NCBI GenBank assembly: GCA_029781045.1
Contig: JAKOXL010000001.1
Coordinates: forward strand, 8,084-72,083
DNA length: 64,000 bases
From: Bacillota bacterium
GTDB taxonomy: Bacteria > Bacillota > UBA994 > UBA5500
Direction of reading: 5' to 3'
How positions within the stretch are numbered: position 1 is the stretch's first letter; each line of letters begins with the position of its first letter. The notes under the pieces are model-generated. The model searched no databases, was not told the origin of the DNA, and worked only from the letters and a program-made list of their open reading frames with translations. Made by a program: the position numbers and the translations under genes. Shown one piece after another: positions 1-64,000 of this stretch.

Positions 1-407
1 GGCGCCAAACTGAACCCCGTATTACCAAACTGGGTACCGATATGGCCGTGCCAGACCGAGAACTAACGCAGGTAGTTGAACTCTACAATGGAGACATAGC
101 AGCCAGCGGGCTGGAGGCCGTCATGTTCGGCCACATTGGTAATAACCATATTCATGTTAATATACTGCCGCGCAGCCTAGACGAGTATCAAATGGGCAGG
201 GAGCTCTATCTTAAATGGGCCCGTGCCATCGTGGCCATGGGCGGCACCGTTTCGGCCGAGCACGGCATCGGTAAGCTCAAGACCGCCTTCTTGCAAGAAA
301 TGTATGGCCAGGAAGGTATAGAGAAGTTCCGTGCCATTAAGAAGCTCTTTGACCCGCAGAATCGACTGAACCCGGGCAATGTCTTTCCCGCGGGCGGAGG
401 TGAATAG
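1..407 (+). CDS. FAD-linked oxidase, C-terminal fragment (GlcD / D-lactate dehydrogenase-like); the gene starts upstream of the window
   Basis: The frame is open from position 1. The C-terminal motifs (HGIGK..., ...NPGNVFP) are typical of GlcD/D-LDH FAD-oxidase C-termini. EtfB/EtfA follow immediately. Confidence 0.6.
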   Translation, partial: RQTEPRITKLGTDMAVPDRELTQVVELYNGDIAASGLEAVMFGHIGNNHIHVNILPRSLDEYQMGRELYLKWARAIVAMGGTVSAEHGIGKLKTAFLQEMYGQEGIEKFRAIKKLFDPQNRLNPGNVFPAGGGE

Positions 408-408
408 G

Positions 409-1230
409 GTGAAGATTATCGTCTGTGTCAAACAAGTTCCGGCCAGCACTCAAGTCCGACTTAACCGGGAAACTGGCACTATCATCAGAGAGGGCGTGGC
501 CAGTATGCTCAACCCCTATGACAGCTACGCCCTGGAAGAAGCTCTGAGGTTGAAGGAAACCTTGGGGGGAGAAGTTACAACTATCAGCATGGGTATACCT
601 AGTGTAGCCGACCTACTCAAGGCCACATTAGCACTAGGCGCCGATAGGGCCATCCTACTCACTGATCGCAAGTTTGCCGGTGCCGATACCCTGGCCACCG
701 CCTACGCTCTGGCCAAAGGCATTAACCGCTTAGGCACCTTTGACCTCATTATCTGCGGCAAACAGGCCATCGATGGTGATACGGCCCAGGTTGGCCCCAG
801 CTTGGCAGAAAAGCTAGGCGTACCGCACTTGACCAACGTACAGCAGATAAAGGAAATTGACGGCCAGAGAATACAGTGTCTGCGCTTAACGGATGCGGGC
901 TATGAAACGGTAGAACTACAACTCCCTGCCCTAATCACAGTGGTGAAGGATATCAACCTGCCGCGATTACCTTCCATAGCCGGGTTAAGAAGGGCTCTGT
1001 CACAACCGGTAACTCTTTGGACCGCCGCCGATGTGGATGCCGACCCCAACCACATTGGTTTGCAGGGCTCGCCTACTCAGGTGACATCCACCTTTGTTCC
1101 AGAACACCAGCGGCAAAGCGAGAGGTTTGAAGGAGACGCCAGCCAGCAGGCCAGCCAACTGGTGGAACGCCTGTCATCCTTGGGACTACTGGGGCCAAGG
1201 GAAGGGGGTTTAAGCAATGATCAGCATTAG
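409..1230 (+). CDS. etfB: electron transfer flavoprotein beta subunit
   Basis: VKIIVCVKQVP N-terminus and EtfB-like sequence. GTG start at 409 with a GGAGGTG RBS 8 nt upstream. The ATG at 379 would overlap the upstream gene and lacks an RBS. Confidence 0.85.
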   Translation: MKIIVCVKQVPASTQVRLNRETGTIIREGVASMLNPYDSYALEEALRLKETLGGEVTTISMGIPSVADLLKATLALGADRAILLTDRKFAGADTLATAYALAKGINRLGTFDLIICGKQAIDGDTAQVGPSLAEKLGVPHLTNVQQIKEIDGQRIQCLRLTDAGYETVELQLPALITVVKDINLPRLPSIAGLRRALSQPVTLWTAADVDADPNHIGLQGSPTQVTSTFVPEHQRQSERFEGDASQQASQLVERLSSLGLLGPREGGLSNDQH

Positions 1231-2401
1231 AGTTGACCAGAATAGGTGCGTAGCCTGTGGCCAATGTGTGGAGGCTTGTCCTTTCGGTCAAATACAATTG
1301 GAGATGGATGTGGCCACCATAGGTGACCGCTGCACCCTTTGCGGCTCCTGTATTAGTGCTTGCCCCTTAGAGGCCATTGAACTAGAAGGTGCACAGCCAG
1401 TCGCTAATACTATGACAGACCATAGAGGCATCCTTGTGTGGGCCGAGTTAAGTGGAGGGCAGGTTAAACCAGTGACCTTTGAGCTGCTGGGAGAAGCCCG
1501 ACGTCTAGCCCACCAACTAGGAGTTCCGGTGGCCGTCGCTCTGCTGGGAGCATCCACTTCGTCGGCAGCCAGCGACTGCATCAAGTACGGAGCCGATCTG
1601 GTCTATCTGGTGGATGATGCTCGCTTGGCGCTTTACAACGATGAGATCTATGCTGCTGTCATGGAACAGATAATACGTATGTATAGACCAGAAATCTTGC
1701 TTATGGGGGCCACCACTTACGGTCGTTCTTTGGCCCCACGGCTGGCTTCCCGTCTGAATACGGGATTAACCGCCGATTGTACCCAGTTGGCAATAGACAC
1801 TGAGAAACGCCTGCTGCTACAGACGCGGCCCGCCTTCGGCGGCAATCTGATGGCTACCATTACCTGCCCGCAACGCAGGCCCCAAATGGCCACCGTGCGC
1901 CCAGGAGTTATGAAGGCCCTACCACCCGATGCAGATCGCCAAGGGCAAGTGATTGTACCTCCTGTGGAAATCCCACAGACATCGAAAACCCGAGTATTGG
2001 AAGTAATACAGCTGCAAGGGGATCAAGTAGACCTGACCGCCGCCGAAATCGTAGTGGCCGCAGGTAAAGGTATAGGTAGCGCCGCCAATATGAAGCTTAT
2101 TGCAGAGCTGGCCCAACTGCTGGGAGGTGTGGTGGGTGCCACTCGCCCCGTGGTGGACGCCGGCTGGATTAGCTACAGCCACCAGATTGGGCAGACGGGC
2201 AAGACCGTATCTCCCAAGCTCTACATCGCCTGTGGCATCTCAGGCGCCGTACAGCATACAGCCGGGATGAGTGGGGCAGAGACAATCGTCGCAATCAATA
2301 AAGATCCCGATGCCCCTATTCACCGCATTGCCCATTACAGCCTCATTGGCGATGTAATAGACATTGTTCAGGCCCTAATAGCTGAGCTGAAAAAACGCTA
2401 A
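1217..2401 (+). CDS. etfA: electron transfer flavoprotein alpha subunit with N-terminal 2x[4Fe-4S] ferredoxin domain (LctC-like)
   Basis: Two CxxCxxCxxxCP motifs (CVACGQCVEACP, CTLCGSCISACP) lie in the first ~65 aa, followed by an EtfA FAD-binding domain. The start overlaps the etfB stop. Confidence 0.85.
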   Translation: MISIRVDQNRCVACGQCVEACPFGQIQLEMDVATIGDRCTLCGSCISACPLEAIELEGAQPVANTMTDHRGILVWAELSGGQVKPVTFELLGEARRLAHQLGVPVAVALLGASTSSAASDCIKYGADLVYLVDDARLALYNDEIYAAVMEQIIRMYRPEILLMGATTYGRSLAPRLASRLNTGLTADCTQLAIDTEKRLLLQTRPAFGGNLMATITCPQRRPQMATVRPGVMKALPPDADRQGQVIVPPVEIPQTSKTRVLEVIQLQGDQVDLTAAEIVVAAGKGIGSAANMKLIAELAQLLGGVVGATRPVVDAGWISYSHQIGQTGKTVSPKLYIACGISGAVQHTAGMSGAETIVAINKDPDAPIHRIAHYSLIGDVIDIVQALIAELKKR

Positions 2402-2624
2402 ACTCGCCGGCAATAAAAGCGACGTCGTATCAAAGCTGGCAACTCCATGGGGTCATTGGCCCAATGGGCAAAGCAGCCCGACAAAGGGCTAGGAACTTGA
2501 GAGTGTACTGAAGAAGTTGCCCATATGCGTTCGTTGCAGGCTACTAAGGCCCAATCAACGCGGTCGTCGTTGCTCTTGGCAGGCACTCTAATATGACCAC
2601 GGCTAAGGGGTACCTCAAAGAAAA

Positions 2625-2658
2625 CAGGGGGCTGTCTTGCGACAGCCCCCTGTTTTCA
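2625..2658. terminator. bidirectional intrinsic terminator hairpin (GGGGCTGTC..GACAGCCCC family) between etfA and trkH
   Basis: cagggggctgtc-ttgc-gacagccccctg followed by ttttc. Lies between convergent genes. Confidence 0.6.
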
Positions 2659-2673
2659 GATATCTATATTTAT

Positions 2674-4122
2674 CTATACTGTAGTCTGCCGCCAGTCCCG
2701 TGGGCTTAGGAGAGCAACCATGGTAAAGAGCTCCAGCCTGCCCATGAGCATGAACAGCGAGAACAATAGCTTGCTGGCACTGCTATAGAAAGAGAAATTT
2801 TGTGCCGGACCTACTAAACGCAAGCCGGGGCCCACGTTGCTCAACGTGGTAATAACGCTGGTCAGGGCCGTTTCCAGATCCACTCCTTCTAAGGAGATAA
2901 CGATGGTGCCAAGCGTTAAGAGTAGCAGATATAGAACCAGAAAACTAGTGATGCTGATGAGAGTATCATCAGACACCACCTTTTTGTCAACCTTTACGGG
3001 CACATAAGCACGGGGATGAAAGATCTTGGCCACTTCCCGCTTAATCAGCTTAGACAGCGAGAGCACGCGGATGACTTTAATACCACCTGCTGTAGACCCC
3101 GCACTGCCGCCAATCAACATGAGCAGAACCAATATCCCTTTGCTAAACGCCGGCCACAAGTCAAAGTCAACAGTGGAATAACCAGTGGTCGTAATAATAG
3201 AGCCAACTTGAAAAAAGGCATCCTTAAGGGCGAGGCCAAAATGCTCATAAGCGCCAGCGATATTTAGACCAATGAGAACTGTGGCCACAGTTATGATACC
3301 TAGATACAAGCGAAACTCCTCGTTATTGATAAGCTGCTTCCACTTTCCTCTGGCGGCATCCACATATAGAGAGAAGTTGGCACCGCAGATAACCATAAAG
3401 ACGCCAACTACCAGCTGCAAGTAAATGCTATTGAAGGCGCCCATGCTTTTGTTGCGAGAAGAAAAGCCTCCCGTGCCAACAGATCCGAAGGTATGCACCA
3501 GCGAATCAAAAAGGCTCATTCCCCCTAGGCATAACAAAACGACCTGCACCAGAGTAATAATGCTATAGGTAACATACAAGACTTTGGCCGTGTCTTTTAT
3601 TCTAGGCGTAATCTTGCCAGCCACCGGCCCTGTAGTTTCGGCCTTATACAGCTGAAATCCGCCAACTCCCAGAGTAGGTAGTAGCGCCACCGTAAAAACA
3701 AGAATGCCCATTCCGCCCATCCAGTGGGTAAAAGAGCGCCAGAAAACTATCCCCCGCGGTAATACTTCCACATCTTTGAGGGCCGTAGCTCCAGTGGTAG
3801 TGAAACCAGAAACGGTCTCAAAAATGGCGTCGGCTATGGTAGGAACGCTATCAGAGAGAATAAAGGGCAAGGCGCCGAATAGCGACACCAGTAACCAGCC
3901 GCAAGCCACAATAGCCAGCCCCTCATGCGCCCTGATCTTCTGGGAGCCTGGAGAAAACCGGCTGAGCAGCCAGCCAATACCGCCAGTTATTGCAATACTC
4001 CAGAAAAATGCAGTAGTGTCATGCTGCTGATAATACAGGGCTATGAACAGCGATGGGAGCATAGATGCGGCTTCAAGCCTTAATAAATCCCCCAAAACCT
4101 TTGCTACTATTCCGTAGTTCAT
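2674..4122 (-). CDS. trkH: TrkH/KtrB family potassium uptake membrane subunit
   Basis: 482-aa polytopic membrane protein with Trk-type repeated M1-P-M2 pore motifs (GFTTTGAT, TTTGYST). Adjacent to trkA. Confidence 0.8.
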   Translation of the reverse strand: MNYGIVAKVLGDLLRLEAASMLPSLFIALYYQQHDTTAFFWSIAITGGIGWLLSRFSPGSQKIRAHEGLAIVACGWLLVSLFGALPFILSDSVPTIADAIFETVSGFTTTGATALKDVEVLPRGIVFWRSFTHWMGGMGILVFTVALLPTLGVGGFQLYKAETTGPVAGKITPRIKDTAKVLYVTYSIITLVQVVLLCLGGMSLFDSLVHTFGSVGTGGFSSRNKSMGAFNSIYLQLVVGVFMVICGANFSLYVDAARGKWKQLINNEEFRLYLGIITVATVLIGLNIAGAYEHFGLALKDAFFQVGSIITTTGYSTVDFDLWPAFSKGILVLLMLIGGSAGSTAGGIKVIRVLSLSKLIKREVAKIFHPRAYVPVKVDKKVVSDDTLISITSFLVLYLLLLTLGTIVISLEGVDLETALTSVITTLSNVGPGLRLVGPAQNFSFYSSASKLLFSLFMLMGRLELFTMVALLSPRDWRQTTV

Positions 4123-5479
4123 GCCGCACGCCTCCTCTACGGCTCGGTTTCATAAAGACATCAAGGGCTTCCACATCTTTGGTCAAGCAGAAAATGATGA
4201 GCCTGTCTAAAGGGTTAATGACTGTGGAACCATTGGGAATGATCACCTGTCCGCCATGGACGATGGCGCCAATAATAATACCCTTCGGAAGCCCCAGCTC
4301 AGCCAGAGACTTGCCAATCACGGCTGGATTATCACCCACGATAAGTTCCGTCACTTCAGCCTCTCCTCCGAGCAAAAGAGAAACCGAGACAACCCGTCCA
4401 CCACGGATAAACCTCAGAATGTGACTAGCTGTAATATTTGTTGGGTTTAAAGCCACATCCACGCCCAGCTTGTCAATTACCTGCACATAGTTGGGACGAC
4501 TAATCTTAGCAATTGTCTTACCCACGCCGGCCTGCTTGGCCAATAGGCACATTAGGAGGTTCTGCTCATCAAAGCCGCTGGCACCAACGAAGGCATCCAT
4601 AGACTGCAGGTCTTCTTCCTCCAGCAAGTTAATGTCGGTGCCATCTCCGTGGATTATGAGAGCATCGTCCAGGTGCTCCGCCAAATACTCGCAGCGGGCC
4701 TTGTCTTGCTCCACGATGGTAACAGCCACGTTGGCTAGGCGCAGTTGTCGGGCCAGATATAGACCTACCTTGCCCCCGCCAAAAATCATGACCTTCTTTA
4801 CCCGCTTCTTGCTATTGGAAAGACCTAAGCGCTCACTCAGTTGGCTTATTCTCTTGCTCTCTCCCATTACATGGACAATGTCATTCTCTAGCAACTCGGT
4901 ATGACCATGGGGAATGATCATTTCCCCGTCGCGAGAGACAGCCACAATGAGTAGGTCTTCTAAACCCAAATCCTTTAGTTGCTTACCTACAAAGCCCTCC
5001 ACTTGACTGACGTTGAAGTCGATCATGGACACTCTGCCTTTAGCAAAATCCTCTGAGTACACAGTGTAGCTGCGGGACAGATAGCGAGATATCTCATTGG
5101 CAGTTGCCAGGTCAGGGTTGACTATATGATCTATACCCATTTCAGCCTTAATAAACCTGAGCTGCTTCGTATATTCGGGGTTGCGGATACGCGCGATCGT
5201 ACGCTTGCAACCCAGTTTCTTGGCGAGGCTACAGATGAGGACGTTAGTTTCGTCGCTACCAGTACAGGCAGTTAATAGGTCATAAGTCTCTATATTTAGC
5301 TCTTTCAACACTTCTAATTCAATGCCATTGGCGTTAACTGTCAACACATCTAGATGATCATTTACACGTTCAATGACTCTCGCATTGGTATCTACCAAAG
5401 TGACATCCACATTGGTATTTAATAAGGATTCGGCCAGTTTGAGCCCCAGTTTCCCGGCTCCAACGACCATGACTTTCAT
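4073..5479 (-). CDS. trkA: Trk system potassium uptake protein TrkA (two NAD-binding plus two TrkA-C domains)
   Basis: Two GxGxxG Rossmann motifs (VVGAGKLG, IFGGGKVG). Start chosen at MKVMVVGAG with a GGAAGGAG RBS; the ORF track start at 5500 lies inside the RBS. Confidence 0.8.
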   Translation of the reverse strand: MKVMVVGAGKLGLKLAESLLNTNVDVTLVDTNARVIERVNDHLDVLTVNANGIELEVLKELNIETYDLLTACTGSDETNVLICSLAKKLGCKRTIARIRNPEYTKQLRFIKAEMGIDHIVNPDLATANEISRYLSRSYTVYSEDFAKGRVSMIDFNVSQVEGFVGKQLKDLGLEDLLIVAVSRDGEMIIPHGHTELLENDIVHVMGESKRISQLSERLGLSNSKKRVKKVMIFGGGKVGLYLARQLRLANVAVTIVEQDKARCEYLAEHLDDALIIHGDGTDINLLEEEDLQSMDAFVGASGFDEQNLLMCLLAKQAGVGKTIAKISRPNYVQVIDKLGVDVALNPTNITASHILRFIRGGRVVSVSLLLGGEAEVTELIVGDNPAVIGKSLAELGLPKGIIIGAIVHGGQVIIPNGSTVINPLDRLIIFCLTKDVEALDVFMKPSRRGGVRHELRNSSKGFGGFIKA

Positions 5480-5631
5480 TCTAACATCTCCTTCCCGCAT
5501 TATGCGGTGTGCATCTATGCTAATAATAATCTGCGAAGATGTCTACCTTGTCAACTACACAAATAGTGCATATTCAAAGGCCATAGAAAATAGAGGGCTA
5601 CCGCCCGCCTAAGGCGGCAGCCCGTTTGCAT

Positions 5632-6618
5632 CTATTTGTAAACAATATCACGGCTTAATGAATGTACTTGTTGCACCCACACTTTCCCCTGGGTATAGGT
5701 CAGTTCGCTGCCATCATCTAGTAGGTATCTAAAGTGGGCTTCTGGCTTATCCTTATGCCAGGTACCGCTCAGTAACTTCCCGTCCCGCAAGAACAAAGCT
5801 TCCCCTTGCCCGATGATATTGATCTCACTCTGAATACCGTCTACCGGTACCTCCACCGTCTTAACCGGTGCTTCAATGATGATAATGTTATGGGCACGAA
5901 TGGCTTCCTGCTCCGCCGTCAGATGGGCCGCACCATTTAGCATTCGGTTATAGCACTGGCTTTCCTCATCATAAACCCAAGAAACCTCGTATTTGGAACT
6001 ATATCTAATATGCAGCTCCTCCACATCCTGGGCTTCGGGCCATTCACCAGTAGGCAGCGCAGGTAGACCATGGGGTTGATAACCGCGTTTGCTGGCTAAT
6101 GCTAACACCGCTTCGCTGGTGGTAAAGGTGGCATGGGGGCTCTTGCGCTGCCGATCCACAAAGAAGGTGGACCCCGCATTAGTAATGGCACATATGCTCT
6201 TAATGCCTAAGGGTTTGCGCAACTCCATGGCATCCATATTGCCGCCCACATGCACCAAAGGTAGATCATAGGGCTTGGCCACCTGCAGGTAATAATAACG
6301 GATGCTGCGGATGGGGCCTACACGCACCGGATTTTGCCAATAAAAGGCGGCCAGAAACCGGGTAATGCCCGTTTCACAGACGAACTCGTAGACAATATCC
6401 GCTTTATCCAAACCGTATTGGGGGCGGGCCCCACTATGATTATCAATCATTGCCATAAAGGCCGCAGCCAGTTCCGGCGTGGGCTCGGGCTCAACGGGTG
6501 TAACAATAGGGTCTGTTGTCGGCCCATCACTGGGCTCCGGTGCATTGACGGGGCTACAACTTGCCATAATAAGCGTAGCCACCAGTATCAACAACAAGAA
6601 AGAAGAACGTTTCAACAT
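5632..6618 (-). CDS. DUF3048 (YerB-like) lipoprotein
   Basis: Signal peptide plus lipobox (LIMASCSP) and a Pro/Thr-rich linker. The similarity to the DUF3048 family is recalled from memory, not computed. AAGGAGGG RBS. Confidence 0.45.
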   Translation of the reverse strand: MLKRSSFLLLILVATLIMASCSPVNAPEPSDGPTTDPIVTPVEPEPTPELAAAFMAMIDNHSGARPQYGLDKADIVYEFVCETGITRFLAAFYWQNPVRVGPIRSIRYYYLQVAKPYDLPLVHVGGNMDAMELRKPLGIKSICAITNAGSTFFVDRQRKSPHATFTTSEAVLALASKRGYQPHGLPALPTGEWPEAQDVEELHIRYSSKYEVSWVYDEESQCYNRMLNGAAHLTAEQEAIRAHNIIIIEAPVKTVEVPVDGIQSEINIIGQGEALFLRDGKLLSGTWHKDKPEAHFRYLLDDGSELTYTQGKVWVQQVHSLSRDIVYK

Positions 6619-6700
6619 GTAGACCCTCCTTTTCCTTTCCCCGCCATAATACCATATTTGTCCATGAAATTGGTTATGCTACACAAAGGGGGGAGTGCTT

Positions 6701-7075
6701 ATGCCTACAGCTAGAATAGAGATTACCCCGTACCATGCGGAGGTGCATTTTGACAATCTGGTTATCAAAACCGGAAGTGAAGAAACACCTTCGCCTTTTC
6801 AGCTGTTCTTGGCCTCCCTTGGAGCCTGTGCCGGCCTTAATGCGGCCGGTTACTGTGAGAATCACGAGCTACCCACTGAGGGGTTAAAGATCATTATGGA
6901 TGTGGAACGGGATCCAGACACCCGGCTGGCCAGCGTAATCAAGATGCAGCTGGTGCCACCCAAAGGTTTCCCGGAAAAACGCAAAAAGGCCCTGTTACGC
7001 GCAGCGGAGGCCTGCTTTGTTAAGCGACACTTTACATCGCCACCTCGGTTTGAAACGAGCATCGCTGAAGAGTGA
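6701..7075 (+). CDS. OsmC/Ohr family peroxiredoxin-like protein
   Basis: SPFQLFLASLGACAG motif typical of the OsmC family. ATG at 6701 with a G-rich RBS; the track start at 6695 is a GTG inside the RBS. Confidence 0.7.
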   Translation: MPTARIEITPYHAEVHFDNLVIKTGSEETPSPFQLFLASLGACAGLNAAGYCENHELPTEGLKIIMDVERDPDTRLASVIKMQLVPPKGFPEKRKKALLRAAEACFVKRHFTSPPRFETSIAEE

Positions 7076-7078
7076 AAA

Positions 7079-7109
7079 AGGGCTGTCGCAGAGACTATGC
7101 GACAGCCCT
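7079..7109. terminator. bidirectional terminator hairpin (GGGCTGTCGCA..GCGACAGCCC family)
   Basis: agggctgtcgca-gagactat-gcgacagccct. A T-run follows on the minus strand (cttttt). Lies between convergent osmC-like and membrane protein genes. Confidence 0.55.
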
Positions 7110-7121
7110 TGAGTTCTATAG

Positions 7122-8891
7122 CTAGGGCCCTACTGCAACTAGAATATACATGTTGTAGTCTATGCCTTCGCCTTCACTCCCGCCCAGATTGCCATTAATG
7201 TGCTGAAAGACGATGCGTAGCCGACATTGCTCACCGATGGCTTCCAGCGTCAACTGCTGGGCACTGAGCGTTTCCCTCACGGTTAGGCCTCCATCCTTCA
7301 AGGCCATAGCAAACTCTTGCAGACCAGTAGCCACCAATTCCTCGCCCCGCCCATTCAACACTGACACCCTCGTTTCCAACGGCGACAGCCGTCGCACCAA
7401 CAATCTGTAATCCGCATTACCCACGCGAAAATCCTGAACTTGCTCCGGCTGTTGACGATAAGAGACGGCCTGTAACAGAACATCGTAACCAGCAACCGCT
7501 AGAGGTTCTTGCGGGTTCAGGCTGATGTGGAAAAACTCACCCAGTTCGGGGGTATACCCGTAGGCGGGTTCAAAGCCCAGTACCTTTTGCATGTCTCTAT
7601 AGGTACTAAAGTCGTCTGGCAGCCAGTTGACATAGGCTAGATAGCCACGGCGCTCCAAATACTGTAAGATATTGGTCGTTTCCCGACGAACTTGCAAGTC
7701 TGTATCGGGCTTTGCCTGCAACTGGTCCGCAACTAATACCCCGGCGCCTTGCAACATCCGCTCCAAACGCTGAATCTGGCTGTTACGCGATATGGTGAAG
7801 GCATCGATGGGTGGGACCACGGAAACGATGGCAAAGGCGGCCGCCAGCAGAGCTATGATACCGTTCTTGGTCTGCGGCCGTATCGTTAGGATTAGACCTA
7901 TCAGGAGGGAGAAAACCCCGAACAGAGCCACATAATAGCGAGACTCGGTCACCCCATAAGCCCGCAACCGAATGGCAACCGACATCAGTTGCATCCCCAC
8001 GATAGGGATCAACACCTTGGGGAAGATCAGCTTGTACAACCAGGCTATCCTGTTGCTCAGACAACTGGCTAGTACAAACAATAGTAGGCCGACCGCCGAG
8101 TAGGCCAAGATCATAGGCCCCAACTGACCCACCGGCCACGCACCACTGAGCCCGATCTTGATGAAATAGGAAAACAGAACCAGAGTATAGGCGAACATGA
8201 GAGGAATGGCGATTTGGGAAACCAGAATCGCCAACACCGACGGGAACTGGCCATCTTCCGCCATGTACCCGGTATAGGAGTGGAAATGGGGTAGACGGGC
8301 CAAATAACTGAGAGTAGCAAAAGAAATCCAGACGATAGCCAACATATAGCCGAAGGCATCCCTATCTACAGGGAAAAGCAGGAGATCAATGGCCCCCAGT
8401 AATACGGCCAAGCCCACCGAGAGCACAGCCGCATAGAGAAAAGACGTTAAAGCCGACTTGAAGTGAACTAAAGCCACCGTATCAAAGTCGTTCTCACCAC
8501 CAGAGGAAGGCAGCCAAATGTAAACACAAAGCATGGCGAACACGGCCACCATAGTCCTGGCAGTTACCACGTAGTCAATGGCCGACACGCTGGCGATGCT
8601 GAGATAATAGAGCAATGTCAGTATAATGGCCAGACCATAGACAGCCAAACGCTGGCCACTCCTATACCGATAGCGTTCACAGGCGAACTGGGCCGTAACA
8701 CCAATGAAGGCTCCCAGCAAGAAGACAAACATTAGCTTCTGCAGAATCAAATCGGGGGTGCGGTGAAGAGAGATCATATAACAAGTCAATGCTGTGCTGC
8801 TGAACAAGCAGATGACCGTTAGCGGGAATCGGGTTACCGCCTGGTAAAAACCCTGCAACATCTTCCCCAGTGTGACAAGCAACGCTCTCAT
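7122..8891 (-). CDS. polytopic membrane protein with C-terminal soluble domain (possibly DUF4153 family)
   Basis: About 10 hydrophobic segments, then a ~200-aa hydrophilic C-terminus. Start at MRALLVT with a GGGAGGGGAG RBS (the track ORF extends into the RBS). Family assignment is from memory only. Confidence 0.4.
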   Translation of the reverse strand: MRALLVTLGKMLQGFYQAVTRFPLTVICLFSSTALTCYMISLHRTPDLILQKLMFVFLLGAFIGVTAQFACERYRYRSGQRLAVYGLAIILTLLYYLSIASVSAIDYVVTARTMVAVFAMLCVYIWLPSSGGENDFDTVALVHFKSALTSFLYAAVLSVGLAVLLGAIDLLLFPVDRDAFGYMLAIVWISFATLSYLARLPHFHSYTGYMAEDGQFPSVLAILVSQIAIPLMFAYTLVLFSYFIKIGLSGAWPVGQLGPMILAYSAVGLLLFVLASCLSNRIAWLYKLIFPKVLIPIVGMQLMSVAIRLRAYGVTESRYYVALFGVFSLLIGLILTIRPQTKNGIIALLAAAFAIVSVVPPIDAFTISRNSQIQRLERMLQGAGVLVADQLQAKPDTDLQVRRETTNILQYLERRGYLAYVNWLPDDFSTYRDMQKVLGFEPAYGYTPELGEFFHISLNPQEPLAVAGYDVLLQAVSYRQQPEQVQDFRVGNADYRLLVRRLSPLETRVSVLNGRGEELVATGLQEFAMALKDGGLTVRETLSAQQLTLEAIGEQCRLRIVFQHINGNLGGSEGEGIDYNMYILVAVGP

Positions 8892-9249
8892 ACTTCTCCC
8901 CTCCCTGGCTTGTTTATCTTCCCTATAACCATATTTATCATTTCCCCTTTTATCCTTACAGATTATATTCCCTAACCTTCCCATGACTTCGCCGGCTAAT
9001 CTTCTCATCCCTGCCCAGTTTTGACGTACCGTGGGTGGAAAGATCTAGTGAGTCCTCCTAGAGGGGACAGGGGTGGGTAAACTTGGTCAACAAGACTAAC
9101 TATATGACCTGCTGGACCATTACCTACCGCGCCGCTTTAGGCAGACCGGCAGTCGTGGTGCGGTATAAGGAGGAACCCTTGTCATCAAGCAACCGCGTCA
9201 CAAGGAGGATCGCCACCAGCGCATACTAAGCAAATAGTAACAACGGGGC

Positions 9250-9285
9250 TGTTCGCCTGCTGGCGAAGAGCCCCTAACCAATTAT
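9250..9285 (-). terminator. terminator-like hairpin downstream of the YpeB-like gene (variant of the GGGGCTGT palindrome family)
   Basis: ggggctgttcgcc-tgct-ggcgaagagcccc, with one mismatch. A T-rich run follows on the minus strand. Confidence 0.4.
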
Positions 9286-9295
9286 GCCGCAAACA

Positions 9296-10699
9296 CTAGC
9301 GCTGCCAATCAAGCCACTCTTGGGTGTACTGCCATTGCCCTCTTTCTGTAGCGCGCGGTTCCCTACCCAAAATAACTCCCGTCTCCGCATCAAAATAGGC
9401 GTAGTCTACCCCCGGCATATTCGCTAAAGGAATGGCATAGGCCAACCTTTCCTCATAACCTCGCCCATCTACAACCGTGAGATGGGGCGTTTCATTCACA
9501 ACAAGGGCTGGGTCTAAGCTATCGATTATATCATCGGCGCTGAGGGAGGCTGCGAAGTTCAGTGGAAGGGGATACTTATCGTAATATAGATCACATTGCA
9601 GCCTAATGGCCGTAGCCATACCGCCGTCAGCGAACTGAGAACAGTAGGACCAAAGCTGGCGACTTTGTAAGGGCACATTCTGTCGCAGCACTACAAACTC
9701 CATACTATAAGAAGTCGCGTCCTGGTGGTAACGGTAGGGGATAATCTCCTCACCCTCCGTTTGGCCCCAGGCCAAGGCCAGAGTCCGAGATAACTGGGCT
9801 AGAAGGTCTAAATCGGGCCTAGGTAGAGAGGCCTCTACTTCCACCACATGCCCTCCAATTTCACTAACCAACACAGTCAAATCCACAGCTGGGGACCGAA
9901 TTGCGAAATCAACTCGCCACAAGTTCCCGTCAGTTTTCCTGCCTCTGTGCACCTTAATCTTTGGCTCTTCCTTGGCCACCAAGTCGGCGTTTTGCAGGAA
10001 CTCCTGCGCCCGTGCCAGCGCCTCAGCTTCGGTGATTCTGGCTTCGCCACTATACCATAGTCCCGGCCAGCTCTGTGGTGGTTTCGCCCGCCCCCGCCGA
10101 TGGGCTTGATAACCCTCATCCTGTTCCCCCGCCTCTTGTAACGCCATTTGCTCGAGCCAGCTATCAAAGGCTTCTTGCACCAGCGGGGTATCCTTCACCT
10201 GTTGCCAGTCGCGACCATAAACCAAGTCCAAGAGAGCCTCTGTCCGCTCTTTGGTGGCAAGAGCCCATTGGCGCAGCTCATGCAGAGATGCTCGCGTTCC
10301 GTGGGGCAGGATACCCTGTAATTGGCTGACATAGGCAAGATAGTCGATAATTGGTCCCCAAGGGTGATGAAGCATCGTATTAAGCATGTAATCATTGCGC
10401 CACGGCGCTGTGAATGGTGCTACAGCCAGTTGGCCGTAGGCTCTCTGTGCCGCAGTTACGGCACCCTGCAGTGCTTCGCTTCTCATAACCTCTTCTGGGC
10501 CCAGTAGGACCTGGGTGAGCTGCTGATCCATGGTTGTTAGCCAGCCCGACTGCTCACGGAGCCAGCGGGCTAAGGATTCCCTCTGGGTGTTTTCTATACG
10601 AAGATAGTATTGATGCTTCTGGCGAAAGCCCCATCCGACTAAGACCACAGCCAACAAGACCAAACCCACCAAACACCACCGTTGCCAGCGTTTGCGCAA
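9296..10699 (-). CDS. membrane-anchored YpeB-like protein with C-terminal PepSY-like repeats
   Basis: N-terminal TM segment. GWGFRQKHQ...ENTQRE resembles the B. subtilis YpeB N-terminus (GYWGYKEHQEK...ENNYQRAF). The C-terminus has Y-x-DAETG-x-I PepSY-like motifs. No sleB is adjacent. Confidence 0.45.
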   Translation of the reverse strand: MRKRWQRWCLVGLVLLAVVLVGWGFRQKHQYYLRIENTQRESLARWLREQSGWLTTMDQQLTQVLLGPEEVMRSEALQGAVTAAQRAYGQLAVAPFTAPWRNDYMLNTMLHHPWGPIIDYLAYVSQLQGILPHGTRASLHELRQWALATKERTEALLDLVYGRDWQQVKDTPLVQEAFDSWLEQMALQEAGEQDEGYQAHRRGRAKPPQSWPGLWYSGEARITEAEALARAQEFLQNADLVAKEEPKIKVHRGRKTDGNLWRVDFAIRSPAVDLTVLVSEIGGHVVEVEASLPRPDLDLLAQLSRTLALAWGQTEGEEIIPYRYHQDATSYSMEFVVLRQNVPLQSRQLWSYCSQFADGGMATAIRLQCDLYYDKYPLPLNFAASLSADDIIDSLDPALVVNETPHLTVVDGRGYEERLAYAIPLANMPGVDYAYFDAETGVILGREPRATERGQWQYTQEWLDWQR

Positions 10700-10812
10700 C
10701 CTTCTCCCTCCATGCTATTTTACCGATCTCTATTAGCCATTCTATGTCTCCTGCAAAAAAGCGTGTCGCCACCGAGTGGCGACACGCCTCTTTGCTCCGA
10801 TTCAAGAGCTAC

Positions 10813-12060
10813 TTAAAGTATGGACTCGCTAACCCCGGCAATGCCGGCCATCATTGTGGCCAGAAGGAAGATGATCTGCGGCCCCTTGTAGGCATTGGTA
10901 GAGTCCCACCATTCTTTGGTGGTATGCACCATGCCCGCGTTGCCACCACCGCCAACACAGACGGCTGGAATGCCCTTGGCAATGGGCGGATTGGCGTTGG
11001 TGTTACCTCCGTGCCCCAGTGTGGGCTCCATACCCATGTCTTTAATCAAGGCATAGGTGGCCTGCACTATCGGAGCGTCTGCCGGTTGGGTGCCGGCCTT
11101 TACGTCCACATAGGTTTCAATGTCGTAGGTGATGGTGTCCATCCCCCAGCGGGCGGTTTCTTCGGCGCAGGCCTCTTTGATGCACTGCAGAACTTTCCCG
11201 TACAGGATATCGAGCTCCACTTGGCAGTCGGAGCGCATGTTCATCTTGATGGTGGCTTTGGGAACGATGGCATGTATAGCCGCATCGTTACCAGCGTGGA
11301 AGTTGCTGACGGCGTAAGTAGTCTTGGGCGATACGGGCACTTCCAGATCAGCAATTTTGGCTACCGCCCGGGCCGCCGCATGTAGCGGATTGGCCACCTT
11401 GCCAAAGGCCCCATAGGCGTGGCCACCAATGCCGTAGAAGTTGACGGCAAAGGTCTTCATTCCCGTTGCCTCGTAGGTAATGGTGTCAATGCTGGCGCCA
11501 TCGATATTGATACACCCGATGATATTGTCATGGTCAGCAAGAAAATCCTTCATGCCACCAAAACCACCCATGCCCTCCTCACGGGATGTGCCCATGAAGA
11601 TGAGGTCATGCTCGGTTTCAATCTGGCTGTGGTTGAAGGCGCGTAGAACCGATAGTACGGCCGCCAAACCTCTAGTGTCATCGGCCATGCCAGGGCAGTG
11701 GTAAACCCCATCCCTTGGTTCTGGGCGACCGGCGACTGTGCCTTTAGGGAAGACCGTGTCCAGATGGCCCTCTATGACAATGGCCTTACCTGTGTTACCT
11801 TTGCCCCGCCGCACGCCGAAGGCATTGCCATGGCGATCCACCTGTACGTCCTCCAGACCTAAGGCCGCCAGCTTATCGGCAAAAGCCCTAGCTCTATCCC
11901 ACTCCTCAAAGGTGGGCGCCTCAATGACAACCAGATCCAGCTGATCCTCCAAGGTGTTCTGCTCATCAGCCTGAATGAACTCCATCCCCCGCTGTACCGC
12001 CTCTAAACCTTTTAGCCGCTCATACGTCTTGGCAATCCTCTCCGACACTACGTACTCCAT
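10813..12060 (-). CDS. M20 family metallopeptidase (ArgE/DapE/CPG2-like)
   Basis: HxD...GHLDTVFP metal-binding motifs and an M20 dimerisation-domain pattern. Start at MEYVVS with an AGGGAGG RBS (the track ORF is longer). Confidence 0.75.
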   Translation of the reverse strand: MEYVVSERIAKTYERLKGLEAVQRGMEFIQADEQNTLEDQLDLVVIEAPTFEEWDRARAFADKLAALGLEDVQVDRHGNAFGVRRGKGNTGKAIVIEGHLDTVFPKGTVAGRPEPRDGVYHCPGMADDTRGLAAVLSVLRAFNHSQIETEHDLIFMGTSREEGMGGFGGMKDFLADHDNIIGCINIDGASIDTITYEATGMKTFAVNFYGIGGHAYGAFGKVANPLHAAARAVAKIADLEVPVSPKTTYAVSNFHAGNDAAIHAIVPKATIKMNMRSDCQVELDILYGKVLQCIKEACAEETARWGMDTITYDIETYVDVKAGTQPADAPIVQATYALIKDMGMEPTLGHGGNTNANPPIAKGIPAVCVGGGGNAGMVHTTKEWWDSTNAYKGPQIIFLLATMMAGIAGVSESIL

Positions 12061-12157
12061 AGTAAGGCCTCCCTCTTGATTCTTATCACTTGGAACGGGT
12101 TTCCCCTTGTGTTTTATTTCTGTAGCCGTATCATTATCCCTGCTGGAAAAGATAAAA

Positions 12158-12181
12158 AGGGCTGTCGCAAAACAGCCCCTT
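12158..12181 (-). terminator. terminator hairpin (GGGCTGTCGCAAAACAGCCC) between the CBM-repeat gene and the M20 peptidase gene
   Basis: aagggctgtcgcaaaacagccccttat. A T-run follows on the minus strand (ctttttatctttt). Confidence 0.5.
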
Positions 12182-12192
12182 ATCATAGCAAA

Positions 12193-13611
12193 TTAGGTCA
12201 AGCGGCAGAAAATCACGTTATCTATATCCAATTCTGGGGTGGTTTCAGCATCATCGTCAGGGCAGCCGAATTGCACACGCGCGGCCACGGCGCCTCGAGG
12301 AGCAGGCTCCGTTACGCCAGCGTAAACCAACCACTTAATGGTGGTGATGCCGTTGCTCTCATGATTACTCTGTAAGATGGCACTTAACCCCAGACCGATT
12401 TCGTTACCGTTTCTATCCAGCCAGATAACTTGGGCCGTGAGATTACTCAAACCGTTACGGGCTCGGAAAGCAAAGCTCAACAGGAAGCAGTGATTCTCAG
12501 CGTAGCGGAGGGGAACATCTTGAAATAGGAAAGAGCCATCGTCCATTTCCGCATATTGGGTACCTTCATAGGAATCGTCTGCCGATGGAGTATCCACATC
12601 ATCGAAGGTCCAGGAGGTCAAACCGTTTTCAAAACCGGGGTTGAGAATTAAGTTAGTAGAGGCTACCCGGATGAAGATGACCTGATCAATATGCAGTGGT
12701 TCGGCAGTGAAGAAGATGATTCTGGCACGCACTGCTCCACGAGGGGCAGGACTGGTGACCCCAAGATAGGTCAGATATCCACCTTGCGTCAGCAGGGTGA
12801 GATTAGGAACAATGAGTTGTAAACCGGGTTCGCCGATAACCGTATCATTCCGATCCAACCATAATACTTGCACCGTTACAGCCGCCAAGGCAGGCGAGTG
12901 GTATCCAACACCTAGCAGATAGGTGGAGCCCCGAGGATGACGGGAGATGTCCACATCCTGCTGCAGCACCGCATTATCGGCATTGGCTACCGCTGCCCCT
13001 ATACCCTCAAGCCGGAAGAAGTAGCTGGGGGCAAAGGTCTCTGTTGTCCAAGAAGTCAAGCCTATTTCAAAACCCGGGTTGTTTACCAGGTTGCCACTGA
13101 GAACAGGGGCCAAAACTATCTGATCCAGTTGAATGAAGCTGGCTTCATTGCCTTCCTGTTTGGTAAATACCAAGCGAGCAAAGGCCGCCTGTGCCGGGGA
13201 AGGGTCCACAATATGGAAATGAGTCACCCGTTCGCTGTCCAGATCAGTCACCGCCTTAGGGTTAATGAAGAGACGGGCACCGTAACCAATAATCCGTTGG
13301 AAACTATCTAGCCAAATTACCTCCACAATCAGGCGCGGTGGGGGGACCAGCTCGGTCACCTGGGAACTTCTGAGGTTGAAGCTTAGGAGCAGAGGGTAGC
13401 CTCTTACCCCAAACAGAGGAATGTCCTGCCAAAGGGCAGCCTGTTCCGGCCCCATTTCCACCAGAAGGTTCCCTTCATAGGTGGGATGGCTGATGATTTC
13501 CACGTCACCAAAGATCTGCCACTCGGCAAAGTCCTGCTTGAAGCTTGGATTCTGGACCAGGTTTAGACCGGGGACGGGCCTACGCTCAACCCTGTATCTC
13601 CGTCTGGCCAT
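12193..13611 (-). CDS. protein made of three tandem CBM4/9-like (carbohydrate-binding, jelly-roll) domains, no signal peptide
   Basis: Three ~150-aa repeats each open with N(L/P)xFExGLTSW-type motifs (LVQNPSFKQDFAEW, LVNNPGFEIGLTSW, LILNPGFENGLTSW). Start at MARRR with AAGGAGGG 7 nt upstream. Confidence 0.55.
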   Translation of the reverse strand: MARRRYRVERRPVPGLNLVQNPSFKQDFAEWQIFGDVEIISHPTYEGNLLVEMGPEQAALWQDIPLFGVRGYPLLLSFNLRSSQVTELVPPPRLIVEVIWLDSFQRIIGYGARLFINPKAVTDLDSERVTHFHIVDPSPAQAAFARLVFTKQEGNEASFIQLDQIVLAPVLSGNLVNNPGFEIGLTSWTTETFAPSYFFRLEGIGAAVANADNAVLQQDVDISRHPRGSTYLLGVGYHSPALAAVTVQVLWLDRNDTVIGEPGLQLIVPNLTLLTQGGYLTYLGVTSPAPRGAVRARIIFFTAEPLHIDQVIFIRVASTNLILNPGFENGLTSWTFDDVDTPSADDSYEGTQYAEMDDGSFLFQDVPLRYAENHCFLLSFAFRARNGLSNLTAQVIWLDRNGNEIGLGLSAILQSNHESNGITTIKWLVYAGVTEPAPRGAVAARVQFGCPDDDAETTPELDIDNVIFCRLT

Positions 13612-13840
13612 GTCTTTTCCCTCCTTTCTCAAGTAGCTGCTTTCCCAATATTGTATGCAGTATAGAATGGTGGTGTGTCATTGTGGCTACACCAACAAGC
13701 TGGCAAGACAAGCAGCAAACCTTTGTACTCAAAGATAGACAAGTGGCATTGCGGAAAGCGGCGTGGTGAACGCCTATGGTATAATAGTTCGCGACCCAAA
13801 TGGCGAGCATTGCTCTAACAGAGGATGAAAAGACTGGGGG

Positions 13841-14773
13841 ATGAGCATGAGGAAGAAGTGGCAGGGTGAGGCGATGTTGCTGCTGGCCGCACTTATTTGG
13901 GGGGCCGCTTTTGTAGCCCAAAGAACAGGCATGGAGTATGTGGGGCCATTTACCTTTAACGGTATCCGCACTCTGCTGGGTGCACTGGCTCTGGTGCCGG
14001 TAATTGTGCTGATGAATAGGCAGCAGAAGGGACAGGGCGAGTCAAGCCCCGCGCAGATGGCCAGAGAAAAAAGGAACCTGCTGATCGGCGGTTCCTTGTG
14101 CGGAATCATATTGTTCGTGGCCAGTTCCTTGCAGCAGTACGGCCTAGTCTATACCACTGCTGGCAAGGCGGGCTTTATTACGGCCTTGTATATAGTCTTT
14201 GTTCCCCTGTGTGGGCTCTTTCTGAAGCGAAAGATCCGCCCCTTGCTGTGGCTGTGTGTAGGCTTGGCTACTCTAGGGCTCTATTTACTCTCGGTGCAGG
14301 AAGGGTTTGCTATTAACAGTGGTGACCTGCTGGTCTTGGCCTCGGCCTTCGCCTTTACGGCCCACATATTGGTCATTGACCATTTTTCTCCCCAAACCGA
14401 CGGGGTAAAGATGTCGTGCTTGCAGTTTCTTGTCTGCGGAGTTCTCTCGCTGCCCTTCATGTTAGCTTTTGAGACCGTCAACTGGTCAGACATCAAGGCC
14501 TGTTGGCTGCCCATTGCCTATGCGGGCATCTTATCCTGTGGAGTGGCCTATACGCTGCAAATAATCGCGCAGAAGCGAACGGAACCCACCATTGCTTCTC
14601 TCCTACTATCTCTGGAGTCGGCCTTTGCCCTGCTGGCGGGCATGGTTATTCTGCACGAACAGGTTTCCTCGCGGGAGGCCGTCGGCTGTCTCATCATGTT
14701 CGCCGCCATTATCTTAGCCCAACTACCCGAAAAGAGGCGTCGGGTAACCCGTGGAACTAGTACCGAATTCTAA
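13841..14773 (+). CDS. DMT superfamily (EamA-like) transporter
   Basis: Ten predicted TM helices with two EamA-like halves. Divergent from the CBM-repeat gene. Confidence 0.75.
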   Translation: MSMRKKWQGEAMLLLAALIWGAAFVAQRTGMEYVGPFTFNGIRTLLGALALVPVIVLMNRQQKGQGESSPAQMAREKRNLLIGGSLCGIILFVASSLQQYGLVYTTAGKAGFITALYIVFVPLCGLFLKRKIRPLLWLCVGLATLGLYLLSVQEGFAINSGDLLVLASAFAFTAHILVIDHFSPQTDGVKMSCLQFLVCGVLSLPFMLAFETVNWSDIKACWLPIAYAGILSCGVAYTLQIIAQKRTEPTIASLLLSLESAFALLAGMVILHEQVSSREAVGCLIMFAAIILAQLPEKRRRVTRGTSTEF

Positions 14774-14868
14774 CCGAGCAGCTTGCTGCTGATTCTAGGA
14801 AGATACCTATGGTACAATAAGGAAGTGCCAGCTAAGAACCCGGGCAAGCGCGAAAGGAGAGGAGCTAT

Positions 14869-15420
14869 ATGGTCTTATCGGACAAGTCGATTAGAGAGCT
14901 ATTAAGGCAAGGGGAGTTGACCATCAGTCCTTTAGAAGATTCCCAGATCCAGCCGGCCAGTGTGGATATACGTTTGGGTAACACCTTCAGCATAGTAGAA
15001 GATACCAGTGAGGGAATACTTGTCTTAGACAAAAGGATCAGCTATAAAACCATAACCACCGACCGCTATGTTCTCATGCCCGGCCATTTCGTTTTGGCAA
15101 CAACCATGGAGTACTTCTCCCTCCCCAATAATCTAACCGCCTTTGTTGAAGGTCGCAGCTCCATCGGTCGCCTCGGCCTCTTTATACAGAATGCGGGCTG
15201 GGTCGACCCGGGCTTTGAAGGTGAGATTACTTTAGAACTCTTCAACGCCAACCGCACTGCCATCGAGCTGCGGGCCGGGCGCCGTGTAGGGCAGCTGGTC
15301 TTTGCCCAACTGGACCAGGAAGCCCAAAACCCTTACCGGGGGAAATACCAAGGCCAAAGGGGCGCCACTGGATCTCGTATATACCTGGATACGGAAGTAA
15401 GGCTAAACCCACAGGGTTAA
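14869..15420 (+). CDS. dcd: dCTP deaminase
   Basis: 183 aa with the [13 protein letters not shown]-terminus and a dUTPase-like fold typical of Dcd. Confidence 0.85.
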
Positions 15421-15429
15421 CCATGGAAG

Positions 15430-15465
15430 AGGGGCTTTCGAAAAGCCTCTTTTTGTCCCCTGCAC
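15430..15465 (+). terminator. intrinsic terminator downstream of dcd
   Basis: agaggggctttcgaaaagcctcttttttg is an imperfect GC stem followed by a T-run. Confidence 0.5.
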
Positions 15466-15982
15466 ACCTCATCTTCTGCTGACTGCAACGGGTGTCGTGT
15501 GCTCACACATACCAAGAGAACTCGCCCCATATATCTATAACACAGCCTATGGCGTCTAGAGGGGGCGATGTTTTGCCGCTGATCCTTTGCAGTGACCTGC
15601 TGGCCACATGGGGCTATGGTCAGGTCTTGGCACTACTGAATTTCCATCTAGTTGACCGGGGCCATGATCTGGCGACCATTGGTGTGCTCAATGCCACAAT
15701 GCTGCTGAGCAGCCTTATTCGTTCTAGGCTTACTGCATACCCTGGGCGCCATTATTGGTACCCGCCTAGGAGCCATACTACTGCAACAATCAAGTCAGCA
15801 CCTGCTGCTGGTGGCAACTGCAGGCATTGGCTTGGCCCTTTTGTTGGCTGTTATTTCGTTAACCAATGAAAAGAAAAAACCGCAAAGCCCTTAGCCTGCG
15901 GCGTTCCGCGTTCATCGTCATACACCTACTTCTAATTGCTCTCCGGAGGCCCCTTACCTGACCCATTTTCAGATCAAAAAGG

Positions 15983-16018
15983 CTTTTCGGCAAGCGCCGA
16001 AAAGCCTTTGTTCTCATT
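15983..16018. terminator. bidirectional terminator hairpin immediately 3' of tRNA-Ser(GGA)
   Basis: ggcttttcggc-aagc-gccgaaaagcc is an 11-bp perfect stem with T-runs on both sides. Confidence 0.6.
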
Positions 16019-16022
16019 AAGA

Positions 16023-16117
16023 TGGCGGAGGAGGCGGGATTCGAACCCGCGACACGGTTTTTGACCGTGTACTCGATTTCCAGTCGAGCGCCTTAGACCA
16101 TCTCGGCCACCCCTCCA
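16023..16117 (-). tRNA. tRNA-Ser (anticodon GGA), class II with long variable arm, CCA encoded
   Basis: The reverse complement starts GGAGGGGTGGCCGAG...; anticodon stem-loop CTCGA-CTGGAAA-TCGAG; GGTTCGAATCC T-arm; 3' CCA. Confidence 0.85.
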
Positions 16118-16209
16118 ACAAGTATTGACTTATGCACTTACTGAGTATAGCGTCAAAATCACAATCTGTCAAATGTCATTTGCTGTTACAAAACTAGGAT
16201 TACGACAGT

Positions 16210-17619
16210 TTAAGCCTTTTGCCAGATACGAGTGCCAACACTTACCTTGTTGCAGGTACCATTGTAGGCATGAAACTCCAATACTAATCCCGGCGGAAGA
16301 ACTTCGCCAGATCCGGATGAAGTGAAGACACTCCCACCACAGAACAAAAGTGGTTCGCAGTGCTTATCATTTTGGGCAACCAATACACCATTGGCGTTTA
16401 GCGCAATGCGAAGCTCTTCGTCGGCCTCCTGAGAGCTATAGACCCCAGTATAAATCGCCGGATTCTCAGGCTTACCGGACCAAACTTCATGTACCGAGTC
16501 GTGCTTTTGTTCTAGCGGCAATCCTAGCCTCATATTGAGGGCCGCATTGGTCAAAGGCGAACAATCTATGTCGCTGAGATTTGTCAAGACTGTAACAGCA
16601 AAGGCGCCATCCTTAATAAAACATCCGATAGCAGAGACTCCGGTTAACCCACCGTCATGCTCGCAAATAGCCACATCTTCAAACAAGCGCTTATACAATC
16701 CGTAGCAGTAAGTACCCCTTTTTGTCTCTGCGAAAGCCCTGCCAACAAGCCGTTCTACACAGCTTTCAGGGAAGATCCGTTTGCCGCCGTAAACCCCCCG
16801 GCAAGACAACGCCATGAAATACTTGTTCATATCCATTGCCGTTGACTTGATCCAGCCACAGCCTCGGTAAGGCGGGGCGTTATCCCAGTTGTTTGTACAA
16901 TGGATAACGCCATTCTTATCTTTAGTGAAGAGGCTTGTAACATTACCTTTCGGCAATAGAGCGTTCAGATCAAAACTGGTGCGTTCCATTCCTAAGGGTT
17001 GGAAGATACGCCGGTCTGCATAGGTTTCTAACGGCTCTCCTGCCGCTTTATCTATTACACTCGACAGCAGTGCGTAACCTTCGTTTAAGTAGCTCATATA
17101 TCGCCCTGGAGGTCCGAGAACGCGGAAGTTATCCCCTTGCGCAATGAAGGAGATGATGTCGTCTATATGCTCCACCTTGGTCGTGGACTCGGCCTTATAT
17201 CGTTCCTGTATCTCTGCCCTCCAGGGCTCCGTGGGAGTATGCCAGGCCAAAGACCAATCTAAGGTTGGTAGCGGTGGGATCCCGGCAGTGTGATTGGCCA
17301 AATGGTGCACCAACACTGCTTCCTGGGGAGTTCCTGGAATGCGGAAGTCAGGTAAGTACTTCGCTACCGGATCGTCAAAACTGAGTTTACCTTCATGCTC
17401 CAACAAGGCAGCCGCCAGACAAGTAATGGATTTGCTCAATGACGCTATACCAAAAATAGTGTCTGCCGTTGCCTTTTCTTTTCCATCACAGTCCCGGTAG
17501 CCGAATCCCCGGCTATACAGCACTCCGCTATCGTCGCTGACACAAATTGCTGCACCCGGCACCTCTTGCCGCTTAAGCTCCTGAGCAACATGCAAATCAA
17601 GCTTGGCCCAATCGTACAT
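16210..17619 (-). CDS. serine hydrolase, beta-lactamase / S12 D-peptidase family (D-aminopeptidase/D-stereospecific peptidase-like)
   Basis: SxxK active-site motif (ASLSKS). ~470 aa with a C-terminal extra domain as in S12 D-aminopeptidases. Paralog of the 18504-19919 gene. Confidence 0.75.
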   Translation of the reverse strand: MYDWAKLDLHVAQELKRQEVPGAAICVSDDSGVLYSRGFGYRDCDGKEKATADTIFGIASLSKSITCLAAALLEHEGKLSFDDPVAKYLPDFRIPGTPQEAVLVHHLANHTAGIPPLPTLDWSLAWHTPTEPWRAEIQERYKAESTTKVEHIDDIISFIAQGDNFRVLGPPGRYMSYLNEGYALLSSVIDKAAGEPLETYADRRIFQPLGMERTSFDLNALLPKGNVTSLFTKDKNGVIHCTNNWDNAPPYRGCGWIKSTAMDMNKYFMALSCRGVYGGKRIFPESCVERLVGRAFAETKRGTYCYGLYKRLFEDVAICEHDGGLTGVSAIGCFIKDGAFAVTVLTNLSDIDCSPLTNAALNMRLGLPLEQKHDSVHEVWSGKPENPAIYTGVYSSQEADEELRIALNANGVLVAQNDKHCEPLLFCGGSVFTSSGSGEVLPPGLVLEFHAYNGTCNKVSVGTRIWQKA

Positions 17620-17671
17620 TATCTTTCCTCCGCTCCACAGTCTCTACCGCGACCAACCAGGAAGCGCAGGC

Positions 17672-18469
17672 CTACACTATCCACTTTAATGTTCGCAACA
17701 CCTCATAGTAGCACGGGCTCTCAAAGGTTACTATGTTGGCCGTCTCCCTTTTGACTCCTGGGAAATATGAGACCTTTTCGGCATAGGTGTGCTCTTTGAA
17801 GAAAATCTCGACCTTAAAGTGTTCGGGCAGTTTGATCTTCGCTGCTTGCAAGTCTTGCCGTACGGCCTTTTCTGCCGCGTTACGGATATTCTCAACCACC
17901 AGATCCGGTGAATAGTTTCTTGTTAGGCTACCACTTCCGTCTTTGGTTGGCACCGTCAACAGACTGGGATGTAGTTCGTTTTCGTCCTCACAGAGCATTT
18001 TGTCTCCAGAGAGCAGTACAGTAGGCACTCCTTCCAAAGCACAAGCCCAGCTATAAATCATGAACTCGGAAGCAAAACGACCGTTAATCTTGATCCAAGC
18101 AGGCCTGCCAGTGAGCGTGTGAGACAGAGGATTACCCATCTTGCCAGCGGCCGAATGATAACCAACAAACATGGCACAGTCAAAGGTTTTATCTACTCCT
18201 TCAACCATGAGGTAAGGATGGCCCGACGTGTTACGCAGTAGTACTACATTTTTTGGCATTTGGGCCGGGTCTAGGTTTAGCCCGGAACCATGGGCATCTT
18301 TCACATAGACTTCAGTTGCCCCGCCGGCAAAGGCACCTTCACAGGCCGCCAATACTTCCCGCGTCATTTGCTTAACATGGGGAGCTGCCATCGGTTCCTG
18401 CGTAAAGGTTTCCTTCCATTCCGTCGTACTGGCGATACCTTCAATATCCGCGCTGATAAATACCTTCAT
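17672..18469 (-). CDS. dppA: D-aminopeptidase DppA (peptidase M55)
   Basis: MKVFISADIEGIA N-terminus and the M55 family pattern. 265 aa. Confidence 0.8.
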   Translation of the reverse strand: MKVFISADIEGIASTTEWKETFTQEPMAAPHVKQMTREVLAACEGAFAGGATEVYVKDAHGSGLNLDPAQMPKNVVLLRNTSGHPYLMVEGVDKTFDCAMFVGYHSAAGKMGNPLSHTLTGRPAWIKINGRFASEFMIYSWACALEGVPTVLLSGDKMLCEDENELHPSLLTVPTKDGSGSLTRNYSPDLVVENIRNAAEKAVRQDLQAAKIKLPEHFKVEIFFKEHTYAEKVSYFPGVKRETANIVTFESPCYYEVLRTLKWIV

Positions 18470-18503
18470 GTGGTCTTATCCTCCCTTTCAAGCTAGCGGC
18501 TAG

Positions 18504-19919
18504 CTAAAGCCTTTGGTACATTCTATTGCCCGTCTGCATAGCCCAAGCTTTATCATTGCGAATGTAGAATCTTATCAGCATGCAATCCCGTAATGGGTTG
18601 CCACCTTCTCGGGGAGCCAGGAAGTAATTCTCTCCACAGTAGACTAGGGGCCGCTTTTCTCCTTCAGCAAAAGTGAGCACCAATCCGCCCTTCTCTCTCG
18701 CCACCTTATAGGGATAAGCATAAATTGGCATACCATGCTCCCGCGCCCCATAGAAACCTTCATAGATCCAAGGTTCCTGCGGCGGCCTCTGGGAGATTAC
18801 GAAGTTATGAGTATGCTCTTCAGGGTTATGACCTTGGGCAATATTGAAAGCTCCCATGAGAATGCGTACAGCGTCCACGTTACCCACGTTGGTCAAAACT
18901 GTACCCGCAATCCCCCGATCTTTGAAGAATGCCCCTGCGGAGGAGACTCCTTTTAAGCCCCCGGCATGGGAAAACAGCACTTCCCCGCGACAACGGACTT
19001 TCGCCAGACCATAGGCATAGACACTGGTCTTCAGAGTGGGGAAATCATTGCCCAGCAGCCTATCCACTACGCTCTCAGGCAAGATACGTCGGCCCTCAAA
19101 TACTCCATTTTGCGATAGCATCTTGTAGTACTTATACATATCGTGGCTCGAAGAAATAATCCAGCCACAACCACGGTAGGGAGGAGCCATTTGCCAATTG
19201 TCCGAAGCGGTGACTTCTCCATTTTCCTCTTTAGTAAAGACCTGGGTTACGTTATCGAAATCTTTAAGACGGTGATAGCCTAAGGCTGTACGGGTCATAC
19301 CTAGAGGCTGAAAGACCTTTTTTTCCATATACTCTTCAATGCTCATATCAGCTGCCTGGTCCACAATGGACGAGAGTATGGCGTAACAATCGTTGGAGTA
19401 GCTGGTATACTCCCCAGGTTGCCCCAACACTTGGTAATCGCCTTCCATTATATAGTCTATAATGTCTTCTACTGTATCGACTTTGATTAGACTATCAAGC
19501 TGGTCTACCGTCCGTTTCTCTCCCGGATCGCGTTCGGTATGCCTAGCCATACAGTGGGTGAGGGTAGGTAACAACGGCAACCCGGTGGTATGACTCAAGA
19601 GATGCTTAATAAGCACCGCATCCTTGGGTGTTCCCGGTATCTTAAAACGGGGGAAGAAGCGGGTAACCGGATCATCCATGCTCAACTTGCCTTCATGCTC
19701 CAGCAGCGCAATACAGGTGGCCGTCACCGCCTTCGATAGAGATGCAACGCCCATTATTGTATCGCCATCCACCGGCTTTTCCCTTTTTCCATCTCTATAA
19801 CCGTAGGCCTTATCGTAGACTATCCCGTTTCCGTCGGAAAAGGTGATCGATAAGCCTGGGATGTTCTGCCTTTCCATTTCCTTGATGATAAAGCTGTCCA
19901 TTAAGTTCGCATTAAACAT
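18504..19919 (-). CDS. serine hydrolase, beta-lactamase / S12 D-peptidase family
   Basis: ASLSKAV SxxK motif; paralogous to the 16210-17619 gene. Start at MFNANL with an AGGGAGGAT RBS. Confidence 0.75.
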   Translation of the reverse strand: MFNANLMDSFIIKEMERQNIPGLSITFSDGNGIVYDKAYGYRDGKREKPVDGDTIMGVASLSKAVTATCIALLEHEGKLSMDDPVTRFFPRFKIPGTPKDAVLIKHLLSHTTGLPLLPTLTHCMARHTERDPGEKRTVDQLDSLIKVDTVEDIIDYIMEGDYQVLGQPGEYTSYSNDCYAILSSIVDQAADMSIEEYMEKKVFQPLGMTRTALGYHRLKDFDNVTQVFTKEENGEVTASDNWQMAPPYRGCGWIISSSHDMYKYYKMLSQNGVFEGRRILPESVVDRLLGNDFPTLKTSVYAYGLAKVRCRGEVLFSHAGGLKGVSSAGAFFKDRGIAGTVLTNVGNVDAVRILMGAFNIAQGHNPEEHTHNFVISQRPPQEPWIYEGFYGAREHGMPIYAYPYKVAREKGGLVLTFAEGEKRPLVYCGENYFLAPREGGNPLRDCMLIRFYIRNDKAWAMQTGNRMYQRL

Positions 19920-19947
19920 ACATATCCTCCCTACATTCAACTTCAGG

Positions 19948-21069
19948 CTACCGAGAGCTAAGAATACTCATTATCGCGGAGGCTAATGTGTCCACTGAAC
20001 CAGCATTGTTAGCTAATACAACCACTCCAGCCTTTGACTGCGGGCAGAAAATAGTGGTAGAACAGTATCCTCCGACCAATCCGTTATGGTCGTAGATCTT
20101 TCCGTAGGTGGTGTTGCCGATATGCCAACCTAGACCCACAGTCCTTCCGCCGGAGAAATGGGTTTGCTGGGCCAAAGCCATAGCTGCAGACAAACGCTCA
20201 TCCACCGACATAGCACCTAAATTGGCCGCCAAGAAGCGGATCATGTCGCGGGCCGTACTCTTAATACCGCCTGCCGCCTGCAAGGCGTCGAAGTCCCATT
20301 CCTTTCCAGGCGTGCCACTGGCCAGATGGGGTCCAGCCTTGCGAGCCTGCAGAGTCTCATCGGGAAAAACTGTGGTAGACGACATGCCCAACTTATCACA
20401 GATCAGCTCTTTCAGCATGGCGTCATAGGGCTTTCCGTAGGCATCAGACAAACACTCCCCTAGGACCCCCATACCTAAGTTGGAATACTCATAGCGGGTC
20501 CCGGGGGCCCAGCGTAGCGCATTTAGCCGCATGAACTCATTCATATCCTCACGGCTAAAGTCGGCAAAGGGGTTCATGGGATTGAGTACAACCGGATCAC
20601 GGGGCAAGGCGGAGCTATGGGTGGCCAGATGCTTCAAGGTCATCTCCACACCATCATACTCACCGGCTTTACACCCGGGAAAAAACTCTTTCACCGGTGT
20701 ATCCAGAGAAACTATTCCCTGCAACGATAGATCGGCCAGTATTGTGCCAGTGAAGGTTTTAGTCAGCGAAGCAATTTCAAACAGCGTGTTCTCATCAATC
20801 GGCTTGCCGTCTTTATGGGTACGGCCGTAGTTAAAGTAGGCGATCTTTCCATCTTTAACAACCGCTACTGCCATGCCCATAAAACCCTTGGAGTCAAAAT
20901 AGGCTTGGCATTCCCGCCCAATCTTCTCGCGCAGTTCCTTGTCTTCCAGAAAGGGTAACTCGCCCGCCTTTGCGCCCCCTCCAGACAACGAGGAACAGGC
21001 CGCGATCATGGCAGACATGACTATTACAGCCACCAGACCTAACCATTGCCTGCACCTTCTTGTAGACAT
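19948..21069 (-). CDS. beta-lactamase family (class C-like) lipoprotein
   Basis: Signal peptide plus lipobox (MIAACSS). ASLTKTF SxxK motif. 373 aa. Confidence 0.75.
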   Translation of the reverse strand: MSTRRCRQWLGLVAVIVMSAMIAACSSLSGGGAKAGELPFLEDKELREKIGRECQAYFDSKGFMGMAVAVVKDGKIAYFNYGRTHKDGKPIDENTLFEIASLTKTFTGTILADLSLQGIVSLDTPVKEFFPGCKAGEYDGVEMTLKHLATHSSALPRDPVVLNPMNPFADFSREDMNEFMRLNALRWAPGTRYEYSNLGMGVLGECLSDAYGKPYDAMLKELICDKLGMSSTTVFPDETLQARKAGPHLASGTPGKEWDFDALQAAGGIKSTARDMIRFLAANLGAMSVDERLSAAMALAQQTHFSGGRTVGLGWHIGNTTYGKIYDHNGLVGGYCSTTIFCPQSKAGVVVLANNAGSVDTLASAIMSILSSR

Positions 21070-21099
21070 AAAGCGCGCACCTCCTTAACGCTGCCGAAG

Positions 21100-23193
21100 C
21101 TAAACCAAGAGACACGATACCCAATGGCCCGGCTCCACTTCCCGCAGTTTAGGCTCCTCTTCCCCACAGCGTTTTTGACAGACTGGGCAGCGGGTATGGA
21201 AGGCACAACCAGAGGGTGGATTTACTGGGCTGGGCATATCGCCTTCTAACCTGATGCGCTCACCCTTGTCACCGCTTATCTTAGGCACCGAAGACAGGAG
21301 TGCCTTTGTATAAGGATGCAAAGGATTGCGGTAAACATCCTTCTTGTCGCCGAGTTCAACGATTTTTCCCAAGTACATGACAGCCACCCGATCCGAGATA
21401 TGGTGCACAACCGCCAGATCATGGGAAACGAAAACGAGCGACAGTTCATAGTGCTCTTGTATCCGTCGCAAGAGGTTAATAATCTGCGCCTGAATTGACA
21501 CGTCCAGGGCCGAAACCGGCTCATCACACACAATTAGCTTGGGGTTGACCGATAAGGCCCGAGCGATACCAATGCGTTGCCGCTGGCCACCCGAGAACTC
21601 ATGGGGGTAACGGTTAAAATAGGAACGTTCCAAGCCGCATTCGTCCATCAACTCTAAAACCCGCAACAGGATCTCCTTTTCCGAGGTCAGAGTGCGCTGA
21701 ATACGGATTGGTTCGGCAATAATCTCACCCACCGTCATGCGGGGATCCAGTGAGGCATAGGGATCTTGGAAAATGATCTGCATAACCTTGCGGTCAAACT
21801 CGGGGTTGCGATGTCCGGTGGAGAGGAAATCGGCAGCCGAGCTGTGGAAGAATCCGTACATAAATGTGTCGGCGTTCGGGAAGCTAGGACCCCAGTCGCC
21901 TAAGAAGGACTGCACGTTACCGGTGGTGCGCTTGTCAAACCAAACGCCGCTTTCCACCTGATCGATCTTGGCCGTCATATTGCAGGCGGCAAAGTCCTGT
22001 TGCATGATCTGGTAAACCTGATAGAAGGTGCCGGTACCCACACAAGTCATCTCAAACTCGATACCATCCGGATAACCAGCTTCAGCTAGTAAAGCTTTAG
22101 CCTTCTCTGGGTTGTACTCAAAACCTGGTAGATTGGGATCATAGCCAGGAACACCTTCCGGTAGAATGGTGTTAACAGCCGGCCACAGACCCTTGAAGAA
22201 CTCTCTGGAAATCTTGTCATTGTCAAAGGCATAGGCAACAGCTTCGCGCACCTTGGGGTTATCGAAGGGCTTTTTGCCATTGTTCATGACGAAGAAGACT
22301 TGCGAGAGGGAGTTCTGAATCTTTACGTTATCTGCGAAGTCTGGGTTAGACAGATACTGTTGAGCCATGGTCAAGCCAAGACCACAATAGTCGATGTTAC
22401 CTGCCTCAAACTCTAGATATCTGGTGTTCTCATCCATGTTGTAGAACTCGAAACCATCCACATTGGGCTTTAGGGTACGTCCATTGTAGACGTTATGGTT
22501 ATAGTTGGGGTTAGGCTTCATAACGATCTTGGTCTCTGGATCGAAGGACTCTAAGATAAAGGGACCCGTACCAACAAGTGTATCAATACCCCAACGATCG
22601 CCGGCTGCTTCGCGGGCGTGCTTAGGCACAATACCTAAGTATTCGTTGGCCAGAGCATGAACAAAGGCAGCATAGGGGCTCTCTAGCGTGATGGAGAATT
22701 TGTACTTGTCAATGACCTTGAAGCCTGCCAAAGAATCGGCCTTGCCATCCATCATTTCTTTGGCGCCCAAGATGAAGTCAATCATCCAAGTGTTGAGACA
22801 GTTGGTGGCTGGATTGAAGAAGGTATTGAAGGTATACTCTACGTCTTCACTGGTGAGCTCAACACCATCATGGAAGAGAATGCCTTCTTTAAGTTCAAAG
22901 GTGTAGGTCAAGCCGTCTTCACTAACAGTTGGGAAATCCTTCACGAGCAGTGGGTACATTTCGTACGTAAAAGGCCGCTGGCCAATAAGGGGTTCACAGA
23001 TAAAGCTGTAGGGGGTGGCCACTCGTGGATAGGTGGATTTCATCGCATCGATATGGCCATCCGTGCCGTAGTCTCCACCTAACCGCATAATCTTGTCGCC
23101 GCTAGGCTGAGGCTCAGGGGTTGATGGGGTACATCCGACAAGCGCACTGATGAGCATAAGTGAAACTAACAGGACTGCCAAAAACCGCTTCAT
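21100..23193 (-). CDS. chimeric ORF: family-5 peptide/nickel substrate-binding lipoprotein fused in-frame to the C-terminal half of an OppF/DppF ATPase lacking Walker A; probable internal deletion remnant of an opp/dpp operon
   Basis: N-terminal lipoprotein signal (LVGCTPS) and an SBP_bac_5-like body reaching the ...NPEFDRKV motif. The ORF then continues directly into [25 protein letters not shown]..., with the ABC signature FSGGQRQR, Walker B LIVCDEP and the C-terminal oligopeptide-ATPase extension. No GxxGxGKS/T is present. Start at MKRFL with an AAGGAGGAT RBS. Confidence 0.6.
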
Positions 23194-23221
23194 ACGTATC
23201 CTCCTTTGTTTTTTGTGGCAA

Positions 23222-23247
23222 TAAACGAAACATCTCATCGATGTTTA
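23222..23247. promoter_or_regulatory. inverted repeat AAACATC-N5-GATGTTT; candidate TetR operator just upstream of the SBP::OppF ORF
   Basis: Perfect 7-nt inverted repeat with a 5-nt spacer, 30-50 bp upstream of the 23193 start codon, in the region divergent from the TetR gene. Confidence 0.25.
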
Positions 23248-23447
23248 TGCCCAACTTCCATTACCACTGCAAGGAATTCCTACTCTCCCGACGAATAACA
23301 TAGCATGCTAACTATCTCGTAAGCCATCCGAGAATTCTGATAAGCATTACTTAATCTAGTTTTTCTTTCAAAAATGACACACTTTTGTAACCTTTACCGA
23401 TATATCTATCAATCAAGGGAAATCACTTTGGGAAAGGGGTGTTCTAG

Positions 23448-24070
23448 GTGACTAATGATACATCGCGCAAAGAACTGGTGTTTAATGCCATAGAAGCTCT
23501 TCTGCTAGAGGAAGGCAGGAAGAGCCTAACCTACGCCAAGATCTCCGAAAGGTGCCATCTACACACCAATACCATCACCTACTATTTCCAGAGCAAAGAA
23601 GATATGATGGTCCAGTTTTTCCAGTACATCGTAGACAGGGACAACGCTAATCTACCGCCTTCTTTACCCACGTGCCCCAAGGCATGACACCGGTGGAAGC
23701 CTTCAATATGTTAATCGATTACATCATAGATGGAGGCCACCTGGAGTCAAAAACTCGACGCTTGCTCAACTTGTATCTGCTGCCACACAAGGATATCAGC
23801 CCCAAGGTGCGAGAGCTGTTCTCCAGAATACACAACACGGCTTGTGCCAACGAGTTAAAGGCCATTGAGATGTACAATAGTCTAGGCATTATCAACGCCG
23901 ACAAGATAAGAGAAGCCTTTGCCGATATAACCTTTGTTTCTTCCGGCCATTCTCTGATCAAACTGTTCGGGGTTGATTGTGTTGATATCGATTTGGCACT
24001 GCATCATGCCAAAGAACGTATAAAGAAGACTTTGCTCAAACCCGAGTATTATGAGGAATGCGCCAAATGA
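23448..24070 (+). pseudogene. TetR/AcrR family transcriptional regulator, split by a frameshift near 23651-23687
   Basis: The N-terminal TetR HTH (TYAKISERCHLHTNTITYYFQSKEDM) is in frame 1 and stops at 23687. The ligand-binding-domain-like remainder is in the +1 frame, open from 23651 to 24070. The combined length of ~205 aa is typical of TetR. This could be a sequencing error. Confidence 0.5.
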
Positions 24071-24079
24071 AGCAACAAA

Positions 24080-24115
24080 AAACGGATGCTAGTACAAGCA
24101 TCCGTTATTTCTTGC
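24080..24115. terminator. intrinsic terminator after the TetR gene, bidirectional with the tRNA-Ser end
   Basis: aacggatgct-agtaca-agcatccgtt followed by atttcttgc. Confidence 0.6.
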
Positions 24116-24120
24116 TTAAC

Positions 24121-24212
24121 TGGCGGAGAGAGTGAGATTCGAACTCACGGAGCAGGATCGCTGCTCACCCGCTTTCGAGGCGGGCGCCTTAAACCACTCG
24201 GCCATCTCTCCC
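24121..24212 (-). tRNA. tRNA-Ser (anticodon CGA), class II, CCA encoded
   Basis: The reverse complement begins GGGAGAGATGGCCGAGTGG; anticodon loop CTCGAAA; long variable arm; GGTTCGAATC T-arm. Confidence 0.85.
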
Positions 24213-24673
24213 TATTTTTCTCTTAACTCCGCAAAAAAGCGACGTAACAGCTGACTGCTTTCCTCAGCCAAAACCCCTGAGGTAACTTCCACCCGGTGGT
24301 TCAACCGTTCATCCCGCACCAGATCCAGCAAGCTACCGCAGGCACCAGCCTTCTTATCAGGGGCCGCATATACCAAATGGGGTATGCGGGCCTGCACAAT
24401 GGCTCCTGCGCACATAGGGCAGGGCTCCAAGGTAACGTAAAGCGTACACCTGGTGAGCCGCCAGCCGCCTAAAACTCGGTTGGCTTGGCGAATGGCCAGC
24501 ATCTCGGCATGGGCCGTGGCATCGCGCTCTGTTTCCCGCAAATTGTGGGCTTTAGCGATAATAGCACCGTCGCGTACAATGACGGCCCCCACCGGGGTCT
24601 CCCCCAACTCATAGGCCTTCCGCGCTTCCGCCAGTGCTATCTGCATAAAACTCTCATGGAGTTCTTGCATCGC
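24212..24673 (-). CDS. tadA: tRNA adenosine(34) deaminase TadA
   Basis: CDA-fold zinc motifs HAEMLAI...PCPMCAGAI. Start taken at MQELHESFMQIALAEA; the longer track ORF runs into tRNA-Arg. The stop codon abuts or overlaps the tRNA-Ser(CGA) 5' end. Confidence 0.8.
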   Translation of the reverse strand, partial: AMQELHESFMQIALAEARKAYELGETPVGAVIVRDGAIIAKAHNLRETERDATAHAEMLAIRQANRVLGGWRLTRCTLYVTLEPCPMCAGAIVQARIPHLVYAAPDKKAGACGSLLDLVRDERLNHRVEVTSGVLAEESSQLLRRFFAELREK

Positions 24674-24745
24674 CAACCACAACCCTTTAAGTCTATCTGC
24701 AAAGACAGACAGTGCGCCTCCCAGCGCACTTACCTTGATTGCTAA

Positions 24746-24821
24746 TGGCGCACCCGGAGGGAATCGAACCCCCGACACGCGGTTTAGGAAACCGCTGCTC
24801 TATCCACTGAGCTACGGATGC
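24746..24821 (-). tRNA. tRNA-Arg (anticodon CCT)
   Basis: Reverse complement GCATCCGTAGCTCAGTGGATAGAGC...; anticodon loop TTCCTAA; ...GGTTCGATTCC...CCA. Confidence 0.85.
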
Positions 24822-24827
24822 ATAAAA

Positions 24828-24904
24828 TGGCGCGCCCGGCAGGATTCGAACCTGCGACCACCGGATTCGTAGTCCGTTACTCTATCCAGCTGAGCTACGG
24901 GCGC
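24828..24904 (-). tRNA. tRNA-Arg (anticodon ACG)
   Basis: Reverse complement GCGCCCGTAGCTCAGCTGGATAGAGT..; anticodon loop CTACGAA; ..GGTTCGAATCC..CCA. Closely resembles canonical bacterial tRNA-Arg(ACG). Confidence 0.85.
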
Positions 24905-24912
24905 ATAAAAAA

Positions 24913-25008
24913 TGGCGGAGAGGGCGGGATTCGAACCCGCGACACGGCTTTGGGCCGTGTAACCGCTTAGCAGGCGGCCGCCTTCGACCTACTCGGCCAC
25001 CTCTCCGC
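24913..25008 (-). tRNA. tRNA-Ser (anticodon GCT), class II
   Basis: Reverse complement GCGGAGAGGTGGCCGAGTAGG..; anticodon loop CTGCTAA; long variable arm; GGTTCGAATCC; CCA. Confidence 0.85.
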
Positions 25009-25087
25009 ATCGCCTATCTATTGTAACACGTCTTCACCGGGCTGCGCAACCACCATTTACTGCCGCTAGCCCGAAAAGAGACTTTGC

Positions 25088-25178
25088 TGGCGGAGAGAGA
25101 GGGATTCGAACCCCCGGTCCCTTGCGGGATCACTGGTTTTCAAGACCAGCGCCATAAACCACTCGGCCATCTCTCCGC
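25088..25178 (-). tRNA. tRNA-Ser (anticodon TGA), class II
   Basis: Reverse complement GCGGAGAGATGGCCGAGTGGTTTA..; anticodon loop CTTGAAA; long variable arm; GGTTCGAATCC; CCA. Confidence 0.85.
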
Positions 25179-25230
25179 ATCATCGAGCAACGTCAAGTTT
25201 AGCATAATTTTCGGCCGTAAGTCAATTGCA

Positions 25231-26511
25231 TCATCTGGTAGGCCGGGTAATACGCTCTACACCCATATACGGCCGCAAGACTTCGGGCACGATTACTTCG
25301 CCTTCCGCCGTCTGGTAGTTCTCTAAAATTGCGGCTACAGTACGGTCAACAGCGAGCCCCGAACCATTCATAGTATGTACAAATTCGGGCCGTGCTTTCG
25401 GTTCCGGACGATAACGAATATTGATACGCCGCGCTTGGAAATCTTCGAAGTTGCTCACAGAAGAAATTTCCACATAGCGGTCGTAACTGGGCATCCAGAC
25501 CTCCGGATCATACTTCATGCTGGCGGTAAAGCCCAAATCACCAGTACACATTTTCATCACTCGGTAAGGCAAGCCCAAGAGCTGCAGAATGTGCTCCGCA
25601 TCGTTTAACAGCTTTTCCATTTCTTCATAGCTGGTTTCTGGCCGCGTAATCTTCACCAGCTCCACCTTATGGAATTGATGCATGCGGATCACACCACGGG
25701 TATCTCGCCCAGCCGATCCGGCTTCCCGCCGGAAGGAAGGGCAGTAGGCCACATAGTAAATAGGTAGCTGGTCGGCCTCCAAAATCTCGTCCCGGTGCAG
25801 GTTCGTTACCGGCACTTCTGCCGTCGGATTGAGGAAATAGTCGGTATCCGTTAGCTTAAAGGCATCGTCTTCAAACTTAGGCAGCTGGCCCGTACCCGTC
25901 ATGCTGGTGCGGTTAATTATGTAAGGTGGTGAGACTTCTCTATACCCATGCTGTTGGGTATGGACGTCCAGCATGAAGTTGATTACAGCCCGATGCAGTT
26001 TGGCCCCCAACCCCTTGTAGGCAATAAAACGGCTACCGGTTACTTTGGCACCCCGCTCCCAGTCGATGATGTCCAAATCGGTGGCCAACTCCCAGTGAGG
26101 CTTGGGCGTAAAATCAAACTTCGTCGGCTCCCCATGACTACGCACAAAAACATTGGCCGTTTCATCGGGTCCAACAGGTACGCTTTCATGGGGCATGTTG
26201 GGTAGCGATAGTAATTCTGCCTCCAAGTCGGCTTCCACTTGGCGCAGCTCCTCATCCAGCTCTTTTATGCGTTGCCCCAGAGCTCGGGTTTCTTCGATCA
26301 GACTGCTGGCGTCTTGCTTAGCTTTCTTTAGCTGAGCCACCTGTTGTGAGGCCTGATTACGGCGATTCTTAAGCTGCTCCACCTCAGCTAAGATGGTGCG
26401 TCGCCGCTCATCCAAACGCAAGAATACATCCAGATCAGCATCCACACCCTTGTTGATTATGGCCTGTCGCACCTTTTCCGGATTGGCACGAATAAACTTA
26501 GGATCTAACAT
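25231..26511 (-). CDS. serS: seryl-tRNA synthetase
   Basis: N-terminal [15 protein letters not shown], a coiled-coil arm and class II aaRS motifs. 426 aa. GGGGAGGAAGG RBS. Confidence 0.9.
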
Positions 26512-26534
26512 ATACCTTCCTCCCCTTACTTACT

Positions 26535-26830
26535 TTGTTACTTCGCTGCAAAAAAACAAAGTCCCTCACTAAAAGTGAGGGACGGGAAAACCGCGGTACC
26601 ACCCTGATTGACCCAAAATGGGCCCAGCTCTGCACAGATAACGGCTGTCCCGGTCCCAGTCTACCTGGTCTGCTCCCAAGCGGAATACTTCTCAGCGCCA
26701 CGGTTCCCACCTACCACCGTGTCTCTTCAACTGCGCCTGATAGAAGCAATTTCTTGTTCATCGCATTTAGCAGTTTATTTGCGATAGTATATCACTGACA
26801 TGTGGGCGATGCAAGCCACCATAGCCTGCG
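26535..26830 (-). promoter_or_regulatory. T-box riboswitch leader of serS (likely UCC Ser specifier) with terminator/antiterminator
   Basis: On the minus strand the conserved T-box AGGGTGGTACCGCGG lies at 26590-26604. It is followed directly by the terminator CCCGTCCCTCACTTTTAGTGAGGGAC plus TTTGTTTTTTT. An upstream AGAGA GA-motif and a UUCCGC segment sit in the candidate specifier loop. Confidence 0.75.
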
Positions 26831-27010
26831 TTATTTAACGCTTCCCTTAGGTTTCCCAGCACCATAGCCGATTATTCTGGAAAAACGGGCCTACAGCCAC
26901 CCCTGCCGTTGCACTTCTTGTCAACTGGTGATATAAACTAAAGTAGAATACAATATACACAAGTGCTGCGCGTAATCTCCAACAAGCAAAATTTAAAAGG
27001 AGTGACTGTC

Positions 27011-28204
27011 ATGAAAGAGCGCTTGTCGACCCGTGCCAAACAGATTAGCCCTTCTGTTACTTTAGCCATTGACGCTAAAGCCAAGCAGATGGTGGCACAA
27101 GGCATCGACGTAATCAGTTTTGGCGTTGGCGAGCCCGATTTTGACACGCCTGAGCACATTCGCCAGGCCGGTATCGATGCCATCAACAGTGGTTTCACCC
27201 GTTACACCGCTGCCGCCGGTATAGCCGAGCTCAAAGCCGCCATTTGTGCCAAGTTTAAACGAGACAATGGTCTAGAGTACACCCCCGATCAGATTGTGGT
27301 TTCCAACGGTGCCAAACACTCCCTCTACAATGCTCTCCAAGTGCTGGTAGAGGAAGGCGATGAGGTTATCATCCCTGTGCCCTATTGGGTCAGCTACACC
27401 GAAATGGTTAAACTGGCCGGCGCCACCCCCGTATTTGTGGAAACCAAAGAAGAGAACGATTTCAAAGTGCAGGTAGCAGATCTGGAAGCTGTTGTTACCG
27501 AGCGGACCAAGGTTCTCATGCTTAACAGCCCCAGCAACCCCACTGGTATGGTCTACGGGGAAGACGAGCTTAAGGCTATCGCCGATTTCTGCCTTAAACA
27601 TAACCTCTTTGTTATTGCCGATGAGATCTACGAAGAGCTGGTATACGACGGCGCCAAGCACTACAGCATCGCCAGCGTTGAGCCTAAGATTAAGGACTAC
27701 ACCGTTGTCGTTAATGGTATGTCCAAAGCCTTTGCGATGACTGGTTGGCGTATTGGTTATACCGCCTCCCATGTGGATATCGCTAAGGCCATGAGCAGCA
27801 TGCAGAGCCATGCCACTTCCAACCCCAACTCTATTGCCCAGAAGGCTAGTGTGGCTGCGCTCAACGGCTCTATGGAACCTGTTCGTGCCATGGTGGCCGA
27901 GTTCGCCAAACGCCGCGAGTTTATGGTGGAGCGGGTCAATCAGATTAAGGGTCTCTCTTGCCGTAAGCCGCTGGGTGCCTTCTATGTTATGGCCAACGTA
28001 CAAGAGCTGATTGGCAAGACCATTGGCGGCGAAGTGATCAAAGATGATCTGCATCTTGCTGCCGTCCTGTTGGATAAGGCCCATGTGGCTGTTGTTCCGG
28101 GTGCTGCTTTCGGTGCCGCCGGTTACATGCGTCTATCCTATGCCACTTCCATGGAGAAGATCAAGGAAGGTCTCGATCGCATCGACAAGTTCATTAACGG
28201 CTAA
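27011..28204 (+). CDS. aspB: aspartate aminotransferase (class I PLP-dependent aminotransferase)
   Basis: Aminotransferase class I/II motifs, including the PLP lysine region (NGMSKAFAMTGWRIGY). Start at MKERLS with an AAAGGAGTG RBS; the track ORF starts 48 nt earlier without an RBS. Confidence 0.85.
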   Translation: MKERLSTRAKQISPSVTLAIDAKAKQMVAQGIDVISFGVGEPDFDTPEHIRQAGIDAINSGFTRYTAAAGIAELKAAICAKFKRDNGLEYTPDQIVVSNGAKHSLYNALQVLVEEGDEVIIPVPYWVSYTEMVKLAGATPVFVETKEENDFKVQVADLEAVVTERTKVLMLNSPSNPTGMVYGEDELKAIADFCLKHNLFVIADEIYEELVYDGAKHYSIASVEPKIKDYTVVVNGMSKAFAMTGWRIGYTASHVDIAKAMSSMQSHATSNPNSIAQKASVAALNGSMEPVRAMVAEFAKRREFMVERVNQIKGLSCRKPLGAFYVMANVQELIGKTIGGEVIKDDLHLAAVLLDKAHVAVVPGAAFGAAGYMRLSYATSMEKIKEGLDRIDKFING

Positions 28205-28212
28205 CACATCTT

Positions 28213-28245
28213 GGGGGCTGTCGCAAGACAGCCCCTTTGGTTTTT
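28213..28245 (+). terminator. intrinsic terminator after aspB (GGGGCTGTC-GCAA-GACAGCCCC plus T-run)
   Basis: ggggctgtc-gcaa-gacagcccc followed by tttggttttt. Confidence 0.65.
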
Positions 28246-28376
28246 ATTATGCTCTGGGGCAATCCCGGTAACGACAGATGGCCCGGTTGTCCTTGGCTGG
28301 ATGCCCTGGTTTTGCCACAGCCCTACGGAATGCAAAGAAAAGGAGGCTGTTTTGCGGCAACCCCTTCTTTTCCTAA

Positions 28377-28913
28377 TTAGATAGGAAGGTCAACCAACTG
28401 TTGGCGCAATGCTTGCCTGGCCCGGTACAGGCGGCAGCGAACTGACTCGATGGAGCACTCGAAGGCCTGGGCAAGTTCTTCATAGGACAGGCTTTTGATA
28501 TACTTTAGAATAAGCAAGTTGCGGTAAATCTCGGGCAGACGGGCTAGGGCCTGCTCTAGCGAGCGGCGTAGATCTTGCAATTCTAGGCGACGCAAAACAT
28601 CGTTGCCCACGCTAAGACTGGCCTCGGTCTGGTGCAGCTCGGCCCAATTGTCATCGAGGGATACCTGATACAACCGGGAGTTACGTTGGCAGTAATCTCT
28701 GTATACGTTAGCCATAATGCGCTGCACCCAGGTGGCAAAAGCAGCCTCTCCCCGAAAACGGGGCCAGGCGCTATAGGCTTTCATCAGCGCTTCTTGCACC
28801 AAATCCTCCGCTTCTTGCCAATTGCCGGTTAAGGCCCGGGCCTGCATACGGAGCTTTTCCCAGCAAGCACTAAGAGCGTGCTCGAAGGACTGGGCCGTTT
28901 GTTCAAAACTCAT
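28377..28913 (-). CDS. RNA polymerase sigma-70 factor, ECF subfamily
   Basis: Sigma-70 region 2 (DLVQEALMKAYSAW...) and region 4 HTH (SYEELAQAFECSIESVRCRLYRAR). Start at MSFEQTA with an AAGGGGTGA RBS. No anti-sigma ORF is adjacent. Confidence 0.8.
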   Translation of the reverse strand: MSFEQTAQSFEHALSACWEKLRMQARALTGNWQEAEDLVQEALMKAYSAWPRFRGEAAFATWVQRIMANVYRDYCQRNSRLYQVSLDDNWAELHQTEASLSVGNDVLRRLELQDLRRSLEQALARLPEIYRNLLILKYIKSLSYEELAQAFECSIESVRCRLYRARQALRQQLVDLPI

Positions 28914-29025
28914 CGGTATCACCCCTTGTATGTTTTTCCATTGCCTGCCCATAATTAAAGGTACAAGCGGATCGTTGCCGCCTCACAACGGCATCTCAAA
29001 CTATCAGGTAAAGGAACTGATCGCC

Positions 29026-31155
29026 TTGCCTATTGCTAAAGAGAAAGAACTACCTCGTGAACAGACAAGCCCCATAAAACGTTTTCTCAAGCGGGCCCTC
29101 TTTACTGGAGCGGCTTTAGTGGCCATTGCTCTAATTCTGTTGGCCACTTATGTGGTCTTCTGGCCCTTCGAACTTAAGACTCCGGAGCGTACAACCAACA
29201 TACTGGCCGACGATGGGCAGCTACTGACCAGCATCTATGTGGAGAATCGCCGGCCGGTACCCTTATCGGAAATCGCCCCTGAATTCTTGGATGCGGTGAT
29301 TGCCGTAGAAGATAGCCGTTTTTATCAACATCGGGGCATTGATTTTATTCGTCTGGGCAAAGCCATTTTGGTCAACATTCAGACCCGCTCCAAGGCCCAA
29401 GGTGCCAGCACCATAACACAACAGCTGGCCCGTAATTTATATTTAACCTTAGAGAAGAAATATAGCCGGAAAATTATGGAGGCTATCCTGGCTCTGCAAC
29501 TGGAGCAACACCTAACCAAAGATGAGATTTTGGAGCTTTACGTCAATCAGATTTATTACGGTCACGGGTTATATGGCATTCAGAATGCGGCCCGCTTTTA
29601 TTATGGAAAGGATGCGGCCGATCTCACTCTAGCCCAATCTACCATGTTGGCCGGCATCATCCGGGTGCCCGAAGTCTACTCTCCCATCAACGATTTTGAG
29701 ACCGCCCGCAAGAGACAGCGGGTAGTGCTCAACCGTATGGTTGCTACCGGAAAACTGACACCCGAAGAAGCCGATGCGGTGTTTGAGCGCGAGGATGAAG
29801 TAAGGCCTGTACAACCTGAACCCCAGAACATTTCGGCCGGTTACGTGCGGGGTGTTATAGTCCAGCACTTGAGCAACCGTTATCTCAATGGGGCCCAATA
29901 TGCTTACAAGGGAGGCCTTACTATACAAACCACCATTAATCGCGAACTGCAGGCAGCCGCCGAAGCGGCTGTGAAGGAGGGCCTCGACTATCTCACTAGA
30001 CAGGGCCTGTTGCGCCTAGATGTGGAAGGAAAACCCATCGCCGACGTGGCTCTAGTGGCCCTCGATCCCAAGACGGGGGAAATCAAGGCCATGGTTGGTG
30101 GCAAGAACTATCGAGAAAGCACCTTTAATCGGGTCTATGCCAAACGACCACCCGGGTCTACGTTCAAACCTATCATGTATGCGGAGGCTTTGCGGCAGGG
30201 CAAGGTCACCTTAGCCACCCCTATTCTCTGCGCCCATGAGTCCTTCACCATTCCGGGGCAGAAGGAGCCCTGGGAACCCAAAGACTTTGGCGGCCGCTAT
30301 CATGATCGGGAGCTAACTGTGCGGGAAGCTATTGCCGTATCCGACAACGTGATAGCCGCTAAGGTTATGCGGGATGTGGGACCTACCCCGGTAGTAGAGC
30401 TAGCCAAGAGCCTAGGTATTCCTCTTCAAGCCAAGGATGCTGTTTTATCTCTAGCCCTAGGGACCGTGGATATATCGCCCCTAGAGCTGGCTGTAGCCTT
30501 CGCCACCTTTGCCAACCAAGGGCAACGGGTTGAACCGCTGTTGATCCGCAGCATTCAAGACCCCAATAATCGGGTCTGGGAAAGCAACTCCCCTAAGAAC
30601 CCCGTGCCCGTGCTCGACGAACGCATCACCTGGCTGATAACCAATGCCCTAAAGGACGTAATCCGCACTGGTACGGGGACCCCTGTCCGCAACTGGTGCA
30701 GCGATCCCCGAGTTGCCGCGAAAACAGGCACCACCGGCAACAGTGTCGGCCGGGTTAATAGTGCTTGGTTGGCTGGTTACACACCCGATTTGGTGACCGT
30801 TGTCTATATTGGCGCCGATGACTACGAGCAATCTATCGTGCCGGGCAACAACTTGGGCGGTGGTACTCTGGCCGGAGCCATTTGGGGTCGTTTCATGGGT
30901 AAGGCCCAGCAAATTCTGCCCAATACGCCGGAACCCCCAATGCCGGAAGGTATCGTCAAAGAGGAGATTTGCACCGCATCAGGCGAAAAGGCCACCTTCC
31001 GTTGTCCCGAGGAGACCCGCACCCAAGAATACTTCTTGCAGGAATATGCGCCAGACCAGGGCTGTTCCGTGCACGGTGGTAGCTGGTTCGACCCCGGCGA
31101 GGACCGACCTTGGTGGGAGATCCTCTTCCCCAATCTCTTCCGCCCTAGACGCTGA
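29026..31155 (+). CDS. class A penicillin-binding protein (PBP1A-type transglycosylase/transpeptidase)
   Basis: N-terminal TM segment; GT51 motifs (EDSRFYQHRGID, RNLYL); transpeptidase motifs STFKP, SDN and KTGTT. The start is uncertain: a TTG at 29026 with AAAGGAA upstream is proposed, because the track ORF start overlaps the divergent sigma gene. Confidence 0.75.
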   Translation: MPIAKEKELPREQTSPIKRFLKRALFTGAALVAIALILLATYVVFWPFELKTPERTTNILADDGQLLTSIYVENRRPVPLSEIAPEFLDAVIAVEDSRFYQHRGIDFIRLGKAILVNIQTRSKAQGASTITQQLARNLYLTLEKKYSRKIMEAILALQLEQHLTKDEILELYVNQIYYGHGLYGIQNAARFYYGKDAADLTLAQSTMLAGIIRVPEVYSPINDFETARKRQRVVLNRMVATGKLTPEEADAVFEREDEVRPVQPEPQNISAGYVRGVIVQHLSNRYLNGAQYAYKGGLTIQTTINRELQAAAEAAVKEGLDYLTRQGLLRLDVEGKPIADVALVALDPKTGEIKAMVGGKNYRESTFNRVYAKRPPGSTFKPIMYAEALRQGKVTLATPILCAHESFTIPGQKEPWEPKDFGGRYHDRELTVREAIAVSDNVIAAKVMRDVGPTPVVELAKSLGIPLQAKDAVLSLALGTVDISPLELAVAFATFANQGQRVEPLLIRSIQDPNNRVWESNSPKNPVPVLDERITWLITNALKDVIRTGTGTPVRNWCSDPRVAAKTGTTGNSVGRVNSAWLAGYTPDLVTVVYIGADDYEQSIVPGNNLGGGTLAGAIWGRFMGKAQQILPNTPEPPMPEGIVKEEICTASGEKATFRCPEETRTQEYFLQEYAPDQGCSVHGGSWFDPGEDRPWWEILFPNLFRPRR

Positions 31156-31861
31156 TATACCCATCCGCATAGGAGGGGACTAGGGAGCTATAGTTGCTGC
31201 GGGCGGCATGCAACACATCTTCCTTAAGCCCCAACTGACTCAATCCCTGCCCGCTGGTGGTCTGCAGGAAGAATTGTTCCAAGTTGCAGGCCGCTTGTCG
31301 ATAGCTGGCCAAGGCGATGCGCGCTCCATCGGTCAACTGCACCACCGGGGCGCGCTTCTCTACTTCCGCGATAATCAACCCGGCGCACAGCACGTCTTCC
31401 GCCGCTATCTTACCAAGAGTGCCAGAACAGACTAGCAAAACGTCGGAGGCCGACGCCAACAGTCTCTCCGCCACCGCACTCCCGTTAGCCATGCTGGCAA
31501 TTAGGATTTGCTTACTACTGGCAACCCGTTGCAGTGCTCGGGTGCCATTGGTGGTGGTAAATACGATGGGCTTGGCTTCTGGCAACTGCAGATATTCCCG
31601 CGGTGAATTACCAAAATCAAAGCCGGGAGGCCGTAATCTATTACGCTCACCACCTAAGTAACAGCCGCCCCGCTCCCCATACTTGGCCGCCAGCACCTGC
31701 GCTTCTTCAAGAGTAGCCACGGGAACAATATGGGGTGCCCCTCCTGCCAAGGCCGCCAAAATGGTACTGGTGGCCCGCAACACATCGATAACCACCGTGG
31801 TTTTGCCCGTTAAGTCGTCCGGTACTAGTTCTAAGACAAAGGCCACATCGATACTTACCAA
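31145..31861 (-). CDS. 2-phosphosulfolactate phosphatase family protein (ComB-like)
   Basis: VVIDVLRATST... N-terminal pattern and a size of 238 aa, consistent with the ComB family. Assigned from memory of family signatures. Confidence 0.5.
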   Translation of the reverse strand: MVSIDVAFVLELVPDDLTGKTTVVIDVLRATSTILAALAGGAPHIVPVATLEEAQVLAAKYGERGGCYLGGERNRLRPPGFDFGNSPREYLQLPEAKPIVFTTTNGTRALQRVASSKQILIASMANGSAVAERLLASASDVLLVCSGTLGKIAAEDVLCAGLIIAEVEKRAPVVQLTDGARIALASYRQAACNLEQFFLQTTSGQGLSQLGLKEDVLHAARSNYSSLVPSYADGYISV

Positions 31862-31875
31862 ACCCTTTCCCTCCT

Positions 31876-32547
31876 CTAGTCTCTAGGAGTGACTACAACT
31901 AACAATAGTCCCTCTTCCACTTCTATAGAGCATTCGGTGGCCACGGGAATGTTGCTAATTCCCAGACCTTGGCCCCAGCTCAAAGTAGCATCAGTGAGCG
32001 GCCAATGAAAACCTTTGGCCGTAACCCCTCGGGCCACGGGAGCAAAGGCCATGATTGAAACCAGTTGATTACTCTCTGGTCGGAGCGTTACTTTGTCGCT
32101 TACAAAATAGGCGTCGGTGGTTCCATCGGTAAAAGAAATACGGAATCCCTGCTGCGCAAAAGGAGCGAAAAGCAATAGGTTGGCTAGAGAATGGTCCAAA
32201 CGACTTCCCCAGCCCCCCACCACCAGCAGTTGGCGGTGACCACGAGCTTTGATGACCTGCCAAGCCAGCTCGGTGTCGGTATAGTCCTTCTCACGGTCAA
32301 AGGTTAACAGCTCAACCCCTTGCTCCCTGGCGGCTTGCAGCAGGTCTAAATCAATGGAATCGAAGTCCCCTACCAAAAGGTGAGGCCAACGGCCCAGGCG
32401 ATGCAGGTGCTTAAGAGCTCCATCGGCACAGACCAGGTAATCGTCGTCCTGCAATCGCCGAGCAACGCCCGCCAGATCTGCATAGGAACCGTTGCTAAAA
32501 ATGACCGCTCGAGCGGCGGTCACTTGCTCTCCCTGCCTCATATTCAT
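31876..32547 (-). CDS. thiamine diphosphokinase
   Basis: GDFDSI catalytic motif and a C-terminal TPK thiamine-binding beta domain. 223 aa. Confidence 0.6.
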   Translation of the reverse strand: MNMRQGEQVTAARAVIFSNGSYADLAGVARRLQDDDYLVCADGALKHLHRLGRWPHLLVGDFDSIDLDLLQAAREQGVELLTFDREKDYTDTELAWQVIKARGHRQLLVVGGWGSRLDHSLANLLLFAPFAQQGFRISFTDGTTDAYFVSDKVTLRPESNQLVSIMAFAPVARGVTAKGFHWPLTDATLSWGQGLGISNIPVATECSIEVEEGLLLVVVTPRD

Positions 32548-32558
32548 CCCAGCTTTCC

Positions 32559-33626
32559 TTATTCTTCTCGTCCTAAATATCTGGCTGCCAGATGAACACT
32601 CACCAGACCGGTTAGTATTAGATAAGCAATGGGTCCAAAAGCCGGCTCATTACCGGCGGCAAAATACCCCCGTACGATTTGGGCCGAAATGAGGGTTGGC
32701 ACGATACTACTTACACGCTCTAGCCACAGGGGTAGCACCACTGGCACGGCAGCCAGGAACATGGCCGGCAGTGTCAACAGAAAGCGTAAGCCGTTCCCCT
32801 CATTGCTCCCGCGCACGTAGGAACCGATGAGCACCCCTAAGGCCACCGAGTTAAAGCAAATGCTAACTATAATGAGGTAAAACTGAGGGTCGGTGACAAA
32901 GGGCGCTGGTAAGATAACGCCAGTCAGCACCACAATGGCCAGCAAGGGCAATAGGGCGCTAAACAAACCCGCCCCTACCTTAGCCCAGACAATCTGACGA
33001 TCGGTCAACGGCGATTTGCGCAGAGAGATTAAGGTGTTTTTGTGGCGCTCCATGCTGATACTCTGCTGACCTAGGCTCATGGCCGTCATAACCCCCATAA
33101 TGACAAAGAGGGAAGAATAGACCAATTGCCCCATAGAAGTAACCGGTTGACTAACCTCCACCACTTGCCAGGAAATGGGCAGAAGGATGCTCTCCGGGTC
33201 AGCAACCAAATCTGCCAAAGTCTCCATGGCCCGCAGTTGATTACTGTCTCGCACTATTTCGGTAAAGATAGCTTGCGCCACAGTACCTTCTGTTTCCGTC
33301 AGGTTGGCATACATGGTAACTTCCCGCGACTGCAAGACCAGATAGGCATGAATGGCTCCTGCTTGCAGCCGTTTAGCCGCCTCCGGCTCGCTTAGCGGCC
33401 AGATGACAAGCTTAATATTGCTGGCTGCCGCTTCTTGTACCCGCTGCTCTAAGGTGGGCAGATAGGCCGGATTGCCTACTAAGGCCACCTTTACCTCCAG
33501 CGACTGATCTTGTAGATAGAAGTTGGCAGCCAACAGAATCAGAGGCACAATGATCATCCAAAGCAATTCTCGCCGATTTCTTAGCACGGTGCGAATATCT
33601 TTTTTCAGCAGCACATAACCCTTCAT
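32559..33626 (-). CDS. ABC-2 family transporter permease
   Basis: N-terminal TM segment, a large extracytoplasmic domain and a C-terminal 5-TM ABC-2 membrane domain. Overlaps the upstream ATPase gene by 4 nt. Confidence 0.6.
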   Translation of the reverse strand: MKGYVLLKKDIRTVLRNRRELLWMIIVPLILLAANFYLQDQSLEVKVALVGNPAYLPTLEQRVQEAAASNIKLVIWPLSEPEAAKRLQAGAIHAYLVLQSREVTMYANLTETEGTVAQAIFTEIVRDSNQLRAMETLADLVADPESILLPISWQVVEVSQPVTSMGQLVYSSLFVIMGVMTAMSLGQQSISMERHKNTLISLRKSPLTDRQIVWAKVGAGLFSALLPLLAIVVLTGVILPAPFVTDPQFYLIIVSICFNSVALGVLIGSYVRGSNEGNGLRFLLTLPAMFLAAVPVVLPLWLERVSSIVPTLISAQIVRGYFAAGNEPAFGPIAYLILTGLVSVHLAARYLGREE

Positions 33627-34525
33627 TGGGCAACCTCCTGATAGACCCGTTGATAGACATCTTCTAGAGCTGCCCCCTGCTTTTGCATATCCAGCACCGC
33701 AATCTGTTGTTCCGTCAGGGCTGCCAATACTCTCTGAAGGTTTTCCGGCCTGTTTAGCACCGAAATAACGCCGGGAGCCGGAGTAGTTATTAGTCCCTCC
33801 AACCCCTGGGGCTGGGCATCAACCCGCAGCTCGATGTAGTCATAAAATCCGTATTTCTCTTTTATCTTCTCCAATGTGCCGGAGATGACCATCCTGCCTT
33901 CTTTCATAATGCCCACTTCCTGACAAAGGTCCGCCAACTCCCGCAGATTGTGGGAAGCGATTATCACCGTCATCTCGTTATATTGCAGCAAGTAGTGGAT
34001 AAAATCTCGCAGGCTCTGCATAGCCAGCGGATCCAGGCCCGAAAAGGGCTCATCCAGAAAGAGCAGCCGTGGATTGTGAATGCAGGCGGAGAGGATGGCC
34101 ACCTTCTTGCGCATGCCGGTGGAAAGACGTCCTACCTGCTGGCGGCGCCACTCGTCTAATTCGAAGCGTTGCAGGAGCTCACCTATGTTGCGGCTAACGC
34201 CATAAAGGTCAGCAAAGAAACGCAGCGTCTCCTCCACCGTCAATTCGTCATAGAGGCGCAGATTCTCCGTCAATAGGCCCGTCAGCCGCCGAATGCGTTT
34301 CTGGTCCTTAAGCAGATCTAACCCCAATATCCAACCGGAACCTTTCGAAGGTGCCAAAAGGGTGTTGAGGAGCATAAAGGTGGTAGTTTTACCGGCCCCG
34401 TTATGGCCAATCAGACCATAAATACTATTGGCCTTAATCATCAGAGACAGGTCCTTAACCGCACAAGTCGGACCTATCTTACTGACGAAAGTCTTAGTCA
34501 ACCCATCAGTGATAATGGCGTTCAT
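33623..34525 (-). CDS. ABC transporter ATP-binding protein
   Basis: Walker A (GHNGAGKTT), signature (LSTGMRKK) and Walker B (LLFLDEP). Start at MNAIITDG with a GAGGCGGGG RBS. Confidence 0.8.
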   Translation of the reverse strand: MNAIITDGLTKTFVSKIGPTCAVKDLSLMIKANSIYGLIGHNGAGKTTTFMLLNTLLAPSKGSGWILGLDLLKDQKRIRRLTGLLTENLRLYDELTVEETLRFFADLYGVSRNIGELLQRFELDEWRRQQVGRLSTGMRKKVAILSACIHNPRLLFLDEPFSGLDPLAMQSLRDFIHYLLQYNEMTVIIASHNLRELADLCQEVGIMKEGRMVISGTLEKIKEKYGFYDYIELRVDAQPQGLEGLITTPAPGVISVLNRPENLQRVLAALTEQQIAVLDMQKQGAALEDVYQRVYQEVAQ

Positions 34526-34661
34526 GGTTCCCCGCCTCTCTAACATGAGCATGAATATCATATAACGTTCTACTCACTGGCCCCCAATCCCTGCATTTTG
34601 AGCAGGAATAGCTGGCACCGACGCGAAAGAAACATTAGAACAAAAAAGAGGGTGAAGTAGG

Positions 34662-36665
34662 TTGCAGAACATACTAGCCAAAGTTAAGAACGAGTTTTCT
34701 GGTAATAGGGCTTTTGCCCACGTGGCCGAAGTTGCTCAACATCACCGTATTCAGGCCAGCCCCGGCTTTCGGGCTGCTGCCGAGTACTGCCAAAAGATGC
34801 TCCGGGAGCAGGGCATAACGGCGGAGATTCTCTCCTACCCGGCCGATGGCCAGACCACCTATTGGACCCAATTGATGATGGAAGAGTGGAACTGCGAAGA
34901 GGCGACCTTGGATCTCATCAGTCCAGCTCAAGAACGTCTAGCCAGCTTTGCCGATAACGCATTCTCTCTGATTCAACGCAGTATCAGCACCCCTGAAGAG
35001 GGAGTGGAAGCCCCCGTAGTTTTGCTGGATCGAGGCGACAGCCCGGAACCCTATGAGCAGTTGGATCTCCGCGGCGCCATCGTGTTCACCGACGGAGATA
35101 TCAACAAGGTTCGATCCTGGGCCATCGAAGAAAAGGGCGCCATCGGTATTATCAGCGACCGCATGGTAGAATTTGCTCCCATTCGGCATCGCTACGACAT
35201 TCCCGATGCTTTACAATATACTTCTTTTTGGTGGACGGGGAAGGAAAAGCGGTGTTTCGGTTTTGTGCTCTCTCCTAAGGTCGGTGACCGTCTGCGCCTG
35301 ATCTGCCGCCGCCTGCGGGAAGAACATGCGCAAGATCCCAGTAAACCTGCATACCCCAAAGTAAGGGCTTTCGTTCGGGCGTCCCTTTACCAGGGTCAGA
35401 TCGAGAATGTGACAGGTCTCATCCCTGGCCAAGCCGAGGAAGAAATAGTAATCACTGCCCATCTCTGTCATCCCAAGGCTTCCGCCAATGATAACGCCTC
35501 CGGCGTGGGAGTAGCTCTAGAAGCGGCCCGCACCCTTAACCAGCTGATTACCTCAGGGGAGTTGCCCCTGCCCCGACGTTCTATCCGTATTCTATTAATC
35601 CCGGAAATGACAGGTACCTATGCCTATTTGGCAACCAATGAGGAACGTATGCCCCAAATGTTAGCCGGAATTAATCTAGATATGGTGGGTGAAAACCAAG
35701 ACCTTTGCAAGGGACCTCTAGTACTAGAGTATCCGCCAGAAGCGGCCGGTTCCTTTGTGGGAGATCTGTTGGCCGCCATCATGGAGGAAGTGGCCGCCGA
35801 GAGCAAGAATCTGGCCGGCACCTCATCCTATGCCCTCTTTAAACATGCGATTGCGCCCTTTTCCGGTGGCAGCGACCACTACATCCTTTCCGACCCGACC
35901 GTGGGCATACCCTGCCCTATGTTGATTCAGTGGCCTGACAAATACTATCACACCAGCGAGGATACCTTAGATAAGGTGGATCCAGCTATGCTTTATCGCG
36001 TAGGCTGTATGACAGCCACCTATGTCTATCTCCTGGCCAACATGGGACTGAAGGAAGCCAGATGGCTCCTTTCGGAAAGCCGTGGGCGCTACTTACAGCA
36101 ATTGCAGCGCCTACTCAACGCCAGCGCAGAACAGCAGCTTAGGGCCTTTTCAGAGGCCGAGTTGCAAACCACTTGGCAACGGGTGCAATATAAACTTGAG
36201 CGTCGCAGTGCTGAACTAAACAGTATCAAGCGCTTCTTAACCCCAGAGGAGCAGGCTCTGTTTGCCGAGCCACTAACGGCAGAGAACCAATTCCTAAAGC
36301 AGCTCACCCATTCCCTCTGGCAGCACCATTTGCGGGAGTTAGGCGTCCAAAGGGTGGCGGAACCGGCGCCAATCTCTGACCCTGAACTGCAATTGGTGCC
36401 CCGTCGTCTCTTCCGTGGTCCTATCAGTATGCGAGGCAAGCTGGAGGCCCTATCTCCCGCCGATAGGCAGGCCTTTGACAAGCTAATAAGTAACCACAAG
36501 GAAGTGGCCCGCAGTGCCACCTATCTGGTCTATTGGGCCGATGGCAATCGCAACATTGCCGAGATTGATCGGTTGGTACAGATGGAGACGGGCGTTAGCG
36601 ATCCCTACTTTGCCCTTAACTACTTCCGTTTCCTGGAGAAACTAGGACTAGTAATTTGCCAGTGA
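34662..36665 (+). CDS. M28-like aminopeptidase-domain protein with a long C-terminal extension (DUF4910/DUF2172-like)
   Basis: M28-type metal-binding region (HLCHPKASANDNASGVGV). 667 aa with a ~250-aa helical C-terminal extension. Family call is from memory. Confidence 0.45.
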   Translation: MQNILAKVKNEFSGNRAFAHVAEVAQHHRIQASPGFRAAAEYCQKMLREQGITAEILSYPADGQTTYWTQLMMEEWNCEEATLDLISPAQERLASFADNAFSLIQRSISTPEEGVEAPVVLLDRGDSPEPYEQLDLRGAIVFTDGDINKVRSWAIEEKGAIGIISDRMVEFAPIRHRYDIPDALQYTSFWWTGKEKRCFGFVLSPKVGDRLRLICRRLREEHAQDPSKPAYPKVRAFVRASLYQGQIENVTGLIPGQAEEEIVITAHLCHPKASANDNASGVGVALEAARTLNQLITSGELPLPRRSIRILLIPEMTGTYAYLATNEERMPQMLAGINLDMVGENQDLCKGPLVLEYPPEAAGSFVGDLLAAIMEEVAAESKNLAGTSSYALFKHAIAPFSGGSDHYILSDPTVGIPCPMLIQWPDKYYHTSEDTLDKVDPAMLYRVGCMTATYVYLLANMGLKEARWLLSESRGRYLQQLQRLLNASAEQQLRAFSEAELQTTWQRVQYKLERRSAELNSIKRFLTPEEQALFAEPLTAENQFLKQLTHSLWQHHLRELGVQRVAEPAPISDPELQLVPRRLFRGPISMRGKLEALSPADRQAFDKLISNHKEVARSATYLVYWADGNRNIAEIDRLVQMETGVSDPYFALNYFRFLEKLGLVICQ

Positions 36666-36699
36666 ATGTGCCAAGAGACAAGAGAAAGGAGCTTGACTT

Positions 36700-37638
36700 A
36701 TGAAAATTCTTATTACCCATCGCGCCTCAGAGCAGCATATTGCCACCATTAGAGCAGCGGTACCGCAGGCAGAGATCGTCGTCACCCACGATGAGGCGGA
36801 AATCGCCGCCCATATGCCTACGGCCAACGTGATCTGGGGCAGCAACTTTTCGGCCGAGCTTTTACCCCAGTGCCCCCATTTGGCTTTTATACAGGTCTCC
36901 TCTGCCGGCGTCGATCGTCTCTTGAGTCCCGAACTGTTGGCCCATCCGGTGCAACTGATCAATGCCCGTGGCATTCATGGAACCACCATTGCTGAGCATG
37001 TGTTTCTACTGATGCTGGCACTGGCTCGCCAGTTTCCGGCTATGCAGCAAGCCCAGCAGAAACATGAATGGATTAGGGTCAGCCCCCAACTGCTGGCCAA
37101 TAAGACCATAGGCATCATCGGCTATGGTAGTATAGGGCAGGCCATTGGTCAGCGGGCTAAAGCCTTTGGCATGCGCGTTCTAGCCCTGCGGCGCAATCCG
37201 GAACCCGACCAATGGGCCGATGAGGTCTGGGGCAATGATAAACTGCACCAGCTACTACCCCTGTGTGATTACGTGGTACTGGCCACGCCGTTGACACCGG
37301 AAACTCGGCACCTCATCGGTGCTCCTGAGCTTGCCTTATGTAAACCCACCTCCATCCTAATCAACATTGCTCGCGGGCCGGTAGTCGATGAACCAGCTCT
37401 CATCGCCGCTCTACAGAATGGAACCATTGCTGGTGCAGGTCTTGACGTGTTCTGTCAAGAGCCCCTCGACCCAGCCAGCCCCCTATGGGATATGCCCAAC
37501 GTGATCGTCACCCCCCATATGGCGGGGCATATGCCCAACTATGACGACAATGTGCTGGACATTTTCCTAGAAAACTTACGCCGCTATCAAGCCCACCAGC
37601 CTCTGATCAACGTGGTCGATAAACAGGCCGGCTACTAA
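36700..37638 (+). CDS. D-isomer specific 2-hydroxyacid dehydrogenase family, NAD-binding
   Basis: GIIGYGSIGQAIGQRAKAFGMRV Rossmann motif, with a catalytic His/Glu/Arg pattern of the D-2-hydroxyacid dehydrogenase family. Confidence 0.8.
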   Translation: MKILITHRASEQHIATIRAAVPQAEIVVTHDEAEIAAHMPTANVIWGSNFSAELLPQCPHLAFIQVSSAGVDRLLSPELLAHPVQLINARGIHGTTIAEHVFLLMLALARQFPAMQQAQQKHEWIRVSPQLLANKTIGIIGYGSIGQAIGQRAKAFGMRVLALRRNPEPDQWADEVWGNDKLHQLLPLCDYVVLATPLTPETRHLIGAPELALCKPTSILINIARGPVVDEPALIAALQNGTIAGAGLDVFCQEPLDPASPLWDMPNVIVTPHMAGHMPNYDDNVLDIFLENLRRYQAHQPLINVVDKQAGY

Positions 37639-37710
37639 ATAAGGCAGAACTGGGCAGGGTATAATTACCTGCATGACGACTGAACAAAACCAAAGTGAGG
37701 TGTATAAAGA

Positions 37711-38205
37711 ATGGACCGGGAGATATTTGACCAGGGCATTACTTTTTCCGCATACCTGGACAAAATGACTGACAGCCGACGGGAGGGTTTTATGGCCAGT
37801 TACAAGCAGGTGAAATTGGAGGCGGAAGATCATAGTACCCTCGCCCGTTTGACCTGCCCCATCTACGTAGCTGCCTTCAGCGAAGACTGGTGTGGCGATT
37901 GCCGTATCAACCTACCTGTGTTGGTGAAGTTGGCGGAAGCGTCCCGTTGCCTGGAAGTACGTTGTTTCGGTTGGGAGGAACAGCGGGAGTTGGCCAACCA
38001 GCTGGGCGTGGAACGGATACCGACTTTCATTTTCTACAACAAGAACTTCGAAGAAATTGGACGCTGGGTGGAACGTCCAGCCGCCGTCGTCCAGGCCCTT
38101 AACCTGCCAGACGAAGAAGAGAAGCGCAAAGTTCGTATCGCCTACAATCAGGGCCATTTCCATGAAGACACCATCGAGGAAATTCTAGATATTTTACACG
38201 CGTGA
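37711..38205 (+). CDS. thioredoxin-fold protein (CGDC active site)
   Basis: W-CGDC-R motif in a thioredoxin-like context. 164 aa. Confidence 0.6.
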   Translation: MDREIFDQGITFSAYLDKMTDSRREGFMASYKQVKLEAEDHSTLARLTCPIYVAAFSEDWCGDCRINLPVLVKLAEASRCLEVRCFGWEEQRELANQLGVERIPTFIFYNKNFEEIGRWVERPAAVVQALNLPDEEEKRKVRIAYNQGHFHEDTIEEILDILHA

Positions 38206-38273
38206 TTTTGTAGCCAGCGGGTGTGGTATACTGGGCATGAACGGTTCTTAGTTTGAAACAAGGAGGTTACATA

Positions 38274-38471
38274 ATGAAGATCACCAAGACCATGGGAATT
38301 CAAGAAGTTGTTGAGAAATATCCAGAGACTGTGCCCATTTTCTTCAAGCATGGCTTAGGTTGCCTCGGGTGCGCCGCTGCCCGTTTTGAGTCTATTGAAC
38401 AAGGGGCTATGGCTCACGGCATCGATGTGGATGCCCTCATTGCCGACCTGAACAAAGCTGTCGGTGAATAG
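38274..38471 (+). CDS. DUF1858 domain protein (small redox disulfide protein)
   Basis: MKITKTMGIQEVVEKYPETVPIFFKHGLGCLGCAAARFESIEQGA matches the DUF1858 pattern. AAGGAGG RBS 7 nt upstream of the ATG at 38274. Confidence 0.6.
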   Translation: MKITKTMGIQEVVEKYPETVPIFFKHGLGCLGCAAARFESIEQGAMAHGIDVDALIADLNKAVGE

Positions 38472-38481
38472 GTGGTAAAAG

Positions 38482-38515
38482 AGAAGGGCTGTCGCAAGAC
38501 AGCCCTTCTTTCTTT
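38482..38515. terminator. bidirectional terminator (GGGCTGTC-GCAA-GACAGCCC family)
   Basis: agaagggctgtc-gcaa-gacagcccttct followed by ttctttc. Lies between convergent genes. Confidence 0.6.
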
Positions 38516-38579
38516 ACGGTATCCGCTGGCGGTGGTCGCTTGGGACATGTGAGATCCTAGTGCGAACACCCGTCAGTAG

Positions 38580-39512
38580 TTACTCTAAGACATATACTTT
38601 CATTTTCCGTCGACCAAACTTCTTCATTTCTTCATAGGTTTCCATAAAAATGTCTATCTTGTTGCCTTTTATTGCGCCACCCGTATCCATCACCTGATAG
38701 ATACCCGAGTACTTCTTTCCTACCGCATCTAAACCTTCCACATATACTCTGGTGTTCATAGGAAGAACTCTAAGGTCGGCGGCTATAGTCAGGCCCGCAA
38801 CAGCCGGCTTGCCAGAAGCGGTCATACCACCCCAAGCGTCGTCGGGTTTACCCGTAACCGGGTCGATATCAGCGGTATAAGCAGTTGCTTCTACTGTGAG
38901 CACCTTGCTGTAGCGCAATGTCTGACCACCTCGCGAGATGGTGGCAATGGTGCCCTCTTCGATCATTCTGTCCTGCTTTTCTACTACCGTTACCGTGTCT
39001 ATGAGTTTACGTTCCTGCTCTTGCCCATTTTCTTTTATTACTTGATAGGTTTTAATAACCTTACCGTTGATGCCCGGTTGTATTTCCCTGATCTCCCCCC
39101 GATTCAAAGATCGCGAGGCTACCCGAATAGTGCGATAAGGAACCACTTCCTCCTCTCGTAGCAATTCATGGGTTACCCGGACCACCTTTACCCGCATATC
39201 GTCTACTAGCGGACTAGCGGGATCGGGCTCCACCCGGTCCAATGGGCCCAGTGTCACACCTGCGAACCGGACCGCATCGCCTACCGTGCGAGCACTCGTC
39301 CAAACACTCCTCTCTTTGCCGTCCACCATCACGGTTATCCGCTTAGCGAACATGAGCCGTTGTAGAGTCTGGCTCGGTGTCAATTGACCAATATTCGAGG
39401 CTGCCAGCTGAGCATAGGGCACACGGTCGACAAAGAAGCTCATAACTAAGACCAGTACGCAGCCAACAATAGCCAAAAGGGCAAAGTGCAGGAGCTTTTT
39501 CGATCCTAACAT
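38580..39512 (-). CDS. YabE-like cell-wall binding protein (DUF348/G5/3D domain architecture)
   Basis: N-terminal TM segment. The central region resembles G5 and the C-terminal region resembles a 3D (RlpA-like) domain with conserved D..D..G. Synteny is near oriC, as for B. subtilis yabE. Confidence 0.55.
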   Translation of the reverse strand: MLGSKKLLHFALLAIVGCVLVLVMSFFVDRVPYAQLAASNIGQLTPSQTLQRLMFAKRITVMVDGKERSVWTSARTVGDAVRFAGVTLGPLDRVEPDPASPLVDDMRVKVVRVTHELLREEEVVPYRTIRVASRSLNRGEIREIQPGINGKVIKTYQVIKENGQEQERKLIDTVTVVEKQDRMIEEGTIATISRGGQTLRYSKVLTVEATAYTADIDPVTGKPDDAWGGMTASGKPAVAGLTIAADLRVLPMNTRVYVEGLDAVGKKYSGIYQVMDTGGAIKGNKIDIFMETYEEMKKFGRRKMKVYVLE

Positions 39513-39786
39513 ACAGGATCCTCCCTTCTTGCTTCTGCCAGGACATTATAGTTTAACTAGTCTCAGCAAGTCAAACCTAACGCCCTGATACCATTTTTGC
39601 CCAAGACACGGATCCCTATACGCCAAAGACTTCCCTTAATTATAAATATGCACTTTCTTACTATAAGATTGGCTATATACTATCGTCAAATACCTCTCAC
39701 GTCAAATGGTAGATGTAGTAATGACTAAGCCACCAGACTATGTATATAATCACAAGAGAAGACATGTAAGAAAGGGGACCCAGTAA

Positions 39787-40797
39787 ATGTCCGAAAAATT
39801 GGTTGAAATAGTACGCGGTGATCTGGTGGAGAGCATACACCGGGGCGACCTGGCTGTTGTGGATTATACCGGTCGTCTACTCTATTCGGTAGGCGACCCG
39901 CAAGGAAAGATTACATTTATTCGCTCGGCCTCTAAGCCGATCCAGGCCATTCCCATTATTACCAGTGGCGCTGCAGATCACTTCGGCTTTACCGAGCAAG
40001 AATTGGCCGTATTCTGTGCCTCCCACGCAGCGGAGCAAATCCATGTGGAAACAGTGCTGGGTATCTTGGAGAAAATTGGGCTCACAGCTTCTGCCCTGCA
40101 ATGTGGTCGCCATCTACCCTTTAACAAAGAAGCAGCCGATAAGTTGGTGCGCAGTGGACAAGAACCCAGCGAGGTCCATTGCAACTGCTCCGGCAAGCAT
40201 TCCGGCATGCTGGCACTCGCCCAACACATGGGTTGGGATGTGGCCAGTTATCTGAGCATTGAACACCCGGTGCAACAAGCCATGCTACAAAGTATGGCTA
40301 CCTTCGCTGGCATGGAAGCCAAAGATATTGCCATCGGTGTAGATGGCTGTGGCGTTCCCGTCTTCGGCCTGCCGGTGTATAACATGGCCCTTGCCTGGGC
40401 GCGGCTCGCTAACCCTGAGAGTCTAGATTCGGCCAATGCCCAAGCCGCCCAACGCATTACCCGGGCCATGACCGCCCATCCACTGTTAGTCGCTGGCACT
40501 GGACGTCTCTGCACTGGCCTTATGACCCATCTCAACGGTCGCTTAGTGGCTAAGAGCGGAGCCGAAGGGGTCTATTGCGTTGGTATTCTAGGACAAGGTA
40601 TCGGTATAGCCGTCAAAATCGAGGACGGTAACGGCCGGGCTACCGGACCCGCCATCATCGATGCTTTGAGACAAATAGGGTTCTTGACCCCGGCCGACTT
40701 GGAGAACTTGAAGGAATTCCACAACCCCATCATCTATAACCATCGGCGCGATGTGGTGGGCGAGACCCGCGCCGCTTTCACCCTCGTAAGACACTAA
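39787..40797 (+). CDS. asparaginase (Rhizobium-type L-asparaginase II family)
   Basis: N-terminal VEIVRGDLVESIHRGDLAVVD...FIRSASKPIQA pattern of the PF06089 family. 336 aa. Assignment is from memory. Confidence 0.55.
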   Translation: MSEKLVEIVRGDLVESIHRGDLAVVDYTGRLLYSVGDPQGKITFIRSASKPIQAIPIITSGAADHFGFTEQELAVFCASHAAEQIHVETVLGILEKIGLTASALQCGRHLPFNKEAADKLVRSGQEPSEVHCNCSGKHSGMLALAQHMGWDVASYLSIEHPVQQAMLQSMATFAGMEAKDIAIGVDGCGVPVFGLPVYNMALAWARLANPESLDSANAQAAQRITRAMTAHPLLVAGTGRLCTGLMTHLNGRLVAKSGAEGVYCVGILGQGIGIAVKIEDGNGRATGPAIIDALRQIGFLTPADLENLKEFHNPIIYNHRRDVVGETRAAFTLVRH

Positions 40798-40837
40798 GGT
40801 CCGATGCCTCCGCAGGCGCATAAAGTGCAGTCGCACT

Positions 40838-41066
40838 AAGGTTTTCAAGTACCCCGTGCGGATACTGCTATGGGGCCGTTGGTCATACGCACGGCGCGTT
40901 GGGCCCAACAATCAGTAGAACGAAGGAGCCAAGGGAAAGCAGCGACAACAGGCCCAGCTGCCCTTGAACAGCTCATTCCGACCGAGGGTGGGCACAGGCG
41001 CTCTAGTGTGACCACGGCCATCGGTAGAACAAACAACAAGGGGCTGTTTTGCGACAGCCCCTTTTA
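40838..41066 (+). repeat. copy 1 of a ~230-nt conserved noncoding element (candidate sRNA or MITE-like repeat) ending in a GGGGCTGT..ACAGCCCC terminator hairpin
   Basis: About 75% identical to 47349-47590. Shared blocks are gtcgcacta(a/g)gg, atacgcac(g/a)gcgcg, aaagcag(c/a)gacaa, agctcattccgac and gcgctctagt, then the family hairpin. Confidence 0.5.
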
Positions 41067-41158
41067 TGGTCTGGAGGGCAGTGGGCAAACAAGAGCCCTA
41101 GCACCCAACCGCTATCTGAGATCTTCCTAGGACAACCCTTCTTAACGGCAATTCTCAC

Positions 41159-42265
41159 TTAGGCACGGGAAAGCACGCTAATGCTGCCGTTCTTGCTAGC
41201 AGCCATCACCTGCGTTTTGATGGCCGCCTGCTGCCAGTTTTCCGTAGATGCCTTATAGTGTTGCTTATCCTCTACACTAGCCACAAGGGCTGGCAAATCA
41301 ACACTTACACGGCCGCTTCGTGTCTGCAGGTCCAGCTGGTACCCCCTGGCGTCTCCCGTAGCCAGCTCAACTTGCACCGAACCATTGGTGGTAGTTAGAG
41401 TAATGGTGCCATCGCTGGTGGGTTCCAGAACCCCGCGAATCGAGCCATTCTTGCTAGTTGCTAAGAGGGAACCAACTTGAGCCGTAACCGTTATGCTGCC
41501 GTTCTTGGTCTCCAATTGCCAATCATCATGGGATTGCCCTCGTACCTTGATGGAGCCGTTCTTGGTCACAGCCCTACCGGCACCACAAACCTCTTCCACG
41601 GAAATAGAACCGTTCTTGCTCACTAGATCCATCTGGGTCAGCAACCGACGAGGGATGGCAATGTCAAAGGAGACGGAGCCGCGGATTTCTTCGCTCACTC
41701 GCCAGGCCAACTGCAGTTCCCCATCTTTCTGTTCCTCGTTTTGCAGCAAATATTGCTCCACCAACTGCCGGGCCTCTGCCTCACTATCGGCTTGAACTCG
41801 AAAACGTAACTGCACCGCGATATGTTCATCATCACTGGCCCGCAACCGTAGGTTACCGTTCTTGCTACTAATGTCCAAGTGTAATCTCTCTACCGTATCG
41901 GGAATGGCAACGGTCCGCTGTTCTTCCCAGGTGTAATGGGTGCCCCAGTGGCCGCCCAAAAACCCCTGCAGCCAGTCGGCTAGGCTCTGCCCCTCTCCCA
42001 ACTCCTGACTAATAGCCGATCTCACCTCTTGTAGGGCATCCTCTACCTCACTGGTGATTTCCTCTCCGATCTCCCGCAGTTCCTGCCCCAGTTCTTCCAA
42101 CAATGATGGGCTTTCCCTCATCACCGGCACCGGGATAGGTCCAACCTCTGGAACCTCCGGGGGCACCGACGTCCCTTCCAGTGCCTTGAGCAGGGCCAGG
42201 GCCTCTTCCGAGTTGATACGCCCCTGCTCCAACAGTTTTAGAATCCGCATTCTCGCTTCCGACAT
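41159..42265 (-). CDS. DUF4097 (YvlB-like putative adhesin / beta-helical repeat) protein with N-terminal helical domain
   Basis: N-terminal MSEARMRILKLLEQGRINSEEALALLKA motif. The C-terminus has repeated KNGSI(x)V beta-strand repeats. Paralog of the upstream gene. Confidence 0.6.
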   Translation of the reverse strand: MSEARMRILKLLEQGRINSEEALALLKALEGTSVPPEVPEVGPIPVPVMRESPSLLEELGQELREIGEEITSEVEDALQEVRSAISQELGEGQSLADWLQGFLGGHWGTHYTWEEQRTVAIPDTVERLHLDISSKNGNLRLRASDDEHIAVQLRFRVQADSEAEARQLVEQYLLQNEEQKDGELQLAWRVSEEIRGSVSFDIAIPRRLLTQMDLVSKNGSISVEEVCGAGRAVTKNGSIKVRGQSHDDWQLETKNGSITVTAQVGSLLATSKNGSIRGVLEPTSDGTITLTTTNGSVQVELATGDARGYQLDLQTRSGRVSVDLPALVASVEDKQHYKASTENWQQAAIKTQVMAASKNGSISVLSRA

Positions 42266-42282
42266 CCGGTCTTACCTCCCCA

Positions 42283-43374
42283 CTACACATTGATCTTAAT
42301 CGCCCCACTGACTGTGCGGGCCTTTACGGTCTGTTGCCATTCCTTATCGGCAAAATCTGGCGACTCGGCCACCAGCACGCGCTGTCCCGGCCGTTTCTGC
42401 TCTTCGTGCACTAGCAGGTCGGGCAAGTTATGCTTGATGCTACCGGCGGTGGTAGCTGCATCAATGCGGTAGCCGATGGCAGCCCCATGCGGCAGCTCGA
42501 CCTTAATAGAACCATTGATCGTGCGCAGATCCAGCTGGCAATCGCTGGCGCTAGTGATCTCCACATTGATCCCACCATTGGCGGCTTGAGCCTGCCCTCT
42601 TTCGATTACACCCTCAATCGTCACCGCTCCGTTAACCGAGCTGGTTTGCAAGTCCTCAGCTTGCAGCTTTTCTCCAGCTACTTTACCGTTTACCGTTTTC
42701 AGCACCATCATAGTAGCAGCCAAATTGGCCAGCTGAATGCTACCGTTGGTGGAAGCCAGACATATCTCGCTGTACTGGCGCTCGGGCGCTAGCAACTCCA
42801 TACTCACGCTGGCGTTTTGACCAAACAGGCGCCGTGCTTCTACGGTTAGATGACCTCCTGCACTGTCTACGCGCACCAGCCTATCAGCTATAGCCTTGGC
42901 ATTAGCTTCATCGTCAGCCCGCACCTTTAATTGCAGGCTTAAATGCCAGCGCTGATCAGGGCTGCGCCCCAACTCAATTCGGCCATTGGTGTTCTGCAGA
43001 TGGATCCGAGGGCTCTCCTCCGAAAACTCCCCTTCCATATGGCGCTCAAAGGAAAACTCCCTTCTGCCACCCAGTAGCCCGCCTAGAGCCCGCCAAGTCT
43101 TCTCCGGCCACAGACGCTGTGCTTCACTTTTTACTTTTTCGGCCTCGACCCGAGCTGCACGAGCAATTTCCCGCGCACGGGCTACTTCCTCTCTTACTGC
43201 CTGCCGCGCTCTACGTTCTTCCTCCTGCACAGCTCTGTGCAGTGTGGATGGGGTTTTGTCAGCTGTTCTGCTCTGAGCCAGAGCTTCCAACAACCCTACC
43301 GCTTCATCAGCCGTGATCTTGCCTTCTTCCAGCATCCGTAACACCAGCATTTGCTCTTCTGACATAGCAAACAC
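42283..43374 (-). CDS. DUF4097 (YvlB-like) protein, paralog of the downstream gene
   Basis: N-terminal SEEQMLVLRMLEEGKITADEAVGLLEAL motif. The C-terminus has NGxI/TNGSI repeats. Confidence 0.6.
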   Translation of the reverse strand: MFAMSEEQMLVLRMLEEGKITADEAVGLLEALAQSRTADKTPSTLHRAVQEEERRARQAVREEVARAREIARAARVEAEKVKSEAQRLWPEKTWRALGGLLGGRREFSFERHMEGEFSEESPRIHLQNTNGRIELGRSPDQRWHLSLQLKVRADDEANAKAIADRLVRVDSAGGHLTVEARRLFGQNASVSMELLAPERQYSEICLASTNGSIQLANLAATMMVLKTVNGKVAGEKLQAEDLQTSSVNGAVTIEGVIERGQAQAANGGINVEITSASDCQLDLRTINGSIKVELPHGAAIGYRIDAATTAGSIKHNLPDLLVHEEQKRPGQRVLVAESPDFADKEWQQTVKARTVSGAIKINV

Positions 43375-43385
43375 CTCCTGCTTTA

Positions 43386-43414
43386 ATATAAGCGCATATC
43401 CTTGCCATTGTCAA
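43386..43414 (-). promoter_or_regulatory. near-consensus sigma-A promoter (TTGACA-17-TTATAT) for the tandem DUF4097 genes
   Basis: On the minus strand TTGACA is at 43409-43414 and TTATAT at 43386-43391, with a 17-nt spacer, about 12 nt upstream of the 43374 start. Confidence 0.45.
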
Positions 43415-43531
43415 TAGATCTATTGAGAAAATAAAGGTCCGAACCTTGAATTCTATTAGGTTACAAACTCGCATTTCTGAGCATAAGTAAAGAGCCCAAC
43501 CTTGCGGTGGGCTCTTGTAGCTTTATGTTTT

Positions 43532-43699
43532 TTAAGCTGGGTTGGGAGCACCAACGGGGCAAACAGCAGCGCAAGCCCCACAATCGATGCACTTATCCGG
43601 ATCAATGACGTAAATATCACCTTCAGAAATTGCATCTACAGGGCATTCGGGCTGGCAAGCACCGCAGGCGATGCAATCATGACTAATCTTATAGGCCAC
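43532..43699 (-). CDS. fdx: clostridial-type 2x[4Fe-4S] ferredoxin (55 aa)
   Basis: AYKISHDCIACGACQPECPVDAISEGDIYVIDPDKCIDCGACAAVCPVGAPNPA matches the classic clostridial Fd pattern. GTG start with a GGAGGTG RBS. Confidence 0.8.
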   Translation of the reverse strand: MAYKISHDCIACGACQPECPVDAISEGDIYVIDPDKCIDCGACAAVCPVGAPNPA

Positions 43700-43788
43700 G
43701 GCCTTCACCTCCCCTCGCCGACATTGGCAATATGACAATACCATTGCCTTACCAGTCATATTATACATGAAAGTTTTCACCTAACCCA

Positions 43789-44301
43789 CTAGTAACCGAT
43801 TAAAAGAAAACTTTTTAGAGCCAAATACAAGCGGCGGATGTTGGACAGGCTATCGGCCGTGCTTACCAGCAGATTATCGCGCCGGCCTTTACCTCCACTT
43901 TTCTCATAAGGTATTAGAAGCACAGCGTGCTCGATCAGCTCCGACTCCACGAATTTGCAAACATCACGCCAGACATTAAAGTGTTTGCCCTTTTCCACTT
44001 CCACAGCCACTTTCCATCCCGGGTGATAGAAGTCAATCTCAAAGTCTGAATCGGGGGCAAACAGCCCAGGCACCTGCTGACTGGTTACTCCGTGGTGGAA
44101 ACCCAACTGCAGAAGAGCCGGGCGTAACAACCTCTCTACATCTTGGCTACGCGTGTAGCGCCCATCCCTAATCCTGACTAGCTCTTCTGCCTCACTGGCC
44201 ACGATCTCAATCAATTTCTGCTGCAGAGGATTAGCCTGTTCCACAAACACATATGTATGAACGGGGCCATTCACTGCGCTCCCTCCCCAAGGTCTTGGCA
44301 A
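43789..44301 (-). CDS. hypothetical protein with possible PD-(D/E)xK nuclease-like motif
   Basis: A D...EVEK segment (FEIDFYHPGWKVAVEVEKGK) could be a PD-(D/E)xK core. No other recognisable domain. The start is uncertain. Confidence 0.3.
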   Translation of the reverse strand: MPRPWGGSAVNGPVHTYVFVEQANPLQQKLIEIVASEAEELVRIRDGRYTRSQDVERLLRPALLQLGFHHGVTSQQVPGLFAPDSDFEIDFYHPGWKVAVEVEKGKHFNVWRDVCKFVESELIEHAVLLIPYEKSGGKGRRDNLLVSTADSLSNIRRLYLALKSFLLIGY

Positions 44302-44395
44302 GACTAGCCAGCTTGTCGGTTTTGGTATACTATCCTAGTGTATAGCAATAGAACTTATCTATACAGGCGCATATGGCGCTGGGAGGTGGAGAGTC

Positions 44396-45154
44396 TTGCC
44401 GGAAAAGATGGAACAGCTATTGGCACTGGGTCTTTATGCGGGCGATCTGCTACTCGGTAGCGGGGCCGAGATTTACCGGGTTGAGAGCACCATATACCAT
44501 TTACTTTCGGCTTGCGGAGCCTCCGATGTGGATTGCATTGCTACTCCCACCGCAATTCACCTTTCTGCCCACGCCTACGGACAAGTGGGCACCCGGGTTC
44601 GCCGCATTAGGAAGCGTTCCACCAACTTAGGCCGAGTCGCTGCCATCAACACCCTTTCCCGCTCCCTCACAGGGCGGGAGAACGATCCCTTGGTTGTTCT
44701 ACAACGTCTGCAATGCATCGAAGCAGACACGGAAAACAATTTGGTGGCCCTTGGCCCGTGGGCGGCTGCCCTGGGAGGAACCGCCTTTGCCACGCTTTTT
44801 GGAGCTAGAGATTGGGAGCTGCCATCAACAGCGCTAGTGGCCTGGCTAGTCTTCCAGTTTTCCACCTTTCTACGTCGACAAGGTATCGCCTCATTGCTGA
44901 CCGATTTTCTCTCCGGCTTTTTGGCCGGATTAGGCGCCCTTACCCTCACCCTTTTGCTACCAGGGATGCCCTATGACCGCATAATCCTCGGCGCCATTAT
45001 GAGCCTGGTACCCGGAGTCTTGCTTACATCCGGAGTACGCGACGTACTGGCCGGGGATTTGCTTTCAGGCATAGTTAGAACCAACGAGGCTCTCTTTACC
45101 GCTGCAGCCCTCGCTGCCGGTGTGGGTGCCATACTAGGGTGGTGGATTAGATGA
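44396..45154 (+). CDS. threonine/serine exporter family protein (ThrE N-half, DUF1212)
   Basis: The N-terminal region resembles DUF1212 and is followed by TM helices. The start is translationally coupled to the next gene. Confidence 0.65.
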   Translation: MPEKMEQLLALGLYAGDLLLGSGAEIYRVESTIYHLLSACGASDVDCIATPTAIHLSAHAYGQVGTRVRRIRKRSTNLGRVAAINTLSRSLTGRENDPLVVLQRLQCIEADTENNLVALGPWAAALGGTAFATLFGARDWELPSTALVAWLVFQFSTFLRRQGIASLLTDFLSGFLAGLGALTLTLLLPGMPYDRIILGAIMSLVPGVLLTSGVRDVLAGDLLSGIVRTNEALFTAAALAAGVGAILGWWIR

Positions 45155-45603
45155 GTATACCCCATGTAGCCGGACAGTTTTTGATCGCCTTTATCGCCTC
45201 CACAGCCTGGAGCGTTATTTTTCGTGCCCCCAAAAGGCGCATAGCTTTGGCCGGTCTCACCGGCGCCCTCGGCTGGATGGGATGGATGTTAGCTGGTGCT
45301 ATGGGCTTGGAAATCGTGGGGCGCACCGCCTTAGGGGCATTTGCCGTGGGTATTTCCGGGGAAATAATCGCCCGCCTCTGGCATGAACCAGCCACCGTAT
45401 TTCTTACACCCGGCATCGTGCCTTTGGTTCCGGGGGTAACTATCTACTCAGCCATGCAGGCCTTCGTGGTGGGCGACTACCTGGGCGGACTCAGTTTCAT
45501 TACTCAAGCCCTTTTGGCCGCAGGAGCCATAGCCGGTGGTTTGGCCATTGCCACCACTGTTGTGCGGGCCGCCTTACGCTCCCAGCGCCGAGGTAGACCA
45601 TAA
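45151..45603 (+). CDS. threonine/serine exporter family protein (ThrE C-half, DUF3815)
   Basis: Four-TM small membrane protein with a 4-nt overlap to the upstream DUF1212 gene. This pair is the typical split-ThrE arrangement. Confidence 0.65.
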   Translation: MSIPHVAGQFLIAFIASTAWSVIFRAPKRRIALAGLTGALGWMGWMLAGAMGLEIVGRTALGAFAVGISGEIIARLWHEPATVFLTPGIVPLVPGVTIYSAMQAFVVGDYLGGLSFITQALLAAGAIAGGLAIATTVVRAALRSQRRGRP

Positions 45604-46499
45604 TGCTAGTCGCGCTGCTGCTTCCCCTCGTACTGCTAATTGCGGCGGGCGCCCTAGCTCGACACGCACTCAAGGTCGAGGCCAAGCCACTAGCCCGCCT
45701 CACCCTATATCTCTTAAGCCCAGCCCTCATATTTAACTCCCTCTACCATTCCAACCTAACCGGCCCCCAGCTGGCCAAGCTATCCTTTGGGACCGTCTTG
45801 CTGATAGTAACCCTCTCTTGGGTTTTGACCGGGCTATGCCATGTGTTACGCTGCCCGCTGCAGCTAGTCGGCGCCCTGCAATTGGGGGCCGTGTTTATGA
45901 ACGTGGGGAACTATAGCTTACCCATTGTTGCAGCGGTTTGTGGTAGCGAAGGGTTAGAACGGGGGGCGGTGATCATGGTGGTCCACCAAATGCTGATGTT
46001 CACCTTGGCCGTCTACTTCGCCGCCCGCGGCACTTTGGGTGCTAAAGCAGCCCTTGGTAAAGTGGTGCAGATGCCGACCGCCTATGCTGCCCTCTTGGCC
46101 CTCATTCTACGGTTCTCGCGCTTGCCTTTACCCCAATGGTTGGCGCAAACCGTTGCTCTCCTGTGCCAGACCTCGATTCCCATCTTTCTACTCCTGCTTG
46201 GCATTCAACTGGCTGATATGTTCTTTAGCCATCGCTGGCTGCTCCTCAGCATGGGCGCCTGCTTTAAGCTGGGGTTGGCTCCCCTCGTCGCCAATCTCTT
46301 GGCTCGACTACTGCATTTTGATAGCCTCAGTCACCAGGTCTTCGTACTAGCCGCTGCGTCTCCTACAGCCGTGGTAACCACCATGTTAGCCGTGGAGTTT
46401 GATGCCGAACCGGAACTGGTTTCCTCCCTGACTCTCGTAACCACCCTCTTTAGCCTCTTTACCATCCCCTTTATTATTAAACTTTTAGGCTTGGGCTAA
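45603..46499 (+). CDS. AEC (auxin efflux carrier) family transporter
   Basis: 298-aa polytopic membrane protein with AEC-like N- and C-terminal repeats. Overlaps the upstream stop. Confidence 0.65.
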   Translation: MLVALLLPLVLLIAAGALARHALKVEAKPLARLTLYLLSPALIFNSLYHSNLTGPQLAKLSFGTVLLIVTLSWVLTGLCHVLRCPLQLVGALQLGAVFMNVGNYSLPIVAAVCGSEGLERGAVIMVVHQMLMFTLAVYFAARGTLGAKAALGKVVQMPTAYAALLALILRFSRLPLPQWLAQTVALLCQTSIPIFLLLLGIQLADMFFSHRWLLLSMGACFKLGLAPLVANLLARLLHFDSLSHQVFVLAAASPTAVVTTMLAVEFDAEPELVSSLTLVTTLFSLFTIPFIIKLLGLG

Positions 46500-46553
46500 C
46501 ATAGAACTTGGCCCGCCCCCATATCTTAATAGCGAATAGGGGGTGCAAGCTCT

Positions 46554-47333
46554 ATGATGTTCTTTATTCCTAGACGCAAAATCCTTCTCCTCACCAGTCT
46601 GATATTAGTACTGGCCGTGGGTTTTACCGCCAGCCGCTTCTACTCACCGGAGCAAGCGGGGCAAGTGATCAGCACGTTGCTCAACTTCAACCGTAAGGTC
46701 CCTATATACTGTGTGCAAACTGATGAAAAGCGTATTGCCATCAGCTTCGATGCGGCCTGGGGCGCCGATCGTACCGATGAGTTACTGACCATTCTCGACG
46801 AGTACGATGTGAAAACCACCTTTTTCCTGGTGGCCTTCTGGCTAGAAAGATACCCGGAGGTGGCAGCCCGCATCGCTGCTGCTGGCCATGAAATTGGCAA
46901 TCATAGTGCCACTCATCCGCACATGGCCCAGCTTTCCAAAGAGCAAATCCGCCAAGAAATACTAACCACCCACCAGCTGATTAAGGAGATCACCCAGCAA
47001 GAAGCTAAACTATTTCGCCCACCCTTCGGCGAGTACAACAACCTGCTCTTAGATACCTTAGAAGAGTTGGGCTACTACACTATCCAGTGGAGCATCGATT
47101 CCCTGGACTGGCGTCCCACTACACCAGAGGAAATCGTACAGCGGGTAACCAGTAAGATAGCTCCCGGTGCCATCGTTCTCTTCCATAATAACGGGGAGCA
47201 TACACCGGCCGCCCTGCGACCCATATTGGAGTACTGTCGACAAGAGGGCTATGAGGTGGTGCCCATTTCCGAACTCTTAATCAAAGGAGATTACTATATC
47301 GACAAGAGCAACGGTATGATGAGACCCAAATAG
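46554..47333 (+). CDS. polysaccharide deacetylase family protein (NodB domain, PdaB-like)
   Basis: N-terminal TM segment. NodB motifs (FDAAWG, HSATHPHM, RPPFGEYN, LFHNNG). Confidence 0.75.
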   Translation: MMFFIPRRKILLLTSLILVLAVGFTASRFYSPEQAGQVISTLLNFNRKVPIYCVQTDEKRIAISFDAAWGADRTDELLTILDEYDVKTTFFLVAFWLERYPEVAARIAAAGHEIGNHSATHPHMAQLSKEQIRQEILTTHQLIKEITQQEAKLFRPPFGEYNNLLLDTLEELGYYTIQWSIDSLDWRPTTPEEIVQRVTSKIAPGAIVLFHNNGEHTPAALRPILEYCRQEGYEVVPISELLIKGDYYIDKSNGMMRPK

Positions 47334-47348
47334 GAGGCACATTAAGGG

Positions 47349-47590
47349 TGCCGTCGCACTAGGGTCTCTAGCATCCGAACCAGGAAGCTATTGCTATTGG
47401 GGCCGCAGATATACGCACAGCGCGCTGGACCCAATAATTGGGAGAGTGAGGGAGGCAAGGAAAAGCAGAGACAAGGGGCCAATTGCCTTGGGAGCCGAGC
47501 TCATTCCGACAGAGCTGGGCTGCGCTCTAGTATGGCCATGGCCCGCAGGTGCATAACGAAACAGGGGCTGTCGTGAGACAGCCCCTAATG
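47349..47590 (+). repeat. copy 2 of the ~230-nt conserved noncoding element (candidate sRNA/MITE-like), ending in the GGGGCTGTC-GTGA-GACAGCCCC hairpin
   Basis: See copy 1. Lies between convergent genes. Confidence 0.5.
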
Positions 47591-47601
47591 CTTTTCAAGG
47601 C

Positions 47602-48759
47602 CTATACCACCGAAGGTTCTCTGAACAACTCGCCACGGGCAAAGCGGCCTAGACTCATGGGCTCGATGGGAATCTCCGTTTTCTGTCCGAGGATACTCTG
47701 GGCCAACAGCACCCCCACCATGGGGGCGATCATAAAACCATGGCCGCTAAAGCCGCAGGCCAGATAGAAGCCGGGTACCTCCTCCACCGGCCCCAGAATG
47801 GGGGTTCTATCGGGCGTCATATTGTAAAGTCCCGCCCACTGGCGCACCACCCGGATATGCCGTAGGGGTGGCAGCAGCCAGGTTATTTTCTCAGCCATTT
47901 CCTCCAGGAACTGCCAACTAGCTTCCATATTATAGCCTGGCTTCTCCGTCGGATCCCCTAACCCCATGATGAAGCTGCCATGGGGAGTTTGCTGGCAGTA
48001 GAGGTTATGATGGAAAGACATTACCATGGGGCGCTGCATAGGTTCCACCGGCTCAGTAATAAGAATCTGATGCCGCTCCGAGTGGGTAGGAATCTCGAGG
48101 CCCACCATAGCAGCCACATCCTGCGACCAACCTCCTGCCGCGTTGACTACTACGGGGGTAGAAACATAGCCCCGGTCGGTATGCACCCCTTGGATGCGGT
48201 CGCCATCCCGCTCAATACCGGTGACCGTCGTATTGGTATAGATCTCGACTCCTAAGCGGCGTGCTGCCTTGGCATAGGCGTCGGTTACTTTAAAGGGATT
48301 GCAATGGCCATCGGTGGGGCAATAGGTGGCGCCCAACAGCTGCTCCGTGTTCAAATGGGGTACAACTTCCTTGGCCTCCGCCGGTGTCAACAGTTCTACC
48401 TGTAAGCCGTGGGCCTTTTGCAGGGCCACATTCTTTTTGAATTGCTCCCAGCCGGCTTCCGTATAGGCTAGCAGCAGATAGCCACCCTGGTTAAACTCAA
48501 TGTCATCGTCGTAGTCCAGTTCTTCATTCATGTTCTCAAACATACGCACACTGGCCATGGACATACGTAGGTTCATCTCCGTACCCCATTGGGCCCGCAC
48601 TCCAGCCCCACAGCGGCCGGTGGCTCCACTGGCCAAGAAATTTCGCTCCAACACACAGATATTGGTAAGCCCCCGCTTGGCCAGATTATAGGCAATAGAA
48701 ACACCGTTAACACCTCCACCAATGATTACCGCATCAGCAGTCTTCTTCACGGGGCTCAC
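47602..48759 (-). CDS. FAD-dependent oxidoreductase (DAO family; sarcosine oxidase beta / OoxB / proline dehydrogenase beta-like)
   Basis: N-terminal ADAVIIGGGVNGVSIAYNLAKRG dinucleotide-binding motif. 385 aa. Last gene of an overlapping five-gene operon. Confidence 0.75.
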   Translation of the reverse strand: MSPVKKTADAVIIGGGVNGVSIAYNLAKRGLTNICVLERNFLASGATGRCGAGVRAQWGTEMNLRMSMASVRMFENMNEELDYDDDIEFNQGGYLLLAYTEAGWEQFKKNVALQKAHGLQVELLTPAEAKEVVPHLNTEQLLGATYCPTDGHCNPFKVTDAYAKAARRLGVEIYTNTTVTGIERDGDRIQGVHTDRGYVSTPVVVNAAGGWSQDVAAMVGLEIPTHSERHQILITEPVEPMQRPMVMSFHHNLYCQQTPHGSFIMGLGDPTEKPGYNMEASWQFLEEMAEKITWLLPPLRHIRVVRQWAGLYNMTPDRTPILGPVEEVPGFYLACGFSGHGFMIAPMVGVLLAQSILGQKTEIPIEPMSLGRFARGELFREPSVV

Positions 48760-49033
48760 CTCCTAAGATGGCGGCAAAGGTAACCGGCCTACTGGGCTGC
48801 CTATATTTGGCGGGCTTCTGCTCTCTGATGGGCACGCCGGTCATAGCCGCTATTTCTCGCTCAATTAGGGCACGGCAGGTACGACCCTGGCAGGGCCCCA
48901 TTCCGGCTCTCGATATGCGTTTTATCTCATCCACCGTCGTGTAACCTGAAGCGATTAGCTCACGCAAGCGTTTCAGGGTCAGATCCTCACAGCGGCAGAT
49001 AATTGTCTTCTCATCGGGTCCCATCCGTTTCAC
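48734..49033 (-). CDS. (2Fe-2S)-binding BFD-like domain protein
   Basis: CRCEDLT...GPCQGRTC cysteine pattern of BFD-like [2Fe-2S] domains. 99 aa. Confidence 0.65.
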   Translation of the reverse strand: MKRMGPDEKTIICRCEDLTLKRLRELIASGYTTVDEIKRISRAGMGPCQGRTCRALIEREIAAMTGVPIREQKPAKYRQPSRPVTFAAILGGEPREEDC

Positions 49034-49517
49034 CCTCCACCATTATATTACGCACTTCCTGGGCCAACTCCCTGGGCACCGCCAGATGAACAATAGCTGT
49101 GCGTTCAAAGGTGGGCGGGTTCTGCACCCTAATCACTCGGCCCTTACCCACCGGCTCACCAGCTCTATTGAGGGCGGTAACCACTTCTCCCGGCTGGGGC
49201 AATGGTAAAAGCTCATAGGGCAACTTCAGCAGGGCCTCAGTTTCGCTATAGGTCATATCTACCACAAAGATGGCTAGGCCCGGACAGTTGGCCACACAGA
49301 GTGCACAGCCATTGCATTGGTCCCAATCGATCTGTGGCCTATCGTTTATGTCAGCAAAGGGCCGTATTGCATCTTGCCGACAGGCGGTGGCACAAGGATT
49401 GCATGGTATACGTTGAAAACACTCAATAATAGCCACTGGCCCTTTAGCCAACCTTTCTTCCGTTGGTAGGACTTCTGCCAGATCGGCAACCGTCGGAATC
49501 CCTGTACTCTTAAGCAT
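49011..49517 (-). CDS. 4Fe-4S ferredoxin-like subunit
   Basis: CNPCATAC and CNGCALCVANCP cysteine clusters. 168 aa. Confidence 0.55.
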   Translation of the reverse strand: MLKSTGIPTVADLAEVLPTEERLAKGPVAIIECFQRIPCNPCATACRQDAIRPFADINDRPQIDWDQCNGCALCVANCPGLAIFVVDMTYSETEALLKLPYELLPLPQPGEVVTALNRAGEPVGKGRVIRVQNPPTFERTAIVHLAVPRELAQEVRNIMVEGETDGTR

Positions 49518-50604
49518 CAGCAGTCACCCCTTTCTCTACCCAGGCCAGACCAGCGCGAATCTTCTCGCCTACTGGCCCAGCACGTAGAGCCGACAGCTGG
49601 GCCTTAGCTTCTGCCAGTTGCTCCTGCGCCTCTTTACCCCCTAGCCCTAAGCTCAAAGCGGCACTAAGACCGGCTAGTTGACCTTCCACCATAGCACTGC
49701 TGGCCTCTTCCACTCCCGCCACATCGCCGGCCACATAGATGCGGGGATTACTGGTGCAGAGGTGGGCATCGCGCACCGCCACAGTTCCACCCAACTCAGG
49801 CACATACTTCATCTGACACCCAGCCTGCCACAACAGGTCGCTGAGTGGCGACAGCCCCACCGCTAAACAGATGACATCTACGGCAAAGTGCCGTTCCGTA
49901 CCGGCAACAGGTTGCCGGTTGGCATCCAGCTGCCATATGGTCGCCCCTTCCACCGCCTCTTCTCCATGGGCCTCTTTAATGGTGTGGCTAGTGTAGATGG
50001 GTACGCCGGCCCGACGGACCTTAGCCGCATGTACTAGGTAGCCCCCGATGGTGGGAGCCGCTTCTACGATTGCCGCCACCTCCACTCCCGCCTGCAGCAG
50101 CTGATAGGTAACAATGAGTCCGATATTGCCGGCTCCGACCATGAGCACACGGCGCCCTGGTCTGACTCCGTGCACATTCATTAAGGTCTGCACCGCCCCC
50201 GCTCCATAAACTCCGGGCAGATCGTTATTGGGGAACGCCAACATCCGCTCACAGGCACCAACAGCCACGATAATCCGTTGGGCCCGCACCTTGATAACCC
50301 GGCCCTTATGCTCCGCCAACAATACGCCGTCTTCGTAAATGCCTAAAACTGTAGCTTCCTGCAGAATTGCTATGTTTTCTTGGCTGCGGGCTGCGGCCTC
50401 CAGCTTTTTGGCGATTGCTATCCCCCGACTGCCAGCAAACTGCTGTTGGGAGCCAAAGAACTTGTGGGTTTGCTTAATCAACTGCCCCCCCAGGTGGTCG
50501 GATTCGTCCAACAACAAGACTTGGGCACCGAGCTGGGCTGCCGCCACAGCGGCCCGCAGACCGGCGGGACCACCACCAATTACTGCGATCTGCGTGTTAA
50601 TCAT
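49510..50604 (-). CDS. FAD/NAD(P)-binding oxidoreductase (sarcosine oxidase alpha N-terminal / OoxA / HcnB-like)
   Basis: IAVIGGGPAGLRAAVAAAQLGAQVLLLDE, plus a second Rossmann motif (VGAGNIGL). Confidence 0.75.
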   Translation of the reverse strand: MINTQIAVIGGGPAGLRAAVAAAQLGAQVLLLDESDHLGGQLIKQTHKFFGSQQQFAGSRGIAIAKKLEAAARSQENIAILQEATVLGIYEDGVLLAEHKGRVIKVRAQRIIVAVGACERMLAFPNNDLPGVYGAGAVQTLMNVHGVRPGRRVLMVGAGNIGLIVTYQLLQAGVEVAAIVEAAPTIGGYLVHAAKVRRAGVPIYTSHTIKEAHGEEAVEGATIWQLDANRQPVAGTERHFAVDVICLAVGLSPLSDLLWQAGCQMKYVPELGGTVAVRDAHLCTSNPRIYVAGDVAGVEEASSAMVEGQLAGLSAALSLGLGGKEAQEQLAEAKAQLSALRAGPVGEKIRAGLAWVEKGVTADA

Positions 50605-50906
50605 CTCAACACTCCCTTCCCTTGTTGAGTTTCCACGCGCATGCCTGCCCGCAGCTTTTCAACACAAACGCGTACATTGGGTACCCCGTCCACCGTCATT
50701 AAGCAGGATGAACAGGCACCTATGGCACAAAAAAAGCCCCGTGGCCTTTTCTTCACATGACTATGGCTTAAGGTTCTGATACCAGCGGCATGCAAGGCTG
50801 CAGCAATCGGTTCTCCCTCATAGCCCTCCAGTTGCTGGCCGTCAAAGGTAAAAGTCACCTTGGGCCCCTTCTCAAACTGCAAAATGGGATGATCCGTAAT
50901 TCGCAA
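50601..50906 (-). CDS. (2Fe-2S)-binding subunit (HcnA / OoxA N-terminal domain-like)
   Basis: C-x-AIGACSSC-x..C cysteine pattern. TTG start at 50906 with a strong GGAAGGAGGA RBS; the track ATG at 50936 has a weak RBS. Confidence 0.55.
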   Translation of the reverse strand: MRITDHPILQFEKGPKVTFTFDGQQLEGYEGEPIAAALHAAGIRTLSHSHVKKRPRGFFCAIGACSSCLMTVDGVPNVRVCVEKLRAGMRVETQQGKGVLR

Positions 50907-50974
50907 CCTTTTGTCCTCCTTCCGTATAAATTCCATATTGTTAATCTTCTGTCTAGAGCATTAAACTCCTGCTT

Positions 50975-51014
50975 CTAGCAAAGAAAAGGGTGATCCACTA
51001 GCGTGCATCACCCC
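50975..51014 (-). terminator. terminator-like hairpin plus U-run inside the 5' leader of the amine-dehydrogenase operon (candidate attenuator)
   Basis: On the minus strand GGGGGTGATgcacgctagtggATCACCC is followed by TTTTCTTTGC, about 70 nt upstream of the start codon. Confidence 0.4.
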
Positions 51015-51124
51015 CATAATTACCATATGAGTCCGGCTATCGATTATTACTTTCTCAGCGGCATCCAGCTCACTCCTGCTCGTCATTAGCATAAGCTAAT
51101 GCCATTGCAGCATACAGGATATAG

Positions 51125-51172
51125 CAAGAGCCGAGGGAGACACTAGGTAGTCCTAGCATTTCCCCCGGCTCT
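51125..51172 (-). terminator. probable terminator of the soj-spo0J-DUF554 operon
   Basis: On the minus strand GAGCCGGGGGA...TCTCCCTCGGCTC forms an 11-bp stem with one mismatch and a structured loop. Confidence 0.3.
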
Positions 51173-51173
51173 C

Positions 51174-51842
51174 TTAGAATCTGGCTAACAGAGCTGCGAT
51201 CAGTATGGAGGGCAGAAGATTGCCTACGCGGATCTTCTTCATCTCTAAAATGTTCAAACCGATGGCGACTACCAAGATGCCGCCCACCGCACTCATCTCG
51301 GTAATCATCGCTTCACTAATTAACACCGATATCCATTGGGCTCCAAGTGTTATAGCCCCCTGGTAGACGAGAACCGATAAAGCCGATAGTGCTACCCCCA
51401 TACCCAGAGTGGAGGCAAAGAATATGCTGGAGATGCCGTCCAGCAAAGACTTGGCAAAAAGGGTTTCGTGGTTTCCCGTTAGGCCGCTTTGCAGCGATCC
51501 CATAATGGCCATGGCCCCCACACAATAGACTAGAGTAGCCGTGACAAACGCCTCTCCCACATTTCCCCCCTTGCCCAGAAGGCGTTCCGCCCTTTGCCCG
51601 AAGCGCTGCAGACGGTCCTCAATTCGTAGCGCTTCCCCCACAAGGCCACCCAGCACTAGGGACGCAATCAAGATAAGGCTATTGTTGGTTTCCCATGCAC
51701 CCTTAAGGCCAATAAGCACAATGGCTAACCCTATGGCAATGCCACTGGTCTCCTTGTACTTATTGGGAATACCGGAACGCAAGAGCACGCCCAACAAGGT
51801 ACCTGCACAAATTGCTGCCGCATTTACTATGGTGCCTAACAC
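51174..51842 (-). CDS. DUF554 family membrane protein
   Basis: VLGTIVNAAAICAGTLLG N-terminus typical of DUF554. GTG start with a GGAGGT RBS; the longer track ORF overlaps the RBS. Lies 19 nt downstream of the spo0J stop. Confidence 0.6.
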   Translation of the reverse strand: MLGTIVNAAAICAGTLLGVLLRSGIPNKYKETSGIAIGLAIVLIGLKGAWETNNSLILIASLVLGGLVGEALRIEDRLQRFGQRAERLLGKGGNVGEAFVTATLVYCVGAMAIMGSLQSGLTGNHETLFAKSLLDGISSIFFASTLGMGVALSALSVLVYQGAITLGAQWISVLISEAMITEMSAVGGILVVAIGLNILEMKKIRVGNLLPSILIAALLARF

Positions 51843-51860
51843 TTTAATACCTCCTGCCAA

Positions 51861-52721
51861 TCACTGCTGCAAGAGCAACTCCAAAAGACGTTCCAGTTCT
51901 TCATTGTCATAGTAGATGATTTCAATCTTACCCCGCTTACGCCCTGGCAGTAGTCGCACTTGAGTTCCCAAGGTGGACGCCAGTCGCCGCTCCAAGTCTT
52001 CGATTTCCGCTGGGCGTTTTTTCTTTGTTTCACGTGAAACAGAAGCAGCCTGTCCTGCCAAGTGGCGCTTAACCAACTCCTCCGTCTGTCGCACGTTCAA
52101 TCCCTGCTCGATCACCATTTCTGCTAGACTAAGTTGCAAAGCCGGATCCGCCACGGCCAAAAGGGCGCGCCCATGACCAGCAGAAATTGTTTCACGTGAA
52201 ACAAGCTCCTGCAAAGCCTGGGGTAGCTGCAATAGCCGCAGCGTATTGGCCACATGGGGACGACTACGGCCTACCCTTTGGGCCACCTCCTCCTGCGTCA
52301 GCCCCAGCTGTTTCATCAGCTGTTCATAACCCCGGGCTTCATCTAGGGGATTCAAATCCTCCCGCTGCAAGTTCTCCACGATGGAGAGCTCCATCATCTC
52401 CCGATCGCTTAACTCCTTGACCAAGGCTGGAATATCCTCCAGCCCCGCCAATTGGGCCGCCCGACAACGCCGTTCGCCGGCCAATAGCTGATAACGTTTC
52501 CCCTTGGGTCGGACTATAACGGGCTGCAGTATACCGTGCAGCCTTATGGATTCGGCCAACTCTAGTAAAGTCTCCTGCTCAAATTCACGACGAGGCTGAT
52601 ACGGATTAGGATCAATCAAACGCAAAGGCACTGTAGTTACATCCTTAGCCGTTTCCGTTCCGGGGTCAACTGGTATTAAGGCCTCTAACCCCCTACCTAA
52701 ACGCGATCTAGCCACGAGCAA
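51861..52721 (-). CDS. spo0J: chromosome partitioning protein ParB/Spo0J
   Basis: ParB box (LLAGERRCRAAQLAGL) and an HTH. Lies downstream of soj. Confidence 0.9.
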   Translation of the reverse strand: MLVARSRLGRGLEALIPVDPGTETAKDVTTVPLRLIDPNPYQPRREFEQETLLELAESIRLHGILQPVIVRPKGKRYQLLAGERRCRAAQLAGLEDIPALVKELSDREMMELSIVENLQREDLNPLDEARGYEQLMKQLGLTQEEVAQRVGRSRPHVANTLRLLQLPQALQELVSRETISAGHGRALLAVADPALQLSLAEMVIEQGLNVRQTEELVKRHLAGQAASVSRETKKKRPAEIEDLERRLASTLGTQVRLLPGRKRGKIEIIYYDNEELERLLELLLQQ

Positions 52722-53472
52722 TTACCTCCTTAGCCAACTCCGAGTAAACTTCAGCTCCCCTAGACTTGGGATCGTAAATTATAATCGGCTGCCCAAAGCT
52801 GGGCGCCTCACTCAAGCGCACATTGCGGGGAATAATGGTGGCAAAGACCTTTTCTCCAAAGTAGTTCTGCACTTCCTCCACCACCTGCTGCGATAAGTTG
52901 GTACGGGAGTCATACATGGTCAGCAGTGCCCCGAACACCTCCAACTTGGGGTTCAAATGCCGTTGCACCAACTGAATGGTGTTTAGCAATTGCCCCAATC
53001 CTTCTAATGCATAGTACTCACACTGCACAGGGACCAGCACCCCATGGGCAGCCGTAAGCGCATTTAAAGTGATAAGTCCCAAGGAGGGCGGACAATCAAC
53101 TAGAACATAGTCATAAAAGGCCAATACGGGTTCCAAAGCCTCTTTCAACTTGGTCTCCCGCGATATGGCCGGCACCAGTTCAATCTCGGCACCCGCCAAC
53201 TGAATAGTAGCCGGCACCAGCTCCAGCCCCGTAACCTCTGTGGGCTGAATTACCGCCTCCACTGGCAGCCCATCGATCAAGACATGATAGATACATCGCC
53301 GCAACCGACGCCGGGCAATGCCTAAACCGCTGGTGGTATTCCCTTGGGGATCCACGTCAACAACTAAGACCTTCTTTCCCTCCTGGGCCAAGCAAGCCCC
53401 TAAGTTGACGCAGGTAGTGGTCTTGCCGACTCCTCCCTTTTGATTGGTAATGGCTAATACCTTGGCCACCAC
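52708..53472 (-). CDS. soj: chromosome partitioning ATPase ParA/Soj
   Basis: Deviant Walker A KGGVGKTTT. 254 aa. Confidence 0.9.
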   Translation of the reverse strand: MVAKVLAITNQKGGVGKTTTCVNLGACLAQEGKKVLVVDVDPQGNTTSGLGIARRRLRRCIYHVLIDGLPVEAVIQPTEVTGLELVPATIQLAGAEIELVPAISRETKLKEALEPVLAFYDYVLVDCPPSLGLITLNALTAAHGVLVPVQCEYYALEGLGQLLNTIQLVQRHLNPKLEVFGALLTMYDSRTNLSQQVVEEVQNYFGEKVFATIIPRNVRLSEAPSFGQPIIIYDPKSRGAEVYSELAKEVIARG

Positions 53473-53570
53473 TCTTCACTCCTTATGTCATAATCGCACC
53501 TACCCAGTTGTCCCTGCTTACTTCTCTCTTCACCGCTTTTACTCCTGCCAAAGCGAAAGAAAAGGCCTGG

Positions 53571-54389
53571 TTAATTGCTCATTAACCAGGCCTTCCAATC
53601 GGCTTCAAGAACCAACAGCGGCGCACCATAAACCGCTTCCAACGCGGAGAAAAAGGGCTGTCCTTGCTCCATTAACTGCAAAAAACGCGCCATCCCCCCA
53701 TCTCCCAGCTGTTCATATAGAAACCTAACCAAGCTTAAAGACTCTTGATACACCACGTTCTCCGGCAAAGCCGAAAACTCACGGGACAGTTGCCTCAAGC
53801 TGTGGGGTTGTTGGCGCCAATCATCTCCGCCTTCCTGCCAGACATAACCACGCAGGCGCATTTCCCAGTACTGGGCCATGCCCTCGCTAAACCAAACGGG
53901 ATAAGCCGCCACTGCCTGATAATCAAGCAACAAGTGGGCTAGCTCATGCACTACTGGGCCAAGCAGACTATAATGGGTCAAAGCATCATCCCGATTCAAA
54001 TGGGGCTGCCAAGCCTGGGACCCCAGAAGCTCCAACCTACCAAGATAATAGGCTCCAAGGGTGGGAGCATAGTCGCCGGCCCCCAAAGCTACCTGTAACG
54101 ATTGCTGCGATTCATGCAGTCTCACCCTAATCGGTTTGGGAGTCCGATCGGATAACCATGCCTGCAAATCCACTAACCCCTGTTCCAATAGCTCCAGAAC
54201 AAACTGGGCCTCCTCCCGGTCGTTCGTATACAACAGTTCGAAGTTCTCGCTCCGCAGCACCTCTCCCTCACCCAGAGGCCGCCAACGGCTAAGGGTGCGA
54301 ACTACCCTATAGCCAGGTCTCCAAGGCATGACAAGTACTGTGATTAACGTGATGATCAACAGCAGATCAATTCCTTTAAACCGGCGCAT
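53571..54389 (-). CDS. membrane-anchored putative zinc metallopeptidase (HExxH) inserted between noc and soj
   Basis: N-terminal TM segment. HELAH motif with a downstream Glu (WFSEGMAQYWE), suggesting a gluzincin. Start at MRRFKG with an AAGGAGGTGA RBS. Confidence 0.45.
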   Translation of the reverse strand: MRRFKGIDLLLIITLITVLVMPWRPGYRVVRTLSRWRPLGEGEVLRSENFELLYTNDREEAQFVLELLEQGLVDLQAWLSDRTPKPIRVRLHESQQSLQVALGAGDYAPTLGAYYLGRLELLGSQAWQPHLNRDDALTHYSLLGPVVHELAHLLLDYQAVAAYPVWFSEGMAQYWEMRLRGYVWQEGGDDWRQQPHSLRQLSREFSALPENVVYQESLSLVRFLYEQLGDGGMARFLQLMEQGQPFFSALEAVYGAPLLVLEADWKAWLMSN

Positions 54390-54482
54390 TGCTCTCACCT
54401 CCTTTTTCTTAGTCAAAACAAAAAGCACTGCTCCGTAGAGCGTGCTTCCTATTATACATTATGTAAACTAGCTTTGACCAGC

Positions 54483-55310
54483 CTAACGTTTGGCAATACG
54501 GACCGTCACCGTTAGGTAATCTTCCTCGTCCTGCTCCATAACCTCCGCCTTGATACCGGCCTCTTTCATCAATCTTGCAGCATCGCGCACAGTATTGAGG
54601 AATATACGCACATCTTTTGGAACAAAACGGCGGACGGGTTTATGGGCCGTAGCCGCTACTTCCTCCGCACTGCTGCCTGCCAAATATTGCTCGATTATAT
54701 CTTCCGTTTGCTTAACGTTGAGGTTCTGAGCAATGGCCAACTCGGCCAACCGTAGCTGCGCCTCTGCCTCCTTCACCCGTAGCAAGGCACGGGCCTGTCT
54801 CTCATTGAGCTTCCCCGCCGCCAGCAAATTCTTAACCGGTGAAGTCAAGCCTAATAGCCGTATTTTATTGGCTATGGTTGACTGACTCTTTCCCAGCCGC
54901 AGGGCCAAATCTTCTTGTCGTATATCAAACTCATCAATCAGCTGCTGATATGCCGCTGCTTCTTCCAGCGGGTTGAGATCTTCCCGCTGCAGATTCTCAA
55001 TCAAGGCAGCTTGTGCCACTTCTCGATCCGTATATTCTTTAACTATAGCCGGAATAGTCTGCTGCTTGGCCAACTTGGCCGCCCGCCAGCGCCGCTCCCC
55101 GGCAATAAGCTCATAAACACTTCCTAAACGTCGTACGATGATGGGCTGAATCACACCCATCTGGCGTATGGAATCTGCCAATTCTTGTAATTTAGCCTCA
55201 TCAAACTGTCTCCGCGGCTGATAAGGATTTACTTTTATATCTTCTAATGGAATGCTGATGATTTGCTCCCCTGGCCCTGAGTTTCCTCCAAACCAACGCA
55301 CAGCCATCAC
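54483..55310 (-). CDS. noc: nucleoid occlusion protein Noc (ParB-like)
   Basis: ParB N-terminal motifs (VIQPIIVRR, LIAGERRWRAA). Position between rsmG and soj, as in Bacillus. Confidence 0.8.
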   Translation of the reverse strand: MMAVRWFGGNSGPGEQIISIPLEDIKVNPYQPRRQFDEAKLQELADSIRQMGVIQPIIVRRLGSVYELIAGERRWRAAKLAKQQTIPAIVKEYTDREVAQAALIENLQREDLNPLEEAAAYQQLIDEFDIRQEDLALRLGKSQSTIANKIRLLGLTSPVKNLLAAGKLNERQARALLRVKEAEAQLRLAELAIAQNLNVKQTEDIIEQYLAGSSAEEVAATAHKPVRRFVPKDVRIFLNTVRDAARLMKEAGIKAEVMEQDEEDYLTVTVRIAKR

Positions 55311-55371
55311 CCCTTCTCTCTCTTATTCTGCTTGCAAGGGCGTCTCTCCTTCCCGCTACAGCCAAATATGC

Positions 55372-56094
55372 TTAGAGCAAGGGGCGTTTCTCCGCCAACC
55401 CGGGACGACGCGGAAACTTGCTGGGAGTGGAACTGTACTTGTCTACCCGCACCAAGGTGCGGGCTGCACCAGAAGGCAATCGCCATTCGCAGGTCTTGCC
55501 CCTATCTCCCCCCAGAAGCGCCAAGCCCGGCCCCGCTTCCGCCAACTCCTCTGCCATCTCCGGACCTTTCTGAGCCACAAAACATCCGCCCACCCGCACC
55601 AAAGGCATACAATACTCCGCCAGAGTTGCCAGCCGAGCCACGGCGCGAGCCACTACTAAATCGTACTGTTCGCGGAAATGGGGGTCATGTCCTACCACTT
55701 CTGCCCGCTCGCAGACCACGCCAACCTGCTTTGCCAAGCCCAGCTCGTTCACTGCCATCTGCAGAAAACGGGTCTTCTTGTTAATGGAATCCAATAGTAC
55801 AACTTGCGTGTTAGGAAAGGCTATGGCTAGAACTAGACCAGGGAAACCTGCACCGGTACCCACATCTATCACACTTTCTACCGAGGCCATATCCACTGCT
55901 AAAGCCACCGACAGAGAATCCAGGAAGTGCAGTTCATAAATCTCTTGCAGACCAGTGATGCGGGTTAGATTGATCCTTTCATTCCACTCCTGCAAAAGCC
56001 GACTGTAATGGGACAACTGGTCTAAAGCTGTACTAGACAAAGAAACCCCTAGCCGCTCCGCTTGTGCTCGCAACCACCCATTGCTTTCACTCAC
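55372..56094 (-). CDS. rsmG: 16S rRNA (guanine527-N7)-methyltransferase RsmG (GidB)
   Basis: SAM-MTase motif (DVGTGAGFPG) and conserved synteny after mnmG. Confidence 0.9.
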   Translation of the reverse strand: MSESNGWLRAQAERLGVSLSSTALDQLSHYSRLLQEWNERINLTRITGLQEIYELHFLDSLSVALAVDMASVESVIDVGTGAGFPGLVLAIAFPNTQVVLLDSINKKTRFLQMAVNELGLAKQVGVVCERAEVVGHDPHFREQYDLVVARAVARLATLAEYCMPLVRVGGCFVAQKGPEMAEELAEAGPGLALLGGDRGKTCEWRLPSGAARTLVRVDKYSSTPSKFPRRPGLAEKRPLL

Positions 56095-56106
56095 AACCTA
56101 TTCCCC

Positions 56107-57975
56107 CTACTTATGGGCCTTGAGGGCCACCAGAAGTACACTGATGTCGGCCGGCGTAACACCCAGAATTCGACTGGCTTGTCCCACCGATTGGGGACGA
56201 TGTCGAGCCAGTTTCTCCCGCGCTTCCATAGACAAGCCCAATAGCCTGCTGTAGTCAAAGTCTTCGGGAATCCGCTTTTCCTCCAAACGCAAGAAGCGCT
56301 CCACACTCTCAATCTGTTTCTGGATGTACCCGGCATATTTGACCTCAATCTCCACCCGTTGACGGAGGGTAGCTGAGGCGGCTGCCACTGCTTCTGGAGC
56401 AAAGGGCAAGAGAGCCTCTAAGTTCACCTCGGGCCGCCGCAATAACTGGGCTAAAGACGCTCCCTGTGTCAGAGGAGAAGTACCTGCCGCTATTAGCACC
56501 TCATTGACTTCCGGGCTAGGCGGCACCACAGTGCTCTCCAGCAGCTCTTTCAGCTCCTCCATCTGGCGCACCAGTTCCCGGTGTTCTCTGATGGCCTCTT
56601 CCCCAACCAGGCCCACCTGCCAGCCCTTTTCCCGCAAGCGAACATCCGCATTATCATGACGCAAGAGCAAGCGATATTCGGCCGCCGACGTGAGCATTCG
56701 ATATGGCTCGCTCACACCCTTGGTGACCAAATCATCGATCAATACTCCAATATAGGCCTCTGAGCGCTTCAGGATCAGCGGTTCCCGTCTCCTTAAGAAT
56801 TGGGCCGCATTAATACCGGCCATTAACCCCTGGGCAGCCGCCTCTTCATAACCCGACGACCCATTTATCTGACCAGCGGAAAACAGCCCTCTAATGGCCT
56901 TAAACTCCAGCGATAACTTCAATTGTGTGGGGTCAATATAGTCATACTCAATAGCATAACCTGGCCGCAGAATCTCTGCCCTTTCCAGCCCCGGGATGGT
57001 GCGTAAAGCAGTATACTGCACGTCCTCCGGCATACTGGTGGAGAAGCCCTGCACATACATCTCATCGGTGTCATAACCTTCCGGTTCCACAAAAATCTGA
57101 TGTCTTTCCTTGTCTCGAAAGCGCACAACCTTATCTTCCAAGGAGGGACAATAGCGGGGTCCCACTCCTTCAATCTCTCCACTATAGAGCGGTGCTCGGT
57201 GCAGGTTCTCCAGGAAAATGCGATGTGTCTCAGCGTTGGTATAGGTCAACCAGCAAGACAACTGTTTCCCATAGCAGTTAAGGAGCCCAGAAAAACCCTC
57301 CGGCAGGTCATCGCCCGGTTGCTCCAACATAAGCCTGGTATTAACGGTCTTACCGCTTACCCGCGGCGGGGTACCTGTCTTAAACCGGCCCATGCGGATA
57401 CCCAGCTTCTGCAGACTAGCCGTAAGAGCTAGAGCAGGCTGCAGGCCGTTGGGGCCGCTGGCAAAACTGGTCTCCCCGATTATTATCCGCCCGCGTAGGT
57501 AAGTGCCGGTGGTAAGAATAACACAGGGGGCCAAAAAGACGGTACCCGTCTGTGTTTTTACTCCCCTCACTTGACCGTCTTCCACCAACAACTCATCCAC
57601 CATCGCCTGTCGTAAACTTAAGCCCTCTTGACTGGCCAAGACTTGCCGCATCCGGCTTTGATAGCGTTGCTTATCTACCTGGGCCCGCAGTGCCTGCACC
57701 GCTGGTCCCTTGCTGGTGTTTAACATGCGTACCTGTATGCAGCAGGCATCCACTGCCCGCCCCATTTCACCGCCTAAGGCATCGATCTCTCGCACAATAT
57801 GACCCTTAGCTGGACCCCCGACCGATGGATTACAAGGCATAAGAGCCACACTATCCAAACTGGAAGTCAGCATCAATACTCGGAAACCTAAACGGGCAGC
57901 AGCCAGACCCGCTTCACAGCCCGCGTGTCCAGCTCCCACAACGATCACATCGTAATTGCCTGCCACAAAACCCAT
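56107..57975 (-). CDS. mnmG: tRNA uridine 5-carboxymethylaminomethyl modification enzyme MnmG (GidA)
   Basis: [19 protein letters not shown] motif. Start at MGFVAG with a GGAGGG RBS. Confidence 0.9.
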
Positions 57976-57992
57976 TGTCTTGCATCCCTCCG

Positions 57993-59366
57993 CTATTTGC
58001 CGATGCAAAAACGACTAAATATCTCCTGCGCCAAGCCCGGACTAGCCTTAAGACCCACCATTTCACCTAGACGATCGGCGGCTGCCTGCAAATCGATTTG
58101 CACCATATCCAAAGGCCAGCCGGAAGCCACCGTTTGCTCTGCTGCTCTAAGGCTACCCAGGGCTTCTCGCAACAACTGCTCCTGCCTAACGTTGGCTACA
58201 AAGGGACTGTCCGGTTGTAATATGCCCTGAAGCACCAGGTCGGCTATGGCCGCCCGCAGCTCATCCAACCCCTCGCCGCTGATGGCAGCTACTCTAAATA
58301 CCCTCTCCTGTGCCAGACGCTCTTCATCGGCAGCCGATAACCCCAAAGGTAAATCTCTTTTATTCAGCACCACAAACCGCCGCTGTTCCTTCACCGCCGC
58401 CAAGGTAGTCAAGTCTTCCCGCTCCAAAGGTCGACTCTGGTCAATTACTACCAGCACCAAATCAGCTTCTTGCATGGTCTGCTGAGCCAAAGACACCCCT
58501 ATGCGCTCCACCGGATCTTCTGTCTCCCTTAACCCGGCTGTGTCCAAAAGGCGAATAGGAATGCCTGCAACAGAGAAATACTCTTCAATAACATCGCGGG
58601 TGGTACCAGCAATGTCGGTCACAATAGCCCTTTCCTTTCCCACCAGGGCATTCAAAAGCGAAGACTTACCCACGTTAGGGCGCCCCACGATGGCTACCTG
58701 CAGCCCCTCCCGTAGTACTCTTCCGGCAAAACTGGTGCTGAGTAAGAGCTCTACCTGATGGATAGCCTCCTCTAGGCCTTCTAACATGCGTCTACTAGTG
58801 ATTTCAGGAATATCATGTTCTGGAAAGTCAATGCTGGCTGCGGCCGTGGCCAACAACCCCATGATCTGCTCGCGAATAGCCAAGACCCGCTCCGAAAGCT
58901 CACCCCGCAGTAGGCGGCCCGCCTGTTCCAGTGCCGTCTTAGACTTAGCCTGAATAAGATCAATCACGGCTTCCGCTTGCATTAAATCCAGTTTGCCATT
59001 GAGGAAGGCCCGCTGGGTAAACTCACCTGGTTCGGCTAAACGTACCCCCAGGCGTAGTAGAAGAGCTAATATCTCCCGCGTAATCAAGGCGCCGCCATGA
59101 CTGTTTATTTCCACCACATCTTCGCCCGTGTATGAATTAGGCCCCGGCATATATGTAACTAGCACCTGGTCTAGCATCTGTTCCTTTTCATCTACGACAT
59201 AACCCAAATATAGGTGGCGAGCAGCAAAGCTCTTCTTCTCCCGTCCCCGGGTAGTACGGAAGACCCGCTGTAGAGTGGCGAGAGATTCCGGACCACTCAT
59301 GCGTACAATACCAATCCCGCTTTCTCCCGGAGCCGTAGCGATAGCTGCGATGGTTGTCTGCTCCAT
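57993..59366 (-). CDS. mnmE: tRNA modification GTPase MnmE (TrmE)
   Basis: G-domain motifs ([14 protein letters not shown]) and the C-terminal CIGK tetrapeptide. Confidence 0.9.
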
Positions 59367-59467
59367 TTTAATCCACCTCCCGGCTGTGATACTATATTAT
59401 ACCCTAGCGTCCCTAGTAAAAGAAAAACCCGTGGCAGCCCTTGCTGCCCGGGTTTCTGGCTCAGCAT

Positions 59468-60085
59468 CTACTTCAGCGCAATAACTACCTTCCGGTAGGG
59501 TTCTTCCCCTTCGCTATAGGTAACTATTTGGCTATCGTGTTGCAAAGCTGTATGGATAATACGCCGCTCATGGGCGCACATGGGCTCCAACATAATCCGC
59601 CGCCCCGTACGCTTTGCCTTTTCCGCTAACCAAGTAGCCAAGCGCAACAAGGCTTCTTCTCGCCTTGCCCGATAACCGCCGGCATCAAGCACTACCCGTT
59701 GCCGCGCTTCCGTGTTGCGATTATATACCACATTGGCCAAGTACTGCAGCGAATCCAGGGTTTGACCATGCTTTCCAATTACTAACCCTAGGCCTTGCCC
59801 TTCCAAATCCGCCTTGATAACTTCATCGGTTACCTTCACATCTACACGCACCCGGGCCCCCATACGTTCACAGACGCCTGTTAGAAAGTCGACCAGTCTC
59901 TGTAACGGATCCGGTTTTACAGTAACCTTAACTTTGGCCAATTTTCCCCCTAAAATACCAAAAAATCCTTTGCTCGGTTCCTCCAGTATCTCTGTTTCTA
60001 CCTGTTCCGAGCTAACTCCTAGTTCTGCTAGAGCTAAAGCTATGGCTTCCTCCACTGTCTTACCTTGCTTTACCACGCTTTGCAT
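59468..60085 (-). CDS. jag: Jag/KhpB (KH plus R3H RNA-binding protein)
   Basis: N-terminal Jag_N (MQSVVKQGKTVEEAIALALAELG) and a C-terminal R3H domain. Lies downstream of yidC. Confidence 0.85.
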   Translation of the reverse strand: MQSVVKQGKTVEEAIALALAELGVSSEQVETEILEEPSKGFFGILGGKLAKVKVTVKPDPLQRLVDFLTGVCERMGARVRVDVKVTDEVIKADLEGQGLGLVIGKHGQTLDSLQYLANVVYNRNTEARQRVVLDAGGYRARREEALLRLATWLAEKAKRTGRRIMLEPMCAHERRIIHTALQHDSQIVTYSEGEEPYRKVVIALK

Positions 60086-60770
60086 CTGGTAGCCCTCCCT
60101 CCTTCAAGCTATACTGGCGCTCTAAGAAGCGGGTAACGAGGTGATGTTGTATGATAGTAAAAACGTTGCGGGATACCCAATAAAGTCCTACAGCCACCGG
60201 GTAGCTAATGGTGATCCATCCCATGAAAATGGGCAAAATGAGGTTCATGGAGCGCATCATGGCCGCATCTTGGCCACTACCCTGGCTTATCTGCTGTTGC
60301 TGGATAACAGTTGTTAAGACAGAAAGAATTGGCACCACCAAATATCCAGGATTCTGCCGTATAAGCATCCAGAAGGTCTGCTGGGCATCAGGCAAAACAA
60401 GACTTAGACCCAAAAAGGAGGGAGCCGAACTAAATATCTCCGGCTGTCTTAAGGCACTAAACATGGCTATAATGATGGGAAACTGTATTAAGATAGGAAA
60501 ACAACCGGCTGCAGGGTTTATCCCATATTCTTTCCAAAGAGCTAATGTCTCTTCATTAACCTTATCGGGATCCTTGTACTTCTTTTTTATCTCCTCTACC
60601 TTAGGAGCAACCAACTTCATCTTATAAGAAAACTGCATTTGCTGTAAGTTCAAGGGAAAAGTTATAAGCATCACTACTAAAGCCATCCCAATAATGGCCA
60701 ATCCATAGCTTCCGGTAGCTTCAGCTAAGGAATTTAGAATGACGCTCATTAAATTGGTTAGAAAAGCCAA
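60060..60770 (-). CDS. yidC: membrane protein insertase YidC/OxaA (SpoIIIJ-type, short form)
   Basis: 236-aa 5-TM 60-kDa IMP family member. Synteny rnpA-yidD-yidC-jag. Confidence 0.85.
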   Translation of the reverse strand: MAFLTNLMSVILNSLAEATGSYGLAIIGMALVVMLITFPLNLQQMQFSYKMKLVAPKVEEIKKKYKDPDKVNEETLALWKEYGINPAAGCFPILIQFPIIIAMFSALRQPEIFSSAPSFLGLSLVLPDAQQTFWMLIRQNPGYLVVPILSVLTTVIQQQQISQGSGQDAAMMRSMNLILPIFMGWITISYPVAVGLYWVSRNVFTIIQHHLVTRFLERQYSLKEGGLPDAKRGKAR

Positions 60771-60790
60771 TTAAACTCCCTCCTCATACC

Positions 60791-61012
60791 CTAAACTAAT
60801 GGATCATAGCCGCCCGGGTGCAACGGATGACAGCGGAGTATCCGCCTTATCCCCAACAAAAGTCCTTTGCCTAATCCATACTTCTCCAAGGCTTGAATCA
60901 TATACTCGGAACACGTAGGGCGAAATCGACAGTTAGGGCCGAGAATAGGAGATAGAAAACGCCTATATAAACCTACCATCCCAATCAACCCTTTGGTTAA
61001 CAATCTACTCAT
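60791..61012 (-). CDS. yidD: membrane protein insertion efficiency factor YidD
   Basis: [38 protein letters not shown] matches the YidD family. Confidence 0.8.
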
Positions 61013-61346
61013 CCTGCCACAAACCTGCTTTCTGGGTCAGCTTGGCCAACGATTGGACAATTTGAGCATAACTCGCATCCCGTGCCGCAACCCGCACGAT
61101 TACTACCAAATGATAACCGGGCTTAACCTGTCGACTCTGGGCGCGCCAAGCTTCTCGTACCAAGCGTTTTAAGCGATTGCGCCCCACACTTCCCGCTACC
61201 TTACGGCTCACCGATATGCCGAGCTTCACGCCTGAAATCGATCGCGGTAAATAGTACAAAACCAAAAATCTATCAGCTACCGATTTGCCCTCTTGATAGA
61301 CAGCGCTAAAGTCACTGCGCTTGGTCAGGCGTTCTTCCTTGCGCAT
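61005..61346 (-). CDS. rnpA: ribonuclease P protein component
   Basis: 113-aa basic protein containing the RNR motif ([10 protein letters not shown]). Confidence 0.85.
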
Positions 61347-61434
61347 ACTTTAGCCTCCCAATCGCCACATTCTTAGTAAATTATACCACAATCCCCTGGC
61401 GTCCATGCGAAAAAAAGGCCACGCAGTCGCGGCC

Positions 61435-61569
61435 TTAAGCAGATAGCACTTTTCTCCCTCGCGCACGCCTTGCTTTTAGGACCTTGCGTCCGCTTGCCGT
61501 GCTCATACGCTTGCGAAAGCCATGTACTTTCTTACGTACCCGGTTATTGGGCTGAAAAGTTCGTTTCAC
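61435..61569 (-). CDS. rpmH: 50S ribosomal protein L34
   Basis: (M)[46 protein letters not shown] start with an AAAGGGGTG RBS; the longer track ORF is an upstream in-frame extension. Confidence 0.9.
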
Positions 61570-61689
61570 AGCGATACACCCCTTTCTCAGAACAAAACCC
61601 TGCAGTATCCCAGCCATTATAGCAAATAGGGAACCAGGAATCAATGTGATTCCCGCTGCTACCTGCGGGTTTGGATAAACTGGTTGTAC

Positions 61690-62020
61690 ACAGTTGTGGA
61701 TAACTCTATCTACAACCCTGTTAGTTCACATAACATGTGTCAATTTCACATAAAATGGGGCCATAATGACATCTCTTTGTGGAAAAGGTAGTAGATTTGG
61801 GCCTGTTTAGGTAACAAAATGGTAACAAGACTACTTTTTTATGTCTTTTATCCACTAAGTTATCCACAGCTTGTGGACAAGGTTGTTTATAACGTGGGCG
61901 AACGTTTAATCGTATCAGTTCTGGACAATACCCAATCTGACAATATTCGTGCCATCAGACATTTATCCACAGCTTTTGTGGACTTTTTGTGGGTAATTCC
62001 AGAAGTTATTCACAAATTAT
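61690..62020. promoter_or_regulatory. oriC part 1: DnaA-box cluster between rpmH and dnaA (includes the dnaA promoter region)
   Basis: Perfect TTATCCACA / TGTGGATAA boxes at 61695-61703, 61860-61868 and 61963-61971. At least six 1-mismatch boxes (e.g. 61848-61856, 61872-61880, 61978-61986, 61989-61997, 62007-62015). Confidence 0.75.
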
Positions 62021-62090
62021 ATGGCGTTTGTGGTAGAATTTATGTACGACTTGTTGAAAACTGTCAAACGAGGCGAGGGGGTATCAACAA

Positions 62091-63443
62091 TTGGTTAGCA
62101 AAACCGACTACCAAATAATCTGGGAGGCAGCGCTTAACTCTCTGGAATCCCAATTAAGTAAACCAAGTTTTGAGACATGGATTCTTTCCTTAGAACCGGT
62201 AGCGCTACAACAAGATACGCTGGTTTTGCGGGTTGCCAATGCATTCAACCGTGATTGGCTGCAAAACCAATATTCATCCATAATCACCGATTGCCTACGG
62301 GCCACATCTGGTAGATCCCTTAATATTCGCTTCGTTTTGCCCCATGAAAACTTAGAATCCTTAGAAGATGAAATAGAACAGGTTACTTTACCAGCAGAAA
62401 AGCACGATGGTGATGATTGTCCTGAACTCAACCTAAATCCTAAATATACTTTTAGCTCCTTTGTTATTGGTGAAAGTAACCGTTTTGCTCATGCCGCATC
62501 CTTGGCAGTGGCAGAAGCACCGGCTAAAGCTTATAATCCTCTCTTTATTTACGGTGGTGTAGGTTTGGGTAAAACCCATCTCTTACATGCCATCGGGCAT
62601 TACGTGCGAGAACACTATCCACACTTGACGGTCGTTTATCTATCCTGCGAGAAATTTACCAACCAGTTCATCAGCGCTATTCAGTACAAGCGCAGCGAAG
62701 AATTCCGTAACCGCTATCGTAATGTGGACATACTCATGGTTGACGATATTCAGTTTCTCGCCGGAAAAGAACAGACCCAAGAGGAGTTTTTCCACACTTT
62801 TAACGCCCTACATGAAGCCAACAAACAGATAATACTCTCCAGCGACCGCCCACCCCGTGAAATAGCGACCCTGGAAGAAAGGCTCCGTTCCCGTTTTGAA
62901 TGGGGTTTAATTACAGACATACAACAGCCCGATCTAGAGACAAGGACAGCTATTTTACGCAAGAAGGCGGAACAAGAGAATCTAAAGGTAGATAACGACG
63001 TGTTACTGCATCTGGCCAACCGGATAAATAGCAATATTCGGGAGCTGGAGGGAGCGCTAACGCGTATTTATGCCTATGCTTCTTTCACTTCGCGCCCCAT
63101 TACGACCGATCTGGTAGATGAAGTCCTGAAGGATACGCTGGCTGGAGAGTTTAAAAGGGAAATCACCATCGAGGCCATTCAGAACTTAGTTGCCCAGCAC
63201 TTTGGTATTCGACCGAGTGATATGAAGGCCAAAAAGCGCACCCGCACAGTGGCTTATCCACGACAAATCGCCATGTATCTTTGCCGCCAGCTGACGGAAC
63301 ACTCCTTACCTCGCCTAGGTGAGGCCTTTGGCGGCCGCGATCATACCACTGTTTTGCATGCTTGCGAAAAGATAGAAAATGAAATGGCTAATGATAAGGA
63401 GCTGGCTGCTTTAATTGAAAAGCTTACTAAGGAACTAAGGTAA
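62091..63443 (+). CDS. dnaA: chromosomal replication initiator protein DnaA
   Basis: AAA+ motifs ([23 protein letters not shown]) and the C-terminal DNA-binding helix. TTG start with a GAGGGGG RBS. Confidence 0.95.
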
Positions 63444-63452
63444 GCTGTTAAG

Positions 63453-63600
63453 AATGTGGACAAGCAACGTTATTAGTCCACAGAATAAGACACAGCCCGA
63501 GAGATGAGAGAACCTAGCATGAGGGCAGTTATCCACAGCATTCACAGCATATATGACTAATACGGCTATCATTTATCTTATTCTTGTACTTAAGCCAATA
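63453..63600. promoter_or_regulatory. oriC part 2: DnaA boxes plus AT-rich DNA-unwinding element between dnaA and dnaN
   Basis: Boxes TGTGGACAA (63455-63463), TTAGTCCACA (63473-63482) and TTATCCACA (63529-63537), then AT-rich atatatgactaatacggctatcatttatcttattcttgtacttaag. Confidence 0.55.
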
Positions 63601-63632
63601 TGCCCAAACCGGGAACGAAAGGGGTATAAAAA

Positions 63633-64000
63633 ATGATTATAGATATCGATAAAGGTCTCTTTCTTCAGATGCTACAGACAGTAGGCCAAATAGTTCCCAT
63701 TAAGCCTGTTATCCCTTCTTTGGCTGGCATCTTTTTGCAGGCCGATAATAACCAAGTACGCCTGACCAGTAATAATCTGGAACTTAGTATTTCCATCGTA
63801 GGTGAAGCCATTATCAGCGAACCAGGAGAGGCCCTGATTCCCGCCCGTATACTGACAGAAGCAGTACGTCGAAGCCCTGCTGAGCGAGTTGTACTAAGAC
63901 AGCCAGCTGGTAGGTCGGCCGTCAGTTTTCAAAGTGGCAGCGTACATATGGAGATTTTGACCTTGCCCGTGGAAGAGTTTCCCGAGTTGCCCCAGTTCTC
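63633..64000 (+). CDS. dnaN: DNA polymerase III beta subunit (sliding clamp), N-terminal part; continues beyond the window
   Basis: MIIDIDKGLFLQMLQTVGQIVPIKPVIPSLAGIFLQA... is a typical DnaN N-terminus. GAAAGGGG RBS. Confidence 0.85.
   Translation, partial: MIIDIDKGLFLQMLQTVGQIVPIKPVIPSLAGIFLQADNNQVRLTSNNLELSISIVGEAIISEPGEALIPARILTEAVRRSPAERVVLRQPAGRSAVSFQSGSVHMEILTLPVEEFPELPQF

Follow-up and report, generated by a model that had tools for sequence, protein, structure and literature searches.

The locus and its gene product

The gene lies on the minus strand of the window (the whole 64-kb stretch of DNA analysed here) at positions 12193 to 13611, and encodes a protein of 472 amino acids (52.2 kDa, pI 4.73), with its TAA stop codon at 12193-12195. 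A Shine-Dalgarno sequence, AAGGAGG, is present on the same strand at 13620-13626, 8 nt upstream of the ATG. An intrinsic terminator (12156-12181, minus strand) with an 11-bp stem, 5 GC pairs and a T-rich tail starts 12 nt past the stop codon, so that the gene forms a monocistronic unit apart from the M20 peptidase gene downstream (10813-12186). A protein of 100% identity, P0001, was found in public assemblies. An earlier note on this DNA had named the M20 peptidase and a DMT transporter as neighbors, and both were recovered, the latter as an EamA/DMT gene at 13841-14773; its 'YpeB-like' label for 9296-10699 found no backing in Pfam or NCBIfam.

The protein starts with an Arg-rich tail (residues 1-14, 13570-13611, minus strand; MARRRYRVERRPVPG), the basic N-terminus of the earlier note, which has a net charge of about +5 and is predicted to be disordered; pLDDT falls below 50 at residues 1-10 of the 472-aa protein in the AlphaFold model. 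The claimed absence of a signal peptide agrees with hydropathy, the only measure used: Kyte-Doolittle values peak at 0.19 within the first 40 residues, which therefore contain no signal-peptide-like h-region. Nor was a catalytic domain, also claimed to be missing, found among the Pfam and NCBIfam matches of the protein.

Three tandem domains of the NTTRR-F1 class

The open reading frame had been described as three tandem repeats of approximately 150 amino acids, and pairwise BLASTP comparisons confirmed this. Domains 2 and 3 are the closest pair (E=4e-23, 41% identity), followed by domains 1 and 3 (2e-13) and domains 1 and 2 (4e-8). The motif said to open every repeat is indeed found at the start of each, as NPSFKQDFAEW, NPGFEIGLTSW and NPGFENGLTSW. 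The NCBIfam model NF033675 (NTTRR-F1 domain) matched the protein in three stretches with a whole-protein score of 108.5 bits (E=3.3e-31), above its cut-off of 70. All three stretches are NTTRR-F1/CBM-like jelly rolls encoded on the minus strand: domain 1 (residues 15-171, 13099-13569; model positions 4-153 of 155), which is all-beta in the predicted structure, domain 2 (residues 172-316, 12664-13098; positions 4-144 of 155) and domain 3 (residues 317-472, 12196-12663; positions 3-151 of 155). Scanned separately, no lone repeat reached the 70-bit cut-off (32.0, 32.4 and 54.1 bits for domains 1, 2 and 3, respectively), and domain 3 alone as a homology query returned two uninformative matches. 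We take the name NTTRR-F1 to imply that, in large proteins, a single such domain lies on the N-terminal side of a tandem-repeat region. No long tandem-repeat region follows the domains here, as the protein stops after domain 3. A Bacillus velezensis example of approximately 2294 aa has been mentioned (PMC13433461), and large multi-stretch relatives bear generic names such as 'carbohydrate binding', 'LPXTG' or 'DUF642'.

The CBM_4_9 label given previously was right about the fold, which is a beta-jelly-roll of the CBM4/9/16/22 type, and found no support at the level of the Pfam family. The PF02018 profile scored 21.3 bits versus a gathering threshold of 25.9, and this sub-threshold match covers residues 320-359 only, within one repeat (profile positions 2-44 of 136). 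Domains 1 and 2 alone gave no CBM_4_9 match in Pfam. Membership of Pfam CBM_4_9 was dropped on this score, and a PDB sequence search with the protein yielded only marginal matches, with E values of at least 0.085. Our analyses show that the three tandem domains of approximately 150 aa belong to an NTTRR-F1/CBM4-9-16-like jelly-roll class.

Family members and their distribution

All full-length homologs found are from Clostridia or unclassified Bacillota, with carriers including Syntrophomonas, Desulfoscipio, Clostridium pascui, C. peptidivorans and C. sulfidigenes. By hydropathy alone, all of the approximately 35 full-length relatives likewise lack a signal-peptide-like segment. N-terminal tails are Cys-rich in many family members and R/K-rich, with charges of +5 to +8, in seven lineages. 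A metagenome scan with the full alignment recovered one full-length locus only, a 93% copy of L005. Searches found no homologs in the model spore-formers whose spore proteomes are published, and no literature on the expression, localisation, binding or proteomics of family members.

Relatives with other domain counts were also found. Stand-alone single-domain proteins score 56-61 bits against NF033675, and P0055 is a probable two-domain relative, indicating that three domains are not universal in the wider family. Four other candidate two-domain forms (P0037, P0038, P0039 and P0014) proved to be truncated or mis-started three-domain genes. At one locus, L031, three adjacent single-domain paralogs of 167, 167 and 168 aa (31-42% identity) are encoded with gaps of 22-23 nt and a Shine-Dalgarno sequence before each. 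In Clostridium ganghwense, a single-domain gene adjoins a gene for a tandem-repeat fiber with a Peptidase_G2 intramolecular-chaperone domain, the only relative for which the adjacent gene encodes a repeat fiber. The family comes in several forms: single-domain genes, whose products presumably assemble as homotrimers, a three-gene operon that presumably yields a heterotrimer, and the fused chain of three domains.

The C. ganghwense fiber is one reason to consider an origin of the protein as a receptor-binding or tail-fiber module of a phage or prophage; the fold is also common to phage tail proteins with CBM-CenC modules, and weak PHROG matches were obtained (phrog_16363, E=5e-7; a minor tail protein, E=4e-3). 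We consider this origin hardly credible, since phage genes are absent around the window gene and around all full-length homologs, viral fold matches are single-domain only (TMq about 0.25), and the gene stands as a monocistronic unit between a promoter and a terminator of its own.

A conserved sigma-K-type promoter pattern ahead of family genes

The 13612-13840 gap had been proposed as a place to look for sigma-K/sigma-E-type promoters, and a script located a sigma-K-type sequence there, AC-N17-CATACAATA, at 13676-13649. Its -35 element, AC, occupies 13675-13676 and its -10 element, CATACAATA, of the mother-cell sigma type, occupies 13649-13657, both on the minus strand, with the latter ending 37 nt upstream of the ATG. 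The same gap yielded no promoter of the sigma-70 type. The -35 element is AC for sigK and ATA for sigE, and a CATA-type -10 element is common to both (PMC3789822). As the -35 element has only two bases, it cannot by itself exclude sigma-E.

The strict sigK pattern (…TA) was at first found only in the window gene and in L001, its closest relative, and was not retained. The relaxed pattern, CATAnnnT, was set after the first 12 loci had been viewed and was therefore, being post hoc, put to a held-out test on eight new lineages. In the full set, AC-N16/17-CATAnnnT was present at 12 of the 22 family loci versus 6 of 172 control genes (3.5%), the controls being non-family upstream regions. The pre-specified pattern was found in five of the eight held-out lineages versus 6.3% of non-family genes (P=4.8e-5). 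The exact pattern is missing at 10 of the 22 loci, five of which lack even a one-base variant. Where it does occur in the family, every exact site lies 28-50 nt upstream of a start supported by a Shine-Dalgarno sequence, and the lineages bearing it have just 35-45% protein identity in common. In C. ganghwense, a sigma-K-type pattern also precedes the stand-alone single-domain gene, at -64. These data establish that the sigma-K-type promoter pattern has been kept ahead of distantly related homologs, and suggest that the gene is probably a target of sigma-K RNA polymerase in the mother cell.

One alternative would make the product an ordinary CBM-like protein, cytoplasmic or exported by a non-classical route, with no tie to sporulation, in which case the AC...CATA sequence would be an AT-rich chance occurrence or the site of another regulator. 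The information content of the motif is low, with approximately 3.5-6% of control upstream regions matching, the genes around the window gene are housekeeping or metabolic, and the host is a putative spore-former. Against this, the enrichment is large and holds out of sample (P about 5e-5), the exact sites cluster 28-50 nt upstream of the start across lineages at 35-45% identity, and the family is limited to Clostridia and Bacillota. We regard this alternative as unlikely.

The gene content of the loci was also examined. The nearest cultured relatives of the host were assigned by DnaA, and we take these genera to be spore-formers. A PdaB-type sporulation deacetylase is encoded in the window (220 bits, just under the cut-off of 237), and no sigK or core spo genes are present within its 64 kb. 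No known coat or exosporium genes were found near the window gene or the homolog loci. Across homolog loci there is no conserved gene neighborhood beyond L001, which has M20 peptidase, DUF4153 and DUF3048 genes in common with the window locus.

L001 also has an ECF sigma gene directly upstream of the homolog on the same strand; another lies directly downstream in L025, and ECF sigma genes are found near the homologs in L024 and L004. Such an arrangement would fit an envelope-stress protein under the control of an adjacent ECF sigma/anti-sigma pair. However, an ECF sigma gene is present in the fetched flanks of just 4 of the 20 homolog loci, directly adjacent in two, and the nearest ECF sigma gene is approximately 15 kb from the window gene. 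In ECF promoters the -35 element is AAC and the -10 element CGT, a pattern that was not noticed when the upstream sequence of the window gene was read by eye. The protein also has no signal peptide or transmembrane segment, and we consider ECF control very improbable.

Predicted packing of the three domains

The earlier note had suggested a structure prediction, and the AlphaFold model of the protein is all-beta with a pLDDT of 90.5 and a pTM of 0.90. In this model, the chain as a whole can be superposed, across 283-307 residues and at 4-8% identity, on engineered single-chain trimers of C1q, adiponectin, Cbln1 and APRIL-BAFF. The tandem CBM22 structure 4xup_A, a beads-on-a-string arrangement, aligns over just 153 residues. 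The whole-chain superposition suggests an intramolecular pseudo-trimer, and the three domains are predicted to be arranged around a pseudo-threefold axis with linkers of 4-6 residues, probably forming a single rigid knob, compact and three-lobed. In AlphaFold models, confidence in inter-domain contacts can be inflated by co-variation among homologous tandem domains. The three-gene arrangement at L031 lends Rosetta-stone-type support, at the level of gene organization, to the predicted pseudo-trimer. No C1q or TNF family appeared among the Pfam or NCBIfam matches up to E=10.

The best PDB matches in Foldseek were the CBM-like C-terminal domains of the full-length Cry1Ac, Cry1Ca, Cry1Aa and Cry8Ba protoxins (E values of 5e-17 to 8e-15). 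Vip3 domains were also among the best matches, with Cry and Vip3 together spanning 5e-17 to 1e-12, and these matches are to single domains (TMq about 0.23).

Proposed role in the spore

Our preferred reading, to which we give an even chance, is that the protein is a non-secreted late-sporulation protein, a sigma-K product of the mother cell that forms a knob on the outer spore layers. The protein would be made in the mother-cell cytoplasm, and an export signal would therefore not be needed. It might then be deposited on the coat, crust or exosporium, with the short N-terminal tail, Arg-rich in the window lineage and Cys-rich in most others, acting as an anchor through electrostatic contacts or disulfide cross-links. 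The knob itself could serve as a structural unit or as a glycan- or ligand-binding surface unit. Since the conserved promoter suggests synthesis in late sporulation, the protein is a likely new spore-surface component of Clostridia-type bacteria that have been little studied.

The Cry and Vip3 matches raise another possibility, that the protein is a soluble lectin or parasporal-type protein of the mother cell, freed on lysis to act on other cells or the surroundings and not part of a spore layer. The sigma-K-type promoter evidence and the missing signal peptide would serve this explanation equally well. However, the Foldseek matches reflect only a generic CBM-like fold shared by single domains, no toxin core domain was found in Pfam or NCBIfam, and the Cys-rich or basic tails suit anchoring better than free release. 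We find a released lectin rather improbable.

Under a broader proposal, which we put forward only tentatively and hold to be somewhat doubtful, these proteins would constitute an unrecognised class of spore-surface knob, a natural single-chain pseudo-heterotrimer of CBM-like jelly rolls with the architecture of C1q, TNF and BclA heads. Its stages would be represented by the single gene (a homotrimer, once beside a trimeric fiber gene), the three-gene operon (a heterotrimer) and the fused chain, all with sigma-K-type promoters and in little-studied Clostridia.

Adhesion and dispersal of spores, the access of germinants and the interaction with hosts are governed by the outer spore layers, the composition of which is known for a few model species only. 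If the spore-layer reading is correct, this sigma-K-promoter-linked family of Clostridia and uncultured Bacillota would provide a new building block of these layers. A natural C1q/TNF-like single chain built from CBM-like domains would likewise be a clear case of evolution from oligomer to fusion, strengthened by the surviving unfused three-gene and single-gene relatives. The NTTRR-F1 domain, now without functional annotation in NCBIfam, would gain a testable biological context, and the knob could find use as a rigid display scaffold for spore-surface engineering.

Comparison with known systems

Each repeat of the window protein aligns across nearly the whole of the 155-position NTTRR-F1 model (NF033675), but three copies make up the entire protein and no repeat region comes after them. 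Unlike the carbohydrate-binding modules of CBM4, CBM9, CBM16, CBM22 and CBM61, the protein has no signal peptide, glycoside-hydrolase partner or cell-wall anchor, and its domains are predicted to be tightly packed instead of independent modules; carbohydrate binding is putative. The C-terminal domains of the Cry1 and Cry8 protoxins and domains IV/V of Vip3 (Bacillus thuringiensis) gave the best Foldseek E values. Cry protoxins are made during sporulation without a signal peptide. The likeness to Cry1/Cry8 and Vip3 is at the level of single domains only, and the window protein lacks the toxin core.

BclA-CTD and BxpB are exosporium jelly-roll trimers, in which jelly rolls of approximately 135-150 residues form a tight globular trimer (PMC10470788), and bclA, bclB, bxpA, bxpB, cotB and exsY are SigK-dependent exosporium genes (PMC4750369). 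The window protein resembles BclA-CTD and BxpB of the Bacillus cereus group in jelly-roll size and in a SigK mother-cell origin, features that in its case are predicted from sequence and model. A sequence relationship to BclA, BxpB or the C1q/TNF heads is undetectable, and taken singly the window domains are closer to CBMs than to C1q/TNF. In contrast to the BclA and C1q trimers, the trimer of the window protein is predicted to be intramolecular, formed by three diverged copies in one chain and built without a collagen-like stalk.

Gene structure, repeats and family assignment

The gene at 12193-13611 (minus strand) encodes a 472-aa protein (52.2 kDa, pI 4.73) and is preceded by the Shine-Dalgarno sequence AAGGAGG at 13626-13620, 8 nt from the ATG at 13611. 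An intrinsic terminator with an 11-bp stem (12181-12156, minus strand) begins 12 nt past the stop codon. No sigma-70-type promoter was found in the 229-nt gap upstream, and the gene reads as a self-contained monocistronic unit.

Repeat borders were set at a recurring NLxxNPxFE motif, giving three pieces of ~150 aa (D1 to D3). The earlier note was correct in seeing three tandem repeats of this length, since BLASTP revealed clear homology among them (D2/D3, E = 4e-23, 41% identity; D1/D3, 2e-13; D1/D2, 4e-8). Its description of a basic N-terminus without a signal peptide also held: the N-terminal tail, MARRRYRVERRPVPG, carries a charge of +5, and the highest 15-residue Kyte-Doolittle value in the first 40 residues was 0.19, indicating no hydrophobic segment.

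Assignment of the repeats to CBM_4_9 found no support at the level of Pfam membership. The protein scored 21.3 bits against a threshold of 25.9, over 40 residues of repeat 3 only, and repeats 1 and 2 scanned separately gave no match to this profile. NCBIfam NF033675 ('NTTRR-F1 domain') matched with 108.5 bits (cut-off 70) in three stretches, each covering approximately positions 3-153 of the 155 in the model. Scanned singly, the repeats scored 32, 32 and 54 bits, all below the cut-off, and by these profile scores they are therefore divergent relatives of NTTRR-F1 rather than canonical members. The sole paper mentioning the domain concerns an NTTRR-F1 protein of ~2294 aa in Bacillus velezensis, with no function stated (PMC13433461). 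With an existing NCBIfam entry and a place in the well-known superfamily of CBM-like jelly rolls, the domain is not categorically new.

Relatives and domain arrangements

The full three-domain architecture (~455-530 aa) was found in approximately 20 clusters (50% identity) among 1.84 billion representatives, below which scores dropped sharply to fragments, stand-alone single-domain proteins of ~155-168 aa and large secreted multi-CBM proteins. Full-length homologs came only from Clostridia and Bacillota, namely Syntrophomonas, Syntrophomonadaceae, Desulfoscipio geothermicus, Christensenellales, Clostridium pascui, C. peptidivorans, C. sulfidigenes and unclassified MAGs, and every one is annotated as 'hypothetical protein'. 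Phage origin of the window gene was also considered and is scarcely credible. P0055 is a probable two-domain relative; other seeming two-domain matches proved to be three-domain genes that were truncated or mis-started. Paralogs are common, with three tandem copies in C. peptidivorans and additional copies at loci L005 and L009.

No family member has a signal-peptide-like segment by hydropathy. Three types of N-terminal tail can be distinguished. The first is short and Arg/Lys-rich (+5 to +8) and occurs in seven lineages including the window (for example MARRRRRMPKPIPC, VRRRRRRIRRVPVC and MPRRRSKRPRPKC); the second is Cys-rich, with 3-5 Cys in 20-57 residues; the third is minimal (MC... or MLRCN...).

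Single-domain forms were found at two loci. In a Fermentithermobacillaceae MAG (L031:3475-5034), three NTTRR-F1-like genes of 167, 167 and 168 aa form an operon, with 31-42% mutual identity, gaps of 22-23 nt, a Shine-Dalgarno sequence each and an end-to-end NF033675 alignment each. This operon corresponds to the window protein in unfused form and lends gene-fusion-type support to three such domains acting jointly. In Clostridium ganghwense (L030:3588-6453), a stand-alone NTTRR-F1-like gene is followed after 38 nt by a gene for a 635-aa protein of ~14-residue SHAEGxxTxAxG repeats, closed at its C-terminus by a Peptidase_G2 intramolecular-chaperone module (PF11962, E = 2e-40). This module occurs at the C-termini of trimeric fibres, and the 635-aa protein has the appearance of such a fibre protein. 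Upstream, in divergent orientation, is a Spo0E-like gene.

A conserved sigma-K-type promoter pattern

The upstream gap, which the earlier note advised checking for sigma-K/sigma-E-type promoters, contains AC-N17-CATACAATA at 13676-13649 (minus strand), with 37 nt between its end and the ATG. A CATA-type -10 box is common to the mother-cell sigma factors of Clostridioides difficile and Bacillus subtilis, and the -35 element tells them apart (AC for sigK, ATA for sigE; PMC3789822). In the first locus set, a strict pattern ending in TA was confined to the window and L001, the closest relative, while the relaxed AC-N16/17-CATAnnnT was present in 6 of 12 upstream regions; mononucleotide shuffles of these regions never gave more than 3/12 in 5000 trials. 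The relaxed pattern was chosen after the data had been seen and was then fixed before testing eight independent lineages, seven of them at most ~60% identical to the loci already used and the eighth, L009, fetched earlier and unanalysed. The fixed pattern occurred in five of the eight and a one-base variant in a sixth; against a background of 6.3% in 158 non-family upstream regions, the held-out result has P = 4.8e-5.

In a final tally over the 150 nt before SD-supported start codons, the exact pattern was found at 12/22 family loci and 6/172 control genes, rising to 17/22 and 16/172 when the one-base variant ([CA]ATA) was included. The distance from the -10 end to the start codon was 28-50 nt in all 12 exact family cases. 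The stand-alone C. ganghwense gene carries the exact pattern at -64, matching the placement seen in the window (-65), and the unfused operon carries the one-base variant AC-N17-AATATTAT in its upstream region. These comparisons show a putative sigma-K-type promoter pattern conserved across divergent homologs. That the protein is unrelated to sporulation and the motif fortuitous is, in our judgement, unlikely.

Judged against their consensus sequences, the motif is unlike forespore sigma-G/sigma-F, sigma-H or ECF promoters. In C. peptidivorans, three tandem ~485-aa paralogs (L025:1775-7975) are directly followed by an ECF sigma gene and the gene for its DUF4179-type anti-sigma partner. Such sigma/anti-sigma genes lie near only 4 of 20 homolog loci (L001, L004, L024 and L025) and are not conserved, and ECF control of the window gene is very improbable.

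In a Syntrophomonas MAG, a 155-aa Cys-rich ORF (MKRYNDDRCICPKCPKFDKCSRHFYDHGPCPF...; L008:5205-5672) directly precedes the family gene, with AC-N17-CATAnnnT within 260 nt upstream of it; it may encode a cysteine-rich coat-like protein.

Host and genomic neighbourhood

The host is an uncultured Bacillota lineage, and mnmG, mnmE and dnaA at 56107-63443 put the window beside its chromosomal replication origin. The close relatives of its DnaA are without exception MAGs that carry the label 'Firmicutes/Bacillota bacterium'. Among named genera the nearest, at 59-62% identity with none above 62%, are Aneurinibacillus, Thermincola, Carboxydocella and Brevibacillus, which are endospore-formers. The sole sporulation-type marker found within the 64-kb window is a polysaccharide deacetylase (46554-47333, plus strand) whose best match is sporulation PdaB (TIGR02764, E = 2e-65; 220 bits, with the cut-off at 237). 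Because of these DnaA relatives and the PdaB-type deacetylase, the host is likely able to sporulate.

Both the M20 peptidase (10813-12186, minus strand) and the EamA/DMT transporter named earlier as neighbours were confirmed. The 'YpeB-like' neighbour (9296-10699, minus strand) had no Pfam or NCBIfam match; it encodes 467 aa with an N-terminal hydrophobic segment. Directly past the hairpin trailing the M20 peptidase gene, a mother-cell-type promoter-like motif, ACGCTTTTTTGCAGGAGACATAGAAT (10739-10764), starts 65 nt before its TTG, and the gene may be a second sporulation-linked orphan. Its probable positional counterpart at L001 is a 396-aa gene with no Pfam match, after an M20 peptidase.

At 16210-21069 (minus strand), an M55 D-aminopeptidase is encoded together with three PF00144 paralogs of the serine beta-lactamase/DD-peptidase family, near the M20 peptidase and an oligopeptide-binding protein; the cluster suggests a salvage locus for D-amino-acid peptides or peptidoglycan fragments. 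The oligopeptide-binding protein is part of a single 712-aa ORF (21100-23238, minus strand) with SBP_bac_5 at residues 93-469, a partial ABC_tran match (the profile's second half only) at 478-575 and a C-terminal oligo_HPY region, which would reflect an unusual fusion or else a deletion joining two opp/dpp genes. At 41159-43374 (minus strand), two neighbouring paralogs each combine an N-terminal SHOCT-like and a DUF4097 'toastrack' domain.

Predicted structure

Aligning 21 family sequences yielded a confident AlphaFold2 model (mean pLDDT 90.5, pTM 0.90) that was all-beta, with disorder confined to residues 1-10. Structural matches included CBM16 (2zew_A; score 17.1, 2.6 Å over 135 residues), CBM61 (16.6), a porphyran-binding CBM (16.5) and CBM4-2 (16.1). 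At the top of the Foldseek ranking stood CBM-like domains from full-length Cry1/Cry8 protoxins, along with Vip3, tandem CBM22 and CBM16. The predicted CBM-type jelly-roll fold therefore holds, so that the fold implied by the CBM_4_9 label stands although Pfam membership fails.

A less expected result was that the whole chain aligned with engineered single-chain C1q/TNF-superfamily trimers: scC1q (5hzf_A; 16.4, 297 residues), sc-adiponectin (4dou_A; 15.5, 283), sc-Cbln1 (5kca_A; 14.6, 290) and sc-APRIL-BAFF-BAFF (4zch_B; 13.9, 307). In contrast, just 153 residues aligned with the extended tandem CBM22-CBM22 (4xup_A). Because of these alignments, the pTM and the inter-domain linkers of 4-6 residues, the three jelly rolls are predicted to pack round a pseudo-threefold axis as a single compact knob, an intramolecular pseudo-trimer, with the caveat that co-variation among homologous tandem domains can inflate AlphaFold confidence in inter-domain contacts.

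Proposed role and comparison with known systems

We give roughly even odds to a role on the outer spore layers. The protein would be synthesized late, in the mother cell, and deposited there, anchored by its basic or Cys-rich N-terminal tail and with the knob as a structural or ligand-binding unit. A mother-cell product that is freed at lysis and not built into the spore is an unlikely alternative; this and a sporulation-unrelated protein with a chance motif are the chief competing readings, with ECF control and phage origin of minor weight. The outer-layer hypothesis is testable in cultivable Clostridium species.

According to literature searches, three features appear undescribed: the three-copy architecture with its predicted single-chain imitation of a C1q/TNF-type trimer; the occurrence of single-gene, three-gene-operon and fused forms in one family; and the family's conserved sigma-K-type promoter. 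In function, the nearest analogues of this protein are BclA-CTD and BxpB, two jelly-roll trimers found in the exosporium (PMC10470788), whose genes are SigK-dependent (PMC4750369). The protein from 12193-13611 has no sequence relationship to either, and its domains are individually more CBM-like.

Follow-up and report, generated by a model that had tools for sequence, protein, structure and literature searches.

A fused oppA-oppF reading frame, almost certainly a chimeric pseudogene, left by a 3,446-bp deletion that is polymorphic within its species

The 64,000-nucleotide stretch of DNA analysed here (the window) carries a single open reading frame in which most of a peptide-binding lipoprotein gene, oppA, continues into the distal part of the transporter ATPase gene oppF. 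We consider it almost certain that this frame is a chimeric pseudogene produced by one illegitimate recombination event, that the event segregates in the species and that the transporter is dead. The breakpoints of the deletion, the 4-nt microhomology at its ends, its size, its polymorphism and the secondary lesions that followed it can all be read directly from the sequences compared. The locus is a case of ordinary, recent gene loss of a known kind and represents no new kind of protein.

Composition of the fused reading frame

Alignment to Pfam recovered a complete SBP_bac_5 domain (PF00496) at residues 78-454 of the fused frame (profile positions 1-366 of 368, E=1e-84), followed by a partial ABC_tran domain at residues 463-560 (profile positions 53-136 of 137 only, E=7e-13) and by oligo_HPY (PF08352) at residues 612-676 (profile positions 1-65 of 65, E=9e-21). 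This agrees with the original prediction, made from the letters of the sequence, of an in-frame chimera between a substrate-binding protein (SBP) lipoprotein and half of an OppF ATPase. The Logan contig SRR15686344_365771 encodes exactly the same 697-aa protein. An upstream ATG at 23238 is an alternative start and would give 712 codons; the start at 23193 is preferred because the AAAGGAGG site lies just upstream of it and because MKRF is the start in all relatives.

The N terminus carries a lipoprotein signal with a lipobox of the Gram-positive form, and the lipobox that had been proposed was found in the translation (Table 1). A hydropathy scan showed that residues 1-24 alone pass the transmembrane threshold, with the lipobox ending that hydrophobic segment, and that no transmembrane segment separates the SBP half from the ATPase half. 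Because the ATPase fragment thus lies behind a Sec/lipoprotein signal with no membrane segment between, it would be exported rather than remain cytoplasmic.

The oppA-derived protein sequence matches the species' own intact OppA (P0123, from locus L011) at every one of residues 1-471, and the underlying genes differ at four synonymous nucleotides. To the OppA of L002/L007 the protein sequence is 86% identical. The intact allele encodes 533 aa and the window copy stops at residue 471, which makes it less than a full-length SBP; against solved structures, the alignment of the N-terminal half to OppA (1b05) ends at about residue 451 of 517. By the domain boundaries reportedly set out by Tame et al. 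in 1994, the missing C-terminal segment of OppA is the one that completes domain III and leads back into domain I.

The oppF-derived residues 472-697 are likewise identical to residues 100-325 of the L011 OppF, with one synonymous nucleotide difference, and align to residues 100-330 of OppF in the solved structure 8z21_D. The ATPase motifs that were kept are the Q-loop (FQDP, 475), the signature (SGGQ, 534), Walker B (LIVCDE, 553) and the H-loop (SHD, 590). A regular-expression scan for Walker A ([AG]x4GK[ST]) was negative throughout the fused protein, as expected from the earlier claim that it has no P-loop; the Walker A of the L007 orthologue (GESGCGKS, residues 53-60) falls within the deleted part. 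The NCBIfam OppF model (NF011659) aligned over positions 94-330 of 334 and scored 332.8 bits where 540 are required; the model of the dipeptide ATPase subfamily gave 320.5 against 408. These cutoffs do not separate truncated from intact proteins, since the intact OppF of L007 also falls below both (434.8 against 540 and 407.7 against 408).

Table 1. Coordinates of the fused reading frame, its parts and the neighbouring genes in the window
Feature	Position	Strand	Description	Basis
Fused ORF oppA'-'oppF	21100..23193	-	697 codons plus stop; almost certainly a chimeric pseudogene	ORF list, Pfam
Ribosome-binding site AAAGGAGG	23200..23207	-	6 nt upstream of ATG 23193	sequence read
Lipobox L-V-G-C	23131..23142	-	residues 18-21 (ALVGC, Cys21)	read from translation
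oppA-derived part	21781..23193	-	codons 1-471; last 62 codons of the 533-codon gene gone	
Deletion junction	21781..21784	-	single remaining copy of the TATG direct repeat (4-nt microhomology)	BLAST, L011 against window
oppF-derived part	21100..21780	-	codons 100-325 plus stop; Walker A gone; Q-loop, signature, Walker B, H-loop and oligo_HPY kept	
bla373, beta-lactamase family (AmpH/class-C-like)	19948..21069	-	373 aa; intact; lipoprotein-type N terminus	PF00144, E=3e-68
S12-type beta-lactamase-fold peptidase	18504..19940	-	471-478 aa; intact; closest to Pab87/CubicO	PF00144
Peptidase_M55 (DppA-type D-aminopeptidase)	17672..18469	-	265 aa; intact	PF04951, E=1e-79
Second S12-type beta-lactamase-fold peptidase	16210..17619	-	469 aa; intact; last gene of the operon	PF00144
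TetR-like regulator, divergent	23448..24070	+	inactivated: loss of 1 nt near 23656 shifts the frame from about codon 70	

The intact allele and the deletion

The ancestor of the fused frame can be identified, since an intact allele is present in the same species. It consists of a TetR-like regulator, oppA (533 aa), oppB, oppC, oppD, oppF (325 aa) and the same hydrolase genes, and it was found in the runs SRR28082824 (L011 and L021), SRR18680874 (L013 and L022) and SRR24580159 (L016 and L023), whose aligned segments match the window at 99.2% identity or more. When L011 was aligned to it by BLAST, two collinear segments resulted that overlap by the four nucleotides TATG and are separated by a gap of 3,446 bp. 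In the intact allele, the repeat lies at codons 470/471 of oppA, where AAGGTTATG is followed by GAAGCC, and at codons 98/99 of oppF, where CGCGATATG is followed by CAGATC. One event explains both breakpoints: lost are codons 472-533 of oppA, the complete genes oppB, oppC and oppD, and oppF up to codon 98 or 99. The original prediction of an in-frame deletion running from oppA into oppF was therefore right about the deletion and its ends, as the intact allele demonstrates, but its estimate of about 4 kb was too large.

The TATG in oppA was joined to the TATG in oppF with loss of 3,446 bp, most likely by replication slippage or microhomology-mediated joining. The fused frame is open because oppA and oppF chance to be in phase at this point, and translation would proceed from the oppA ribosome-binding site through to the oppF stop codon.

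Synteny with related genomes, which had been suggested as a check on the deletion, is in agreement: oppBCD are present in the intact allele of the same species, and permeases and ATPases are present in related species. L002/L007, L005 and L006, all from other species, show the order SBP(534)-permease-permease-ATPase-ATPase, and the same hydrolases follow the ATPases in L002/L007 and L005, the L006 contig stopping inside the first ATPase gene. Genes for OppB and OppC were present in L002, L005, L006, L007 and L011. A scan of contigs with the SBP part returned other species only, at 76-86% identity. Within the 64-kb window, tblastn with OppB, OppC and OppD from L007 found no permease, as had been stated from the sequence, and the only other ABC ATPase there is an unrelated ABC-2 exporter subunit (33623-34561).

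With the permeases and OppD gone, an ATPase without a P-loop and predicted to be exported, and an SBP that lacks 62 residues, the transporter is almost certainly nonfunctional. The exact breakpoints against L011 and L021-L023 thus uphold the view of the locus as a nonfunctional transporter remnant ahead of intact hydrolase genes.

Recurrence of the junction and decay of the remnant

The same junction is present in the window and in SRR15686344, SRR29056426, SRR29056433, SRR24425295 and SRR24425291. A collapsed assembly had been named as the alternative, in which the distant oppA 3' and oppF 5' regions would be misjoined and the real operon would be intact. Three points would fit such an artefact: the source is apparently a metagenome-assembled genome, the species has intact alleles, and two contigs, from SRR24201656 and SRR24201657, start exactly at TATG. 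Such contig starts are, however, what a graph branch would give if one sample held both alleles, with coverage ends possible in principle. Logan assembled each run separately with k=31 and dropped k-mers seen once (PMC12424806). Because the 4 nt common to both sites are far below k=31, and because the identical junction was reproduced in at least five independent per-run assemblies in addition to the window, with its k-mers seen at least twice per run, an assembly collapse is ruled out for practical purposes. The deleted allele also has private secondary mutations in different runs, of which a recurrent artefact would give none, and we regard the probability of a misjoin as very small. An exact search for the 28-mer junction in JGI metagenome contigs gave no match. 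The deletion is a polymorphism within the species and not its fixed state.

Over 2,094 nt, five synonymous and no nonsynonymous changes separate the remnant from the intact allele, and the deletion is recent by this measure. So small a number of conspecific substitutions does not suffice for dN/dS, and synonymous sites are saturated against L007, the nearest other species, leaving dS undefined; the dN values against L007 (0.095-0.099 for the remnants and 0.109-0.199 for the hydrolases) mostly reflect history before the deletion. Other strains with the deleted allele carry further damage. In SRR29056426 and SRR29056433, loss of 1 nt at oppA nt 407 breaks the frame into 135 and 561 aa, and in SRR24425295 and SRR24425291, oppA nt 745-1130 are swapped for foreign DNA with a phage tape-measure gene and the oppF part carries N102K. 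These independent disabling lesions indicate relaxed constraint after the deletion, and the remnant would be decaying neutrally in the population. As a separate observation, contig L018 begins with 28 nt of foreign sequence that had no match among the sequences compared.

The same lesions bear on whether selection might maintain the fusion as a functional protein. It could, for instance, be an orphan lipoprotein that binds peptides for another permease, the OppF tail being carried along as a passenger or acting as a new domain. The frame of the window strain is open over 2.1 kb behind a strong ribosome-binding site, its SBP_bac_5 core is complete and it shows no nonsynonymous change from the intact allele, although the last point is uninformative with just five substitutions in all. 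However, sister strains with the same deletion have the frame broken by a frameshift or by foreign DNA, the SBP is without its 62 C-terminal residues, and the architecture occurs in no homologue among the best matches of a search of 5.8 billion proteins. None of these best matches spans more than 71% of the query, and the full-length best matches are SBP-only or ATPase-only. Selection for a working fusion is accordingly judged highly improbable. A conserved fusion family was also considered and rejected: the only proteins among these matches with both domains (P0008, P0017 and P0018) have the order ATPase-ATPase-SBP with complete ATPases, and the fusion is limited to one species, which also has the intact allele.

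A further explanation accepts the deletion as real and proposes that it spread since loss of the importer helps, for example by shutting out a toxic peptide or a phage dependent on the lipoprotein; a join that is in frame may have been favoured for keeping the downstream hydrolases translated and transcribed. The selection of opp mutants by toxic peptides is classical. The deleted allele appears in several runs with accession numbers in at least three separate blocks, the haplotypes that carry it show differences at as many as 10 of the 16 variable sites downstream, and the regulator was independently inactivated in the window strain; positive selection would explain the presence of the allele in several unrelated projects, its varied haplotypes and the regulator loss. 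Nevertheless, the sample comprises only about 10 contigs, the intact allele occurs about as often (three runs), secondary lesions are what neutral decay predicts, and an in-frame join has a 1-in-3 chance anyway. In addition, the last hydrolase gene is frameshifted in a strain with intact opp, a sign that selection is relaxed across the locus as a whole. As to whether the deletion arose once or repeatedly, deleted and intact haplotypes are not cleanly told apart by the 16 variable sites in the 3.8 kb downstream. We consider adaptive loss unlikely and favor a chimeric pseudogene under neutral decay.

Operon neighbours and comparison with known systems

The DppA and the three S12-type hydrolases described downstream from the sequence were recovered by Pfam as one Peptidase_M55 and three PF00144 proteins. 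The bla373 gene begins 30 nt past the fused frame and is also next to oppF, on its 3' side, in L002, L005, L007 and L011; its best NCBIfam match is AmpH-like and below cutoff. The last gene of the operon encodes a protein 71% identical to a 471-aa protein of L002/L007. The best solved relative of the S12 peptidase at 18504..19940 is 2qmi (E=2e-35), which is Pab87, a D-stereospecific S12 peptidase (PMC2651629).

The hydrolase genes are intact and could still be transcribed from the oppA promoter. A consensus scan counted 12 promoter-like sites against 9.2±3.1 in shuffled sequence, which is no excess, and 7 terminator-like sites against 9.6±3.4, a count that is silent on a terminator between the fused frame and the hydrolase genes. 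An Rfam scan of the window returned tRNAs only, with no riboswitch or leader before the operon. For the divergent regulator, tblastn with a 209-aa orthologue falls into two frames in the window, where one C is missing that is present in L011, L012 and L017, in which the gene is an intact 207 codons. Its TetR_N match, at 21.8 bits (E=1.6e-4), is weak and falls short of the cutoff of 24.

The 697-aa product sits nameless in public protein collections (NCBI and Logan sources), and a domain-based pipeline could call it substrate-binding or ATP-binding. It should be flagged as a pseudogene, and metabolic reconstructions of this organism should not count it as a sign of a peptide transporter. The junction, GTTATG followed by CAGATC, is a possible strain marker, and the locus is a natural knock-out for the function of the operon that combines Opp with D-peptidases. 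Knowledge of ABC transporters is unchanged by it.

Compared with OppA/DppA-type SBPs (cluster C), residues 1-471 have the lipoprotein signal and the complete SBP_bac_5 profile, but 226 residues from a cytoplasmic ATPase stand in place of the last 62, and the cognate permease genes are gone. The likeness to OppF/DppF subunits (8z21_D and 8z1v_D) lies in the Q-loop, signature, Walker B, H-loop and Cys-rich oligo_HPY tail, whereas the first 99 residues, including Walker A, are absent here and the fragment stands behind a secretion signal. In the dpp operon of Bacillus subtilis, the D-aminopeptidase gene dppA is encoded together with a dipeptide ABC transporter. The ancestral operon here similarly joins an Opp/Dpp-type importer to an M55 DppA-like protein and S12 peptidases, but gene order and hydrolase number differ, and the transporter half is deleted in the window strain. 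The M55 protein scored 110.7 bits with the NCBIfam DppA model, far under the equivalog cutoff of 430, and the D-peptidase specificity of the hydrolases is predicted.

The closest comparison is with chimeric pseudogenes formed by microhomology-mediated deletion, in which one deletion between short direct repeats keeps a single copy of the repeat, the genes on either side become fused, and later frameshifts and insertions pile up. Nothing essential is different here. With its intact allele, its deletion at a 4-nt microhomology and its three independent decay steps, the locus offers a small textbook case of the birth of a pseudogene; it is slightly unusual in that the join is in frame and in that the intact and deleted alleles and three further stages of decay are all visible in public data.

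Domain organization of the fused reading frame

The original prediction described a peptide-binding lipoprotein that continues in frame into the part of an OppF-type ATPase following the Walker A, and the Pfam domains, motif scan, structure matches and neighboring genes all agreed with this description. The motif scan detected no Walker A in the entire 697-residue protein, and the Q-loop, signature, Walker B and H-loop were all present. Comparison with solved structures matched the C-terminal half to residues 100-330 of OppF (8z21_D) and the N-terminal half to OppA-type structures, stopping at approximately residue 451 of 517. Translation probably begins at the ATG at 23193, on the basis of AAAGGAGG 6 nt upstream and the equivalent start in the relatives, every one of which aligns there with MKRF or MKRL. 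As the signal peptide is the sole hydrophobic segment in the hydropathy scan, no membrane segment lies between the "outside" and "inside" halves.

Coordinates of the fused reading frame, its breakpoint and associated features (window positions unless stated; / marks the breakpoint)
Feature	Position	Strand	Details
Fused ORF oppA'-'oppF	23193 to 21100	minus	697 residues
SBP_bac_5 (Pfam)	residues 78-454		profile 1-366/368, E=1e-84
ABC_tran (Pfam)	residues 463-560		profile 53-136/137, E=7e-13
oligo_HPY (Pfam)	residues 612-676		profile 1-65/65, E=9e-21
Intact oppA at breakpoint			...GAC CGC AAG GTT ATG / GAA GCC...
Intact oppF at breakpoint			...CGG CGC GAT ATG / CAG ATC ATT...
Window at breakpoint			...GAC CGC AAG GTT ATG CAG ATC ATT...
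Retained TATG copy	21781-21784		
TetR-like regulator	23448-24070	plus	1 nt lost near 23656
Upstream substitution cluster	23253-23262		60-70 nt upstream of oppA start
ABC-2 exporter ATPase	33623-34561		
Last S12-type hydrolase	16210-17619		L011 9977-11385
tRNA gene	16026-16116		
Pfam-less ORF	9296-10699	minus	
M20/M28 peptidase gene	10813-12186		
Pfam-less ORF	12193-13632	minus	

Directly downstream, beginning 30 nt past the fused ORF, are genes for a 373-aa beta-lactamase-family lipoprotein (Bla373), two S12-like proteins of ~470 aa and a Peptidase_M55 protein (Pfam). No OppB/OppC-like permease was found within the 64-kb window, and the only other ABC ATPase there is part of an unrelated ABC-2 exporter. 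A scan without statistical power detected no terminator-like site between the fused ORF and the hydrolase genes; the hydrolases are presumably still transcribable from the oppA promoter.

Elsewhere in the window, serS and a tadA-like deaminase gene are separated by five tRNA genes (24124-25176 and 24212-24778, both minus strand). At its 5' end, the longest deaminase ORF (188 aa from a GTG start) extends into a tRNA gene, so the true start is probably an internal Met, in agreement with the 152-aa gene calls on Logan contigs. Two ORFs of 467-479 aa without a Pfam match flank an M20/M28 peptidase gene, and their position is conserved in conspecific contigs.

Relatives and deletion breakpoints

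The whole fused protein was searched against 5.8 billion proteins. The best matches were SBP-only (top: 84% identity, 534 aa) or ATPase-only; none covered more than 71% of the query, and no conserved family joining an SBP to a truncated ATPase was found among them. Three matches from other organisms (P0008, P0017 and P0018) carry both domain types, in the order ATPase-ATPase-SBP with both ATPase domains complete, and were rejected as the same fusion because the opposite order and complete ATPases make this a different architecture. These proteins (1,066-1,121 aa, on contigs of 51-99 kb) contain two complete ABC_tran/oligo_HPY modules and then a complete SBP_bac_5; if they are real rather than gene-call read-through, the former signal peptide could serve as a membrane anchor joining cytoplasmic ATPases to an external binding domain.

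The SBP homologs align with the query through NPEFDxKVM and continue with AARAITDP for about 62 further residues, in place of which the query changes over to QIIFQDP. The closest SBPs, on contigs of other species (L002/L007, L005 and L006), stand every time in the order SBP, two permeases, two ATPases; the same beta-lactamase-family and M55 genes as in the window come next in L002/L007 and L005, and the L006 contig stops inside the first ATPase gene. Each half of the window protein is 85.8% identical to its L002/L007 counterpart (OppA residues 1-472 and OppF residues 100-325); the intact hydrolase genes are no closer (71-83%).

Conspecific Logan contigs from other runs were found by exact-sequence look-up of the Bla373 and M55 proteins, with aligned segments 98.7-99.8% identical to the window. 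Three runs hold the intact operon (SRR28082824, L011/L021; SRR18680874, L013/L022; SRR24580159, L016/L023), encoding a TetR-like regulator of 207 aa, OppA of 533 aa, permeases of 311 and 302 aa, ATPases of 334 and 325 aa, and then the hydrolases. L011 aligned with the window as two collinear blocks (L011 1-2369 and 5812-16595) whose window coordinates overlap by exactly 4 nt. Together with the breakpoint readings, this identifies the loss of 3,446 bp between two TATG direct repeats, one copy of which is retained. Codons 472-533 of oppA, the whole of oppB, oppC and oppD, and oppF up to codon 98 or 99 were lost, removing both permeases, OppD and the OppF P-loop and truncating OppA. The oppA and oppF frames are in register at the join by chance. 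These breakpoints support the reading preferred in the original prediction, an in-frame internal deletion leaving a nonfunctional remnant. Deletions flanked by direct repeats of a few bases typically arise by replication slippage or microhomology-mediated joining, one of which probably produced this single deletion.

Assembly collapse, proposed as the alternative source of the junction, is excluded. The window shares an identical junction with contigs from five separately assembled runs (SRR15686344, SRR29056426, SRR29056433, SRR24425295 and SRR24425291). Logan builds a separate de Bruijn graph (k=31) for each accession and drops k-mers that occur a single time (PMC12424806), so each junction contig implies junction-spanning reads in its own run; moreover, a 4-nt repeat is unable to join two loci at this k. 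Between the SRR15686344 contig and the window there are four differences, each >9 kb away from the junction. In SRR24201656 and SRR24201657, contigs start exactly at TATG, which we infer to be the graph branch expected if both alleles coexist in these samples. A conserved fused family and an overlooked Walker A, which would also have contradicted the deletion, are likewise excluded.

Decay and strain variation

The window remnant differs from intact L011 at five positions over 2,094 nt, all synonymous, which makes the deletion very recent. In SRR29056426 and SRR29056433, which carry the deleted allele, loss of 1 nt at oppA nt 407 breaks the ORF into 135 + 561 aa. In SRR24425295, SRR24425291 and SRR24425306, oppA homology ends at nt 744 (window 22450) and restarts at nt 1131 (window 22063); in place of nt 745-1130 stands foreign DNA (L019 2355-4337, L020 873-1171, L018 1-28), which may be a prophage or another mobile element inserted there. 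It includes a gene that matches the phage tape-measure domain TMP_3, and these strains have N102K in the oppF part. The window strain and SRR15686344 keep an uninterrupted fused ORF. In these two, the divergent TetR-like regulator (TetR_N match weak at 21.8 bits, under cutoff) is frameshifted at ~codon 70; it is intact in all other strains compared (207 codons in L011, L012, L017, L019, L022 and L023). The differing extra lesions among deleted-allele strains are the pattern of neutral decay of a dead gene and argue against a chimeric protein kept for function. The 16 variable sites found over 3.8 kb of downstream sequence gave no clean division into deleted and intact haplotypes. That loss of the importer is adaptive in this species seems improbable.

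Further variation was observed around the locus. Upstream of oppA, five substitutions and a 1-nt indel within 10 nt are private to the window/SRR15686344 haplotype among the strains compared (L011, L012 and L017 share another version) and could reflect an altered promoter or operator, or a micro-inversion. In SRR28082824, with intact opp genes, a 1-nt deletion at nt 534 splits the last S12-type hydrolase (187 + 259 aa), so the part of the locus that is lost varies from strain to strain. In SRR18680874, the operon is followed directly by a tandem pair of phage-integrase-family genes and by further foreign genes (L013 6705-8704), just beyond the position matching window 16210, where the window has a tRNA gene; they probably represent an element integrated at the tRNA site.

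Probable ancestral role and classification of the remnant

A polypeptide behind a lipoprotein signal undergoes Sec export in an unfolded state. Since the signal directs this export, the ATPase fragment would end outside the cell in one chain with an incomplete binding protein, where degradation is its probable fate. The ancestral operon probably served to take up and break down peptides with D-amino acids, as suggested by an Opp/Dpp importer combined with an M55 DppA-type peptidase and S12 peptidases, whose best solved relative is Pab87 (2qmi). Both enzyme types are described as D-stereospecific (PMC2651629), and the M55 protein falls under the NCBIfam DppA equivalog cutoff.

The value of the locus lies in correct annotation and in a neat natural example of pseudogene birth and decay. 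By descent, the N-terminal half belongs to the OppA-type SBPs, without a complete C-terminus or partner permeases, and the C-terminal half to the OppF/DppF ATPases, without a P-loop and presumably without a cytoplasmic location. Taken together, the two halves make up a chimeric pseudogene derived by deletion, which is a type of object already known.

What the first reader, a model, noticed from the sequence alone, without database searches (positions are those of the whole stretch)
28213..28245. Family of at least seven near-identical palindromic terminator hairpins (GGGGCTGTC-loop-GACAGCCCC)
The stem GGGCTGTC / GACAGCCC recurs at 2625-2652, 7079-7109, 12158-12181, 28214-28235, 38482-38509, 41037-41063 and 47563-47586. 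A diverged variant lies at 9250-9285. Three copies share the loop GCAAGA/GCAAAA. All sit at gene ends, mostly between convergent genes, and are followed by T-runs on one or both strands.

Ordinary intrinsic terminators are not sequence-conserved. A shared stem sequence implies a dispersed repeat family (REP/BOX-like) that doubles as bidirectional terminators. It may spread by mobilisation, or be the binding site of a specific protein.
Basis: seen in the sequence. Interest (0 to 1): 0.5.

Follow-up and report, generated by a model that had tools for sequence, protein, structure and literature searches.

The report
Repeat-family bidirectional terminator hairpins
The near-identical GC-rich hairpins at gene ends in this uncultured Bacillota genome look like two-way transcription terminators and belong to a lineage-specific family of copied intergenic repeats. 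The largest members are undescribed ~240-nt non-coding elements, so this is a familiar kind of thing (REP/BOX/MITE-like) but a new family.

Summary
Five exact and two one-mismatch copies of GGGCTGTC-loop-GACAGCCC lie in 64 kb (0 expected). An eighth lies just outside the window. They occupy all six gapped intergenic regions between convergent protein genes.

Anatomy fits bidirectional intrinsic terminators: stable stems, an A-run before and a T-run after.

The hairpin sequence alone is not diagnostic. The same 20-mer occurs singly, as an ordinary terminator, in over 100 unrelated genomes, and control hairpins are about as common in viral contigs.

The signal is local multiplicity plus descent:
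- Three hairpins are the 3' end of a ~240-nt non-coding element with no Rfam, plasmid or phage match. In relatives it is bounded by a perfect 12-bp inverted repeat, GGGGCTGTCGCA...TGCGACAGCCCC.
- Other hairpins carry 3'-anchored fragments of this element.
- At orthologous sites, relatives have unrelated terminators or shorter forms.
- Copies resemble paralogues in the same genome more than positional orthologues.

Best reading: a lineage-restricted, non-autonomous modular repeat family that supplies terminators and spreads by trans-mobilisation or gene conversion. The mobilising mechanism is unknown. This is a new member of a known kind, of moderate interest.

The parts
2416..2657 (+). Full composite element copy 1 (most diverged). 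It has a degenerate 5' arm (2419-2431 GCGACGTCGTATC), a ~150-nt core, the conserved module CTCTAATATGACCACGGC (2586-2603), an A-rich linker and a 17-bp terminator hairpin (2620-2657). It starts 15 nt after the stop of the ETF-alpha/ferredoxin gene (1217-2401). The hairpin ends 17 nt before the stop of trkH (2674-4122, minus strand).
7078..7110 (.). Solitary family hairpin with the long arms AAGGGCTGTCGCA / TGCGACAGCCCTT and a 7-nt loop. This is the two 12-bp element ends joined by a short loop. It lies between convergent OsmC (plus) and DUF4153 (minus) genes. It is inherited vertically: relatives with 78% and 75% DUF4153 identity carry GGGGCTGT-type hairpins at the same site, and the 67% relative does not.
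9245..9274 (.). Diverged variant. Only the outer GGGGCT/AGCCCC pairs are shared, and the inner stem is TTCGCC/GGCGAA. It is not a clear family member.
12156..12181 (-). Solitary family hairpin. On the minus strand it reads AAGGGGCTGTTTTGCGACAGCCCTTT and is followed by TTATCTTTT. It has the same T.G-wobble form as the 3' hairpin of the elements. It lies 12 nt after the stop of the minus-strand gene 12193-13632, upstream of the co-directional M20 peptidase gene.
28213..28236 (+). Family hairpin GGGGGCTGTC-GCAA-GACAGCCCCT followed by TTGGTTTTT. It sits 9 nt after the stop of the aspartate aminotransferase gene. Relatives have unrelated terminators at this site.
28283..28365 (+). Partial (3') element copy. 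It has a module-like stretch GCCCTGGTTTTGCCACAGCC (28303-28322), a linker and a degenerate hairpin GGAGGCTGTTTTGCGGCAACCCC (28342-28365). On the minus strand this hairpin, followed by a T-run, sits 12 nt after the stop of the ECF sigma gene (28377-28952).
   Evidence: (D4)
38482..38537 (-). Family hairpin (38482-38509, AGAAGGGCTGTC-GCAA-GACAGCCCTTCT on the plus strand) plus an adjacent minus-strand module fragment (to 38537, GACCACCGCCAGCGG...). It lies between convergent DUF1858 (plus) and DUF348/G5/3D (minus) genes. Relatives keep the outer stem AGAAGGGCT/AGCCCTTCT but have a different inner stem and a gap about 57 nt shorter.
40822..41063 (+). Full composite element copy 2. It has a degenerate 5' arm (AGTGCAGTCGCAC), a core, the module CTCTAGTGTGACCACGGC (41001-41018), a linker and the hairpin 41038-41063. 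It follows the asparaginase II stop (40797). It is 79-81% identical to copies at other loci of a related organism. The orthologous gap in relatives lacks the core (141, 101 and 67 nt against 361 nt here).
41064..41133 (-). Inverted partial copy of the 3' part of the element (module GGGCTCTTGTTTGCCCACTGCC at 41077-41098, minus strand). It shares the same hairpin 41038-41063. Together with the plus-strand module it makes a ~125-nt imperfect palindrome centred on the hairpin.
47344..47586 (+). Full composite element copy 3. It has a degenerate 5' arm (GGGTGCCGTCGCAC), a core, the module CTCTAGTATGGCCATGGC (47525-47542), a linker and the hairpin 47563-47586 with a GTGA loop. It lies between convergent polysaccharide deacetylase (plus) and FAD oxidoreductase (minus) genes.
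5595..5623 (-). Terminator-like hairpin GGGCTGCCGCC-TTAGG-CGGGCGGTAGCCC. It shares only the outer GGGCTG/AGCCC part and is a possible distant relative.

Best explanation
The hairpins are Rho-independent terminators that work on both strands. In RNA each forms a 9-17-bp G+C-rich stem. The A-run before it and the T-run after it give a U-tract to transcripts arriving from either side, so each hairpin closes both genes of a convergent pair.

The hairpins resemble one another because they are members or remnants of one lineage-restricted, non-autonomous intergenic repeat family. They did not converge.

The full family member is a ~240-nt non-coding element with this layout:
- a 5' end GGGGCTGTCGCA;
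- a ~175-nt core;
- a highly conserved ~20-nt module (GCGCTCTAGTRTGACCACGGCC);
- an A-rich linker;
- GGGGCTGT(T/C)-TTGC-GACAGCCCC.

The first and last 12 nt are a perfect inverted repeat. Shorter members keep only the 3' part. The smallest members are just the two ends joined by a 4-8-nt loop, which is the 'terminator hairpin'.

Copies are added to, replaced in, or homogenised between 3' intergenic regions. Either an enzyme encoded elsewhere does this (MITE/REPIN-like mobilisation) or gene conversion between copies does. Copies persist where a terminator is useful and harmless, that is, between convergent genes.

Shown: the family, its modular anatomy, lineage-specific gain and turnover, and location.
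Inferred: terminator activity, which rests on anatomy only, and the copying mechanism.
For: Multiplicity:
- 5 exact and 2 near copies in 64 kb, against 0 in shuffles.
- An eighth copy lies 2.3 kb beyond the window in same-species contigs, again between convergent genes.
- 6 of 12 perfect-stem terminator-like hairpins in the window are family members, and c12158 adds a seventh. Stems in relatives are mostly heterogeneous: one other stem, AAGGCTTTC(T/C)GG, recurs at low frequency.
- All 6 gapped intergenic regions between convergent protein genes carry a family hairpin.

Terminator anatomy:
- Hairpin dG ranges from -12 to -34 kcal/mol, with T-rich tails on the strand of the adjacent gene.
- The same hairpin elsewhere is flanked by A and T runs.

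Larger unit:
- There are three full ~240-nt copies, plus 3'-anchored partial copies at 28283-28365, 41064-41133 (minus) and 38510-37 (minus). No 5'-only fragments were found.
- Related copies occur in metagenome contigs of a sister organism. Three of these are ~90% identical to one another.
- They begin with GGGGCTGTCGCAC and end with TGCGACAGCCCC.

Gain and turnover at orthologous sites:
- asparaginase->DUF4097 gap: 361 nt here, against 141 nt (ends + module + hairpin, no core), 101 nt and 67 nt (plain unrelated-loop terminator) in progressively more distant relatives.
- AAT->sigma gap: relatives have unrelated terminators and no family hairpin in ~20 kb each.
- DUF1858->G5 gap: only this genome has the family inner stem plus a module fragment.
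- Family hairpin counts fall from 7 per 64 kb here to 0 per 21 kb in the 75% and 67% relatives.

Copying or exchange:
- W41037 is 79-81% identical to non-orthologous copies in the sister organism, but only 53-69% identical to the other window copies.
- The sister organism's copy at the site orthologous to W47563 is 92% identical to its own paralogue L112 and 70% identical to W47563.
- L118 matches W41037 at 97% over the 3' 94 nt but is diverged at the 5' end and sits in a different gene context.

Non-autonomous and not gene-specific:
- Flanking genes are unrelated housekeeping genes, with no transposase among the window ORFs scanned or the genes beside the related copies.
- Indels not in multiples of three rule out a conserved ORF.
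Against: - No mobilising enzyme, target-site duplication or empty/filled polymorphism between strains was found. Same-species contigs are identical in element content.
- At least one hairpin (7079) is plainly vertical over three lineages, so part of the family's similarity is ordinary descent.
- The hairpin sequence is a generic terminator solution found sporadically in many phyla, so a solitary copy could in principle be convergent.
- Genome-wide copy number is unknown. Only ~67 kb of this genome, next to oriC, was seen.
- Termination has not been measured. Some copies have weak T-runs on one strand.
- Modest covariation in the element means an RNA-level function is not excluded.
Confidence: 0.6

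Rival explanations
1. The ~240-nt element is mainly a functional structured RNA: a 3'-UTR element or a multi-copy small RNA whose own intrinsic terminator is the family hairpin. The family spreads or persists because of that RNA function. The 5' arm can pair either with the conserved module (a closing helix) or, over 12 bp, with the 3' arm of the terminator. This gives two alternative folds.
For: - Fold energies are lower than shuffles (z = -3.6 and -2.1).
- RNAalifold predicts a helix between the 5' arm and the module, plus internal helices. Seven pairs are changed on both sides, against 2.0 in column shuffles (0 of 500 shuffles reach it), with one compensatory change in the closing helix in the most diverged copy.
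- The 3' ~60 nt are much better conserved than the rest, across two species.
- The core is ~80% identical between species at non-orthologous loci, while neighbouring intergenic DNA is unalignable.
- The MFE of the sister-organism copies uses the 12-bp long-range helix rather than the local hairpin.
- The layout of structured domain, linker and terminator is that of an sRNA gene.
Against: - No match in Rfam 15, even at E <= 10.
- The tested structure was derived from the same six-sequence alignment, so the covariation test is biased.
- The 5' arm has decayed in all three window copies while the local hairpin is kept.
- The density (3 full and 3 partial copies in 64 kb), the truncation series and the unrelated flanking genes look like a repeat element rather than a regulator.
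- No promoter or expression evidence exists.
- This reading does not exclude the best explanation, since many MITE-like repeats are co-transcribed and folded.
Confidence: 0.2
2. The hairpins are ordinary, independently evolving intrinsic terminators. They look alike only through shared ancestry of a few sites and convergence on a thermodynamically favoured solution: a G-rich stem closed by C-GNRA-G. No copying process is involved.
For: - The identical 20-mer hairpin occurs as a plain terminator in over 108 loci from many phyla.
- Control hairpins of the same composition are about as common in viral contigs.
- The 7079 site shows simple vertical descent with compensated changes.
- Outer stems of two sites (ETF-alpha downstream; DUF1858->G5) are conserved with relatives while only the apical part differs.
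- GCAA and GTGA loops are GNRA tetraloops.
Against: - Of 108 loci from other genomes that carry the hairpin, only 1 has a second copy in its ~8 kb of sequence. This window has 7 copies in 64 kb.
- Zero copies are expected by shuffling.
- Window-lineage gains come together with fragments of the same larger element and with wholesale replacement of the intergenic DNA.
- The shared T.G-wobble form GGGGCTGTTTTGCGACAGCCC at 12158, 41038 and several related copies is a shared derived imperfection, not an optimum.
- Copies cluster by genome, not by locus.
Confidence: 0.1
3. The palindrome is the recognition site of a specific protein. One option is a REP-type hairpin handled by a RAYT/IS200-like tyrosine transposase. 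The other is a double-stranded CTGTC-N4-GACAG operator for a dimeric DNA-binding protein, perhaps linked to the origin-proximal location. Terminator-like anatomy would be secondary.
For: - The inverted repeat is perfect, with a constant core and a mostly constant 4-nt spacing.
- The location between convergent genes resembles that of REPs.
- The window is the oriC-proximal region, with ParB/Noc-type genes.
- The 12-bp terminal inverted repeats of the element could be transposase binding sites.
Against: - Half-sites outside hairpins are at chance frequency.
- Loop length varies from 4 to 13 nt, and the arm sequence varies with compensation (GCTATCGC/GCGATAGC, GCTGTGCA/TGCACAGC). This argues for pairing rather than base-specific double-strand recognition.
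- There is no conserved flanking tetranucleotide and no clustered arrays as in REP/BIME.
- Syntenic origin-proximal regions of relatives lack the motif, so there is no conserved origin function.
- No RAYT or Y1 transposase was found among the window ORFs scanned with Pfam or in the precomputed annotation of syntenic loci of relatives.
Confidence: 0.1

Closest known systems
REP / BIME / REPIN elements of Enterobacteria and Pseudomonas (mobilised by RAYT transposases)
   Same: - Short G+C-rich extragenic palindromes in many copies.
- Concentrated at gene 3' ends and between convergent genes.
- Co-transcribed, and able to attenuate transcription and stabilise upstream mRNA (bioRxiv 10.64898/2026.03.23.713779; own knowledge for RAYT/REPIN).
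- Locations differ between close relatives.
   Different: - No sequence similarity.
- No conserved GT[AG]G head.
- Perfect rather than bulged palindromes.
- Mostly single rather than in arrays.
- Followed by true T-runs, so they are canonical intrinsic terminators rather than partly Rho-dependent ones.
- Some are embedded as the ends of a ~240-nt element.
- No RAYT gene seen.
BOX elements of Streptococcus pneumoniae (boxA-boxB-boxC modules)
   Same: - Modular intergenic repeat with full and truncated forms.
- Non-coding and predicted to fold.
- No transposase of its own (own knowledge).
   Different: - Unrelated sequence and lineage.
- Here the 3' module is always kept and is a terminator.
- BOX elements are not defined by a terminator hairpin.
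Miniature insertion sequences that fold into RNA hairpins near gene 3' ends: Correia/NEMIS (Neisseria) and the Ype, Efa and Bor stem-loop families
   Same: - Species-specific repeat families that span stem-loops.
[quoted passage not shown]
- Proposed to affect termination or mRNA stability (PMC1590033).
- Terminal inverted repeats, as in MITEs (PMC3184786).
   Different: - No target-site duplication or autonomous partner identified here.
- The inverted-repeat ends themselves collapse into a canonical bidirectional terminator.
- An extra internal copy of the left end next to the right end makes a local hairpin.
A-tract/U-tract bidirectional intrinsic terminators of Firmicutes
   Same: - A G+C-rich stem, 5' A-run and 3' T-run.
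- Sits close to stop codons and between convergent genes (PMC1590033, and the terminator scans here).
   Different: Ordinary terminators in relatives have mostly heterogeneous stems. Here about half share one stem and loop and are linked to a larger repeat.
DNA uptake sequences of Neisseria, found as inverted pairs in terminators
   Same: A conserved oligomer recurs as inverted repeats that form terminators (own knowledge).
   Different: Uptake sequences are also highly over-represented as single copies. Here single half-sites are at chance level.

Membership tests
Rho-independent (intrinsic) terminator | Stable G+C-rich RNA hairpin immediately followed by a U-tract on the transcribed strand | tested here: met
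   Stems are 9-17 bp with dG from -12 to -34 kcal/mol. There are >=4-6 T in the first 8 nt after the stem on the strand of the adjacent gene for all seven copies. The other strand is weak for some copies.
Rho-independent (intrinsic) terminator | Located just downstream of a stop codon or the end of a transcription unit | tested here: met
   Each hairpin lies 4-30 nt from a stop codon on at least one side. All 6 gapped convergent protein-gene pairs carry one.
Rho-independent (intrinsic) terminator | Transcripts actually end there | not testable with these tools
   This needs Term-seq or 3' RACE.
REP / REPIN (RAYT-associated) | Conserved 5' head tetranucleotide (GT[AG]G) next to an imperfect palindrome | tested here: not met
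   Flanks are only A-rich or T-rich and differ between copies. The palindromes are perfect.
REP / REPIN (RAYT-associated) | Occurs in clusters or inverted doublets (BIME/REPIN) | tested here: not met
   Copies are single. The exception is the 28213/28342 pair, 107 nt apart, which is element-like.
REP / REPIN (RAYT-associated) | A RAYT (Y1 transposase) gene flanked by REPs in the genome | not testable with these tools
   None was found among the window ORFs scanned with Pfam or in the precomputed annotation of syntenic loci of relatives. The rest of the genome is not available.
MITE (non-autonomous transposon) | Terminal inverted repeats | tested here: met
   Four related copies (L116, L120, L112, L118) have a perfect 12-bp repeat, GGGGCTGTCGCA...TGCGACAGCCCC. 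The left repeat is degenerate in the three window copies.
MITE (non-autonomous transposon) | Target-site duplication flanking the element | tested here: not met
   No consistent direct repeat lies outside the ends. Flanks merely extend the palindrome with A/T.
MITE (non-autonomous transposon) | Autonomous IS with the same ends; filled and empty sites among strains | tested here: inconclusive
   No matching IS was seen. Four same-species contigs all have the same content. Between species, the core is present here and absent at the orthologous site of the 89% relative. Loss cannot be excluded.
BOX element | Sequence homology to boxA/boxB/boxC modules | not tested
   No BOX consensus was compared directly, and Rfam does not model BOX elements. 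The element has no Rfam match. The resemblance is architectural only.
Any Rfam 15 RNA family | Score at or near the family's gathering threshold | tested here: not met
   Best hits were 17-19 bits against thresholds of 43-66.

The most novel reading that the evidence does not exclude
The ~240-nt element is an RNA-level entity rather than a DNA transposon. There are two versions of this reading.

(a) A 3'-UTR riboregulator. Its 5' arm can switch between the closing helix with the conserved module and a 12-bp helix with the terminator's 3' arm.

(b) A unit copied through terminated transcripts, that is, retro-copying primed at the RNA 3' end. This would explain three things:
- every partial copy is anchored at the terminator and truncated from the 5' side;
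- the element ends exactly at the hairpin;
- no transposase or target-site duplication is seen.
Probability: 0.1. Interest if true: 0.75.

Novelty: new member of a known kind. Interest (0 to 1): 0.4.

Why it matters
Three points would matter if the best reading holds.

- **Terminators can be acquired.** In this lineage a large share of terminators between convergent genes appear to be delivered or overwritten by a repeat family, rather than evolved in place. This bears on how 3' ends and operon boundaries turn over.
- **A caution for annotation.** The same hairpin is a generic terminator in unrelated phyla. Sequence identity alone therefore does not prove a repeat family. Local multiplicity and orthologous-site comparison are needed.
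- **A new non-coding family.** The ~240-nt element comes from uncultured, Syntrophomonadaceae-like Bacillota found in digester and bioreactor metagenomes. It could be modelled for annotation. It is also a tractable case of a foldback element whose ends are a functional signal.

The work does not open a long-standing question.

Tried and rejected
- **Rfam.** The whole window at gathering thresholds, and two element copies at E <= 10, gave only tRNAs and noise.
- **Plasmid and phage collections.** blastn with a well-preserved copy found no match. A viral-contig scan for the module found 0 hits.
- **DNA-uptake-sequence or Chi-like oligomer.** Rejected, because single half-sites are at chance level.
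- **Gene-specific cis-regulator (riboswitch or leader).** Rejected. Flanking genes are unrelated, and all three window copies face a convergent gene rather than a downstream ORF.
- **Small protein gene.** Rejected. Copies differ by 1-nt indels, and the 109-aa antisense ORF in L120 is not conserved.
- **Target-site-duplication model (left arm duplicated on insertion).** The 5' arm and the internal left arm share only GGGGCTGT. The 5' arm is complementary to the 3' end over 12 nt, so the terminal-inverted-repeat description fits better. Only L112 shows an extended direct match.
- **Orthology of the M20 peptidase genes next to c12158 and L120.** Not orthologous.
- **Group II intron, attC, IS200/IS605 end or omega-RNA resemblance.** Considered from memory. 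No supporting feature was found: no left-end hairpin, no domain V-like hairpin, no R'/R'' motifs. None was tested formally.
- **Genome-wide count in the source genome.** Not possible.

Full report
**1.

The pattern GGGCTGTC-N(3-16)-GACAGCCC matches five times: 2629-2648, 7080-7108, 28215-28234, 38486-38505 and 47565-47584. None of 100 dinucleotide-preserving shuffles gave a match.

Two more copies differ by one base in one arm: 12159-12178 and 41041-41060.

The 8-mer occurs 15 times on both strands, against 2.7 expected. Twelve of those are hairpin arms, so isolated half-sites are at chance level.

The '9250 variant' shares only the outer GGGGCT/AGCCCC pairs.

The window has 52% G+C. It is the origin-proximal region of an uncultured Bacillota chromosome:
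- dnaA lies at 62091-63443 and a cluster of DnaA boxes at 61670-62014.
- The window sequence is matched only by metagenome contigs.
- Its proteins are closest to Syntrophomonadaceae-like metagenome-assembled genomes.

**2. Anatomy and position fit bidirectional intrinsic terminators**

- Stems are 9-17 bp once the flanking A/T pairs are included.
- dG ranges from -12 to -34 kcal/mol.
- There is a T-rich tail on the strand of the adjacent gene.
- Six copies occupy all six gapped intergenic regions between convergent protein genes in the window.
- c12158 follows a minus-strand stop codon by 12 nt.
- Two other convergent gaps involve tRNA genes and use other hairpins.
- Same-species contigs extend 2.9 kb beyond the window. 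They show an eighth family hairpin (GGGCTGTTCTGCGACAGCCC), again between convergent genes.
- Of 12 perfect-stem terminator-like hairpins in the window, 6 belong to the family, and c12158 adds a seventh. Comparable stretches of relatives show mostly heterogeneous stems; one other stem, AAGGCTTTC(T/C)GG, recurs at low frequency.

**3. The hairpin sequence alone is not diagnostic**

They came from Prevotella, Oscillospiraceae, Achromobacter, Flavobacterium, Treponema and many others. Most are A-run, hairpin, T-run, which is an ordinary terminator.

Only 1 of these 108 loci has a second copy in its ~8 kb of sequence.

In viral contigs the family hairpin has 4 hits. Three control hairpins of the same composition have 3, 0 and 2.

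So a G-rich 8-bp stem closed on a GNRA loop is a generic solution that recurs sporadically. What is unusual here is the local multiplicity.

**4. The hairpin is part of a larger element**

Three hairpins (2620-2657, 41038-41063, 47563-47586) are the 3' ends of homologous ~240-nt non-coding stretches. Each starts within about 10-25 nt of the stop codon of the upstream gene.

Profile searches of the window also find 3'-anchored partial copies:
- 28283-28365, with a degenerate second hairpin;
- 41064-41133 on the minus strand, sharing the 41038 hairpin;
- 38510-38537 on the minus strand.

No 5'-only fragments were found.

A metagenome scan for the module plus the left arm found seven related copies. 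Six are on MTKW01 contigs and one is on an ENA bioreactor contig.

In the best-preserved copies (L116, L120, L112, L118) the element begins with GGGGCTGTCGCAC. It ends with GGGGCTGT(T/C)-TTGC-GACAGCCCC. The first and last 12 nt are a perfect inverted repeat.

Solitary hairpins of the 7079 type (GGGCTGTCGCA-7 nt-TGCGACAGCCC) are exactly those two ends joined by a short loop.

The element has no match in Rfam at E <= 10, in plasmids or in phages. It has no conserved ORF. Its flanking genes are unrelated housekeeping genes, with no transposase among the window ORFs scanned or the genes beside the related copies.

**5. Orthologous-site comparison shows gain, replacement and exchange**

Syntenic loci came from relatives at about 89, 83, 75 and 67% protein identity. 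The MTKW01 contig L122 matches L125, the 89% relative, in this region. The other MTKW01 contigs are assumed, not shown, to come from the same organism.

| Site | This genome | Relatives |
|---|---|---|
| asparaginase->DUF4097 | 361 nt: full element, hairpin and inverted partial copy | 89%: 141 nt (ends, module and hairpin, no core); 83%: 101 nt (module-like stretch and a different hairpin); 75%: 67 nt (plain terminator) |
| AAT->sigma | Two family hairpins (28213, 28342) | Three relatives: unrelated terminators, no family hairpin in ~20 kb each |
| DUF1858->G5 | Family inner stem and module fragment | Outer stem conserved, inner stem different |
| ETF-alpha downstream | Family inner stem and element | 67%: outer stem conserved, inner stem different |
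| DUF4153->OsmC | Family-type hairpin | Shared by three lineages with compensated arm changes (vertical inheritance); 67%: unrelated stem |

Family hairpin counts fall from 7 per 64 kb here to 0 in the 75% and 67% relatives.

Identity patterns point to copying or exchange between copies:
- W41037 is closer to non-orthologous copies of the sister organism (79-81%) than to its own paralogues (53-69%).
- The sister organism's copy at the site orthologous to W47563 is 92% identical to its paralogue L112, but 70% identical to W47563.
- L118 matches W41037 at 97% over the 3' 94 nt only.

These patterns indicate copying or gene conversion among copies. Descent alone does not explain them.

**6. RNA structure**

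The elements fold somewhat better than shuffles, with z = -3.6 and -2.1.

RNAalifold pairs the 5' arm with the conserved module and predicts internal helices. Seven pairs are changed on both sides, against 2.0 in shuffles. However, the structure was derived from the same six sequences, so this is suggestive only.

In the sister-organism copies, the MFE uses the 12-bp end-to-end helix rather than the local hairpin.

An RNA-level role is therefore not excluded, and it is compatible with a co-transcribed repeat.

**7. Interpretation**

The best-supported reading is a lineage-restricted, non-autonomous, modular repeat family.
- Its inverted-repeat ends constitute a canonical bidirectional terminator.
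- It is retained at convergent gene junctions, where it is useful and harmless.
- Solitary hairpins are minimal or decayed members, and some are now inherited vertically.

The copying mechanism is inferred, not shown. It could be trans-mobilisation or gene conversion. No transposase, target-site duplication or strain-level polymorphism was found.

The family works like REP, BOX, Correia or Ype/Efa-type elements (PMC1590033; PMC3184786; bioRxiv 10.64898/2026.03.23.713779). It is not a member of any of them by sequence or by their defining features.

**8. Verdict**

| Item | Verdict |
|---|---|
| Observation | Confirmed |
| Novelty | New member of a known kind |
| Interest | Moderate (0.4) |

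Noticed in passing
window 61347-63443: This is the replication origin region. A cluster of DnaA boxes (3 exact TTATCCACA and 7 one-mismatch sites) lies at 61670-62014, upstream of dnaA (62091-63443). It is preceded on the minus strand by rnpA, yidC, jag, mnmE, mnmG, rsmG, two parB-family genes (one probably noc) and a parA/soj-family gene (52708-61346).
   Followed up: partly
window 26575-26770 (-): A T-box leader lies upstream of serS (25231-26511). It scores 85.9 bits, just under Rfam's gathering score of 93, so the default scan missed it. The hairpin 26561-26583 is its terminator and is conserved in relatives (L137 9521, L138 9566).
   Followed up: partly
window 4313-4409 (-): ARAGORN calls a 97-nt tRNA-Ala(tgc) inside the TrkA-domain gene (4073-5500). 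Rfam's tRNA model does not report it. It is probably a false positive.
   Followed up: no
window 15978-16009; L135 2896 and 4265; L131 11789-11841; L138 635: A second terminator stem, AAGGCTTTC(T/C)GG...CC(A/G)GAAAGCCTT, recurs at different sites in several relatives and once in the window. Stem sharing among terminators may be more general in this clade.
   Followed up: no
window 43490-43516; L128 13506; L123 13504; L126 4623: A hairpin AAGAGCCCA(N9)TGGGCTCTT upstream of the DUF4097 gene pair is conserved in position and stem across relatives, unlike the other terminators. It may be a conserved regulatory or terminator structure.
   Followed up: no
window 21100-23238 (-): A single 712-aa ORF combines an SBP_bac_5 solute-binding domain (residues 93-469) with the C-terminal part of an ABC ATPase and an oligo_HPY domain. 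This is an unusual fusion or a frameshifted or merged gene pair. It sits next to three paralogous beta-lactamase-family genes and a D-aminopeptidase gene (16210-21069).
   Followed up: no
L112 8217-8523 (-): This copy of the element carries an extra ~55-nt internal insertion (and two Ns) in the core, relative to L116 and L120. It shares its exact 3' end and hairpin variant (GGGGCTGTTTTGCAACAGCCCC, with a compensated T-A pair) with L122/L125.
   Followed up: partly
window 9296-10699 (-) and 12193-13632 (-): Two long ORFs have no Pfam match. In same-species contigs the first is called as two genes (235 and 192 aa). The second (479 aa) shows internal repeats of an NPGFE..LTSW motif.
   Followed up: no
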